Assembly (NCBI GenBank): GCA_036172245.1
Contig: JAYWIR010000001.1
Coordinates: 12,028,001 to 12,092,000 of the forward strand
DNA: 64,000 nucleotides
Source of the DNA: Raillietiella orientalis
Taxonomy: Eukaryota
Direction of reading: 5' to 3'
The position numbers and the translations under genes were made by a program. Below the pieces are notes generated by a model. That model ran no database searches. It saw nothing but the letters and a program-made list of their open reading frames with translations, and was not told where the DNA came from. Each line of letters opens with the position of its first letter. The stretch's first letter is position 1. This document shows positions 1 through 64,000 of this stretch, one piece after another.

Positions 1-3000
1 CATTTATTGTACATCACGATAGATGGCTGCAGATATCAATGCAATTATCGTCTTTTACAAACTGATAAATATACCAGTTTCCAAAGAAAATTGGTGAATA
101 ATTTCTTATGATAGCGCTAAAAATGAGAAAGCTTCAAAATGTTTGAAGAAATATTTGCTTGTTTTATTGCATTTGTTTTCACAGTACCTCAACTTAAGAT
201 GAAAAGAACATTGGAAACCAATAAGACTTTCGCATAAGTAAATGAGCAATCCAACATAGTAAGATCCAACAACTAGCACGATCTCGATCTCTATACTTTC
301 AATGCAATAATGAAATAATTAACTGTAAGATATACTGATTCAATAACTATTGCAAATAACTTCAAGATTTTAAACTAATAGCTACGCTGATTCTAAGAGG
401 AGTACTTACTTTAAATTGTAGAATGGTAATTTCACAAGATGCAAAAAGACATGGAGAACACCTAATAACATATTGGATAGGTGCTCAGTATGCAATTACA
501 TTTATTTACAACAAGTAATTCAGCACTTTGTTACAACAAAGGGCTTGAATGCAATATTTTGAAGTCACCAAGTGAAGACATTTGTCTTCCATTTGTGATG
601 GTTTGAAAGACAGGATTCTACCAACATTCTTAAGTGTAATTGGTAGACAACTGGTTCAGGAATGGTGTAACAAAGTCACTCATGAGTGAATAAGCATGGT
701 CCTCATTGCTGCTGTCAGCAGATGGAGTTTAGAATATCCTGAAATTTATATCTTGTTTGTCCTAAATGAAATGAAATGCACAATTATCTGAAAACAATGC
801 TTGGGATAAGTAGTGGGCAGCATGTTTCACCTTTGTACCCAAATAGTATTCCAAAATATTTACAAATCTCTTCAAATACGTTATTAATGGAAATCCTATT
901 AATACATGAAGTATTTGTAAATTTCTTCATCAAATCCACAAACTTATCAGTTTCATAATATATGCTCACAATAATATGGTTTAGGGTATTAAAATAACGT
1001 GCAACTATATACTCATTCCTAAGTACTCTAGGAATACATTCAACATTACAAAATTTCTTATTAAAGAATTTGAAAAATCTAACGTCGTGATTTCCAATTT
1101 TAAAAATTACCCAAAATTTGTCTCGGGTTTGAATGAAAATTATTACTATACATCCATGTATGAATTTAAATGTTCCAGAATTGGAAACTTATACAGATAT
1201 GCATAAGTACTATGATACTGAATTTTTATTGCCAAATTACTAACGTCTCCACAGTTGAACTGATTCGACAGCAGCAAAATCATTGGCGTTTCTCTGCTTT
1301 CCCTTTCCCTTTTTATTTTATAAAAAATACAGTTCACAGTCAAAATCCACCTACCTCTAAATCCTCCTTAATTCTTTACCAGTGTGCTACATCTGCATGT
1401 CTATTTATACTTAACAAAAGAGAAAACCTGAAAATAATACAAATGAAAACGGTGTTATACACCGAAACGATCATGCACTTTACCAATATACCGGTCGTTT
1501 GCTTCCAACTGACCTTTTCAGAAGTCTTCCTCAGCTTGCGGTACTACAAGGTTAACAGGGCCGATGACTGTTGGGACAAAAAACCATGGCTATTCCCATC
1601 CATTTCCATTTCCATTTTCCATTTTCATTTCCAAACATCAATCAGCGGCACACTCCATAAATTGTTGATGACATATGATCGAAACCATTATTCACAGGTC
1701 TGTTCTTGGTAATGAACATAAATACAAATCCAGACATTGCCTAGGCATTTCTTTTTTTTTTAATATATGAAGCGTGCAAAAGTTACATTTTCAGTTACAT
1801 TCAGTACTTGATACCTCAGCTGTTGCTGACAGGTCGATGTCCAGCATCGCTCTCCAAATTTTCGGGTTCCTTCACGTACTCTGACAGAGTTGCCGCCTTT
1901 TGAAGTGTATACGTACGTTCTTTGTTCGATTGAATTTTGGGTCTTTCAGCCTCGAAATTGCACCAGGAATATGAAAAGGATGTACCTTTCAGTGAACTCA
2001 GCATAGCCAAATTTTCTCAGCATTGATGCTCATGATAAAAACTGACCTTTTATTCGATTTTCCGGGCAATCTTCACAGCGGACCCCCCTGCTGGCAAATT
2101 TTCCTCTACACTCCACTCTATTGATTTGACACTAGAACATGTCCAGAAGTCAACTCTCCAATATTTCGCTCAAAGGGGACGATAATGACTCATTAAAACA
2201 ATGAATAGATCAAAATTTACACCTACTAATAATGTTATCAAATCTCAGCGTGTGTTATCGCGGCTAAAATTGAATTCTGTTTAAACATATGTAGATCCTC
2301 AACACATATTTATAACTGTTACGTAACCATAGTTTAATTTACTGAATAATCACCCATTGTGTGCACAAAATCATTGCTCATTAGATATTCGGCACTCTAT
2401 CTGCCTACAAACATTAGACTGCATACCTCTTCATGTTTTATTCATAAGACATGTCCATTGCTCGTAATATCTATAATTAATTCAGCAAATTATTCTTATA
2501 GACAATGCATATCTTTAGCAACAACAGGAACAACATTAGTAGATGATTAAGGATTCGTACTGAGCACTTTTCAGGTAGCAAAAGTGCTGTAGGATTTTGA
2601 AACCAAGATGAAGATTCGAAAACAGCTGAAACGAAAGTATCCAGAACATCAAGGGAAATATTGTCCAAGAACTCTGTTCCGAAAGAATTAATATAGAAGG
2701 ACAACTGGACTTATGTGGAAGCACCGCAAATCCAATACTTGCATCAATCTATGTCGCTTCATTGCCTCAGGTTCCACGACATTATGAATGAAGAGAAGTA
2801 TTCAGGAGAAGCATTTTTGGTTGAAAGGAAACTTTCTGTCGGGAAGAATATTTCAAAGAATTCTGACTTCTGTATCCATGTTTATCAGATTTTAATTTTT
2901 TTAAACGATCTATCACAAACGTTTGGCTTTATGTTTAACTATCTTTGATATAGCAGTACTTTGGAACTCGAAATTTTTTTATAAAGAAACACTTCAATTC

Positions 3001-5827
3001 TTTGCCTTTATCCTTCTTATTTATTACATGTTTCAAATGTAGGCTTTCAGTAAATAAAATTATTCAAAGGTACAAAGTTCAAAGGTACTCTCGAAGCGTT
3101 CATCGAAAATTAACTATGTATGAGAACTCGAATTTTGTCTTTCGGCGAAATTGAGTGTACAAATTTTATAATTTAAACTTGAGAAAACTCTGGACGCTGA
3201 TTCCCAAAAGTAAGCAATGATTTTGTGGGAAACGTCACTGGAATGATTTTTTAGATCTAAAAAGTAGCATTTTGCGCTTTCTGGTTTTGTAAGTTAAGTA
3301 AGCGCTATTATAGTATTATAAAACAACCTAACTGTAAAAAACTTTTTATGAAAGAACTGGATACTGATAGAGGTAATTTGCAAAGTCAAATCGGATCGTT
3401 GGCCTTTCTCATATTTGTAGTAGGTAGCTTTGAAGAGATATACGTTTCAGCCTAATGTTGTGGGGGTTAAGTGAGTAATTCTGAAGAGGGACTGTTCCAT
3501 TCAAATGCCGCTGAATCACGTTGATGATTAGGTGATGCGGTGAGTTCTTTATACTCAAAGGACCAAGAGCAGGTTGAACTCTTAATCCTCTTTTACCAAT
3601 ACTTCCCTTAGTCGAACCATAAGAATTGATCTCTTCACCTTGCCTCTCCACCAAGTCGGAATTTCATCCAATTCTAAGAGCTATTAACTTTACTATCACC
3701 ATCATCAGTATATGACCTTCAAATATGTCTCTTTCCCAAATCCCCCTTCTTCCATGATGCATCCTCAGTGCTGCTGGCCTTGGCTTAATCTTGGCCTTAT
3801 GTATCTTGGCAAATGCCATTACTATACTCCTGTTCGATTAAAAGTTCAATTTATCTTTGATCCCACAAGAGGAAGATATCCTGCTCTATTCCATAAGTAG
3901 GTGGCATTAAAGAAAAATATGTTTCTGTCTAATCTTGTTGGGTACTGTGATTCGAATAATCCAAAATGTTCTTTGAATTTGGTGAAAGTGGAAGCACAAA
4001 ACAGTGACGAGATTATAGTTTGCAGATTAGAATTCGCTAACACATCTGATATAAGAAAGACATCGAGAGAATAAGATTCTATGGTCTCTTGGGAGATTAG
4101 ACGTCAATAACTTTAGTTCCTAAAACATTGCCAACACGGGGAAATCCTTATATTTTTTGCTAGTGGAACTTTTAAGGTGTGCATGTTTGGACATGATGGG
4201 CACGCGTCATGTAGTTCAAGAACGATGGACGATGGACTCAACGTCATGAAAACATGGTCGCGTTTTTCTATATTCGGAAATTGCGAGGCTTCATTTCTGT
4301 ATCCAACTGGCATTCTCTAATGAACTGAATCAGCTATGAAACACAATCATCATTTTCAGAAAAGACCATCTAGAGGCACATACAACCTCCCAGAGGAAAG
4401 AACCAACAAATGTTCTGGATTATTGCAAGTCTGAAATTCCTACAAATGCCCTTTGATACGATCCAAACGAAGGATCCGTCGAAGTATAAACAGTCTCAGA
4501 TGGACAAATTGCGCAGCTCGGCAAATCTTGCATCCAAAAATGAGCGGAACCTAACTAAACTCTGCATCATGGAAGGAAGTCATCGTGAAGAAACGACTGG
4601 GCTAAAGATAAAGAGAAAAGGAAATCGATAAACCAAACAAAATCGGACTGTACCTTCAAATCATCGAAGCCCTGACAAACAGATCTGACACACTGAAAAT
4701 ATGCAAAGTAAACATGCAAGTGAATACATGACATACAAGGCGGTCAGCGAAGGGGAGCATTCATGACCGAGTACAAGATGTCTCATCTCACTTAACGAAT
4801 CGACGTGAAGCAAAAGCGAAAGCCGACTCTCGTTGACGCATAGTATCATGATTAATTTGCACAGCACATTCTCACTCGATTAAGCATGCATGAGAACATC
4901 TCATCTACGGCTTTTATGATAAGTGCAGTGAACTTATTGAAAGAGCTGGACATCCGCATTGGACTTCAAGAACCGCTTTCCAGGAATTGCAATCAGCCAC
5001 TTGCAGAACAAACCACCATTTGTGATATCACAGAAATCTTTTCCGTTCTTCCTAAAGCAATGGCTGCGTTCTGAAAACTTAAATCACAACATCAACTTCA
5101 CTCTCCGTAAAAGGAATAAAAAAAAAGATGAAGTGATCATCATCTTGGAACAAAGAAAACAACTCTATGACAAGATTGGTCTTTCTGGAACTCTGAAAAC
5201 GCGCAAAGGACCTAAAATTCCACGCAATGGTGCCACGAGCTTTCATGGTTTCCCATGAAGAAAAACCTCACATTTAAGATCCAGTTACATCTTTTCAGTT
5301 TCAACTTTTCATCCAGTTCCAGCTGGATTACATTTAAGATTTCGGTTCCAGCTTTTGAAGCTGGAGGATAAAGAGCACTGTTTCTTTTTTCTGGTATGGT
5401 GAAACATGAGGTTTATCGATTACTCTCTCTTGCCACGAATGGCTTATGCAAAATTTAATTTTAAATTCTTTAGATGACTTTTCCGTATTCCCAAGTGCTG
5501 CAGTAGCAGCACATTAAGGTGCCTTTCCTTGAAAACGGTTTTGGGATCAGTGAGAAATATTTAATCACAGCTAACAACAGGAATGAAAGTAACATACGAG
5601 TGAGTCAGGCCGTTATCAGGTAGATACATGACATCTTCTGACCTTCATTCGATCCAAGAGTCCATTCATGGGACACAGGGGTAGAACACTATTTATTTAT
5701 TTATTTTCATTTTGTGTTTTATTCCTCATCATTGGCGATGGTCGAGTTTACGAATAGTGCTTCCCTGCTAATGAAAGGACTGGAAAAGCAATGGTAGACT
5801 GGATTAGAATGGAAATCTATAAATTAA

Positions 5828-7272
5828 CCCTAGAAGGGTAACGTGACGATTTTGTGCAGACATGGTTACGTGGTGTCGTATAGGACACCAATTAAAATTA
5901 TAACCACTTAATGATTTTCCACAAACATTTTATTTTGTTAATGCATCACAATTACTATAACGAATTATTTTATCACATTCACAACATAATGACCTTCGGT
6001 GTTGGGCACATACGACTTTTCTGCAACAGGTACACTTTTCCCTTCCTTTCCAGCTGGGGGAGCGTGGGCGCATTTCGCAGTGCTTATGGACGGTTAAAGG
6101 TTCTTGTAGAACATCTTGGGACCTCAGTTCTTCTTTATTTAGTACAAATGAAATCGAATTTCGCAAAGAACGAGACAAATTTTTGCATTGCAGCCGGCGT
6201 TCCACATGAGGTGTTACGGGCTGGTATCCTAAATTTTGAAGGAACACTTTTCTGGAAATAACTCTACAGCCTGGATTTTCAAGGTTGTTGGCAATGAACA
6301 CCGCATACGAATTTATCCCAGCCTCGTCTGACATTCCATAAAAACCACTTAAAGGCCATCCGCATCACTATCATCAGCTGCAAATTCTTTGTCTTGTACG
6401 CTCTCTGCTTCCTTATTTCCGTCACCTAAATCTTGGTCTTCATCAGAGGAAAACACTTCCAAGTCAGTTTCTTCTCTTTGATAGTGTCCAATCAACTCTT
6501 TCATCTTCCCAAAGACCCCTAAGGGGTGGGTAAATTTATTTTTTCTCATTCATATTACAATTTCATTCATACCGAACTCGCTCGAGTTTGTTCACTTTCA
6601 TCTTTTTCTTCTTTTCCACTTTGGGGAGTCACTATGGGTAGGTCTGCACTAGGGGAGACCACGTGTGGGATGTACCGGACGGTACATTCAATTCTTCTAA
6701 GGATATACTTGTAGGTCCAGGCGTGCACTTTTCCTCAGTTCCTGATTCCGATCTCCTTCCGGATGACTCCTCGTAGGATCTCCAAGGGGGATCCCCTCCC
6801 CCTCGGTTGTTCCGGCTTTCTTCATCTTCCCCCATCTTATCGAGATGGCGGTGATGAATAGGGCAATGGTCGTCCTAACCATCGGGTTGTATAGGAGAAC
6901 GTTTCCGTTTCCCAGAAAGATCCCAGCTAGGACCTCCATCGTCGAGTTGTTCAGCAGCCTTATGACCCATTTCAGGGTTATAGGGTTGACCAATCAACTC
7001 TTCCAGTTCATTTTGTGTGAAAATTTCATTATAAGAGGCTACGGGCACAAATTTTTATATGCAACGTAAAAGGTGACGCGGTGTCGTCTACGGCACTATC
7101 GGACACAAAATGAAACGAAGCCAACCGATTTGCACGCAATGGCGATCTCAGGCACTCTGAAGGCTTGGTCACAGGCAGCTGGAACGGAATGCTCGCCACA
7201 CTAACCATGGCAGAGAGTCTGCACAGTTTAGTTACTGTGTGTTGTATATGACGCCACGTTACTCTTCTAGGG
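5828..7272 (-). mobile_element. piggyBac-family DNA transposon, internally deleted (non-autonomous)
   Basis: TTAA flanks at 5824-5827 and 7273-7276. TIRs CCCTAGAAG(G/A)GTAACGTG at both ends. Minus-strand ORF 5930-6334 matches the piggyBac transposase C-terminus (FYGMSDEAGINSYAVF...SRKVFLQNL, then Cys-rich KCTCCRKVVCAQH...CCEC). An acidic N-terminal remnant lies at 6349-6500. The DDD core is missing. Confidence 0.9.
6501..6989 (-). mobile_element. 5'-truncated L1/Tx1-like non-LTR retrotransposon nested in the piggyBac
   Basis: Peptide GNGNVLLYNPMVRTTIALFITAI is near-identical to GNGNVPCYNPMVRMTIALFITAI at 30162-30416. Flanked by a 13-bp TSD CCAATCAACTCTT (6488-6500 and 6990-7002). The 3' UTR resembles 30009-30060. 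Confidence 0.85.
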
Positions 7273-10200
7273 TTAAATAAGCATGTTCCAGCCACGGAAA
7301 GAATCTCTTGAAATGGATCCTCATGGAAAAGAATATCCATCCTTAATAAGGCACAGGTTATCAAGGTTCGAACTATCGCTGGCAGAAATATGAAACATAA
7401 AATTCTCATTTTTCAGAGATTTTGTATGAACACATAAAATGAACGAATCCTCATGATTTTTCCTATGAGATACTAGTCACAGGATTTAATTCACATCCGA
7501 AAAAAAGATCATCATCATCAAGTAGTACATGGAAGACATCACATGTATATGTGATCTAGAATCTTTTCTACTTGTGTTAGAATTTTCAATCAGCTATAGT
7601 ATAGCTTATGTTTCTTCAAGGAACTCTAGACGCTGGACACTGCCTTTAGTCATCAACAGATGATCATGATATCGCTAGCTCGCATACTCTGACTTATTAA
7701 AATTTGCTCCCATTTGGACTATTATGCATTCTCAACAAGAATCTTCAGATTTTTTCCGTGCCCGATTTCCAGGAAGCGATTACATAAGAAATAAATAAAT
7801 AAAGAGAATAGCAAATAACAGCGTATTTGAAAAGCTGGTTTTAGAAAACACACGAAAGCAGTGTTGCACAAATCTCATGTACATGCGTTTTTATTAATGT
7901 TTTGGGAACTTGTGGCTCATTATAGCTATAATAATTTTTGATATTATACGGTGATCAAGAGCGAACCTCGTCATACCATCGTCCAGACTCTCCAGCTCCC
8001 AAATCGTTTTTGTGGATTGTTCAGATCATGCTGGAAAATGGAGATAGATCGGAGCAATCGATGTATTTCATGCGGCAGAATTCTGCATGATTTGTTAAGG
8101 GAACCAGAGTGGATTCTTCCATCTGCCAAGGTCGTCGAGGCTGGTACGACAACGTGATCACGATATCAGACTTTTTACTTTAAAAGTAATGAACCCATGA
8201 GTTCCGGACCTCTGTCAGTTTACTCTTTGCCCACGTTGCAAGGACTGTTTTCTCGGATTAATCACTGTGAAGAATTCACCAATGTTACGGAGGAACTATT
8301 TCAACTAATAGAGAGTAAGCAAGTAGTAAGAGATTTGAGGTGGATTATGTTTCAAACTGTGCTAGAACTTTGGAAATTTTCTCATGAGGCGCTTCTAATA
8401 AATTTTCCTAATGTTTTGTTTCAAGAGACGATTGTGCTTGCAGCTCAGTATCACAGCACCTATCAGCAATCATTTTGAGATCGCGCGCAGACTAGTCCTT
8501 TTCTTGCTTTCATACAATGATTTCCTGCCATATTTGCACACAAGTCGTGGAACAATCTCAGCTGTAGAATTTCTGGTGAGTTATTCTTCGAGTTGTTCAA
8601 GTGATGCTTGCACTTTGCCATCTTAGGTTCTTTGATTACATTTTGCAAGCTGCATGCAATGATGCATACTTGTGAATAACCTAAATACATGTGTGGATGT
8701 ATTTTCAGAGAATCAGCTTGAATAAACAGATACTTCCTGTGTCTTCTATTGTTTTTGTGTCTAATGACACATTTTAAAAGACTTGCTTGCAGGTTTTTCG
8801 AGAATAGGGCCAGCATATGACTAACCCTGCTTCCATTATTTTGGAATAATTGTCATTTTTTCAGATCCTTGGAATTGGGAGTTTTCAGACTGCGTGAAAA
8901 GCAAGCCCATTCCCATAATCTACATTGGACTTGAATTTCTCAAACTCATTTCCTTCGTGACTGATTACCCCTGACGCATTAGCTAATGTACGGGTTTCGG
9001 TTTTGATCCTTTGGCCACAAGTAAGCATCGATTTTCAGGAGGAATGCTCCTTTCATCAAGTGGAAGCGGCTCTTCCAGAGTTCTTAGTTTCTCCATGTCT
9101 TCACGCGGATTCCAGCAATTCCGTTGAAAGTAACGCTGAATGAAAAATCATTTACTCTTTGATCATCGAAACTGTGCAAGCTTTCGCACGCGTTCTCAAA
9201 AACCTCATGATTTCCAAGGAAAAAATTTTTGTTTTCGAAATGACGTCTACGAATGCAATGCTTACAGAACGAACAGAACACTAAAGTTGATTAGAGCATC
9301 AAAATGTCAGAGTTTCTTGGAAAGCAAGTTTTCATAACTATAACTAGTCCCTATTTTGAATGTTGCATATTTTGTATTCAGAGTGCGTTAGAAGTGCGTT
9401 ATGGGGAAAAAGAGCTCAATCCTATGTTGCTACCAATCACCATAGTTTTGTGAAAACCTTACTTCCACAAATGTCAGCAAGCCGACAACGAAACAAAACT
9501 AGCATCGGTCATGATCCTAAATCACAGTCAAAGCTTTCATCTGCTACTACACCTAATTCATCCTCGTGATTTAATTCTTCAACAAAACAGACAGCTTGAT
9601 TGGTTCTTGTGAGCACCTTGTTGGATTACCCCAGTATTTTGAATTTATAAGACTTAATTATCCTTATTTAACACTAATTTGTAGGATGATAAGTTCCCTT
9701 AATTATTTTTAATATGTCTCATGATCTTTATAACATTTTGATGCTAAAACTGTAGACGATCCCACTAGGAAGCAGAGGTTCCAAAAGGTCGTCAAATCCT
9801 GTTAGATATGTTTTTTCAAGAAGAACATATACATAGAAAAAACCATGTACATTCACTTGCATGTATGTATGTCTGCGCATGCGTAGACATTTGTGTAATA
9901 TAAGCTCTGGTACATGTGTCTGTACTTCCACTGAAGTCTTTAAAAGAGTAAAGGCAATAGAAATTTATGAAGGCTTTGAAAGTTGACCAACGAAAATTCT
10001 GCAATGTGAAGATTATAAGCTACTGAAAGTGATTCTCCAGCAATATTTCTAATAAATCCCTAGCTATACATAAAATTTTCAATGAAAAGTTATAAATGCC
10101 AATAACTTATCTCTGATGTGCTCTCTTGGAGGTCAGTGTTCCAGAAGGAAATACTAACTGAAATTCATGCTAAACAATACTTCCATCATTTTCATCTACC

Positions 10201-12431
10201 GATTATCTCAAGAAATAAAACTACTTTTTTTTTCTTTTCAAATGAAAGAGCGACCATTTTATTCTGTAAGTTCCTTATTTTGTAAAGAAGAGACCATGGA
10301 GAAAACGCTTAGTTGATTCGAAAAAGATGAAGCTTCAGTGTCATACTTTGCAGTTATTAAAGCAAAAATTCCATGATGAAAAGGGAATACTCATCAAACG
10401 ACCACAATGTCGTTTGGGTTACAAGCAAACGAGGAATCGAAATGACCTTGTCAGCCACAAGAGGTGGCGACTTCCCCAAATTAAACACCAGTATGGCATC
10501 CAAAAATATTCTCAGGTGAAATGTCCATGGAATAGTGAAGCATTTCAGAAAAACAAAAACAAAAAAACCTTAATATTTATTCATTCTGCAATAATTTGCC
10601 CTTTGGCAACATGTAAGAATTGCACATGGTTGGAAAACAAAGAATTTGCAACAAAATTCGCAAAACCAAAGCTGAAACAAAATTTCTATTGCTGATGATG
10701 TAGAACGAAAAGTTCTCTTGATCTGATTTCAAGGTGATTTTTTTCTTCCCCTTGATAAATAGACCGTGAAATTCGAACCATCCAATACCAACCAAAGACT
10801 TCCTATTTCTATTCTGAAGTTCAGAAGAAGAAAAGGGAGAGAAAAAGAAGCAATTCTGTTCTCTTGCTTATGAGAGTTGCTGAGGGTTCTCCAGATCTCT
10901 CCACAATTAGCCAAATGCTCGAACACTGAAATAATGAAAAATAGAAAATTAGCTGTAGAGGAAGTGTAAGAACACTGTGAGAATAGTGAGAAAGTGTTGC
11001 ATGCAATTTGCTGTTTCGCAAGCATTCGTTATTAATTTTGGAAATCGATCTAATGATCGTAAGAATGGATGTACTTACGTTCAATGCATCAGTCCATCCG
11101 CCTTCAGATTTCTCATTTTCATCATTTCATTCTTTGCTGGTTTTCAAACAGTCAAAAAATAAAGAAGGAATTCTGCAATTTTTTTATTAAGAAAAAAGGA
11201 AATTAGCCAGGAAAATAATCAATTTGATAAACCCAATTAAAATGAATCATAAGGTATGTTCAGGTTGTCTCCATGTAACTGACCGATTCCTTCAGCCAAA
11301 TCGTTATCGAATCAATCGATTTCAGTGAATTGTGTTTTGGTGTAGACGCATAATGAATGTTTTGAAGTTTCACCGTGTTGAAGGAAAATTCTACCTCACC
11401 CCCCATATGTTTTCGCTTTCCTCAAACAAATGACCTAAATGGACACCAGGATGGATCTTTCTGTCGAGCCAATGAACGAAACACCGCAAGCATCGTTCCA
11501 AACTAATGACGGTACATTAATCAGTGAACCTCGGATGACTGATGATCCGCATTGGAGGTGCATTCCTAAAGGGGGCCGATGGAATTGGAGAGTTCAGCTG
11601 TCGGGGAAACGTGGAAACACTTGTGGTCGGAAAGTACCGTGTCCCCCCCCCCCTCCACATTCTGCGAAGTATCGCTTTGCTTTCGGGCGTGAAGTATGCT
11701 GGTCGAAACGGTACGTGTATCCCTGATCGGGATCACGATCCAGTGATCCCTGCTCAAAGCAGTCGAAAGATAAAATGTCCGGGAACGAGAGCAACGGTAA
11801 CGAAGATGAGGTGCCGTATGAGAATGAGTTCGTCAAGGAAGGGACATGCCATCCAAATACGTGCACCACCACGGGGAAAGTACCTGTCCATGGTGAATGC
11901 ACACCGTCCGCAGGGAACACCGATCGTCGTCAACACGATCATGATTTTGAAAACGGTAATTATCCGCCGATGTAAACGCCTGTTTGCATGTGAAATGCTT
12001 TGCCCCGCAATCCGGACTGGATTCTTTGCATAAAGTGAAAATTGTGAAATGTAGTCGGACATATAAAAGCCATGCATCAGGCGCTGAAGAGGTTCCTGAA
12101 AGCTGCCACACATCCACACAGCTTGAGCAAGAGTTGACTTAAACGCGGTGCCAAAGAGTATTAAAGGCTTAATACTTGCGTTTGTATTGATTTTTGAATT
12201 TCAGTTGAGAGCCGGGGGCTGAGAATACATACAACCACCAAATTTTGTTTTTTTTAAAGTATACCCAACAACAACAGTCAGCCATGTGTTGAATGTAATC
12301 CACCCATTTCTTGAAAGAATTTGTTTTGTTTTTTGTTTCACGTACCAATGAGATCCTTTAAAATTTTCAACAAAAGAAATTTCCACCAAAATGATTAATA
12401 TGGATAACAATCTTTCATTCATCCAGAATTA

Positions 12432-15400
12432 ATGAAGATGGCGGAGCAATTAATTCAACTTCAAGAAGAGAAAAAACAAATGGAATGTGATTTTTGTGTG
12501 AAAAGAGCACAGTTGAAAGAGTTGTTTCTGAAGAAAGAAGGTAAATAAAATTAGATGATTACGTGAAGTTTGGTGAACTCTAAAAATATCAGTTATTACA
12601 ATCCTATCAAAATGAAAGCCCCTCAAAAGGTGTCTTTGCATAAATTGTGTTCAGAACTTTCAGAAACGTATATTATCCAGTTTTACAGAAGTCTGTATTT
12701 ATCAGAACGCGTATAAATTTCCATGATAAAGTTAAACGATATTTTTTAATTGAAAACTGCATAGTAGATGCCAAAACTGTATTTTTGTAAATAAAATATG
12801 TATCTATGTTTTGTTGATATCTTGGACTTATAGCATTTGATCTTTAAAAAAGTAATTCAGTGAAGTTGTATTGAACTGCAAGTTATGCAGTACAGTTCCT
12901 TGCTTCTTGCCCTGCAATTTCTGGCTTTTGAATTTATAAAAAACCTAAGCATATCATCTAAGCATCATAACATTAAAGTATACCGAGAAACTTTGTGATT
13001 GTTTTATGGTGACAAAAAAATGGCTGCTTATGTTTTTTTCAGATGAATTGAAACAGGAGCGTGCTAAAGTTGAAGGTATCATGAAAGAAATGTCAGAGTT
13101 AAAGCAAACTCTTCAGGATACAGAAAGTGAATTGAATGAAACAAAGAATCAGATAATCATTATGGAATGTACAAAAGAAAATGAATTAGAATTTTTGAAG
13201 CAGAAACAAGATGATCTTGATTCCTTGCATGAATATTTAGAAAGTGAATTTTAGCATACAGTTGGGATGTATTTTCATATTTTTACTTCAGAGGAACATC
13301 AGAATACTGTTTCGCATCTCCAAGGAGAGTTGGAAATTTTGAAATGCCGAAATGAGCAACTTCAGGAAGTAATTGATGGAAGTAAATGTCAGGCCAGTGA
13401 TACCTCTATCACTAATACTGTTTTATCATTTTCTGCTGTGACTCGAAATCTTGCTAAGAGAGTTGGTGGCTTGACAGCTCCATCTGTTAATGTTGGTGCT
13501 TTGCCTGTTGTAAGTACAGAGATTGCTCCAAATTGCCTGGAGGGTAGCATGAGGAATGATGGAAAATATGTACGTTAGCCTCCTTTCTGGATGATTTTTC
13601 AGTAATTGCTTCTTTGCTGATGTGGAAACTGTATTGTAGTTTGGAATAACCAACTACATGCAGTTCCCAGTCATTTGTAGGATTTGACCTATGCAACTTC
13701 TAGTAACGAATATTGTGAACTTCAGGCAAAAGAGGATGCAGAAATGTTGCGATCTCTGGTTGTTCCTTTAGAAGAAGAGGTCACTGCTCTTAAAGACAAA
13801 TTGAGGGATGCTTACGAGAAAATTCGAGTCTATGAAAGTACACATACTGCTGCAATCAAAAGCTCTGAAGCAATGAGTGATTTGCTTAAAGGGAAGCCTT
13901 TGCCAGAAGTTATACATGATTTGGATGAAAAGGTTGATAGCAAATGGTTGCCATTTATAATAAGCCTTGAGCAGTCTTTCAGCTGAAAGAAGTCAGCAAT
14001 GTCCTGGAAGTGGAGAAGTCATCTCGGGCAGATTTAGAAATGTATGTTGCTATATTAAGCACTCAAAAAGCTGTTTTGCAAGAGGATTCTGATCGTTTGA
14101 GGTGAGTTTTGTATCCGATGTTAATAAAGTATGTGACTCTATGCTCAGATCCCAACTGCATGAAGTATGCAAGGCTCTGGAAGAAGAGAAAAAAAGTCAT
14201 GGAGAATTGAAGCAGACATGGCAAATGGCCAATGATCAGTTTTTGGAGTCCCAGCGTGTGCACATGAAAGAAATTTCTCTCATCCAAAAGTTCTTGACAC
14301 CAGAGCAGTTGTTTCAAATCTCGGGTATGCAATAATCTGTTTTATTCGGTAGTATTCTGACATGGTTGTTGAAGTATGGAGGCTTTATGTGAACCTTTGG
14401 TTTTTTTTTGTTTAAAGTATGTGTATTTTGTCCAGTTGCTGTACAGTTTGTTCAGAAGTGAACTTGAACAAATAACTTTGTATATTTTTCCATGGTTTAT
14501 TTCTTGCATTGAAACTTGCCAACATTTTCTTTTAAATGGATTCTGAAAGAGTTGATCAGAGCTACAGCAACAGAGTGAGCATAAACATTTGTTCATGTTC
14601 ATTTCTGTTATGGTTATTATCAGCGATTTAATTAAAAAATTATATTTGATTGTGAAGCCAGGAAATCATGCTTTTGACTGCAGGGTGAATGTTGTGCTGT
14701 GTAGGGTGTTCATTTTTAATCAAAATAATAAGTCTTTTTCCTTGGAATGAAGTTTTAACTAATGTTATTAAGATACACAAATTAGCAAGTCGTGTGCTGA
14801 TGAATTAAAAGATTTTCAGAAAAATTTTTACCTTTTTCTCCCCTTCCTTTTTACCTTACCCTTTGTATGGAAGTGCAGTGGAAGGAATTTAGGTGAATAT
14901 GGAGCTCTGAAAGTAAATCATGTATTTTTTCTATGCTAATTTGTTAATGTTATCAGAAATGAAAAAACAAGAAGATCAGGGGCAGTCTTGCAAATTGCAG
15001 AATCAGAACTCCAAATTATCTGCAGCACAGAAGAAATCAAAGCTTGCTCTTGTCAATCAGAGTCTTTTAGGTAAACTATCACCTGTTCGACGTCAGAAAG
15101 GAACTGATGTTCAGTCAGAGGTATATTGGTTGAATAACTCTCAATATTAGCTGTGAGCTTTGTAGCTAGATGACGGCTTTTTTTGTTCATAAAAAAAAAC
15201 TAAATGAGCTTTTTTAGGTCAGTAATGCATTTTCTAAATCTTATTCATCTGAGTCTCTGCAAGAAAGTTCAGGTGAGTTGACATATGATCACTAATTTGT
15301 GTAGCTGGAATCCCTAGAGCCCGTTAATAATACGAGGGATCTATTACATTCACTTCCAAGTTCTTTTGATTCTTCAGTGCATCGCAGTCCTGAAAGGCTT

Positions 15401-16582
15401 CCTGGCTTGACAGAGGATCAGCATCGAGCCTTAGTGGGTTAGTGTAATCTTCACAAAGTTACAGCTAAGGCCAACTTTTCTCCAGATTTGACACCTGAGC
15501 TAGAGGCTCGTAAGAATTTGATTTCATGTGCTAAGAGTCTAGGGCATGCAGAAATGTTATGCAAGAATGGGAAAAGATTGGTTAGTGAAGAAGAATGGAT
15601 GGCATTGCAAGCAGAAATTAGAAACACCTACCAGCGTTTGAGCTATGCTTGTGAATCTTGCCAACTTCATGAAATTCAGTTGCACAAACAGCAGGAAGAA
15701 ATTGTTGAACTTACCAAAGCCAATGCTTTCTTAGAGAAAGCTTTGGAAAAATATAAAGAGGAAATGATGAGGGAACATCAGCAACAAAAGGAGATAGAAG
15801 AGAAGTGGATGCAATCTATTAAGAATTTCGAGTCCATGCTGTGCAAGGCGCAACAGCAAGAAGAACAATGCCAAGAGTGCTTTAGTGAAATACGTCAAGC
15901 CAACAGTCATGTTGAGGAAGTTTTGTCTATTCAACTGATGAAACTTGAGAGCTGTGTGCAACATCTGGAGCAGCAGTTAATTGGAGTACAGAAAGAGAAA
16001 GATGATGCATATGCTAAGTACACTGAACATTCACATATGCTGAAAGACCGCATGCCAATGCCTGAGAATATACAGGTGAGCTCAGCTGGGAATACTATTA
16101 TCCTGCTTTCAGGATCTTCAGGTACTCATTGTGGACTTGCAAGATGAACTTGTGCGTTGCCATGCATCAAGAGAGAAAACTGAAGGAAAGCTCCGGAATG
16201 AAAATTGCTTTTTACGTGATGAACTTAAAGTAGAACAGTATCAGAAGGAATGCTTGGAGGTTGCCTACAGTGCTGAACTCGAGAATCTAAAGTAAGTTAA
16301 TCTTTGGTTATTCTAAATCATATCTGCTGATTTTACAGAGTTGAACTAAAGAAATTACAGACTTTGCCTAAGCAGATGGATCCTGCCCACTGTGACTTTT
16401 GTAATAATCCCATTTGTTGTGGTTTTGAAAAACAAATTCAGACAGATTGGTCACTACCAACAAACAGTGTGTTTAGATCAGACAGCATTGGCACTTCAGA
16501 TACTATCAGTGAGATTGTTAGCAGCATGATGGATAAGGTGGCAGCTACCACTCAGTACTTAAATGAGGAAAATTCCAAGTAG
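12432..16582 (+). CDS. RABEP1: Rabaptin-5 / Rab GTPase-binding effector protein 1 homolog (multi-exon)
   Basis: Exon peptides match Rabaptin motifs: KRAQLKELFLKKE (about 12500), AKEDAEMLRSLVVPLEEEVTALKDKL (13726+), LEMYVAILSTQKAVLQEDSDRLR (about 14035-14101), QLHEVCKALEEEKKSHGELKQTWQMANDQFLESQR, and RLVSEEEWMALQAE. GT-AG introns, e.g. 12541-13042, 13244-13291, 13570-13725, 13933-13982. The exact start and last exon are uncertain. Confidence 0.88.
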
Positions 16583-18820
16583 GGCTTGAAAGTGCGTAAT
16601 TAATGTTGTGATATTGCGAAAATTTATTGATGGACACATTTTTAAAAATCCACAGAGCATGGAATAATTTATATTTCTGTTTGTAAGACAGTTTGGTAGA
16701 CTTGATTTGCTCAAGTACCTATTTCTTCAAAATGTGAAAGTACTTTATCCCCAGTGATTGTGCATTTGGTACACGTGTACCTGAGTGGCAATTAAACCGC
16801 GAATTAATAATGATAGATCGTGCAATTTGATTGATCTGTGATTTTGTATCTTTACTGTAAATTCTTAATTCTACTGCAGCATGCAACATTTACAGATAGT
16901 CACAGATTAATTAGGCATAAACCATCATAGACTGAAATCCTAGTGTAGGTGAAAGTTTCAAAATTCGATACAAAATCAATATTCATCATTTGTGATTAAA
17001 AGTCTATTGAAGGATAGATAATAAAGATATATTTGTTATATTAATAGTGCGTTGTGATTTTTTCCGGAAAGCTGTGGAAAATTATCTGTGCACTGCAAGA
17101 GGCTCATTGTTGTAATCGAAGAATAATTGGTTGGTTATAATACCGAAATTTCTGGTATGTGTGCATAGAAGTGGTCGCTCAGGTTGGAACTGAAATTTCA
17201 TATCGCGCCAGCAGCCATTATTCAGAGGTCGGCCACCGCAAAAACTCCAATGGCTTTTCCATTCGTGAAGGAGGAAAAAATGCCAGCAGCGACAAAAGTA
17301 TTCAGGGATGCACTTGTTTGACGTAAAGACGAAACGCCAACTGCGAGAAGATGCCTCGCCGGGTTACATCTTCCATCAAGTGCACATTGATTAGAGGTTC
17401 CTGGATGACATTTTACACAGCATTGAGAATTGGGAGGCATTCGGAATTAAGCCTTCATTGCACTTGGATTTACTCGTCGGAATCATTGCCTGTATCATCA
17501 GTCAACGCTTTCAAGTTACATATATACATGTATATGTGTGTGTATATACATATGTATATACCTATAATACATAATTGTATATTTTGTTCAAAGAAAAATG
17601 CATCAAAAGTCGTATTTTGCATTAAAAAGAAGTCAAGTATAAAATCTTGTAGACTGCATATACCCTTCAGCATTACGAATCGTTTGGAAGCAGACGGATG
17701 CTGCACGAATGGAGACATCACCGACACAACCCAGAGGGGTTGTGTGAGCAAACGGTTCCCAAGATAAATCCAGTGCAATAGCCAAACAGCGTGTACCCAT
17801 TTCTGTTGAGGAAATTGGCCATCTGGAAAAGTACAACATGCATAGATGCGAGCGTACAAGAATTTTGTATAATTGCCTACATAGCCTGTTTGCACGACCC
17901 TGCCCTCATCGTATTGCGTCAAACCCCTCTTCGAAAGCGCGCTATGAGATTGAAAAATTCTAGTGACCGAAAATGATTGCAAAAGTGGGAGGAGTGAGAT
18001 CCTTCTGGGTCCTCCAGCACTTTCCATGGAACAGTCCGGGAATCCGCGCATGCGAGTCCCCGAACAACACAATGGAACACTTTCGTCCGAATCGCTCAAA
18101 GGGAAACTGACTTTGGTTTTTCCTCTGCCAGGTAGAGCAACTGATTTTGGCTCCTTAGTGCCCGGAAAGGTAAAATGCAACGTTTTCCAGCGTTGAAAAC
18201 AGGAGAGTACTTTATACGTGGATCAAGGGCGCTTTTTGTCGTGAAGCCATTTGCGGATTCTGCCACGATCCACTTTTTTCCCGCAAAGTACAAAAACTGG
18301 GGGATTCCAGCTGAAAGCATCGAGTTCACAATGACGGCCATGCAACCTAATGTGAGCTCCTTCCGGGAGGTTTATTAGAGACGCGATTGCTAGTTGAAGT
18401 CCATCTGGCAACTTTGTGAATTCGAAGAAGATCATGGAATTCAGATTTGTGAGCGAACTCTTCCATGATAAGGAAAAAAAAAAAAAAGTTTCCACGCATG
18501 TGCCAGTGTGCTGCCTGAGATGGGATGTGCTTTCTCTAGTATTTCCCAGGAAACGGAAACTGCTTTGCAAAACAGATGTGATGGGATTTAACAGAATCAC
18601 AAATTGACTGAACGTCTCATGTCAGCTGTCAACACCTGGCAAGATGCATAAACACCAACAAACAGTTTTCACACACTTTTTTATGTGTGTAATATATACC
18701 AAAGCATATTATGTACTTGCAGTCCTCGTTCACGATTAACACAAACGCTACTGTAGTTCGGAATGAATAAATACTACGAAGCAACGTTCCAGCTCCAGAA
18801 ACCCAAGTACCAACCATTCT

Positions 18821-19369
18821 TTACCACGACCCATCATATACAAAAAAATTCTCCCCTATCGAAGAAAGCTTTACCAAGTCGCAAACAAATCGAGTACATT
18901 GAGTGAACCGTTCCCAAAAGTACATTTCTAAGGGGTACCTTTTCAAGAATGCTTTCTGTGTAATCTCCATAAGCATTTCTTTCGAAATTTTTCTGAGCTC
19001 TCTTAAGATCATTCCTAAGCAGAGCCCAGTCCACAATAATGTAGCCTTTCGTATTGGCCATCAGCAGGATAAAGAGTCCACCAAACACAGTAGGTATCAG
19101 CAGCCTGCCTTTAAATGGTGATGAGACACTCTGAAATTTGGTGACCTTTCTGTAAATGAGTCCAGTATACCTAAAAGCATTCAAGATGCGAGAGGGTAAA
19201 GGGCCACCGAAAATTACCAGCCAAAGACAACCCCCACAGCAGTTTGCTTGGGAGGCGAGCCCCGGCACAAGTTTTTCCACGTCGTTCGAAAACTCTCAAC
19301 GAAAGTGTCTTCGGAATAAGATGTTCCGTCCCCAGCACCTAGAGGCTGTGATGACCGAGGAAGACTCAT
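18821..19369 (-). CDS. FUNDC1: FUN14 domain-containing protein (FUNDC1-like mitochondrial outer-membrane protein)
   Basis: ATG at 19369 gives MSLPRSS...SPPKQTAVGVVFGW with a donor at 19217. The next exon gives YTGLIYRK...PTVFGGLFILLMANTKGYIIVDWALLRNDLKRAQK...ILEK with a donor at 18938. This matches the FUN14 pattern (Q..MGG.TGW..G...KV....GGG..LL..A...GY..IDW). The terminal exon is uncertain. Confidence 0.75.
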
Positions 19370-20840
19370 TTTTCGGCTCGCAACGAAATCACGACTTTGC
19401 GAAGGAACGGAGGGGTCATTGTCGATGTCGCAACAATCGGTGCTTTCGGAACGTCCACTTCTTCACGCCTACCTGCCGACGTCCAGGTTCTTCTCCTTGC
19501 TGGAAGGCCAAGCCTCCGGCAACTCCCGTTCGCGGGAACCGCCACGCTCGGAACAGAAACCGAAGAGGTGCGTCATCTTGTTCGCACATTCCCGCGCGCT
19601 CCAGCATCCGTCCTCCCGAGCAACAAGATGATGTGCGTTCGTCTCGGTTGGCGAAGTCTGCAATGGCGGTGTAAAGCACCATCAGCATAGCGCCATCAAC
19701 GACTTCCTCTGTTCGATACAAGGAAGGGTAAACCAGAATTACTTAGGAGTCTACGATGCTCAACTTGAAGTTCTGGCTATATCCACCCGTCATTGCGTAG
19801 GCACACAATGGCCAGCACTCTCGGAGCAATATCCAGAATATTTCTTCTAGGGGAATCTAGCAGACACAACAAAAAGACAAAGAGTCCAATCTGAACAAGC
19901 AGTCCTTGGCGAAATTTCCACTGCTACAGAAAAAGGCAACACAGAAAGCGAGGAGCTTAATAGAAAAATGGTCCACAAAGGGATGATCTCCATATCCGAA
20001 AAGTTCAATACTTCCAAGTTTTATTCGAAACACTTTGTAGAAAATCAATTGCCCGCCTGTTTTCGTTTCGCATTTTATCGGGCCCTCAAATCCGAAATGA
20101 AAATAGGAAGACCTGAGGCGAATCGCAGTTCATGAAAGCTGGGTGGGGAGTGCAAGCCGGAAAACAACGAAAGTGCTCAGAAAGTACAGAAAAAAATTGA
20201 AAACTCGAACGTTTGATTCTCCCTTTCAAGCATAAACGGAAAAGCAGGAAACCATTATATGAGAGTCTTCATTAAACTCGAGTTTCTGAAGGGTTTGAAA
20301 TATGGCCTATTCCATCAGGTAGTGGGAAAAAGTAATCGTATATTTCCGCTTTGTAACAAGTGCTTATGCAGCACTGAGGTATGTCAGTGAATGAAATAGT
20401 GTGCTCTGTAATATGGGCACAGATACTTGGCTGCGTTTGTTGATCAGGATATCCCAGAGAGATTGTTCCCGAATTTTCCATTCGCCGAGGTGAGTTCCTG
20501 AAGAAAAAGTGACCTACCACATAAACCTCAGCATGGTTTCCCGAACAACCTTTGTATTTCAACGAGAAGCAAAAAAGGAAAGAAAAAGAAAAAAAAATCT
20601 CGAGACAGATGCTTTGCATAAAATGCACAAATCCCTTTTTCCTCGAATGGCTACTTTTCAGGCTTACTCAGGGTACAAATCAAGTTCCAGAGCATTTTGC
20701 AGAAACGCAGAGAGGTGTGGTGCAATCAGCACGTCAGGGGCAACTCGCACGTTTTCCAAGGTCATCTAGCCCGCTACGAGCGATGACTAACGCCAGCTGA
20801 GTGCAAGCGCTTTATCATACTCAAACTAACCCAATACAAC

Positions 20841-20959
20841 GTCTACGGCCATACCACGTTGAAAGCACCGCCTCTCGTCTGATCGGCGAAGTTAAGCAGC
20901 GTCGGGCCCGGTTAGTACTTGGATGGGAGACCGCCTGGGAACCCCGGGTGCTGTAGACA
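20841..20959 (+). rRNA. 5S rRNA: 5S rRNA gene (single copy here)
   Basis: GTCTACGGCCATACCACGTTGAAAGCACCG...GAAGTTAAGCAGCG (box A)...GTTAGTACTTGGATGGGAGACCGCCTGGGAA (box C)...GCTGTAGAC. The ends are complementary (GTCTAC/GTAGAC). A TTTT Pol III terminator follows at 20963-20966. Confidence 0.97.
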
Positions 20960-23419
20960 TCATTTTGCCGAAGCAGCTCGTTTTGCATCCCGGCAGAGGA
21001 GGCTCGTGGAAGCATCCGTGGAGAAGAAAGAAATCCTTGCCAAGAGAACCGGGGCGTGGTCTCTGACTTGCATCCTCTGCTTGCGCGTCCTGGCCCGAAG
21101 GGGTGGCTCTTTGCAGAAAATGGACCCCTGGCTGTCCGAAAAGCTGTTCTCAGCGGAAATGCCGGCTTCTCTGTGATAGGATTCAGGTCTTCCTCTTATG
21201 TCTGCACTTCGGTTGTTTGCTGCTGTGCACCGTAACTTTAAAATTTCCCGGTTTCCGCTCTCCCTTTTCGTCCTTTCCAGTTCAGGTCGTATCGCTCCTA
21301 CAGTTTTCATTTTGCGTCTTGTCTGCTGCTGGAATTCAGCTATTTCTTTCCCCCCCCCCGTGCTTTCTGATGCGACTGAATTTACGTTAGCAATTTCATC
21401 GGTGGGGTTCAATCTCGCGTTTCACCTGCTTGCCGTGCAGCTTGGAAACATCCCTACCCGTCTTTGTTCTGTCTTATTTTGCAGGTTATTTACTGGAGCC
21501 CAGCACACGAAAACACCGCGGTCTTTTTTGCTGGACTAAATCCGAGTCCAAAGGTCTTTTGAACCCTTCTCTTGAATGGACTCTGTGAGTGCTTTCTCAA
21601 GTCCTCCTGTGTTCTGTTTGTTAAATCTTTATCCTAAGACTTCTTGTGCGAGGATTACTGTGATTTAGGTGAAAATAATAACTGCACATTCGACCAAGAG
21701 GCTCAACTGTTGGACCAGAAGAACGGGTGATTCTGTAACTAGCTCGGAATTCATTGTCTGCTTCGTGCTTTATGAGGGGTGATTTTAGTCAAATGACACT
21801 ATAGTCGTCTACAATCGAAGCAATTTTGCACATGGAAAGCATCATTCTGACCCAAGTTGCTTATTTCTGAAGGTCCTGATATCATTCAAAATTAGATTTG
21901 ATGCTTATTTACACCTCCCTCTAAGAACCAGACGGACAAACAGATGGTGCTGTTTTTTTGGTTCGTTTTCTCCAAGTGTCCAGTTTTGAAGATCACTTGT
22001 CTAGAATTGGTCTAGTGCTTCCAGTTTTCAATCAGTCGTCTTCCTGGTCAAATACTGGATTACTGCTATCCTTAGAGAGGAAGTAATTAAGCGTTTCGTA
22101 TTCTTATCTCTTAAAAGCACAACTCACTATGGTCGATCCGGCTCAATTTTCTCCAATATTGGAATCAAATGATATAAAGAACATTATTATAAAATGATGG
22201 CATTTTGTACTCTTAAATTCTGTAACTAATGTTTTTTCTTTTCTAGGAAAAATTTGCTAGTCTACTTGATTTCAGAAAGAAACGTAGGTGAAGCAGAACT
22301 GGTAACATGTACGTTATCTTTGGAATATGGTTTCTCCATGGATGTTTTTTTTTTTTTTTTTAAAAAAAAGTTTACTTTCACTGATATTCCACTTTGGATA
22401 TCACTTCATCCTCATTCGTGGATGAATCACATTCAGAATGAGCGGCCTGGGATCCGGATGGCTAAATTTCACCGCTTTTCCTGGTGCACAAAAAAAATCA
22501 TTTTGAACATTAAGCTTTTGCAATACTTACTTACATAACGAGTGCATTGCATTACATAATGAGTGCTGCCAAATGTCTCCTGACTTGATTCGCTCTTGCA
22601 TGTTTTTTCACGTCAAGTCAAATTTGGTTTGCCGAAGCAATTTTGCAAATTGCTCGTAAGCACGGTACAACTCAGGCTGAATGGAAAAGTGAATAACGAA
22701 ATGTTTCGTAATGTGTTTTTTTGGAGGTGAATCCAACAGAACACAAATGCTTTGGCTTTTCAGACTGCAATTCTCATTGTGATTACGAAGCGCTCGTGTG
22801 ATTTTTCTTTGTGGATTTTGATAACAGAATTTTGACACTACAGGACCAAGTCAATCATTTGACACAAGGATGTACACACGAATGCCGTCTTCGGCTTTTC
22901 TGGTTGCAGAAATGTGACATGTTCTATACGGGTCATAAATTTGTTACGAGGGGAGCCCCTTGGGTTCAAGGGTTATTGGTAAACGCTTGCCAAAAAACGA
23001 ATTTGTATGCCACTTGTCGCGGTTTCGGACTCCAAGGGAAAAAAATTAGTATCATTTCTGATCAAAGAGGGTTGTCATGCGTAGTCACAAATGATTTTTT
23101 TTTTTCTTTCTTCAACTTGATGTGTTATACAATCTACATAAAGCCAAACCCATTTGCCCAGTGTATGATTTAGCAAAATGATTTTATTGTATGACCTTTA
23201 AATTTCATTTTTCCTTCACATTTCTAACATAAAGCCCATGCACTGTATGCTTTGCGTTTAGCATGGTAGCGTAGATATATACAAGTGCAAGTGAATAGGG
23301 GTTACTTTATTGGGAAGTAGTCTTTGTGTTTAGCATTTTTAAAGATATATAAAATATATGAATAAAACTAATGTCTTGATTGTTTTCAAACACAGGTATG
23401 CTAATTTTATTATCACAAA

Positions 23420-26400
23420 ATGAAAGCATGCATTTGGAATACTTGCATTTGCCTATGCATTTTGGTGTTTTATTACCCAATCCATGCAACTATTGGAGAG
23501 GCCCAGATTGATGAAAAAATCAAGAATATGCACAAAGTTTACACTATCAATATACTTCTGTACACAATGCTGTTAACATTGATGGTTTTGACTATATGGA
23601 TATTCAAACACAGAACATTATATTTTCTTCATGAAACAGGCCTGGCCATCATATATGGTAGGGTTTACTTATTGGTTACATATGGCATTTATGTTATTAG
23701 GATTGATCATTGGAGCAGTTTTGCATTATGGGACAGAGAATGCTGAAATTACTCATTTGACTGTAACATCTGCGGAATCTGATAATTATAATGATTTAGC
23801 ACCTCCAGATACTTTATGGATTTCATTACCTCATAGGTCATTTTCTGAAGAACAAAATAAAACATATGCATATAGTTTTCAAGGAGAGGTTATTGATGTT
23901 ACAACAAATGAAATTGAGCAAAAGGTATTGATGCTTTTGGTGCTAGTGATGCTGTAATTGCATTTTTCTTCACAATGAGTGAGTTTTCATTTTAGGCTAC
24001 ATTTAATCCAGAGATCTTTTTTGATATTGCTCTGCCACTTATAATATTTAATGCTGGATATAGCATGAAACGAGTAAGTAAATTTAAAACCAAGCTTTAT
24101 ATCATCCAAATTTTTTAGAAACATTTCTTTACAAATCTTGGCACAATTATGACTTTTGCATTTTTGGGGACAGCTGTATCTGCAATTGCTACTGGGTAAG
24201 AGAATTCTTGCAATCATTTTCTTGCATCACAATTGTTATGGCTCCCCCCTCTTTTTCCCTCTACCCTACTTTAAGAACAAAAAACTTGCTTGTTGCATTA
24301 AATTTTGAAAAAGATTCATGGGAATTGACTCACTTTTTTTTTTTTTTTGTTATCATAGGACCATTGTGTATGGCTTTGTGCAGCTATTGTCCCTCGAATT
24401 TAGTTTTGCTGATTGTTTCTACTTTGGCAGTCTGATCTCTGCCACTGATCCTGTCACAGTTTTAGCTATTTTCAATGACCTTCATGTGGATGTTGACTTG
24501 TTTGCTTTGGTTTTTGGTGAAAGCATACTGAATGATGCTGTTGCCATTGTATTAATTAGGTAGGAATGAAAGTGATTATGGAATCAATCTTCCTTGGATA
24601 GCACTATCCAGAACTACGAGCAGTTACATGGATTTCAGAGCACCACATTTGAAAGCAGAGCTTTCATGTTTGCTGTACTGCATTTTATTTGGATTTTCTC
24701 ATCTTCTTTCCTGCTTGGATGCATCATGGGATGCTGTACTTCTTTGATATCCTTTAGATCTTCATTCTTTTTAGTGTATTCCTTAATGTTTTTATCTGAT
24801 GAAATTTACCAAATTGAAGGATTTCCCACTTTTAGAGTCCAGTCTATTCTTTTTGATGTCTTATAGCACATTCCTAATTGCTGAAGCTGCTGATTTAACT
24901 GGTATTGTAGCACTCCTGTTCTGTGGCATGTGCCAGGCTCACTACACCTACAATAATTTGTCACTTGTTTGCCGCCATTACACTAAGGCCCTTTTTGAAT
25001 TGCTCAACTTTCTGGCTGAGAATTTTGTCTTTTGCTACTTAGGCGTGTCTATCTTCACATTCCCCCGACATCATTGGGATGCTGGATTCATTTTTGCTGC
25101 ATTGGTATCTGCCTTCTCCGTTTTTCATTTATAATTTTTTTTGCCAGCTAGCTACAATTGTAGGACGTGCTTTGAATATATATCCACTGAGCTGGTTGCT
25201 TAATGTGGGGCGCAAGAAGGCATTGCCCTTTAATTACCAACACATGCTGTTTTTTGCGGGTAGATTATGCAAAGAAATAATTATGTGATAGTGTGATAGG
25301 ACTTAGAGGAGCAATGGCATTTGCCTTGGCTATTCGCAACACAGTGTTTGTGGCTAGAGAAGCAATACTAACTGCTACTTCTATTATTATCATTATTTCT
25401 GTGATTGGGTGTGGTGGAGCCACACCACAGCTGTTGCATTTTCTACGAATACCGTGAGTAGATATTAGATTTCAGCTTGTTGTACAGCTCATATATTCAG
25501 AATTGGTATTGTTGAAGAAGGAGATCCCAGAATGCAAGATGGATATAATCAGGTGAATCAGATGCTGGTTAGCTACATGAAAGTTGATTTTGGGGATCTT
25601 TGGTTTTCAAGGAATCAGGCTAATCTATTATGCAGATTGTTTGTCATTTTTCGTAATACAATTTTGTTTGCTAAAGATGTTTCGTTTTCTCATTACCTTT
25701 TTTTTGTCATACCAACTCTGTTGGCATCCTAATGTTCTTTCCTTGCCAGGGATTTGCTACATCTTATGGCACAATGGTTGATTCCCATGGCTCTAATCAG
25801 GTAGGGTTATCACCACAAGAAATACGTGGTACTTATAATGAAAGTGCTGATTTTGTTCAAAATAGTATTTATAAGTTCCCTAGTTATATTGTCCTTTAGA
25901 TTTCAGAGGAATGGATTGGACATTCAGCTGAATCAGTTGCAGACACCACTTCATCTCCATCCAGTAGCCACAAGTCTCGTTTAGCACAGTTGTGGAGCAA
26001 TTTTGATACTCTGTACATGAAGCCTCTATTAACCCACAGCCGCCCTACCTTGATGGACACTCTGCCTTACTGTTGCAATTGTTTGGCTCGCATGCTGACC
26101 AGTACCCAACAGTTGACACAGGTGAGTCGGAGGAAAAACACAGTCTCTCTTACAAGTATGACATTTCCATCAAAGTATCCTCACCCAGAGTTGGATCAAC
26201 ACAGAGGTGCCTCTCAGTTGCAACCTGCAAATGCTTTCCCGGTCAGTAAAAGCATTCACATGTTTGTAATTGTATTTTTCAAAATCGTGTATGATTGCAG
26301 ATCTCATTTTCAAACTTGATAGTTTACCTTGCGTTAGTTTGAATTGAATGGAAGCATTAAACAGTGTATGCATGCTAGTGCAGGATACAGTGTTTTTTCT

Positions 26401-26476
26401 GCATATGGTTTCATGATACAATGTTTTCATTTTGCAGCATGCTAGAAGTTCTGTGATAGGTGTGATGGCTCCATAG
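23420..26476 (+). CDS. Endosomal Na+/H+ exchanger, SLC9A6/7/9 (NHE6/7/9) type, multi-exon
   Basis: Motifs LTIWIFKHR...[21 protein letters not shown]...[28 protein letters not shown]...[70 protein letters not shown] and [20 protein letters not shown]. Most introns are short GT-AG. The final exon (26438-26476) is tentative. Confidence 0.93.
24747..24795 (+). other. U12-type (minor spliceosome) intron with AT-AT termini in the NHE gene
   Basis: 5' site ATATCCTTT at 24747, branch site TTCCTTAAT at 24779-24787, 3' end ...TTTTAT|CTG. Removing it joins [19 protein letters not shown] in frame. No GT donor restores the frame at this point. Confidence 0.85.
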
Positions 26477-27533
26477 CATGTCCACAGCATAGGAAATGCA
26501 GGAGTCATGTGTAAGTGCATGACACAGTGCCGGAATGACTGTTGATTTTGATATTTATCCTTATTTTGGCTAAACTGGCATCACAGTTTGCTTCAGAATT
26601 CTACTGCTGTTTTATTCTTGGTTCATTTTGTGAATTTTAGGCATACTGCATTTCTTGTAGGGTATCACATTCTTCTGCAAAGATTTGGAGGAGTGTGGCA
26701 AAGTAGTCTATGTGAAAGTCATCTAAAATAATGTATCTGTTGCCAGTGATGAAAATTAGTTGCAATTCCACTTAGCAGCAAGCCTGATGTTAATGAAACG
26801 GAAGTTTATGATAAAAGTACGCTCTTGATATTCAAAAAGGCGTTCATAGCTTCAGTCTCTTAAGTAAGCCATAACTGGACAAACAAAACGCCGAAAAAAA
26901 AAAAAAAAGTTTTGATGAGATTGGTGATTAAATTCTTTAATGAACAAAGCATGACGTTTTCCGCTCCAGTTTTTACTTCTACACATGTACTTTTCAATTT
27001 TTTAACCTTAATTGCTATCATGTGTTTCCTCAGAATCGTATGTATTCCACGTTTACGGGATCAAGATGCCTCGTGGAATTTGGCTTGAATACGAGCGTGC
27101 GCGCATGTGGCGAGGCGTAAAAAATCCGTACATAGTACTTTAAAACGATTGCAAATAGTATCGGAGTCAGCCTTGCATGTTAAGGTTGCAATCACAGAAC
27201 ACTTGCTTATCACTCCTTCAAGAATGCAAACGGGGGCATGGTTACCTATCCATCTACTAGAAAACAAAAACACTTGTACTTTATTTGCCAGGGTGCACAG
27301 TGCAGGAAGGGTCACCTGCAGATCTATTTTGAGCAGCCAGATTCTCCGGGACAAGATATTTGAAGAACAAATAAATTTCCACTTTCTGACTAAAGCAAAA
27401 AAGAATGTAAACTACAACAGAAATTAAGAATTTGGTTGAATAATATTCTTCTGGGGCTTTAGAACTATTTACTATCAGATCCAGTGAGGATCTGACAGTC
27501 TATACAGTCCAATCTCATCAGTCCAAATTTGGA

Positions 27534-28608
27534 TCAGTATAGGGCATTCTTCCAAGAGACCTTCATTCCCCTAAGATACGGGAAAAATTTCGATTCCCTC
27601 AAAATATTTGAGGAACGACATTCGTCTTTCATTTGGATTCCAGAGAGAAGAACGTTGATGGGGAATACTTTCCATCTGTCAACGGAAAGTTTGGTGTAGT
27701 CGGCGTCCCAATTGGCAAATCCTGTCACGTGGGGAGTGTTGAAAAATTTGTTGGAACCTTTGATATTTGGGATCCACAATAATTCCATTCTTGGTGGATT
27801 CGATGAATCCATATTGTACGGTTTCTTGATTATCTCTGGTGAAGTCGATAATGACTATTGGCTCGCCGTTTTAGATGTGTACGGCGTCCGCTTTTCTGTA
27901 GGAAGTCAAGTAGATGGCTTCCCGTTCGATGAAAAGGTGTTTGGCAGTTGTAATCTTGCTGCTGTTTCCATGTAGGTCTATGTACCAGTAAATGTTGCAT
28001 GGATGAGGTGGTTGGCGAAGAATGTCGAACAGTTGAAGTTGCCATTGTGGTAGTTGCAGTCCTAGAAGTGGATCTTTGACGCGTGATGTACGTTGGAAAC
28101 GGATGCATTCCCTTATGAAATTGTTTTTGGCGTAGAATTTAGTGTGGTTTTCCAAAATCGACTTTTCAGACTTGCATTCTTTTATCAAGTTCATTATCTG
28201 GAATGCGTTAGGTTAGGTTAGGTTAGGTAAGTATGGTTTATTTTTTTTTTGGTATACCTCGGATTCGTAGGAGTCTTGGTGGTCGTTTAGAGCCCCAAAG
28301 TCCAAGGTGCAGTGTCATCTTTGGTGCAGTACTGGATGTTGCTGGTAGCCCTGCCTTTGGCGTGTTCAAGATGCGCTTCTTGGAAGGGTGATGTTTTGAG
28401 TTGCTGTATTGTTCTTAGATGATGGAGTTGGAAGTACATCTGGATGTGTGGTGTTCCTTGTTCGCCCTTTTCCTTTGCTGCTACGGCAAAGTTTGCTTCT
28501 AATCGTAGCCATCGTTTTATTTGCTTGTATTCCTCTTCGCTGTAGTTAACTGTAGCACACCAGTTTTGTTTTTTGTAGGGAATTTTTAGTAGCACTTGTA
28601 GCAGTCAT
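27534..28608 (-). pseudogene. rep: Endogenous CRESS-DNA virus Rep (HUH endonuclease plus SF3 helicase), decayed and intron-split
   Basis: RCR motif I WCATVN, motif II TPHIQMY, motif III QYCTK (28287-28595). Helicase: IYWYIDLHGNSSKIT (degenerate Walker A), IVIIDF (Walker B), YGFIESTKNGIIVDPKY, PHVTGFAN (motif C) and LSVDRW (Arg finger). Several frameshifts and an in-frame stop at about 27871. Confidence 0.92.
28198..28257 (-). other. Putative spliceosomal intron inside the viral rep, containing (CCTAA)4
   Basis: Minus strand reads GAG|GTATACC-A10-TAAACCATACTTA-CCTAACCTAACCTAACCTAAC-GCATTCCAG|ATAATG. It is 60 nt, has an in-frame TAA if retained, and lies between the endonuclease and helicase domains. 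Confidence 0.7.
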
Positions 28609-28673
28609 AATACAGCTTGGTAAGACTGCTATCAATGTGGATGGAATGCTGGCAGTATATGTGCTCTGATACC

Positions 28674-28703
28674 CAGCGGCTGGTTAGTATTACTCAGCCG
28701 CTG
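28674..28703 (+). promoter_or_regulatory. CRESS-DNA virus rolling-circle origin: stem-loop with nonanucleotide TAGTATTAC
   Basis: CAGCGGCTG (28674-28682), then GT-TAGTATTAC-T, then CAGCCGCTG (28695-28703). This is a perfect 9-bp stem with the canonical circovirus/nanovirus nonamer at 28685-28693, about 65 bp upstream of rep. Confidence 0.92.
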
Positions 28704-30008
28704 TGTCAGCAGTGGATTGGCTGGTGAGTCAAGTAGTACCAGCTGGCCCTTATCGGATAACGGTAAGATGTAGTTGGTGTGGGAAAGGGTTGACCTGGAT
28801 TGTAATGGAAAGAGGGGTTTACTAATGGTTGGTGTTGGCAATTGTAATCAGTAGGTTCTCAACTAGGCTGAAGGCAGGAGGATATGTCGGTTGTCTCTCG
28901 GAAGCGTTTCATTATTCGTTGTTTGTTCCACCAGTTTTTGTAGACTGCTGTAAGCAAATTCTCTCTAAATAATTATTCTTTTTACAATTATAAATTCTAA
29001 CCACAACTACTAAGGTCCAAAGGCTCTGTAAGTTCAAGTGTAAGAGACCTGATTTTTTGTACTGAATTTAAAGTGGACCACCATCTTCTAATTGGATCAT
29101 TTTTCAATGCATTCAATAGAAGGGTTACGAAATATCAATTATTCATGTGTGTCTGCTGAACTAGGCAGCTTATTTAATGGAATTGGCAATTCAATGAAGA
29201 AACCTTGATTACTCATCAAATTACTAAAACTACTTTTTGTATCATGTAGCACTTTGCTGGGAGCTCCAAGTCACTGATGAAATATCAGCCACATGGTAGC
29301 ATTCTAACGTCAAACAATTTATTGAAATATAAGAGATGGTCATCAGCCAAATTATCGATAGATGATAAAAAAAACAAAAACAAATGAATGTTTCCTTCGT
29401 GTCTGCTGGCAACCCCAATTCTGTCTTCATTGTCAGCCGGTAGTCATTTGTCGTAGAAGAAATCTTCCCAACGACATCTGCAATTCATGATTCGTAGTTT
29501 TAAGACTCCAAATTGAATTTTCTAATGTGTGTGCGCGCGTTTTTTCAAAAAGCAAACTCTTTATTAAAATTGTTGAGAAAAGAATGCCCACATTTTATGG
29601 TTTTAGAATCAGTCGCTGAAAGTTTAATTAGCGTCCCTAGTTTTCCCTCAAGTTTATCCATGATGGCAGCAGATCACTCTTGAGAACTGCTTTCCTTTCG
29701 CTTGTAGCGCAGAACTTTCAACAGTGAAAGCTTTGCACTATAAGACCGTTTGCTATATGAAACCATAACTGAACTGATAGAAACTATTGATTCTCTGACT
29801 TCATTGTGCCAACAGCACACCTGGCTTGAAATCTCTACCCAGGCCAGTGTGCTGTTTGTCTTTATATAATGCAGAACATTTCACCACACACCGCGCATCT
29901 ATGCCTGTTTCGTGCCTGCATTCTCTTTCAGCGGAAGCGGTTTCTTTAAGGTCGAGACGGGAGAAGAGCTTTCCTTGCTTCCAATTCCACCGCCACAACT
30001 GCACTCTT

Positions 30009-33000
30009 TTCCCCAAGTTCCACAAGAGGTGGGATGAATTTATGTTCTTTGATCATTTACTCAAGGTATTCATGCATTTGTTTTCTCCAATTATTTCACT
30101 TATATCTCCTGGGATTATCACTGAGGTTCACTACACTTGGGGAACTGGGCGCCGTCTATGCCTAGACGTTGTCCTCAGTCCTTCTCAGGATATGTCGGTA
30201 GTTCCAGGCCTGTACTCTTCCACAGTTTCTTATGCCGATGTCCTTCTGGATAAGTCCTTTCAGGATTTCCATTGGAGATACGGCGGTCCTGGTGGTCTTC
30301 ATCTTCCACCACCGCACATGGATGGCGGTGATGAAGAGGGCGATGGTCATCCTTACCATGGGATTGTAACAAGGAACGTTCCCATTTCCTTGGAACATGC
30401 CTGCTAAAATCCCCATGGTCTATGTGGTGGGCAGCCCGTTTACCCTTTTGAGGGTGTGCCACTCTGCAGCAAGAGTGGCACACTCTTGTTGCATAGTGGG
30501 ACAAGTGAAGACGTGGAGTCTTGTATCCTTGTCTTCACATGCTTTACTGCCCTCATCTTCTCTTCTTCCCGTGAAACGCTTCATGGTTGTCCCGCATACG
30601 ATTCCTCCATAATAAAACATCAAGAGGTTATCCTGTGTATCCGGTGACAACTCACTCTTCCAGAGCGTCGTTCCGATCGCCAACAGGTTTATCCCGCACT
30701 CCCGTGGCGATCGGCGGCTACTTGGAGGGCACTGGTGTCTTTGTCCTCTTCGAGTATTAGTCAGCATAAGTTTCTCTTTGTCACCCTAGACCACACGAAG
30801 TTGTTGTGGTTTTTCTACACTTCGCGGGTCCTGTGGGTGAATCTTCCAGCTATCCTGTCGATGTATCGGAGTACTCGGGAGTGGTGAAGGTACTCTCCTC
30901 GTCTCCATGCTTCAGCTGCTTGCAAGGTAACCCCGGACCGCTGGTGGACCCAGTCCTCCGTATCCGGAGGAACCGGGAGCACCCACGGGATCACCAGGAT
31001 GGATTTCTCCTGTCAGAGTTCCTTGCTCCTTGGTATGATCTTCAGCAGGTGCTTGTGTACCAGCTGTTGCTTTCGTCTCCAGGTTGGCTCGATGGTCCCC
31101 CATTTACCCACTCGGCCGAGCAGCGCAGTCATCAGTCCTCTCGAGTTATTTATCAACAGCGAATAAGCCCTGTACGCTGCATACGGCCAGTCTTCCCAGT
31201 TTGCTGACATGCCCAGGAGTTGTCGCACGTCCATGTTGTCCACAGCGTGTGCAAGCGGCTTCATCCCGGTACCGCCTTCCTTCTTAGGACGACACAATGG
31301 TTTGAGGCGGACTCTCGGTCGATAGCCTCTCCAGAGGGTTTTCCTCTGTAGCTTTGCTACCTCTTTTCTCATGTCTTGATGCATTCTGCAGAAGGCTGTT
31401 CCGATGAGTATCTTTGGAAGGAGTACTCCGTTCCAAAGCTTGGCCCTCCGTTTCATGCTAAAGTCCAAACGGGTATACTTCTCTCCTTCTTGCCTGTTTT
31501 CCCAAGATTCCCTTCCACAATAGTTGAGACAATGAAGTGTCATCAATGGGACACCCAGGTACTTGGCACTGTCCACCGTTCGGAATCCTTCCTCCATGAG
31601 TATAGAGATCCAGGATCCCGAGGGCAAAAGTTGGCTTTTCTTGGCGTTGATTTTTAAACCCAATCATTCTTCCATAAGCTCCAGCACGTCCAGAAACGCA
31701 CGTTGATCTCTCTCCCCTTTCACGAAGAAGAGAAGATCATCCGCGTAAGCCAGATGGGTTAGCCGTTGATTATCGACAGTGATTCCTCGAAGGTGCGCAC
31801 TTCTCTCGGTGAATGATGAGAGGGTCTCCATGTATATGACAAACAGCATCGGACTGAGAGCGTCGCCTTGGCGGAGTCCTCGTTCCATGCGGATGGCTGC
31901 TGTCTTCCCTATTTATCTTGATCTGAAAGTGTTGCCCTTCAAGTATCATCTTCACAAAGTTGCAGAATTGTTACGGAAGACCCAGTCATACTAGAATCTT
32001 CAGCAGCATCCAATGGTTCACCGTATTGAAAGCTTTCTCCATGTCAGTAAAACCCAGTACCAAGTTCTTGCCGATATATCGGCTGAGTCCAGTGGTAGTT
32101 TAGACACACTTGACCGACATGTGGCGTCTGGGCACCGCACACGTCTGGACCGGAGAGATCAGCTTCAGCAAAGCCGCGCCTAAGAGGTTGGCCCAAATCT
32201 TCTCCAAGCACTTGGCATCCGCATTCAGAATGGAGATAGGCTTCCATTGGGTAACCTTGGTCAGGTCACCTCCTTTCGGCAACAATCTCATCCTGCTCTC
32301 GTAAAAGGATGCAGGTAGACGTCCTTCTTGTCGGATGCAGAGTCAGCTGGTGGAACAAATGCAAGTACCGTTGATAGTAAGAGATGGGAACACTATCAGG
32401 GCCAGCCGTTACATCCATGCGAAGTTCCACAAACGCAGCTTTCAATTCTTCGGATATTTCCTCTTCAAACATCTTCCGATGGTTTTCACACGTTCGTCTT
32501 TCCAGGTGTCGCAGAAAAATTCCTTGATTAGTCGGGCACAGATGTCTTCGTCGGAAGGCGTGCGCGATGTCTCTGGAAGGCGTGCGCGATGTTTTCCGAC
32601 GTGTGCCGACTGTGGCCATTATACTGGATGCAAAAGATGTCTGTTGCCAGATTCTTCTTCCCCAGCACGCCGACTTTCCCTTTTACATTTTGGAAGACGT
32701 ACCGACTCTCGTATTGTTCCGGGAAGACACCGAAAAGATCTCTGAAGCCTCGTGGATTTTTCCTCGGACTCTGCACTGACTTCAAGACCTTCTTGCCTGC
32801 TTTGCAAAACATCTGCCTGCCGCTGGGTTACCAGCCTGCTGGGTCGCCGGCTCGCCCATGCTGTTTGTCCAACACGAGTGGCGACGGATACGATCCAAGC
32901 CCGAGAGCGATTGCGCCGGTCTCCTCGGGCACTTGCTGGATTTCCTGGAGCGTGCTGCCGCCTTCTGGAAACAGGAAGAAGGGGTGGAGTGGGGCACTGC

Positions 33001-35943
33001 GGTGCGCTCCTATACGTGGAGAGCGCGGCAGAGTCTCCTACGGGTCCGTTCTGTAGAAGAATCCGTCCCTGCAACCACCTCCCCTGTGGAAACGCTGACG
33101 AGGCAAAATGACCCTCGACCGGAGGCCTCTTGGAGGAAGTTGCGTCTGTCCGCCGAGGCTGCTAGCGGGTCAGTTTTGCGAGTCTTTGTCCAGGGAAATG
33201 AGAGAAAGGGCGTGCGCGCGTGCTCGGCAACACACCTTTCAGGCAGGAGGGAAGGGAGACTGGCAAGGGAACCCCTTTCGACGTCCTCCCGTGTTCTTTC
33301 CCAGTTCAGTCGCCAGCAGCGTAGCGCGCATGGGTGCTTCTGTGCGGGAGTCTGTCTCATATTCTGAATCCGCGTCGTGCGCGCCTCCGTCTCCGGATTC
33401 GCGTTGGTCCCATCATTGGAAAGCTTGGGAGGACCTGGTCAGCTGTCGGCAAACAGTTCCTCCCTCCTTCGGAGGCTCAAATGCCTCGCAGGAGCGCCGG
33501 CACGCTTGTCACCAGAAGACAACAGCATCGGCATCCATGACAATGATTATGAACGAAGAGGAAGGGGTTTTTCGGGAAACTCGGTGGCACCTTCCGGGGT
33601 CTCCTGCCCCGCAAGAGCGCGCTGCTGCCTCTTACGGCACTCTTTTGACCCAGGGAATAGGGGAAAATGCACAACGACCAAATGCACTTCTCTACGAGGA
33701 GCATCCGGCCTCATTTGGTGGGGGAGCGCTTTTCCACTGGTGCTGGTCTGCCCAGCAAGATGAAGGTAGGAAGAGGCCATCCGATCGCTCTTCGACGCGA
33801 TTCCGTGAAGTTGACTCAGTCTGTCGGTTTCTCGTGTCTCGCTGCTGGGGAGGACGCCGCTCTCGGATTCAGCTCTGTAAGGGCTGCTCACGTGGTGGCA
33901 GGAGGGGCCTTTCTCTTCCTTCACCTTCCAAGCCTTCCCTCTAGCGTTCTGGACAGGGAGGAAGAGGAGGAGGGGAGTACCCGCTTTACGAGAGGCGCCT
34001 TCTATCCTAACCGCAAGGAGAGAGCAGGCCTCCGGAAGCAAGGCGACGATGAACGTGGGAGCGCAGGGCTGCTCGCCCGAGCAAGGCTCTCAAGGCAGAA
34101 TGGGAGAGAAAGGGGTCTCCAGGCGACTACGGTCCCCGTTCTCCCGGAATACAACCCGCCGGAACGGCAGGCGGGAACAGCGTTGCCAACTTTCCCAGCC
34201 GTAGTGCCGGGACTCGCCTCTTGTCGTCGCATGCGCAACATCAACGGGCTGCACGACGACAGCAAGAGAAGGGAAGTAGCCTGAAGGACTTGAGGGCTCA
34301 ACGTCGGGATGCTGGTTTGGGAATCCTGCCAATGGAGCGAATCGGGCTGCAAGTGCAGTTCCAAATGCACTGTGTGCCAAGCTGTTGGCATCCCTGCTGT
34401 GTGCGCCCTCCTGCGGAGATGCGCCGGCAGCGAAGGATCGCTCTCACTGGCTCTCACTGGTGCCAGGAACTCATACAGAATGCGGAGATTCGGCTTCTCC
34501 CTGAAGCAGAGGTTCCCAAACCACGGTCCGCGGGCAACTTATGGCCTGTCTGCTTTCAGAAAGTTGCTCGCGAAGCCTCAATATGTACTATAATATATTC
34601 TAATAATTACAAAAATTTATCGACGTTCATATAAATAAGTATTATTTCAACAAAAGTTGCAGTAATGCGTGATCTACAGTATTCTAAAGTTTAGCATACA
34701 AAATTCTGAATTATGTTATTTCTAAGAAGTTTGACATTTTGAAGTTTGACTCAGAGGGTCCCGTCGGCGTTCGATGATTCACTCTGTGTGTGGCTGTTGT
34801 GCTCGGATATGAATGTCGAATGTTCAGTTAGTGAATGAAACACTTGGAAATGTTTTTTTCCCAGCCTTCTCGACCAATCAGAGTGCGCGAAACTCCATAG
34901 TGCCATCTGTTACAACTGCTTCGTACTCTTCAGTTTTGTGTTGAAATCAGATTTTTCAAATGAAAATTTACCGTTAAAGCCGCTAAGCATGAGCGTTGAT
35001 AACCTAATGGTAAAAAGAAAAAAATTGAAATTTGACTTGTCACAGTACGAGGTTAAAGTGGAAAGTCTTCTGGATATCTTTCAGTCGAGATTTCAAGAGT
35101 TCACAACGGAGGAGGATAATGTTGCCCTCTTCATAAATCCATTCGTATTACCAGATGCCAAGATCTGCTAATTACAAGAAAACCTTCAGCGCGACGTAAT
35201 TGATTTGAAATGCAATTCTGAACTGAAATGCAAATTCCTGGAGCTGCCTTCTTCACCTTCCGCTGACCACATGATCTCATCCTGGCGTCTATTGCCTGTC
35301 GAACAATTTGAACACTTGCATTCATTCGCACAAAGATAGATTTGTCGTTTTGATTCGACTTATAGATGCGAGCAGTCGTTTTCCACAATGACAATTATAA
35401 AAAACAAGCAGTGTTCCAGACTCATTGACAGTAACCTTGCTGCGCTTATAACATTAGGAGCGACAGCTTTGTGTCCACACATTGATAAACTGGCATCTGA
35501 ACTTCAGTAACTTGTGGTGAAGAACAGTTACAACTGTAAATTAATTACATTTATAGCGATTTTTAAAACTGATTTAAAACTGTTAAATAAACATTTAATT
35601 TTAAACAGAACATGACTGTAGTGTAGGACTGACACTGACAGCTTTTGGAGTTTTAGAATTTGCTTGCTGAAAGTTAAGAATAATATTGCACAAGACTTTT
35701 ATAACTTTATAAACATTGATAATTTTATAACGTTGTGGCCCGATTAAGTACTGAAAATAGTAGATATGGCCCTCTACTTGAAAAGCTTGGGAACCACTGC
35801 CCTGAGGCAACTAGCCTCACTTCTGGAAGCCCACTCTGAATCTCCTGTCGCCCAATAAATTTTAACGCTTGGCGGCAGGAAGCTGTTGAGTCTTGGGTAA
35901 CGTTCCAAGGAATGCGCCCCGGAGATCTTCGCCCCTTGGTCAT
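30009..35943 (-). mobile_element. Decayed near-full-length L1/Tx1-like non-LTR retrotransposon (family 1), interrupted by a hAT element
   Basis: RT motifs LLPKGGDLTKVTQWKPISILNADAK, ERGLRQGDALSPMLF, LAYADD and GLKINAKKS...KYLGV. There is a C-terminal Cys/His region. Upstream ORF remnants resume beyond the hAT at 35800-35943. Many frameshifts. Confidence 0.85.
34507..35799 (+). mobile_element. hAT (Buster/Charlie-like) DNA transposon, internally deleted
   Basis: TIRs CAGAGGTTCCCAA (34507) and TTGGGAACCACTG (ending at 35799). 8-bp TSD CCCTGAAG / CCCTGAGG. hAT dimerisation-domain remnant FQSRFQEF...FINPF...STYRCEQSFSTM..IKNK..SRL at about 35080-35510. Confidence 0.88.
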
Positions 35944-35949
35944 CTACCG

Positions 35950-38345
35950 ATGGAAGAGGTGATGCAGGACGCGGTGAACCTTTCCACTCTGGACTCCCAT
36001 TCCCTTGCCGCAAAGCTGTCTGCTCTCAGGGCAAGAGACGACAGCAGCCTACTGGCGAGGTGGGAGTTTTCCTGCACCATGGCGGGAAGCACAAAACTCC
36101 TCGACGGCTGATAATGAGCGAGCTGACGGATGCTGCCACTCCTGGAGCTATGGCGAAGGGACTCCTTCGTTAGGGAGAACTTCTCAGTGTTGTCCCCGAG
36201 AAATTAGTGGTCCCTCCCCACTGTGTGGACTGTTCGCTGTTCTTCCTTCCTTGGAAACAGGTAGTACTGCTCTTCACTTACTGGGGATTCCAGTGTAACG
36301 AGTGGTGGCATCGTGTTTCCCGGGGGATAGCGTCCGCGAACTGTGCAAAATGCGGGGCGACGGAAACGATCCCGCAACTACTTCTGAACTGCGGTGTCCT
36401 CCGAGGACTCTGGCGGATGCTGGCAACAGCACTCTCGCATCAGGAGGATACCTCAAGTTCTGCGGAGGTTCTTCGCGCCGAACGGTGTCTCGACAGGTGC
36501 AATCATCGCAACCATGGGTTGCATCCGCGCCATCGTTTTGGTCCGATTGGTGCAGAAAATCACCGGACATCGAAAGGAGGTCATCAGAATGGCAGTTACC
36601 CAGATCGGGGCAGCTTTCAGGTGGCCTCACCTGATAGGAGAAGCAAAAGAGGGAATCATTGGCATCAGCCTCTGCTTTACGGACGGCTTGGAACGGCGAA
36701 CCCGATGATCCTTGTCCTCTCCCTCTATATCTTTTTTTTTTGTGCTTTCGTATTGCGCTTCCCATTCGTTCCGTAACTTTCTTGGTGCTGTTTCTTTTTT
36801 TTTTTTCATTTTGGTGAATATGGAGCGTCATCAAAGATCCTTGCCCCTTCCCTTCCATTTGGCCTACTTTTTTGTGTCGCCTCCTAGCCCCTACCCCATT
36901 CCGGACATTTCGTTTTCCCGGCTGCGTGCCAGTGGATTCTCTCTTTCTTCTTTTGTTGTCTTGGTTGGGAACTGTGTTCTTGACCGGTTTGAAATAAACG
37001 TCCCAGTGTGACGGATAACAGACTTCCGAGGTGAGAGTTTTCCTGCACTATCGCGGGAACTATAAAACTCTTGGGTGGCTGGAAGGAGCGGGAGTTGGCA
37101 GATGCTGGTACTTCACGGACACTGCTACGGGGATTCTTCGGTGGTGTGAACTGCTGAGTGTAGCTCCCGAAGTACTTGTGGTCCCTCCAAACTGTAAACA
37201 CATCAGTGTTTCCTCTTGGTTGGAAGCAGGACGTTCTGCTCTTTGTGCACTGGGGATTCCGTTACAACGAGCGGTGACATCAACTTTCCGGAAGGGTTGT
37301 TTCCCCTAACTGTGTAAGGTGCGGGTCGACGGAGTCGTTTCCGCAATTGCTTTTAGACTGCGGTGTACTTCAGGAACTGTGGCGGAGGCTGGCAGCAGCA
37401 CTCCTGCACCAGGAGGACAGCGCTCGAGATGTGTTGCGAAGGTTCTTTGCACCGAGACGACTCATGACTGGCGCGGTGATCTCAACCATGGGTTGCATTT
37501 GTACCATCGTCACAGTCCGAAATGTAGTGGAGACCACCAAGCAATGGAGGGATGTCACCACAATGGCAGCCGGCTACATCGTCCAGACTGCAAGATGGTA
37601 TCACTTGGACGAAGAAACGAAAGAGATCACCTGCATAGAGCGCCAGTTTACGAATGCTTAGGAACGGCCGAACCTGGTGACCCTGATACCTTGCCCTCCT
37701 TTATTTATTAATTTATTCATTTCTATTTCCTAGACCTGCTCGCACCACCAATTTCCCGGTTTTTTTTCTTCCGTTTGCATACTGGCGCCGATCTCAAGAT
37801 CCCTGCCACATCCCACCTAATCTCATTTATTTTTGTTGCCCCCTTGTTCCTCCCCCATTCCGGACCTCTCGCTTTCCCGGACTGCTTGCCTGTGGATCCT
37901 CTCCTTTGCTTTTTGTTGACTTGGAGGGGAACTTTGTTTTCGACTGGTTTATTTTAAATGATCGCCCGGGCGCGACCAGGTAAAAAAAACTTCTGAGTGT
38001 TGTCGTCGAAGAACTTCTGGTTCCTCTTCATTGTGTCGACGGCTTGTTGTTCCCCTTCGCCTGGAAGCAGGTCTTACTGCTCTTCATCCGCCGGGGATTT
38101 TAGTGAAAAGAGACAGCACCGAGTTCATGGAGGGATTGCGTTCCAGAACTGCGCGAGGTGCGGGTCGGTGCGAAGTCGATCCTGCCTCACCTGCTTTTGG
38201 GCTGTAGTGCCCTCCAAGTACTGTAGAGGAAGCTGGCAACAGCACTCCCACTGCACCAGCAGGACAACACAAGAGCGTACTGCAGGGGTTCTTTGTGCCG
38301 AGAGGCCTCTTGACGAGTGCGGTGATTTCTTTCTGTAAACACGGG
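35950..38345 (+). mobile_element. Head-to-tail run of three 5'-truncated L1/Tx1-like (family 2) 3' fragments
   Basis: A repeated ORF2 C-terminal zinc finger (CAKCGATETIPQLLLNC at about 36340; homologues at about 37310 and 38148). The first two copies are followed by pyrimidine-rich 3' UTRs ending at about 37020 and 37989. Confidence 0.75.
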
Positions 38346-38399
38346 GGCACTTTCAACTCTTTGGGTCGAATGGAGAGTTCGCCCTAACGTTCCAGTCCT

Positions 38400-41300
38400 T
38401 TGAAGACGGTTCTTGCTGTTGCCGCGTTATGGCGTTCGACTGCGTGGACCAGGAACTCCTGCTGGAGCTCCTGGGTCTCATGGGATTCCCACCCTCCCTA
38501 CTCTCCTACTCCCTGCGCTCCTGCTGGCGGAAAGCGCTGATCAACGTCTCCTTCAGTGGACAAGTAGCGGCTTGCCGGTACGGCGGGGGATAAGGCAGGG
38601 AGATAGCCTCAGTCCCCTGCTCTTTAGCACCTAGTTCGAGTTGGTGCTGAGAGCGTACAGGGAGACTTTGGCTGCCCTGCCGAGCTCGTGCCCCGGCACG
38701 CCTGCTGTAGCAGCTTATGCCGACGATCTTCTGCTCCTGTTGACCATGTCCACCCCGGCAGCGTCAGTAGGAGATTTCTTCGATCTGCTTAGCCGTGGGA
38801 CCGGACTGCAGGTTAACAGGGCGAAGTCGTCGGTGGTGGCGGTTGGTGCGACGTGGGCAGGACGGCCTGACTGGATCCGCTTGGGGATCCCCACGGGCAG
38901 GTACTTGAAGTACCTTGGCGTTCCGTTGGGGGACTTCTGCCCGTCAGAAGCCTGGTCAGTTCGTCTCCAGAAAGTAGAGCGGGCGATCGGACCATTCCTG
39001 GAAGGCAAGTTCCTCTTGCGGGAACGGGCCGCGATATGGAACGCGTTCGCGGCCCCCCTCCTCCGCCCCCTGCTTTTTGTTTGCCCCGTTCCCCTCCTGT
39101 TGAAAAAGAGGATAAAGGACCTCCTAAGAATTGCCATTTGGTGCTAAGGGAGGCCTCGTGTGGCTCTGGAGGATTTGTGCGCTCCACGTCGGGACGGAGG
39201 TCTTAGCGTCCTGACGCTGGAGCGCGTGGAAACACAGCTGTGGTGGCGTACCCTAGCCATCGCGGCGAAGATGTGGAGCATCCTTTGGTGCGTGCCGCTT
39301 CAGTTTCGATTCCGGACTCTCATTCCTGCGGCGGAATTGTGGGACATGCCTTGGTGCGCCCAAGCAAGGCTCATGGCGCAACGAGCCTCACGACTCGGCG
39401 GAGTTTCGTCGTTTCTGGCGACGCGCTACGGCAGGCTCACCCAATGCGGGCATCAGCTGCGTCGAATGGTCGTTGCAGTTCGAGAGAACGCATGGATCTC
39501 CTACGTATCCGGGAACTACTCCGCTTGGCTGCGGGAGTCAGTATCCACGTGGGAAAAGATCCATGTCCCGAGCGACACAAGAAACAGTTGCCTGAGAAGG
39601 CAAGCTCGCTGGACGCTGCAGGAGATCGTGCAATCCCCAGACAAGCTTCTGTGGGCTCAGACTACCCCCTTTGCCCCAGTGCTGCCCTTCCTGGTGTACT
39701 GTAGGGACAGCAACGAGCAGGGAAGTTGGAAAGTGTCCTGTATCGTGGACGGCAGGACCTGACTGCTTAAGGCGTAGACGTCTCGGCAGCTAGAGTACGC
39801 TGCGACCTTGATTGTCCCGCCCAATGGACTCTTACGTTAGAACGAACTACTCGCCATACCTCCGGAGGAGCTGAAGTGGTCTGCCCCCAGAGTCTTGGAA
39901 AAGTGGCTCCCTTCCCATGAAGTGGCAGGAAATGGCATTACTCGGTTTGCATTGGGGTCTCCCCTGCAAAACATGCCTCACCTACTGGACTCGTGGGAGT
40001 ATGGATGCCCTTTGTGCACGGTGTGGAATGTTTTCATCCGGGTAAGCCGGGGCTTTTATTATTTTAAAAAACAAAATTACAATTTATAATTGCAGTCGAT
40101 TGATTTTTCATTGTTTTTGTGTTCCTCTTGGAACACTTTTTCGTATTGTTTTGCACTTGTTTACCGACTTGAGTGCCGGTAAGGCCTACTCCACTCGCGA
40201 AGGGGACGGGAAAAAGGAAAAAAAAATACAAACTCCCCCCCAAAAAACGCCTGGGGGACATTGTTTATGGGGAAGGGAAGGGATCACTGTTCACTGAGTG
40301 AAGACCTCTGCATCTGGTTCCGGAAGCTAACAAGTGCTGGCAGAATTTTCCTCAGCCGGCGCCAACGGGAAGCCTTCTCCATGGAGATCACCGCCCAGTG
40401 GATGGCATTCCGACTGCTGTGGCCTCTTATCGACACGTTCCACTTGTCCAGTATTCCTCGTATGCAGCAGAGAACTGCTACACACGCAGCACCTGGCAGG
40501 GAGTTCCGCGTCAAGAGGCGACGAAAAATGTTTTTAGGGTCGCCCACCGCTACGTTTATGGCCGACGAGAGTCTATCCCACGTTCGGCGGAGGGCAACAT
40601 ATTCGATGAGTAAGTGGGAGAAGGTCTCCCTTTCCCCACACTCTGTACAATGGGCATCCAGTCTCCCCAATGTCCAATGAGACAGGCGGGCTCTGCTCAA
40701 AAGTCCCCAATGGAGCACAAGCAGCGCCGTCTCCTGCCAATCCAAAGGGAGGGTGCCACTGTCCCAATACGCCGGGGGCCACTTCTCCTCCGGAGGCATG
40801 CCGAGAAGCTCGCCCCAGCGCACAATTCCATTTGGCGGGACACTCGGGGTTGTAGCGTCCGCTAGTTCCCGGGACGTCCACGCCTTCATTGGTTTTTTCC
40901 TGCCTCCGATGAGGCAGGACACTTCGTAACAAGCCTCCTCTTGGTTGTCCCTGGCTTCTTTAAGGGAGGGCAGCACAAGGGCAATGGGGTGAATGCTGCC
41001 CACAAAAGCTTTTGTGGGTTGGATACGATCTCCCGCAGGGGCTGGCCAGCGTTCCTGCCTCGACGAAGGCAGGAACGCTGGCCGTTGATTTTTGCCCACG
41101 CGGAAACGGACTCCTGGAGCCAGGTAGTCCAGTTTGCGGGGCTGCACGGCGTGGAATGAGGGAGACCTTCCCCAACCATATTGTGGACTGCATCGCCCTC
41201 CGTCCCCTCTGGGATCGTCTTGCTACGATCCTGAACATTGGCCGAGGCACCCAGGGACATTTTCCGGCGACCATTCTCGCGAGCCTCCTTGCCCCCGGCC

Positions 41301-41590
41301 GCGTCCTTGGCAGTGTTGTACTGCATCCGCGGAATCATGGCGGCATGGAACGCGTCCAGAAGATGCAGGAATGGCAGGGATGCCATCCACTGGACGCGAA
41401 TTTTCGTTCGAAAGATCTCCAGGTGGTCCCATCTGGGCGTAAATAGTACTCGGCTCGCTAGGATCCTAAACAGGATCTCGAAAACCAATCCACGCGCAAT
41501 GTGATCCCTTCTCCGCCCTCCCTACTCCCAGACCTTTGTGTACTTCCTACGTGTCACCTTTTGTTTGTTTTTGTGTTCCTTTATTCTACC
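38400..41590 (+). mobile_element. L1/Tx1-like (family 2) copy A, RT to 3' UTR, with nested antisense copy B (40031-41142)
   Basis: GIRQGDSLSPLLF, AAYADD and KYLGVPL. Copy B is flanked by a 16-bp TSD TGCACGG(T/C)GTGGAATG (40015-40030 and 41143-41158). Confidence 0.85.
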
Positions 41591-41599
41591 CTCACGCGT

Positions 41600-42780
41600 T
41601 GGATGGAGCTCGCCCGTTTTTGCACCGGTAGCTGGCTTGCTTTTGTGAATTGGTGAGTGTTTGGGTTGACCACAACAAAGTAGAATGGACTTTTATTTGA
41701 TTCAAATAAATGCCCCGACATAGCCGGGCGATAAACTCCTTTACGATCACGGGAGGCACGATCTTGGCTTTGCCTTTGGCTGTTGTCGCAGGGGCGGGCC
41801 CGATTTTTTTTTCCAATTTAATTTTTCGGGAGTCGAGCTGCCAGCCTTCCTCGTCGTCAGTCTACTTCGGAATCTCTTTTAATAAGTCAGCTTCCTGTTG
41901 CAAGACTTTTTTGGCCGGCGGCCTTTCCCCGATTATATTATTTTTAATGTTCGCCGCTGTCTTCTGCTTATATTTTAGGGAAGATTCCAACGGCGCCGGA
42001 GCGACGTTCATCGGGCACACCACTTTGTTGTGGCCCTTCGCGCCGCACGTGGGGCATAATGCGTCCGGCATCTCTTCTTGAGATGCCTGAACGTCTTACA
42101 AATCTTGCAAAACTTCGGCTTCCCCACATACCACACCTCGACAAACTCGTTGCCGAGCTGGAGTTAGTGGTCAAGTTCACACCCCTCGCACAGGGTCACG
42201 CGTGCAGCGACAAGCCCACTGAAGGCAGCCTTGATTCCGAAAGGGTTGGTCTTCAGCCGCTTGGCGTGAATCACCGCGTATTTTTCGATTTCGGTGTGAA
42301 CGGCGGTTTCCTCCATTCGCACCGTTGTACCGGTTAGGTGGATCTTAATCGATCAGTCCACCGTGTAGGGAAGGATGCTGCGACCCTCGATCTCTACGGG
42401 CGTGCAGAGCAGTTTATGAGTCAGAGCTGCATCTTTGCAGATTAACTCGGCGAACTGCCCGCCGCTGCGCATTCAGAGGCACGCAACCTCCTCTTCCTTA
42501 ATGCCCATCCGAAGGTCGGCATTTCCAAATTTTCGCGTCCGGAGAGGCGAATACAAATTGCCTACCTTGTACAGGAAGGAGGGTTTATAGCCCTCCTGGC
42601 TCCTTATGTAGGCTGCAATTTCCGCAGCGACGTCAGGCGTTTCGGCCGCTGCCACTGCTCTCCATGCCCTCGCCCGAACGGCGGGGATCGATTGGGAGGT
42701 GGGGCGAATCGCAGCAGGCTTGGAAGATGTGGTTTTCCTGCCTCCCTTGCCTTTAACTGCGGCGTTTCCAGGCATTAATA
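41600..42780 (-). mobile_element. LINE ORF1 (gag-like) remnant with a CCHC zinc knuckle
   Basis: CPTCGAKGHNKVVC (CX2CX4HX4C) in ORF 41862-42071, preceded by a frameshifted first knuckle (CKICKTFRH). Confidence 0.65.
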
Positions 42781-42789
42781 TCCGTCAAC

Positions 42790-45700
42790 AGCGGCGAAAG
42801 CACACAACACACACCAACAAAATCCTTTCTTCTGACGGAGTGCAATCTAGCTTGGCTTGAAGTGATAATTGTTTTTGCTCTCTAGAGTGAGCACGTATCG
42901 TTTGTGCTACTCGTCTACGGCGCGAGAGCGATAGAATTTTGAGGTTTTCATGCTCAGGAATTGACATGGAGCGCGTCACATTATTATCCTCAAAGTTCCA
43001 TGTTATGGATAGATGCTACGTTGCTTCCCGTAATGCGGATCAAATCTTGCGGGGATCACCACTTGGGTGGTCTAGAGGGGACGTGGCTCATCCATTGAGG
43101 TATGGCGCAAGCAGGAGTAAGTCGGGTGGGGAGTGAGCCTTTCTACGTACAGCATCGGAAGGGGTAGAGATGGTGGGATCGGTCACATGGGGATCCAGGC
43201 ATGTTAATAGCTTAAATACAGTTAGCTATCATGGTTCGTGCTTCTTCGACGATGAGCAGTATCCCAAGTCATCCATCACGGACACTCCCGTATAAGTATT
43301 CGTTAGATGAGCCTTGAGTAAGAGAAAGAATAGCTTGCTAGAACGCATAACGTATTATTTTGTCGATCTTTGCCCAAGACGATAAGGGTTTCGTACCGAG
43401 GCGTAAGTCGTGTACTAAAGATGGCAGGAAAAAGGTTTTAATTGCATCTAGTTTCTGCCAAGGAGCTAACGAGGAGTCTGCACTAATTTGGAAGCGTGTA
43501 ATGAACTTATCCACGTTTATGTCATATATGAGGGGGTCAAAACCAATCGCTTTCCATAGCTAGTTATATCTTTCTTGGAGGGAAAGGCACGGAATTGCTG
43601 CACCATTCACAGACAGCGATGTATTTTGCACATGCGGTTGGGAGGCTACGTAGTGATACGAGCCGCATTTATTAGGGTTGATTTGTAAGTTTGCAGCAAG
43701 GGTTGCACCTGCAAGTGTGGTGACGGTAAGTTGTAGCTAGTCTATGGAGCTTGCTATGAGCGCAACATCATCTGCATATGCAAGTGGAATGATAGAGGGG
43801 TGGTGGTGGTTCAGGATTTTAATAGAGGACTCAAGCGCGATGTCAAATAATAGACCATTCAGGAAGCATCCATGGGGTACTCGAGAACGAATTGGAATTG
43901 GATAGGTAGGTCCATCCGAGGTTACAATTGTTGCTGTAGATTCCGAATACATTTCAGATATGCTACCATGAAATTGATGACCAGCTCCTAGTAAGGTCAA
44001 CGTGTCCAGGATGAGCTGGTAGGGGATGCAGAAAAACGCGTCTTTAAAATCTATCCACGTGATGGCAATGTCATTGTGGAAGACCCGGGAGCGCTCGAGT
44101 AGAGTGGTCAGCAAAAAGTTTTTTTCTAAAACACCTTCATGAGGAAGAAATCCTTTCTGATGATGTTCAAGGATCCTATTGTTGAGGATCCACGTTCGCA
44201 ACCCTTTCGCGAGGATTTTACAGAACAGTTTGCCAACGGTGTTGGAAATGGCGAAGGGGCGGAATTGCGTTACGTCTGTAGGATCAGATGCTCCCGATTT
44301 TGGTATTAGAACTGCAGGTGAACTCTTGCAGTCATTAGGAATTTGCAAGTAGTGGATACAAACATTGTAAAGGGCGGCGAGACAAGATCCGTCTGAATCA
44401 TCTTTTAGGAGAAAGGAGTAGGGGATTCCATCATTTCCAGGGGCAGTATCCTGAGCCTTTCCGTAATGTGAACACAACATCCTGAGGGGTAATGTTGGTG
44501 CAATTAACTTCCCAAGAAGCTGGAGTTGGGCTCTGTGAAGAATGTCAGTATTAATATTCTTCGTAAAGAATTTCTCACTAAAATGGTTTCAACTGTCGAT
44601 AGAGAGCCGTTGAATCGGATGGGATGGGGGTGCAGAAGAGTGCGGATGGCTCGCTTTCTGTTACGTCGATACAAGGTTTGGAGGTGTTTTGTTGAGGTTA
44701 GGCGAAAAGCATTGCAGGAAGCAGTAGGTCTCCTAGAAGGGTTGAAGGGGCGTATGTTGAACGTAGGAGTCATCGTATTCATGACTTTGTTGAGGATGTC
44801 AATGGTACGTTGCAAATTGTCGTTAGACTTTGGTTGTGTGAGGAGAGATGTGAGAATCAAGGTGTGAGCACCGAAGATAGAACGTGTGTTTGTGTGTAGT
44901 ATATGCTGAAAGTTTGGCAATAACTATTGTGCTTCAGGGTTACTCGATGCGCGTTCGCTGGTTGAGAGCACAGGATACGGAGGAGTTAGATGTATGAGTG
45001 GCGCGTCCTGTTGTGAAGTTCGGGAAACAGGGGAGTGTGATGGTACTCTTGGAGGTTCAGAGGCTGTCAAAACAGTTTTCTGTTGGTAAGGGATCCTTCA
45101 TTTCTAGGGCTATAGGTGTGACGGGTTCGTGTGCTGCTATTGCAGCAAAACGGTTGAATGTGGGTATCGAAGGAGGAGCACGTGATGTAGGAAGTGGTTT
45201 CTTGCGTTGATTTTGCGGTCGCATGTAGCATCGAGTATGATTGTGTAATCCACGCATTGAGGGTAAAGTGGCTTTACAGTTGGAAATGCTACATTGGAAG
45301 GAAAGGAGTGCCACGGGAAGCTGCGGGGGAGCGATGTGTTTAAAGCAAGGGTGGTGGTGTGTAGGATAGGAGACATCGGAGTTGCATCTCCTACAGAGCA
45401 ACTTGTGCTTGCAAAATGTAGCTTGTGTGCAGTGGATAAGTGGCGTTTGAGAGACCGAAGCGTGTTGAGAGTTTGTGTTCTCCAGGGACAGGAAGGTATT
45501 ATGCAGCTTAGGGTACGGGATACAGGAAATCGCACTAAAAAGACGTGTTGTTAGATGTAAGAGTTACATCGTTCTTGGCTATAGGCAAAAGTAGAATGTC
45601 CGTGAGTGGGGGATAGTAGGGCGGGAAGTAAGGGGTGAGGGCACAATAGAGGTAGAAGGGCTCGATCGAGGGGTGGGGTTTTTACACACTGACGATGAGA

Positions 45701-47000
45701 TCGACGAAACGTAGGTGGCATTGGATTGTGGTTGTATCTGGGAAAGTCCTTTGCGCTGTATAGATGTAAGGAACAAGCAAGCAGCAGTGTGTAATGGTGG
45801 CGAGGTGAGAGGTGAAGGGTTGACTTCTCTGTTAAGTATTGAAACAGAAATTGATTATGTGGTGCTATGCATGTTGGGTGGAGCATTCTCCACAAGGCAT
45901 GATCTTTGAGCCAACACAGGAATCTTTCCAAGGGATCGCATTTTAGCGGGAGATGTACTGCCACTTATGGTGAGGGAAGTTAGGGTGATGGGAGGGGAGC
46001 CTTGACTAGGCGCATTATGGGTGTATATTTTCTTGAGCATGACGCGAGGCTGATTTTCCACATCAGCAAATGTCGGTGATGAAGAGGACAGGGTAGATTT
46101 CATTTGACGCGAATCCAGGGGCGATTGGGCATTGCGATCTGTTTCCAGTTGAACAGGGATGGAAGAATCAGTCAGTGAGAGAATTTCGGCAGGCAAAGGT
46201 TGGAATGCGTCTTTGTGTTGTTGGAAAATAGCAATTGCTTCCTGCAGTCCAGGCGTTATTACAGGTTGTGGTTCGGGAATCATATAGTTGTCAGGTTGAC
46301 GTTGAGGAGTCGCATTGAGTGGTGCTTGGTATGTGCTTTCTGAGACCAATGTTGCTGATTGGTCTTCAATCGGGCGTTCGTATGTTATGTTACTAGTGCC
46401 AGGTTCTTCGTCAAAGACTTCGTATAGTGACGATTTCTTGGTTCTTGATGCGCCGTCTGTTGTCCGGTGGTGCGTAGTGAGGTGGCTTTTACGGTAGAAT
46501 GGATGCACAAGACGAGCAGGGATATTTGGGTTTTTTCAGAGAACGAGGAATCTTCACATTTCACATTTATGAGAGTCGGGGGAATAGTGGAACAGGTCCG
46601 CAGTAAAATCGCATTGGTCACAAAAGCAAGTGGGGATTTAGGGAGTTACACCATACGTGTCAGATGGTGCTTCAGCTTACGGGAGCGATTGTGCCTTCCT
46701 TCGGCTGAGGATGCGAAATTACAGTCAGGAATTGGGCATGGGCAAGGACGTGGAAGCGAAATGCAAGTACATGAACCAAGGTCGGTGTCTAAAAAGGCGG
46801 GTTCCAAAGTTTGCTTTTAAAGTTTGCTTTAAGGAGTCATTGCTCTCATGTGACCAGGATAGCGGGAAAGTTCCACACACGAGCGCGAACGCAGCTACAG
46901 GAGTGCATGCGGGCACGGCGTTGGGGGTGCAGGCGCAACACCAGCAACGTTGCGCGCGGTTGGAGTTTGCTGTATGCGCGCCACGTGGTCGCGCAGCCAT
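42790..47000 (-). mobile_element. NeSL/Utopia-like (R2 superfamily) non-LTR retrotransposon, decayed and 3'-truncated
   Basis: N-terminal C2H2-type fingers (CIIPSC...LKRHLSTAH; CSISNC...GLHNH), LYRRNRKRAIR, RT motifs APGNDGI...QFRPFAISNTVGKLF...HQKGFLP...WIDFKDAF...AYADD, and downstream SSLAPWQKLDAIKTFFLPSL and NEYLYGS. No RLE endonuclease is seen. The 5' boundary is approximate. Confidence 0.8.
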
Positions 47001-47562
47001 CTATAAAAATTAGTATTGCAAATAGAAGGGAAAAAAATGTACTAATTGATCAAAAATTGAGGTCTATACAATATTACCGAAAACACAGAAAGTCTTAAAT
47101 GTTGCTTGTATTGAGAATTCAAACTCGAAATTAAGAGTTGAAATCTTGGGATGCTATGCGACAGTAACTATTGTGAATGAATTCACGCGTTGCACTGATA
47201 ATTTCGCTGCCGATTCAGTGCCAAAAGAAAAAAATTTCGAAAAAATTGAATAGTTCTTTGAAAAGATTAAAAGGAACATCGGGGTAAGTCTTACCTTGGC
47301 CAACCAACAGCTTTCTAGTTAGACTACAGCACCCGCGAACGGCCAAAGGAGAGCCCTTTCGTTTACCACAATAAACACTGTATTACCACGATTCCTTCTG
47401 AAAAAGTAAAATAACTCCGTAAGATACGCTGAATACAATATAAACGTAAATCCTTAGAGAACATTTCACGAACTTCACAATTCAACCGTCACCTAAGGGA
47501 GCGACAAGGAGACAGGTTCGTACATACAGGTTGACGGTGGCCAGCCTGCCGAGCTCTTCGGG

Positions 47563-50500
47563 TTTTTCACCCGGGTGAGCCGGGGCTTTTATTATTAAAA
47601 ATTTGTACATTGAAAAAATTCTATAATAAAGTCTTTCTTTTTAAAAGATGTTTTTCTCTTTTAGGTTGTACCGAAGTTTTGGATGCCCTGTGGCACTTGT
47701 CCTTACCGACCCGCAGGCCGATAAGGTCCTCCACACTGGCGCAGGGGCGGGAAAAAGAAAAAGAAAACAAAAAAAACAATAACACCTGGGGTGGCAATGT
47801 TCTTTGGGCGGGGGGGGGGAAGGGAGGGAATCACGGTACGCCGTGAGGAGGCCTCTGCATCCGGTTACGGATGCGAGCAAGTGCCGGCAAATGTTTTTTG
47901 AGTTGGCGCCAACGGCAGGCCTTCTCCAAGGAGATGGCTGCCCAGTGGATGGCATTCCGACTGGTATGGTCTCTCCTTGATGCGTTCCACTTGTCCAGGA
48001 TTCAGCGTATGCAACAGAGCACTGCTACACACCCGGAGGCTGGCAAGGGGTCCCGCGTCAGGAGGCGTCTTAATAAGTTCTTGGGGTCGCCCACCGGAAT
48101 GTTCAGGATCGACGAGAGTCGGTTCCACATCTCACGGAGGGCAACACACTCGATGATTAAGTGGGGGAAGGTCTCTCTTTCTCCGCACTCTGTACAATTA
48201 GCATCCACATTCGCCGGCGGATGACCTAGAGTGGCCCCCGTTGTTCAAAGACTTTTCCACCCTCCCCCTCAAGTGGCAGGAAACGGCGCTGTTGTTGCAC
48301 TGGGGTCTTCCCTGCAACGCGCGCCGTCACCACTGGACGTTGGGGAACGTCGGAGAGAACTGTGCAGTGTGCGGGGAGAAGGAATCCCTCCCCCATCTGT
48401 TAGTGGACTGTGCTGCCCTCCGGCCCTTGTGGGAACGTTATGCTACGACCCTCCCTATGCCGGTCGGCAGTACCCCCAAAGACGTTGTGAGACTCCTCTT
48501 CGTGAGAGACGCCCTGCCACCAGCCTCAACTCTGGCAGCGCTCTGCTGCCTCCGAGGGATTGTGGCCGCCTGGAGCGCAGCCAACAGAGGAAGCAGCAAC
48601 AGGGACCCCATCGTACACGCGGGTCGCTACATGCGAATCGCGATCGGCTAGTCCCATCTGGGAGCTATGACGAGGGACCTCGAGGGCATCCTGGAAAGGA
48701 TAGTCCCCTCCTCCAGCGGGCTGTGATCCCTTCCCGGCCCTCCAAATAGTTTCTTTTTGTTATTTCATTTATTTTTCTTTTTGTTTTACCCCCTATCCCC
48801 TCCGCTGCCGAGGAGGACAAGCTGGCCTTAGAAACAGCTTCCTGGCAGGTCCCATGAAATATTGGCCGTAGCGGGGCCTAGTACCGCAAATGTAAAGTGT
48901 TTTTTAATAAACGCCCCGTCGTGACCGGGTGAAAACTCCCCGATGTCCAGTGAGACAGGCGTGCTCTGCTTAAAAGCCCCCAATGGAGCAGAAGCAACGC
49001 CGTCTCCTGCTACTGCAGGGGAAGGGTGCCGTTGTCCCATGACTCTGAGGGCCACTTCACCTCCTCCGGAGGTATGTCGTGCAGCGCGCTCCAGCGTAAA
49101 AGTCCGTTCGGCGGGACACTCGGGGTACTAGCGTCCGCTAGTTCCCGGGACGTCCACGCCTTCAAAAGTTTTTTCCTGCCTCCGATGAGGCAGGACACTT
49201 CCCACGATGCCTCCTGCTGGCTGTCCTGAACTTCCCTGAGGGAGGGCAGCACGGGGGCAAGGGGGGTGAAAGAAGCCCACAGAAGTTTTCGTGGGCTGCA
49301 AATGATCTCCTGCAGTGGCTGACCAGCGTGCCTGCCTCTACGGAGGCAGGAGAAGTCCTCATTGCTGAAGCCGTTGATTTTATTCCATGCGGAAACGGAC
49401 TCCTGGAGTCAGGTAGTCCAGTCCGCAGGGATGCAGGAGATCCATGGATTGTCTCTCAACCAAGTCCCGCAGCTGAAACCCACAGTGGTTCAGGCTGCGG
49501 TCGTTGGCTACTAGGATTGAGGTCAATCCTTGGCAGCCGGTCGCCCTGTGAGCGAGGAGTCTTGAAGGTGCACACCAGGGTGCGGTCCAATACTTTGCCA
49601 CAAGGGCAAGTTTTCGGAATTGGAGCTGGCGCTCCATGCGCTCCAACGTCAGGAGACCAAGTCCACCGTCCCTGCGTGGAGCGCACAAGTCTTTAAGCCG
49701 GACGCGGGGCCTGTGATTGCCCCAGAGGGCTTTTCTGATGAGGCCCCTTGTCCTTTTCCGAATTTGGGGAGGAGTGGGGTACACAAAAAGTAGGGGGCGA
49801 GGGAAGGTGGCCGCGAAAGCGTTCCACACTGCGGCCCGTTCCTGTAAGTAAAACTTGCCGTCCCGGAACGGGCCGATCGCCAACTCCACCTTTTGGAGAC
49901 GGTCGGACCAGGCTTCTGCAGCGCAGAAGTCCCCCAACGGAACGCCAAGGTACTTGATGTACCTGCCCGTGGGGATCCCCACGTGGATCCAGTCCCACCG
50001 TCCGACCCGCGTCGAGTCCGTGAAGAGCAACAACGACTTCGTCCTGTTTACCTCGAGGCCCGTCCCACGTTGCAGCAACTCGAAGAAATCCTCGAGCGCC
50101 AATGCCGGGGTGGACCCGGAAAGCAGGAGCAGAAGGTCGTCGGCATAGGCCGACACGGCAGGCGTGCCGGGACACGAGCAAGGCAGGGTTGCCAAAGTCT
50201 TCCTGTATGCTCTCAGCACCAACTCAAAGTAGATGCTGAAGAGCAGGGGGCTGAGGCAGTCACCCTGCCTGATGCCGCGACGAACCGGCACGCCGTACAC
50301 GTGCCGGCCGCTGAAATTAATGTTTATGAACGTGAAGCGCCAGCAGGAGCGCAGGTAGGCCAGGAAGACGGCCGGAAATCCCATGCGTTCCAGGAGCTCC
50401 AGGAGGAGCTCCTGGTCGACGCAGTCGAAAGCTTTACTCAAATCGACTGCGACCGCAAGGGCTTCGGGCGCCGCATCTCCTTCCCGGCTTCCTTCCCCCC

Positions 50501-50645
50501 GGTTAGTGGAGAGTCCAGAACTCTCCCGACCAAGCTGAGCCTCGCGTTGTTGCAACTGCCAGAATGTGCTGGCGAGGAACAGGTTGGCCTCAATGGTTCG
50601 CCCGGGGACAGTGTAAGTCTGTTCCGGACTGACCACGGATTCCAC
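47563..50645 (-). mobile_element. L1/Tx1-like (family 2) copy C with nested antisense copy D (about 48225-48935, +)
   Basis: 421-aa RT ORF 49380-50645 (VDLSKAFD, GIRQGDCLSPLLF, AYADD). Copy C is interrupted just upstream of its zinc finger (CTECGERETFPHL resumes at about 48208) by plus-strand copy D (CAVCGEKESLPHL). Confidence 0.85.
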
Positions 50646-52472
50646 TACCCGTCCCAGCCGTTCTTCTCCGGGTACGCCGTCCGTGGAGGCCTATGCCGAT
50701 GACCTGCTTCTCCTTTTACCCATGACCACCCCGGCGTCCAGTCTCGAGGATTTCTAACTGATTTCGTTCTGATTCGCCGGGGAGCGGGCATGAGCGTGGA
50801 CCGGAGCAAGAGTGTTGTCGTTCCTGTTGGTGCGGCGTGGAAGGGGCAGTCCGACTCGATCCGCCTGGGGATCTCAACCGCTACGTCTTTGAAGTACTTA
50901 GGCGTCCTGCTGGGAATCATCAGTCCAGTAGAAGCGTAGTCGGACTGCCTTCGGAAGGCGGCGAGTGCACTAAACCGGTTCCACCTTGACAGGTTCGTCC
51001 AGCTGGAGCGCGCCTTCGTTTGGAACACCTTCGTTGCACCCCTACTCCGCCCTCTGTTTTTTGTTTGCCCACTCCCCTACTCGGCCAGACTCCAGACGCC
51101 AAGCCTGTTGAGAGACGGTTTGTGGGGTTCCACGAGGTGCAGGCTCCGCCTCAAAGACTTGGCGGCTCCGCGTCCGTATGCCGCCCTGGGTATCCTGACG
51201 CTGGAGAGGATCGAGCTGCAGGTGAAGTTACGAGTGTGCCAACCTTTGGTCCACTCCGTGGTGGGCTCCCGCGCGCCTGCTACTGCGGTGCTGTAGCGGC
51301 AGCGAAGGACTCTCTGCTGCCGCATATGGAGTGCGCCATGAGAGACTTTGGTTTCCCCTTGAAACTACCTTACCGCCTCCTGGTGGATCACGCATGCATC
51401 TGCAGCCCAACGAACTTTAACGGCTGGCGGCAGGAACCGTTGCATGCTTGAACAAGGCAACTGGATGTTTCCCTTTTGGAACTCGTTTGCGTCAACGTCT
51501 CTCCTCACTGCACAGTGGAGAAGGTGATGAACAACCAGGAGCAGTGGAGTCGCCAGGCCGTCACACCTCCCGCCGAAGCGCTGTCAGCCCTTGGGACAAA
51601 TGATGATAGCTGCCTACCGACGAGGTGGGAGGTCGCCTGCGCCATCGTAGGAGCAACCCGACCCATGGGCGGCTGGAGGACTTGAAAGCTGGCAGACACC
51701 GCCACGCCTCGCAACATCGCGAAGGGACTCCTTCGGTGGAGCGAACTTTTGAGTGTGCCCCCCGAACAACTTATGGTCCCTCCCTCCTGTTTGAACACTT
51801 CTGTGTTTCCTTTGAACTGAAAACAAGACGCCATTATGCTGGTTTATTGGGGTTTTTACTCCAACCAGTGGACGAACCGTGTTTCCGGGGGAGTTGTCTC
51901 TCCGAACTGTAAACGGTGTGGCGAAGTGGAAACGCTCCCGCACCTGCTCTTGGACTGCGGTGTCCTCCAAGGACTGTGGCGGAGACTGGCCTCAGCTCTC
52001 CTGCACCAGGGGGACACCGCAAGAGACTTGATGCGCCGCTTCTTCACGCCAGGTGGCCTGTCCTTAGGTGCTGTTATCGCAACGGTCTGTTGCACACGCG
52101 CCATCGACAAGGCCCACCGAGAGCTGGAGAAGCAGGCGATTCGACGACAGGCCACCGAAATAGCCAGCACGAACATGACGTCGGCTGCCGAGTGGGCCCA
52201 TCTTCCAGAGGACGTTAGGAGCGAGATCACCGGCAACCATAGCCGGTTCTGAAAGAAAGGAACGGCTTAAGCCGTTTGGCTTCAGCCGTTCACCTCTGTC
52301 CCCTCCCCTCCCAATATCTTTATTTACATTTTTTATATGTGTATTCTTGGTCCCCTTTCTCCCGTTTCGGACTTTGGCTTTCCCGAGCTGCGTGTCGGGG
52401 ATCCCAGTATTCTTTTTCTGTGTCCTTTGTCAGTTTACCAATTAACCCCCCGGCGCTCCCGGGTGCGAAAAA
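50646..52472 (+). mobile_element. L1/Tx1-like (family 2) copy E, head-to-head with copy C
   Basis: Starts near the RT AYADD (about 50690), contains the zinc finger CKRCGEVETLPHLLLDC, and ends with a CCCGG...CCCGGG hairpin plus A tract at 52440-52472. Confidence 0.8.
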
Positions 52473-52489
52473 GCATGCAGGCGTTGAAG

Positions 52490-54930
52490 TTTCTTGCGCG
52501 GTCACGCCGGGACGTTTTCATAAACCAGCTGGAAACGGCTGTGTCCAGCCAACGACTACAAAAACCACAACGGAAAGACACCACGGCTATGCAGGCCAGG
52601 ATAACAGTGGGTCCGTAACGGGTGGGAGGAAGAGCACTACAAACAAAAAAAAGAACAATCTAAATGGCGCGAAAAGGACAGAGATCTTTGGTGATGCTCC
52701 GTATTCACCAGAAAAGGAAAAAAAGAAAGTGAAAGCACTAAAACACTTCGGAGCGAATGGGTGGTGGGCGCGAAAACAAAAATAAAAATAAAGGAAATTG
52801 GCGTTGATCACCGGGATCATCGTTCGAGACCGTAAGTTATCCGGCTATAGATGCCGATGAGTTCTTCGGTTGTGTCTGATCAAGTGGTGCCACCTAAATC
52901 CGCGCTGATGAAGTCGGCTGCCTTTCTGGTGACACAACATCGCTGCCCAGTGTTCTTCAGCACGTCTCTCACGGTGACGATGGCGCGGATACAACCAACG
53001 GTCCAGATCTTCTCTGATGTCGAAAGTCCTTGTGGTTGGAGGAACCGTCACAGCATTTCACAAGCGGTGTCACCCGGTTGTAGGAGTGCTGCTGCCAACC
53101 TCCGCCAGAGTTCGTGCTGGGCAACACAGTCCAAAAAATGGTGCGGGAACGACTCCGTTGCCCAGAACCGGGCACAGTAGGGGAAAATCACCCCACCGGA
53201 AACTCGGTGTTGCCGCTCATTGTGATGTTAAGCCCAGTGCTAGACAAGCAAAGCGTGTTGCCTCCAGGAAAGGGGAAACACCGAACCGTCCAAACAGCAG
53301 GGAGGGAATATCAGTTACTCCGGGTAAACACCAAGAGCTTCTCGCCAGCGAAGAAGTCCTTTTGCCGTAGCCCAAGAGTGGCGGCACCCTCCAGCTCGCT
53401 CGTATCTAAGGCCTTGAAGTCTCTCACTTTTCAATGAGCAATGCCTACGTTTGCAGATTTTAGCCACCGCTTGCCGAGCTCGCAGGAAAGGTGCGTCCTG
53501 GAGCTGTGGCGCAGACTACCTCTAGGCACGTAGGTGTTTGTGAGGAGAAGATTGATCGGGTTAGACTAATCCAGAAGAAACTGCTTCACTCGGCCTTCCT
53601 AGTGGAAACGTGAGCTTTGCGTACGACGCACTGCACGGACGGCTTAAAAACCCGCGCGAGTGTGTAGTCCCGCTCCGACAGCGTAGCGTCCTCGCTGATC
53701 TTCTATCGATGTCCTCAACTCCTTTCTGAGAAATCTGGCGCGTCTTCTAAAGCAGAGAGAGGTCAAAAGGGCGCAAAGTTTCCTCTACCGCACGCCTTTT
53801 CTCGTCATCTTGCACCTCTTTGACATTCCAACAGGCGAAGCGCAAGCGACTAGAGGAGACGAGGGTGCGAGTTACGGCTGGAAAGATGACGGGAAGGGAC
53901 TCACCTCGTTCTCTGGGAGATTGGTGCATGGTCATGACGGGTACCAGATCATCCATGGACTCCTGTCTATGCCTGCTGGATGACGCTCTTTGCCACAACC
54001 TTCCTTGGAGGTGTTTCGCGAGGCCAATTCCATGCCCTTTTGCTACACCTTTTCTGTCGCTTCCCGTCTTCAGACCTTGAGCTTCAGCCCTCGCGCGAAG
54101 GATGCAGCGTTGCTTACGGCAGCAATGGAATCCGACTCTTCCTCGGAGTTCGAAGCTTGCGATTCCTCATTCGCCGCTTCTTACCATAAGCAACGCTTCC
54201 GTGAGTTACGAACCATAAATCATCGGTTACTCTTACTTGTACGCTTTTTGAGGTCTTCACCGCAGCATCGTCGCACCGTCTCAAGACGACCTTGCATTTC
54301 CACAAGAGCGGTGCAGTACGGCTCGCCTTCAGCGTTCCTCTTGAGCGTGACCCATTGGGCGCCTTTTTGGCGCCCAATGGGTCACGCGTTCCTTCATGCG
54401 CATTCGGAGGCGCTCGCGACGCAGCTTGCTATTTGTCTTCCTAAAAATAGTTGTACAGGAGGCGCGCTCGTCGTCAGGGTTCTCTCCAGTTCCTTTTCAG
54501 GGGAAACCCTCGTTTCTGAATTGGTCCCTTGCAACGCGGAGGTCGCGTTGCGGGTCTCAGACCGCTTGGAGATAGGCCGGGAAGCCTCCGCTGAAAACGC
54601 AGGGCATGCCCGTTTCATGTGCACAAGCTGCTTGAAGTAGCGACAATCGATTCTCTGACATCTCATCCTGAGATATGCTGCTTCGTCGCACTCTTTGCCA
54701 ACACTGACTTCCGCTCAAACAGGAAATGGACGTTTCCCTCACCGGTCTTCAGTTGACGGGGAATTTTCTTTCTACCGGAGGATACACGCGCGCAGCGAGC
54801 ATGCTCAAAAGGCCGGGAGCAAGGAAGGGAAACCTTAACAGAGCATAGACTTCTTTTGCACCAGAGGGCGTGGACGATGGACGATTTCTCTGTCCACGGA
54901 TTTGTGATGGACACTTCCGCACATATTTCA
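52490..54930 (-). mobile_element. L1/Tx1-like (family 2) copy F, internally deleted (ORF1 knuckle, APE start, 3' end)
   Basis: Knuckle-like CRYFKQLVHMKRACP, APE N-terminus RLRFACWNVK, zinc-finger region at about 53170, and a 3' hairpin at about 52495-52520. Confidence 0.7.
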
Positions 54931-55499
54931 CTGACTTATTGGCGCAGACTCAGGAAAGGATTCTCGTCTGATAGCAAGCGGATCAGAAAAGTTTTTTCCT
55001 GCTGAGAGGTGAGTCATCTCTGAGTGCGTCGATTGCACCCCAACCTTTCCTAAAAATCAACCCTGTTAGGTGTTGACAACTGAGGGGCGTGTAGACGTTC
55101 GTCATGACGAGGTCCATCGTGTCAGGTCAGTTGAGCACCACTGACCGATCTGACTGTCCTCGTCGAAGAGAAGGAGTGGCATCACCTAACTTAGGTGAGG
55201 ATTGGGGAGAGACATGCGACTGCAAAGGTGTTTACATAGCCGCACTTAGCCTCAAAGGGTAAGTCAACTGCATGGAGAGAGGGTGCATATCCTGCAAGAA
55301 CAAGAGGTCAAAATTCCAGAGATATTCCGCAAGCGCTCACCTCTTCCCTCCATGCCACACAGGCTGCTGATGTTCCACGCAGCTGCGAGGGTTGTGCTCA
55401 CGAAGGCTCTCCACTGAGGTGCGTCGGGTGTGGATTTGTTCTCCTTTCTAAACAATAAACTTACAAACGATGTGAGGACTCTCGGTTCTGCCACATTCA

Positions 55500-57700
55500 G
55501 TACATACGTACATACCCGTCGACAAGTCAGTACGCAGACCAGTGCAGTTCGCTTCGGCAGCAGAGGAGAGAAGGGTAAGAAAATGAAACAGAAGCAAGTG
55601 AGAATGCAAATAAGACCTTTGGATGGATCCGAAGAGATGCTGATCCTCTCACTGTGCCTTTTATTCACCTGCAATGGTAGGTCGTACAGCCCCTGGAGGA
55701 ACAGTACCCAGGGACTCATCTTCTGAGGAGGAGGCATAGCTGTGACTGCACACGATTCCTCGTGCGTTCCTTCCGATACTCTTACCCTTCCTAACGCTTC
55801 CTCACTGGGAACCACTTTTATCCTAGGAGCTTGGAGATTCCTTCCTTAGTCCGGACAAAGCAATTTTATCGAGCTGACGTACTTCATTTCGCACTCGAAT
55901 GTCGATGTTTAATGCTATCTCTGCCATGAGGAACTTTTTGAGGGGTTCTGTGCTCCTTCGGAAGCATCAGCTTCGAGGAATCCGCGTGCAGGGGGAGTGG
56001 TTTCAGTAGTGTCACTATTTGCCACCAGTGCGCTTCCATATCTAGAGATCTCCTTGACTGCTGCTTGATTGCTGCTTCCAGTCCGAGCGCGACCTTTTTT
56101 GTGCCCGCGTTTTTTTCCTAAAAAATTCTGGTTGTGGTGCACTCTTTTCGCTAGCAATAGTTTGCCACGTTGCCTGCAAGTGCCGGATTATCGCAGCTTG
56201 ACCACAGTGAGTGCTCCCGGTGTTCATGCACGTGTCTCACCTTGCAGGGCCTACAACTTTAGGATTGACCGCGTACCACATATAGACGATTTCGTCGTCC
56301 ATGCACTAGTAAGATGGGCTACCTATTTGCTGCACGCATACTCGTTTCTGCCAGCCCTATGAATGTGTTGAAAGGCCGGTATGGCACTTGTTCTGCGCCA
56401 AACCGCATGAACAGCGCCAAACTTAGATAGTCACCACCGCATCCTTCTGCATACTGGTAGAGACTCTTCTTCGGATGGATCCACACTGATTTGTCCTTAG
56501 GGATGGAAAAGGTCGCATTTCTCAGTTTTACACACATTAGTAGCTTTAATATGCGCTGGACCAACGCGAACTGCATAGCTCCACCAAGCTGCCGCCAGCA
56601 GACGTTACCAGCACTCGTTCAGCGCACTCCAAAACGTTGGACTCCCTGAACGAACAGCATGCAGATCAGATCAGTGGTATCAGATCTTGTATGTAAGGGT
56701 ACGTTTGTACCATTGGGCAGAAGAAGCCCTGGTCTGCTTGTTCATGTCTTTATCTCTGCTGACTGAAGGGGCTACTGTCTCCGGAGAGGTCTCCGACGCG
56801 GCTTTTGCAACAGGGAATTCGTCAGTCCCAACTTCGGATATTTAATAATTGATATGCATGGATATTTGCAGGGGAGTGAATTCACGTTCGGGGGTCCTCC
56901 AAGATGTGAAACTTCTCTTTGCCATCCAGATCTTAGTGGAACTAGAAGGAACTGCTTACCCTGTAGGATCAGCCGAACGGAATGCACACAGAGAGGGTTA
57001 AACACGTCCGCACCGCCCCGGGTCAACCTGTGAAAAGGCGTTCTTCATAGAGCACATCCCAACATTTCTAGCCATCAGAGCGGGTTTCACTGCCCGAGAA
57101 TGTGAAGTTACAGCGTTCGCCAGCTCGCTCGCTTTGCGGCTGTGAACTGCTTCCAACCTCCCATCGTTCGGAAGAACTATCACCACCCCTCCGGCTGCCG
57201 ACCTTCCTCTAAGCGCAGATAGGGCGGTGAAGAGTTCTCGCCTAAGTAGCACACGAGAAAAAAACAAAGCTCTAGAGGTTGGTTGTCATCGAGAAAAATG
57301 GACAAAAATCATCAAGCCATCAAGGTGAATCCCCAAGGAGAATCTATCTACCACCTCCATGTGCACAGTGTGCATGGCCTGCTCCTGTTGACAGGAAAAG
57401 ACCTTGCTCTAAAAGCGCTAGGATTTTCAAGGAATTCCTTTGAATGAAAGGCCGTTCAAAAGATCAATTTGCTAATTACTCATTGTGCTTCGAAGAACAC
57501 TTCGATATGTTTGAAATGATTTGCATGAAAGGAAGATGGAGGCAGATTTTAATAGGTGGGGGATCGCCTCTGTTTCCACAACTTCATTCCAGCGAAGTAA
57601 ATCTGACAGAGAAATAACGAAACAGGAAGATTTTCAAAATCCATGTGACGCGTCACGAAATGTGCATAACTGCGAAACATATGTTTTCTTTACGTAAGGT
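55500..57700 (+). mobile_element. Possible highly decayed Penelope-like retroelement
   Basis: Weak, frameshifted motifs in the expected order: LDGSEEMLILSLCLLF, VHALVRWATYLL, ILVETLL...FVLRDGK, LNEQH, and a GIY-YIG-like IYHL/CTVCMA at about 57345-57380. Visual similarity only. Confidence 0.3.
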
Positions 57701-59611
57701 AAAAACGTTACTGCTGTTCGTGGATTACCTTCTATTTGGGTGGCGCTTTGAATGGGTTGCTGCTATCAAGGAATACATGAGAGCAGTGATGCATCCAGAC
57801 CACGAAAAAGATAAATGTTCGCCGGTTAGAAAAAAAAAAATGCAGCTGCGGATTGGAAATAATTAAATTCTTTCCTTACAAGGAACAAATGGATCTTGGG
57901 AAATGTGGTTGGCATCTGCGAACATGACGCAGGTTTTGTTTTCCATCACTTCTATTGAGGCTCAACCATTTCGCGATGACCACATGTGAGATGCCCTGAT
58001 GGTTTAGCTGGGAGCACTTGTACAGCGACCAAATCTGTATTTATTCTCATGAAATAGCGCTCAATTCCGAGTTCACTCTTCCCGTTTACGTGGTGTTTCG
58101 TTGCTATATCGAAGTCTCCAGTAGGCAATCCACAAGAATACAAGCAAGATGATTCTTCTGAGGATGCACATGGTGAGAACTTTTTGCATTCCTTACGCTG
58201 CAGTCGGGAGGAGCGGAAAAGCCTGCCTGGCCACTCTTTACTGGAACCAGCGCATAGGAGCGTAAGATTGACTTCTCCACTTCCTTTCCTGCTTCGCGAC
58301 AGAGTGAGGGCCTCAACCTGCATCTGAGGATGCTTGCACAGCCAGAGACTCATACTTTCCGGATTGTCAACCGCGATTGGCAATAGGCGACAGTTCGCTC
58401 CTTATTTGCGTATTGGGACACCAAACCGTATCCCGAACCGCTGTGCAATGCGGCCACCGCATTGCCACTACTCAGCGGTAGTACCCTGGGGTGCGGGCTG
58501 AGCTCATCTTGGAGCCTACCTTCCATAACCACGATTCGAAGTATACTTGGATTACAACGGATGTAATAACAACGATCTTTGTTAAATTCTCTAGCTGATG
58601 CGGGAGGTACGCTTGCGGGACTGGAGCTGAAGACACCTCTGGTAAGACATCATGAGCAGCAGACTCGTCGTAAAGGAGTCTGATGCTCAAGATTCCTTAC
58701 CGGTGATACGCGAAATCTCAGAAGGCTTCTGAGATTAAGGTGAACCTTGTGATGAGATCATAGGGAACTTGGATGCGCATAGACACGGAACTGGAGGTAT
58801 TAGCTGAAATCCTTGGGTTCTTCAAGTGCAGCCGCAAGCAATTCCTTGTGCTGCAATATTGAAAAACACTCTTTGTTGCTCTGGATGATTCCCACACACA
58901 TGCGGAAACGGGGTGGGTGCAGAGCAATTGCGTTCTCTTGCAATTCCGAATCGTGGATCCCACCAGGGATCATGCACCACAAGATGGAAAAGATTTTCTC
59001 CTCCGAAAATCACACGTTTTAGCTGCTTATGCTGGTGGCTGTTCTTTTCCACGAAGTGAACATGTCTGTGGCAAAGGCTCTGAAGCTTCGCCAGGCCCCT
59101 AATGACCTGGTATTTTGGAATCCTACTGGGAACTGTTCATTTGTCCTCGAAGTTCCTGAGGGAGGGGCTAAGGAAAAAGCGGTTTGCAAGCAAGGATGGG
59201 GACTTTTAGATTCGACAGGAAAAGATGCTGCATACTGCTCCGTTTATGTTTTGGTAGGAAGACAATACACTTTGAGAAATGTCATATCGGTTTTCACAGA
59301 CTGTTGCCCAAAAACCCGTGGATGTAAACGTCATCCTCCATGGAGGTCCTAAACATTGTTATTGCGCATTCCAACTTGCAGACAGGTAAGAGACCGGCAC
59401 GGAAGCACCCAAACCACCCCTGATAGAGATTCTTCTCTCTCAAAGAAAGATAATTCTTATTTTGAACAAAACTTTATTTATTTCAGTACCATAAAATCCA
59501 CTCACAAATACCTGGAACTAACAACTCCGTTCCGTGCAGAATGCGTGTATTATAAAAACTCAAAATGCTGGGTGGAATTCATTCCTGAAATCAGGAAAGA
59601 TGCAGCCCGCA

Positions 59612-59680
59612 ACGGTGATGACGATGGTGATGATGACGACAATGACAACCATGATGATGAAGATGATGACAAGTAATGAT
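59612..59680 (+). repeat. Imperfect (GAT/GAC)n microsatellite
   Basis: ggtgatgacgatggtgatgatgacgacaatgacaaccatgatgatgaagatgatgac. Confidence 0.7.
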
Positions 59681-62574
59681 GAGAGAAGTGATAATATTCT
59701 GCCTCGTAGTGATGAATTAAAGCTTTATCGTTCTTTATTTATTCTCATTTTATTTATAAAGCGGCATCATCCAACAGGCTCATCATCTGCAGAGCATTCA
59801 GCCGTTAGACCAACAGGTCCACGTCTTTCAAGTCTCCACGAACAGCAGTGCACACATTAATTCCTGCTCGCAATAGCGATCCGTGCGAGGCAAAGGTCAC
59901 CTGACCTGTCTGTGCGCTGCCTTCAGTACTGTTACTGACAGCTATGCAGCTGCGGTTATTTTATGGCTCCCTACAAGAATATTTCTCGCCAGGAGTGCGA
60001 CGTCTTCCTTGATGAATGGGGAGCGAACTCGCTGTTTCGCCGTTGGGAAGCACACCCGGTGCTGAATAGGTTTTCAGGATCTCGAGCCTGCGGCAAGCAG
60101 CCGAAAAGCGATGAATAAACGGAAAGAACGAAGCTGACGACCTAGGATGACCACCAGCGATGCAGAAGCAATCACGGCAGTCACGCACGTTCCGAGAATC
60201 GCTTACTTGGTACGCAAAACGTGAATGTTGCACCTGGCATCATTTACATCTAAATGGTGATGATAATTTCCACAAAAAAACCTAGAATAATGACGTAGCT
60301 TTCAAATTCCCTGAGTTTCGGTTAAGGCTGAATACGTATGTGGGACCTCCCTCGTTATTTGTTTGCAACATGAAATTGCATCTCTGAAATTATATCAGAA
60401 TTGCAAGCATTCTTGAGCTTCTGCATCACTTGAAAACATCCAAAGTTGTGTCTCTGTGAAGCACTGAGCCTGCCTTCTCAGAATTGTAAACTTGAGATGA
60501 ACCAAAACATGTTCCTCCTTTGAGCCACATGTACACTGCTTTCAGAAGGGAGGGTGAACACAAACCTCAGAATGTTTCTCCAGAATGTCCTGTTTCAAGC
60601 CAGAAGTCGGGGAATCACGATGGTTGAGCCAGGCTTCTGCAGCAAGCACCTTAATTCTTGGAATGGGATGGCCCAAATTCGAGTTTCCACTTGAAACTTG
60701 CGAGCTTTTCTGCAGAGAATGCAAATAAAAAATGGCAAGCATGTCTGCTCGAGCTTCTCAGACGCTTCCTACAGATGATGCACTGTAGGCACCTTCACAG
60801 AGAATGGAAAGTATTCTTGTGCCAAATGTGCTTGTAGAGGAAGTAGTTGATCAAATTTTCAGTGTTTCTAGCATGCCGTTCTTTTCCGTTCATGGGGCAC
60901 ACCTTTGATTCTTCGAGTACGCAGTCTTGGTGTCAACAATGGAACACGAAGGCACATCCCCATTACTTCTTACCAAGTTCTTGCCAGTTGGAGATCCCAG
61001 AGGCGATGGAAATGTTTCACATGCCCTGTATACGCCACTCAGGTAAGCAGAGGCAATCTTTTACTGATTCTCGTTTCCGATGACTTCTCTGAAGTATCTT
61101 CCCACTTCTTCCTTAATCTATTTTCGACTCTCTTGTCACCTGCACCATAAACATGCTCGCCACCTACTCTCCTCTCCTTCCCTTTCTCATTAACTTTCCT
61201 TTTACGACTTTGAAGGCAACCTACCTCCATCCATCACATTCCTTCAATCTCACCAATCCAATGCAAGCAATATGGAGATGAAAGACATCATCCCCTCTCC
61301 CTCTATTCGTAGAAACCAGAAAACTCAAAATTCAACCCATATGATTTTCTCTGTGACTCACAGACAACATCACCACTGGACAAATTCTCATGTTTGTATT
61401 CTAAAATGACCCCATCATCCTCATACCTCAATTCCCAATTGTTGTCATGGAAGTAACTGTAGGACTTATTCAAGCTTACAGCTTTTCTACCCTAACCTCT
61501 CAATGTACAAAAATGCACTCCATATCAATACACCAACTGCTTACTTCTCACCCCTGCAACCACAACCCAACCTTCATATGTTCTCAGCGCCACTGATCAC
61601 CCCTTCACTAACCTTCACATACAGATGAACATAACCACCTTATGTTCTTTTGCAAAATCACAATTTTCAGTAGATTTCTTTGGAAGAACAGGGGTCTTAA
61701 ATCCTGCATATTCTTGCAAAAATAAAAAATCCATTCAAAATTGCAGCATTCAAATCTATTCTGTAAGAAACTCTTTCATCCATTTCTTTCTTTTAAACAT
61801 TCCTCAATGTTAGATTGAGAGCAAAGTGAGAATTCAACTTTACCAGACATTCATCTGACTGTTCATGCCATCCATAGAAATTCTGTCTTTGCTCCACAGT
61901 TTTCATTGTCATGGTAATCCAAAGTCTTTAAGTAATTACAGGCCTTCTTTGTGTTACTCTCAATTTATTTTGAATTTTCATGTTTTCACTTACCCATATC
62001 CACTGTCTTCTTGAGGTCACTCTGTGTAACTGACACATCATGGATGTTGTATGACTATTCCTCCTTCCAGTTCCATACTTATGATCATAGCAGCATCCTC
62101 AATATAACAAATAGAGAACATGTTTCTCAATCAAAACAAATACCCTCAGACAAAATTACAATTGATATGAACTCAGGCATACCACTGTTAGTGCTATTCA
62201 TTTCCTCAACTCAAAACACATGAGATTATCAGTAGACTGTCCATCAGTCTGCTAAGCACGCTGAATACTTTGCCGCGTTTGTAAGCTCGAAAGACGAATC
62301 CTTCGCAACCCATCTACAATTGTAGCTAAAATAATAGCATCTGTCTTTAGAAAACAAGCATTTTTACCCTTGCGCCATATGATCACCACATGAATCTCAG
62401 GGCAGTCAGCTACTGGTCAGTTCACTTAATGAAACACATCCAAGGATGTTTAATAGTGACCACAAATATTGAATTGACCATTTTCGCTCTTCTGCAGTGT
62501 AAGGGAACAGAACTCTTCTTTTCACCTTTGGGATATAGAATGGACACTAACCCTAAAGCACATTTCCGAAGAAA

Positions 62575-64000
62575 AACACGGGCGGCCGTCCATCCGCTCC
62601 GATGGCCATTTTTTTTCCCAACGGACTTGTCCGAGCCCGTCGGAAGCCTCGCGAGATGAAGAGCCCGTCGCGCGGCCCGGAGGTGGAGGTGGGCGGATCC
62701 GAGGGGCTCTCCACGTGCGCCCCGCCGTCGTCGTGCTGCCGCCTTCCCTCCCGCCCCGTCCTCTCCCAGCTCCGACGACGACGACGACGACGACGACGCA
62801 CGGACCAGCGGCGCCCTCTCGGGGAGGACGCCGGAGTAAGTGCGGACGGCGTCCGAGCCGCTCACGGAGGACGCGCGCGGGAACTTTGAGGCAGACGGCA
62901 GCGTCCCACCGACGTCCTTTCTACCCATCGCCACCCTGCTACAACAAGCGCGGGCGCCAGCAACCGGTCTCCTCCCGAACACTCGCCGGGCGGATCTCTT
63001 CGCAGAGCCGAGGCCTTCTCCGAGGGGAGGAGCGCCTCGGTTGGCCTGTGACTCGTCCCCCTTCCCGCGCCGAGCGATGGCGCCCGCAGCCCTGCTCGGG
63101 AGCAGTCTCTTTGCTTGCCCGCGCGGACGGTCGCTAGCGAATCCTCCGCGAGAGGAGCAACTGCGACGTTCCCAGGACACCGTCGCGAGCGCAGACGCAA
63201 AAGGACCGTCCCCATCTAGGAGAGCAGTCGCCGCCTCGAGAGTCTCCAGCGGAAGGCACGCGCTGCCAGAGACGCTCCGCTGGAACCGCCTCTGAGCGCT
63301 CGCTCGCACCGCCGAGGCGTCCTCTCCCGCACTTGCGTCTCCAGGGAACCGACACGGCTCCTCCGCTCCCAGAGGGGGAACGAAGTGCCTCCCTCCGCAT
63401 GGGGAAGGAAGGCGGGCTGGCGGGCTTTCGGCAGACCGTCGAGCGAGCGGTCGGTCGCACGCGGTGCTGCGTCCTGGCGTTGGTGCTCGCGTGGACGCCC
63501 ACCTGCGCAGGTGGGCAGCGGATGAGGCGGCGGGTCGAATTCGGGTTCCCCGGAACCCAGGCGACGTGCGTCCCCGAGCAGATGCCGCCGTTCGCGCATG
63601 AGAGTTTCCCGCCTCCCGCGGAAGGGGTCATAGCCGGCAAGCGAGGGTGAACGCAGTGGCGCAGCCGGTGCCGCCCGCTCGGGTGCCTCCTCCTCCGTGC
63701 TGCCGCCGTCACGATGGCTTCGTTTCGCTGACCTTGGCCGAATGAGCCCGAAACTTCCGCCACGTGCCGTTGGCACGGACGGCGGCGCTCCACGGGTCCG
63801 ACGTTGCCGACGGTTAGAGCAGCAACGATGCAGCTTCCGAACATAGCACGGCGCAAGCGGAATCTCCAGCGCCGTAGTCGGTGGTTCCCAGTTCCTGGCG
63901 TTCTGCTCCAGCGGGGGGATGGCGACCGTGCTGCAGCACACACAATGCAGACGTCATCCGTCGTGAGAGCGAGTGGGGCGCGGCCGGATTCGCTCTGAGC
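62575..64000. other. Abrupt GC-rich block with a (GAC)n tract, identity unknown; runs off the window end
   Basis: Sharp change from AT-rich to very GC/CpG-rich sequence at about 62575. (CGA)8 at about 62773-62796. No recognisable protein or conserved rRNA core. Confidence 0.6.

What the first reader, a model, noticed from the sequence alone, without database searches (positions are those of the whole stretch)
27534..28703. Endogenous CRESS-DNA virus: Rep plus its own replication origin integrated next to a host NHE gene
Seen in sequence: all three HUH/RCR motifs (WCATVN, PHIQMY, YCTK), SF3 helicase motifs (GNSSKIT, IVIIDF, GFAN, DRW) and an adjacent TAGTATTAC hairpin. Established: this combination defines Cressdnaviricota Reps. 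The YG..E..KNG...KY and LS.DRW signatures recall nanovirus/alphasatellite, smacovirus and redondovirus-type Reps rather than geminivirus Reps. Inference: this is a fossil of an ssDNA virus lineage that infected the germline of this invertebrate. It could assign a host to an otherwise host-less environmental CRESS group. Stops and frameshifts indicate a pseudogene.
Basis: partly seen in the sequence, partly recalled or inferred. Interest (0 to 1): 0.88.

Follow-up and report, generated by a model that had tools for sequence, protein, structure and literature searches.

The report
Fossil CRESS virus Rep with origin
A broken copy of the replication gene of a small circular single-stranded DNA virus, still next to its replication-origin hairpin, sits in an animal chromosome just downstream of a sodium/hydrogen exchanger gene; such viral fossils are a known kind, and this one comes from a poorly sampled virus lineage.

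Summary
On the minus strand of 27534-28608 lies a CRESS-DNA-virus Rep. It has HUH motifs I-III (Pfam Viral_Rep, E 2.1e-12) and an SF3-type helicase half (2048 hits at E<=1e-3, best 1.7e-25). Sixty-six bases upstream of its ATG, on the plus strand, a perfect 9-bp stem carries TAGTATTAC in a 12-nt loop.

The gene is dead. It has three frame breaks, one in-frame TAA, and changes at invariant P-loop positions. A 60-nt GT..AG segment (28198-28257) is absent from homologues (closer fit in 24 of 26 when removed). It is probably a viral intron. Related viral genomes have short introns in the same linker (8 of 80), and host introns here are 40-71 nt.

No capsid gene was detected. About 1.3 kb looks virus-derived. 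The nearest Reps are uncultured CRESS viruses at 30-43% identity. The tree gives a long, weakly placed branch.

The flanks are animal DNA: an NHE6/7/9-type gene, 75-78% identical to arthropod orthologues, and retroelement debris. Read-level junction proof is lacking.

Verdict: an ordinary endogenous viral element, a new member of a known kind, of modest interest.

The parts
28674..28703 (+). Origin-type stem-loop. The 9-bp arms are at 28674-28682 and 28695-28703. The 12-nt loop holds the nonanucleotide TAGTATTAC (28685-28693). It lies on the strand opposite to Rep, 66 nt upstream of the Rep ATG.
   Evidence: I1. The same kind of hairpin is found in 61 of 68 related viral contigs. The opposite-strand, 5'-of-Rep layout is found in 12 of those 61.
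28606..28608 (-). The only upstream ATG. Its frame closes at 28546-28548 and differs from the motif I frame, so there is a frame break between 28563 and 28606.
   Evidence: read from the sequence.
28290..28604 (-). HUH endonuclease domain piece. Motif I WCATVN is at 28545-28562, motif II PHIQMY at 28434-28451 and motif III YCTK at 28320-28331.
   Evidence: Pfam PF02407 at E 2.1e-12. PDB Rep nuclease domains at E 1.3e-8 to 3.1e-6. tblastn of homologues.
28258..28314 (-). Linker piece in a second frame (..LDFGALNDHQDSYESE). The frame break after motif III lies within 28290-28314.
28198..28257 (-). A 60-nt GT..AG segment, probably a viral spliceosomal intron. It holds (CCTAA)4, which reads as (TTAGG)4 at 28208-28227 on the plus strand. 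That gives four CTAAC branch-point-like motifs. It also holds an A10 run and one in-frame TAA.
   Evidence: homologue spacing is closer in 24 of 26 when it is removed. Host introns are 40-71 nt. Related viruses have introns in the same linker.
27874..28197 (-). Linker plus the first part of the SF3 helicase. The P-loop region GNSSKIT is at 27949-27969.
   Evidence: Two positions that are invariant in 20 of 20 homologues differ here.
27871..27873 (-). In-frame TAA stop between Walker A and Walker B.
27682..27870 (-). Helicase piece with Walker B IVIIDF (27841-27858) and YG..E..KNG.....KY. A frame break follows at about 27755-27768.
27534..27779 (-). Helicase end in a third frame. Motif C GFAN is at 27711-27722, LSVDRW ends at 27672, and the stop is at 27534-27536.
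28704..28930 (.). A stretch beyond the hairpin with the same raised G+C and G>C skew as the Rep block. It is probably viral intergenic DNA. No coding signal was found. It holds an 11-nt near-repeat (28678-28688 / 28719-28729).
   Evidence: The right boundary is inferred from composition only.
23417..26241 (+). Host NHE6/7/9-type sodium/hydrogen exchanger gene (context only). Its last aligned exon ends about 1.3 kb before the Rep stop. Its introns are 40-71 nt.

Best explanation
This is an endogenous viral element. [quoted passage not shown] The animal is probably an arthropod. The host is inferred.

The piece carries the whole Rep gene, its upstream origin hairpin and about 230 nt beyond it. 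No recognisable capsid gene is present.

The piece keeps non-transcribed origin DNA and an unspliced intron-like segment, and it has no poly(A) tail. Integration was therefore at the DNA level (illegitimate recombination), not by retroposition of an mRNA. This step is inferred.

The gene has since decayed. It has three frame breaks, one in-frame stop and changed invariant P-loop positions, so it can make no Rep. With a single origin copy it cannot be released by rolling-circle replication. It has no shown function today.

The donor belonged to a large, unclassified, mostly aquatic or metagenomic clade of Cressdnaviricota. That clade has TAGTATTAC or CAGTATTAC origins and a KNG..KY / FAN..DRW-type helicase. 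Within it, the element is a long isolated branch.
For: Domain identity:
- The nuclease piece hits Pfam Viral_Rep (E 2.1e-12) and solved Rep nuclease domains.
- The helicase piece gives 2048 hits at E<=1e-3, best 1.7e-25.
- Of 8 top hits scanned, 7 carry PF02407 plus PF00910 at E<=0.01. PF00910 reaches its curated cut-off in 5 of them.
- These hits sit on 1.6-3.9 kb contigs.

Conservation: all four pieces match 80 IMG/VR viral loci at 32-43% identity. By my reading of the table, 35 of 46 strongly conserved columns are kept. The script's strict count was 28, because two pieces overlap.

Origin: the hairpin is described. Of 68 related contigs of <=3600 nt, 61 have the same kind of hairpin, and 27 of those 61 have a 9-bp stem. 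The window's layout occurs in 12 of the 61.

Decay.

Host context:
- NHE exons with GT..AG introns lie upstream. One exon is 75-78% identical to arthropod NHE6/7/9.
- A 5S rRNA gene and many reverse-transcriptase ORFs lie on the same 64-kb sequence.
- In some searches, Rep-like HSPs fall only in 27500-28650. The exception is 2 weak HSPs at E 0.004 elsewhere.
- Contigs of run X1 lie on both flanks (151-mers with 0-1 differences) and on Rep 27613-28416. That run may be the assembly's own sample.

Boundaries: the block is compositionally distinct from about 27600 to 28930.

Tree: the element lies inside a 68-row clade with SH-aLRT 99.
Against: No listed read or contig bridges either junction, and the single run found may not be independent. 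No whole genome is held, so other copies and orthologous loci were not checked.

The window's helicase pieces match no Pfam family at E<=1 and no solved structure. Their identity therefore rests on homologues.

No capsid remnant was found. The right boundary is inferred from composition only.

The tree placement is weak. The sister is P0194 at SH-aLRT 89, no starred small clade holds the element, and its end branch is 1.23 against a median of 0.55. No named family references were included in the tree.

The host lineage rests on one exon search, of which only the top 120 of 2691 hits were seen.
Confidence: 0.88

Rival explanations
1. The 60-nt GT..AG segment is not a viral intron. On this view it is a post-integration insertion or microsatellite growth (a telomere-like TTAGG run plus an A/T run) that happens to end in GT and AG.
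For: (TTAGG)4 is the only such run in the window (chance expectation 0.01). None of the 80 related viral loci has it. The segment length is a multiple of 3. The nearest relatives lack an insert at this exact place. The introns of the 8 related viruses lie about 8 codons upstream (my reading) and form a separate clade. There are no RNA data.
Against: Only 3 GT..AG pairs of 32-101 nt exist in 28170-28300. This is the one that restores homologue spacing. Its length lies within the host intron range of 40-71 nt. The CCTAA repeats give four CTAAC branch-point-like motifs 11-26 nt before the AG (my reading). Spliced Reps are known in this clade (8 of 80) and in marine invertebrate CRESS viruses (PMC4498126, passage read).
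Confidence: 0.35
2. Assembly artefact: reads of an exogenous or contaminating CRESS virus were joined to host DNA by mistake.
For: No junction-spanning record was listed. CRESS viruses are common contaminants of invertebrate samples (general knowledge).
Against: A replicating virus would not carry three frame breaks, an in-frame stop and a changed P-loop. Only about half a genome is present, without a capsid gene. The piece lies 27 kb and 35 kb from the ends of the window.
Confidence: 0.04
3. The relic is retained because it is transcribed as a small-RNA (piRNA-type) template against related viruses, as proposed for many arthropod viral fossils. It borders a 25-kb stretch of retroelement debris.
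For: Many reverse-transcriptase fragments in both orientations lie from 30 to 55 kb. Literature on arthropod viral fossils and small RNAs appeared in the listing (abstracts only).
Against: Decay of the reading frame neither supports nor excludes it.
Confidence: 0.12
4. A non-viral rolling-circle element (Helitron-type transposon or plasmid-derived Rep) rather than a virus.
For: HUH Reps also occur in transposons and plasmids (general knowledge).
Against: The helicase half is SF3-type by homology to PF00910-bearing Reps. The NANTATTAC stem-loop next to Rep is the CRESS virus origin seen in 61 of 68 relatives. The relatives are 2-3.4 kb contigs with a second large ORF.
Confidence: 0.03

Closest known systems
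CRESS-DNA-like endogenous viral elements of invertebrates. Examples are the 20 circovirus-like elements of the isopod Armadillidium vulgare (PMC4231630, passages read) and the cyclovirus-like elements of mites and a nematode (PMC6186406, passages read).
   Same: A Rep-derived sequence inside animal DNA, with stops and frame breaks, only distantly related to named families, and used as evidence of past infection.
   Different: This element keeps the origin hairpin and an intron-like segment beside a full-length Rep. I found no mention of stem-loops or nonanucleotides in PMC4231630 (term search, 0 occurrences). Its sequence is not close to anything retrieved here (<=43% identity).
Uncultured CRESS viruses of aquatic and invertebrate samples. 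These include IMG/VR contigs L001-L080, 'Hermit crab associated circular virus' (P0211), and entries named 'Cressdnaviricota sp.' and 'ssDNA virus sp.'.
   Same: The same Rep architecture and helicase signature. The same TAGTATTAC or CAGTATTAC hairpin with a 9-10-bp stem close to the 5' end of Rep.
   Different: Those are intact 2-3.4 kb circles with a second large ORF. Identity to the window's pieces is 32-43%. The window has no capsid ORF and is broken.
CRESS viruses with spliced Rep genes. These are 8 of the 80 related loci (L005, L012, L013, L015, L016, L027, L028, L039) and three marine invertebrate viruses reported in PMC4498126.
   Same: A short GT..AG intron in the linker between the nuclease and helicase domains.
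   Different: The 8 loci carry their intron about 8 codons upstream of the window's segment. They form their own clade (support 100) away from the element. Splicing of the window's segment is not shown.
Circovirus Rep. The solved structures hit include the 314-residue chain 7lar_A. That these are porcine circovirus 2 entries is recalled, not shown by the tool.
   Same: The nuclease domain aligns over about 87 residues with motifs I-III (E 3e-6 to 4e-7).
   Different: The helicase half gives no match to any solved chain at E<=1. Family membership was not tested with a reference phylogeny.
Whole CRESS genomes integrated in Entamoeba and Giardia and used to assign hosts (PMC7493932, abstract and passages read).
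   Same: The logic that an integrated Rep marks the host of a virus lineage.
   Different: There, exogenous viruses cluster tightly with the integrated copies. Here no close exogenous relative exists, so the host link applies only to a deep, loosely defined lineage.

Membership tests
Cressdnaviricota Rep (HUH endonuclease + SF3 helicase) | HUH/RCR motifs I, II and III in order in the N-terminal domain | tested here: met
   WCATVN, PHIQMY and YCTK are present. Pfam PF02407 scores 47.6 bits against a cut-off of 26. Solved Rep nuclease domains match at E down to 1.3e-8.
Cressdnaviricota Rep (HUH endonuclease + SF3 helicase) | C-terminal SF3 helicase with Walker A, Walker B, motif C and an arginine finger | tested here: inconclusive
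   Homology to helicase halves of Reps is strong (best E 1.7e-25; 7 of 8 top hits carry PF00910 at E<=0.01). Walker B, motif C and DRW are present. However, the P-loop differs at positions invariant in 20 of 20 homologues. The window's own pieces match no Pfam family at E<=1.
Cressdnaviricota genome | NANTATTAC nonanucleotide at the top of a stem-loop next to Rep | tested here: met
   TAGTATTAC lies in a 12-nt loop on a 9-bp stem, 66 nt upstream of the ATG. This matches 61 of 68 relatives.
Cressdnaviricota genome | Small circular genome that also encodes a capsid protein | tested here: not met
   The piece is linear within a 64-kb host sequence. No capsid-like hit appeared among the 25 best rows of 137 non-Rep ORFs from 68 relatives. 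No Pfam hit was found in flanking ORFs. Divergent capsids could escape this test.
Endogenous viral element | Viral sequence flanked on both sides by host sequence in one molecule | tested here: inconclusive
   This is met within the assembly. No read-level bridge was listed in the one run found, which may be the assembly's own sample.
Endogenous viral element | Loss of coding capacity or neutral decay | tested here: met
   Three frame breaks, one in-frame TAA and changed invariant residues.
Endogenous viral element | Vertical inheritance (orthologous locus in relatives, fixed in the species) | not testable with these tools
   No genome is held for this window.
Named CRESS families (Circoviridae, Nanoviridae/Alphasatellitidae, Smacoviridae, Redondoviridae, Geminiviridae) | Placement of Rep inside the family clade in a reference phylogeny | not tested
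   No named family references were available as sequences. The tree of 70 rows holds only uncultured relatives. Indirect evidence: no geminivirus Pfam family at E<=1. The nuclease half matches circovirus-type chains better (E about 1e-8 to 3e-6) than the chains at E 0.03. The helicase half matches none.
Spliced-Rep CRESS viruses | Spliceosomal intron in Rep, removed in mRNA | tested here: inconclusive
   GT..AG ends, spacing and length all fit. No RNA evidence is available.

The most novel reading that the evidence does not exclude
The donor virus was a true nuclear parasite of this animal lineage, and its Rep was spliced by the host. On this reading, the 60-nt segment is a viral intron tuned to a host whose own introns are only 40-71 nt. 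Its branch-point motifs are built from four copies of the pentamer that also forms arthropod telomeres. The fossil would then be the first host anchor for a deep, family-level CRESS lineage known otherwise only from water and sediment metagenomes.
Probability: 0.3. Interest if true: 0.5.

Novelty: new member of a known kind. Interest (0 to 1): 0.3.

Why it matters
Most CRESS-DNA viruses are known only as metagenomic circles without a host. An integrated copy shows that a virus of this broad clade once reached the germline of an arthropod-like animal.

The retained origin and unspliced intron-like segment show that integration was at the DNA level.

The practical value is limited. The element is dead, stands alone on a long branch, and has no close exogenous relative to which the host link could be transferred.

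Tried and rejected
**Searches that were blank or weak**
- Own-genome search: no genome is held.
- Scan of viral contigs with the nuclease piece alone: 11 pattern matches, none confirmed.
- Word-based protein search with that piece: only 2 hits among 50 candidates. Their helicase halves are unrelated to the window's.
- Pfam on the four helicase and linker pieces and on the stop-read-through piece: 0 families.
- Solved-structure search with the helicase piece: 0 hits.

**Capsid search**
- 213 ORFs from 68 related contigs were run by tblastn against the window. 76 were Rep-like.
- Among the 25 best rows of the other 137, the hits inside the element were a Rep N-terminal exon ORF (L012) and three hits on the opposite (plus) strand over the Rep region.
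- Pfam on 10 flanking ORFs gave only noise.

**Sequencing runs**
- One run was listed, with a small share (0.11). No RNA holder was listed.
- When laid, parts of the element and flanks were without cover, and no listed record bridged a junction. Only 8 of 30 records were shown, so the records over 27613-28416 and the loose end at 28242 could not be inspected.

**Other dead ends**
- Protein-atlas look-up of a retroelement ORF to narrow the host was uninformative.
- The bacterial promoter/terminator scan is irrelevant for a eukaryote.
- The 11-nt near-repeat beside the hairpin is a possible iteron, but as a two-copy match it is too weak to claim.
- Earlier findings of the scan held nothing relevant.

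**Errors in my own calls**
- In one search the short linker fragment was misplaced by the aligner, and the 'ATG frame' line was printed in the wrong frame. I rely for the start codon and for spacing.
- Multi-frame HSPs in 6 of 80 loci were contig-end effects or second copies, not introns.

Full report
**Observation**

Reading the minus strand of 27480-28760 and listing stop-to-stop frames shows a Rep gene in five pieces.
- Piece A (28290-28604) carries WCATVN, PHIQMY and YCTK.
- A short piece in a second frame (28258-28314) continues the linker.
- After a 60-nt segment (28198-28257), piece B (27874-28197) runs to an in-frame TAA (27871-27873). It holds the P-loop region GNSSKIT.
- Piece C (27682-27870, same frame as B) holds IVIIDF and YGFIESTKNGIIVDPKY.
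- Piece D (third frame, to the stop at 27534-27536) holds HVTGFAN and LSVDRW.

The only upstream ATG (28606-28608) is in a different frame from motif I.

On the plus strand, TAGTATTAC (28685-28693) occurs once in the window, against 0.17 expected. It sits in the 12-nt loop of a perfect 9-bp stem. The hairpin folds at -12.9 kcal/mol with z = -3.4.

**Is it a Rep?**
- Piece A matches Pfam Viral_Rep (PF02407) at E 2.1e-12 and 47.6 bits, against a cut-off of 26.
- Piece A also matches solved Rep nuclease domains at E 1.3e-8 to 3.1e-6. Two further chains match at E 0.03, and two are chance hits at E 0.45.
- The other pieces match no Pfam family at E<=1 and no solved chain.
- Pieces B+C, read with X at the stop (P0001), find 2048 proteins at E<=1e-3 and 279 at E<=1e-10 among 1.84 billion representatives. 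The best is E 1.7e-25, and local identity is 28-44%.
- Of 8 top hits scanned, 7 have PF02407 plus PF00910 at E<=0.01. PF00910 reaches its curated cut-off in 5 of them. The eighth (P0004) is an odd protein with two helicase-like stretches and no nuclease domain.
- The top hits lie on contigs of 1.6-3.9 kb.
- In an alignment with 27 homologues, the window's Walker B, KNG..KY, motif C and DRW line up.
- Of 46 columns where at least 18 of 20 homologues agree, the window keeps 35 by my reading of the table. The script's strict count was 28, because two pieces overlap. Eight columns differ, including two invariant positions in or before the P-loop, and three are not covered.

**Relatives and origin**

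A profile of 20 homologues (A1) found 289 relatives in IMG/VR, of which the best 80 were kept. The window's pieces are 32-43% identical to them. They are 30-39% identical to the best of 278 proteins.

Of 68 loci of <=3600 nt, 61 have a NANTATTAC hairpin. Among the 65 hairpins counted, TAGTATTAC occurs 46 times and CAGTATTAC 13 times. By position:
- In 42 loci it lies on the Rep strand near the 5' end of Rep.
- In 12 loci it lies on the opposite strand near the 5' end of Rep, as in the window.
- In 7 loci it lies near the 3' end of Rep.

Stems are 9 bp in 27 of the 61.

Named relatives in a further search (499 hits at E<=1e-10, 120 listed) were two 'Cressdnaviricota sp.', one 'ssDNA virus sp.' and 'Hermit crab associated circular virus'.

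A quick maximum-likelihood tree was built from 70 rows. The window was entered as one row with X at each break. The element falls inside the 68-row clade that excludes the two circovirus-like-helicase proteins P0002 and P0003 (SH-aLRT 99). Its end branch is 1.23, against a median of 0.55. Its sister is only weakly supported (P0194, 89), and no starred small clade holds it. No named family references were in the tree, so family assignment is open.

**The 60-nt segment**

On the Rep strand the segment begins GTATAC and ends TTCCAG. It holds an A10 run and (CCTAA)4, and it has one in-frame TAA.

The evidence that it is extra relative to homologues and looks like an intron:
- For 26 homologues with HSPs on both sides, the DNA between the HSPs exceeds the unaligned residues by a mean of 18.3 codons. 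After removing 60 nt the excess is 5.4 codons. The fit is closer in 24 of 26.
- Only 3 GT..AG pairs of 32-101 nt exist in 28170-28300. Two of them join the frames without a stop. This is the one that fits the spacing.
- The four CTAAC motifs lie 11-26 nt before the AG (my reading).
- Four host NHE introns that I read are 43, 71, 43 and 40 nt, all GT..AG.
- In 8 of 80 related viral loci, all 20 queries cross an in-frame stop at one place in the same linker. The printed DNA there shows GT..AG inserts of roughly 55-90 nt (my reading).
- Those eight lie about 8 codons upstream of the window's segment and fall within one 13-row clade (support 100) away from the element.
- Introns in Reps of three marine invertebrate CRESS viruses are reported in PMC4498126 (passage read).

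Against the intron reading:
- (TTAGG)4 is unique in the window (chance expectation 0.01) and absent from the 80 loci, so post-integration growth of a repeat is possible.
- There is no RNA evidence.

I put the intron reading at about 0.6.

**Extent and missing parts**

G+C (0.41-0.51) and G>C skew mark a block from about 27600 to about 28930. The flanks are at 0.31-0.36 G+C without skew. About 230 nt beyond the hairpin are therefore probably viral too.

No capsid remnant was found. About half of a typical 2-2.7 kb genome is present. Rep-like HSPs occur nowhere else in the window, apart from 2 weak HSPs at E 0.004.

**Host context**

Eight HSPs of arthropod NHE proteins cover 23417-26241 on the plus strand. 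One exon is 75-78% identical to NHE6/7/9 of many insects and two centipedes. In that search, 120 of 2691 hits were listed, and all named ones are arthropods.

A 5S rRNA gene lies at 20841-20959. From 30 to 55 kb there are many reverse-transcriptase ORFs.

One public run holds 151-mers that are identical or nearly identical to both flanks (0-1 differences each). It also has contigs on Rep 27613-28416. No listed record bridges a junction, and the run may be the assembly's own sample.

**Mechanism**

What is shown: a Rep plus origin of a CRESS virus, disabled, embedded in animal DNA in the assembly.

What is inferred:
- Germline integration was of the double-stranded replicative form, by illegitimate recombination. 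The origin, upstream region and unspliced segment are kept, and there is no poly(A) tail after the stop.
- Neutral decay followed.
- With one origin copy and no working Rep, the element cannot replicate.
- A small-RNA template role is possible but untested.

**Comparison and novelty**

CRESS-like endogenous elements are well documented:
- 20 circovirus-like elements in an isopod (PMC4231630).
- Elements in mites and a nematode (PMC6186406).
- Whole genomes in Entamoeba and Giardia, used for host assignment (PMC7493932).

This is a new member of that kind. It is notable for keeping its origin hairpin and a probable intron, and for its distance from every sampled Rep. Pieces and an X read-through were enough for the searches and the tree.

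Noticed in passing
window 20841-20959 (+): A full-length 5S rRNA match (111.2 bits, E 1.3e-23). It lies about 2.5 kb upstream of the NHE gene, within long ORF-like frames on both strands. I did not examine whether it is a gene, a dispersed copy or a 5S-derived repeat.
   Followed up: no
window 23417-26241 (+): The host NHE6/7/9-type gene has unusually short GT..AG introns. The four I read are 43, 71, 43 and 40 nt. This may help to narrow the host lineage.
   Followed up: partly
window 30000-55000: A G+C-richer stretch (0.46-0.61) packed with reverse-transcriptase and other retroelement ORF fragments in both orientations. Examples are 49380-50690 (-), 43737-44588 (-), 31013-31663 (-) and 38635-39147 (+). 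The viral fossil borders this debris field.
   Followed up: no
window 62400-64000: A very G+C-rich end of the window with long open frames on both strands (up to 401 aa) and low-complexity Arg/Ala/Pro-rich translations. Its nature is unknown.
   Followed up: no
L005, L012, L013, L015, L016, L027, L028, L039 (IMG/VR loci): Eight related uncultured CRESS virus genomes carry a short in-frame GT..AG intron with stop codons. It lies in the Rep linker just before the conserved GKRNDL-type motif. They form one well-supported clade, which implies eukaryotic hosts with short introns for that clade.
   Followed up: partly
protein P0004 / P0154 (354 aa, contigs 2.6-3.9 kb): The best helicase hit has two tandem copies of the Rep-type helicase region and no nuclease domain. 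One source labels it as a hypothetical protein of a Methylococcales metagenome bin. It may be a mis-binned or rearranged CRESS element.
   Followed up: no
window 28678-28688 and 28719-28729 (+): An 11-nt near-repeat (10 of 11 identical). One copy overlaps the 5' arm and loop of the origin hairpin, and the other lies 41 nt downstream. It is iteron-like but too short to call.
   Followed up: partly
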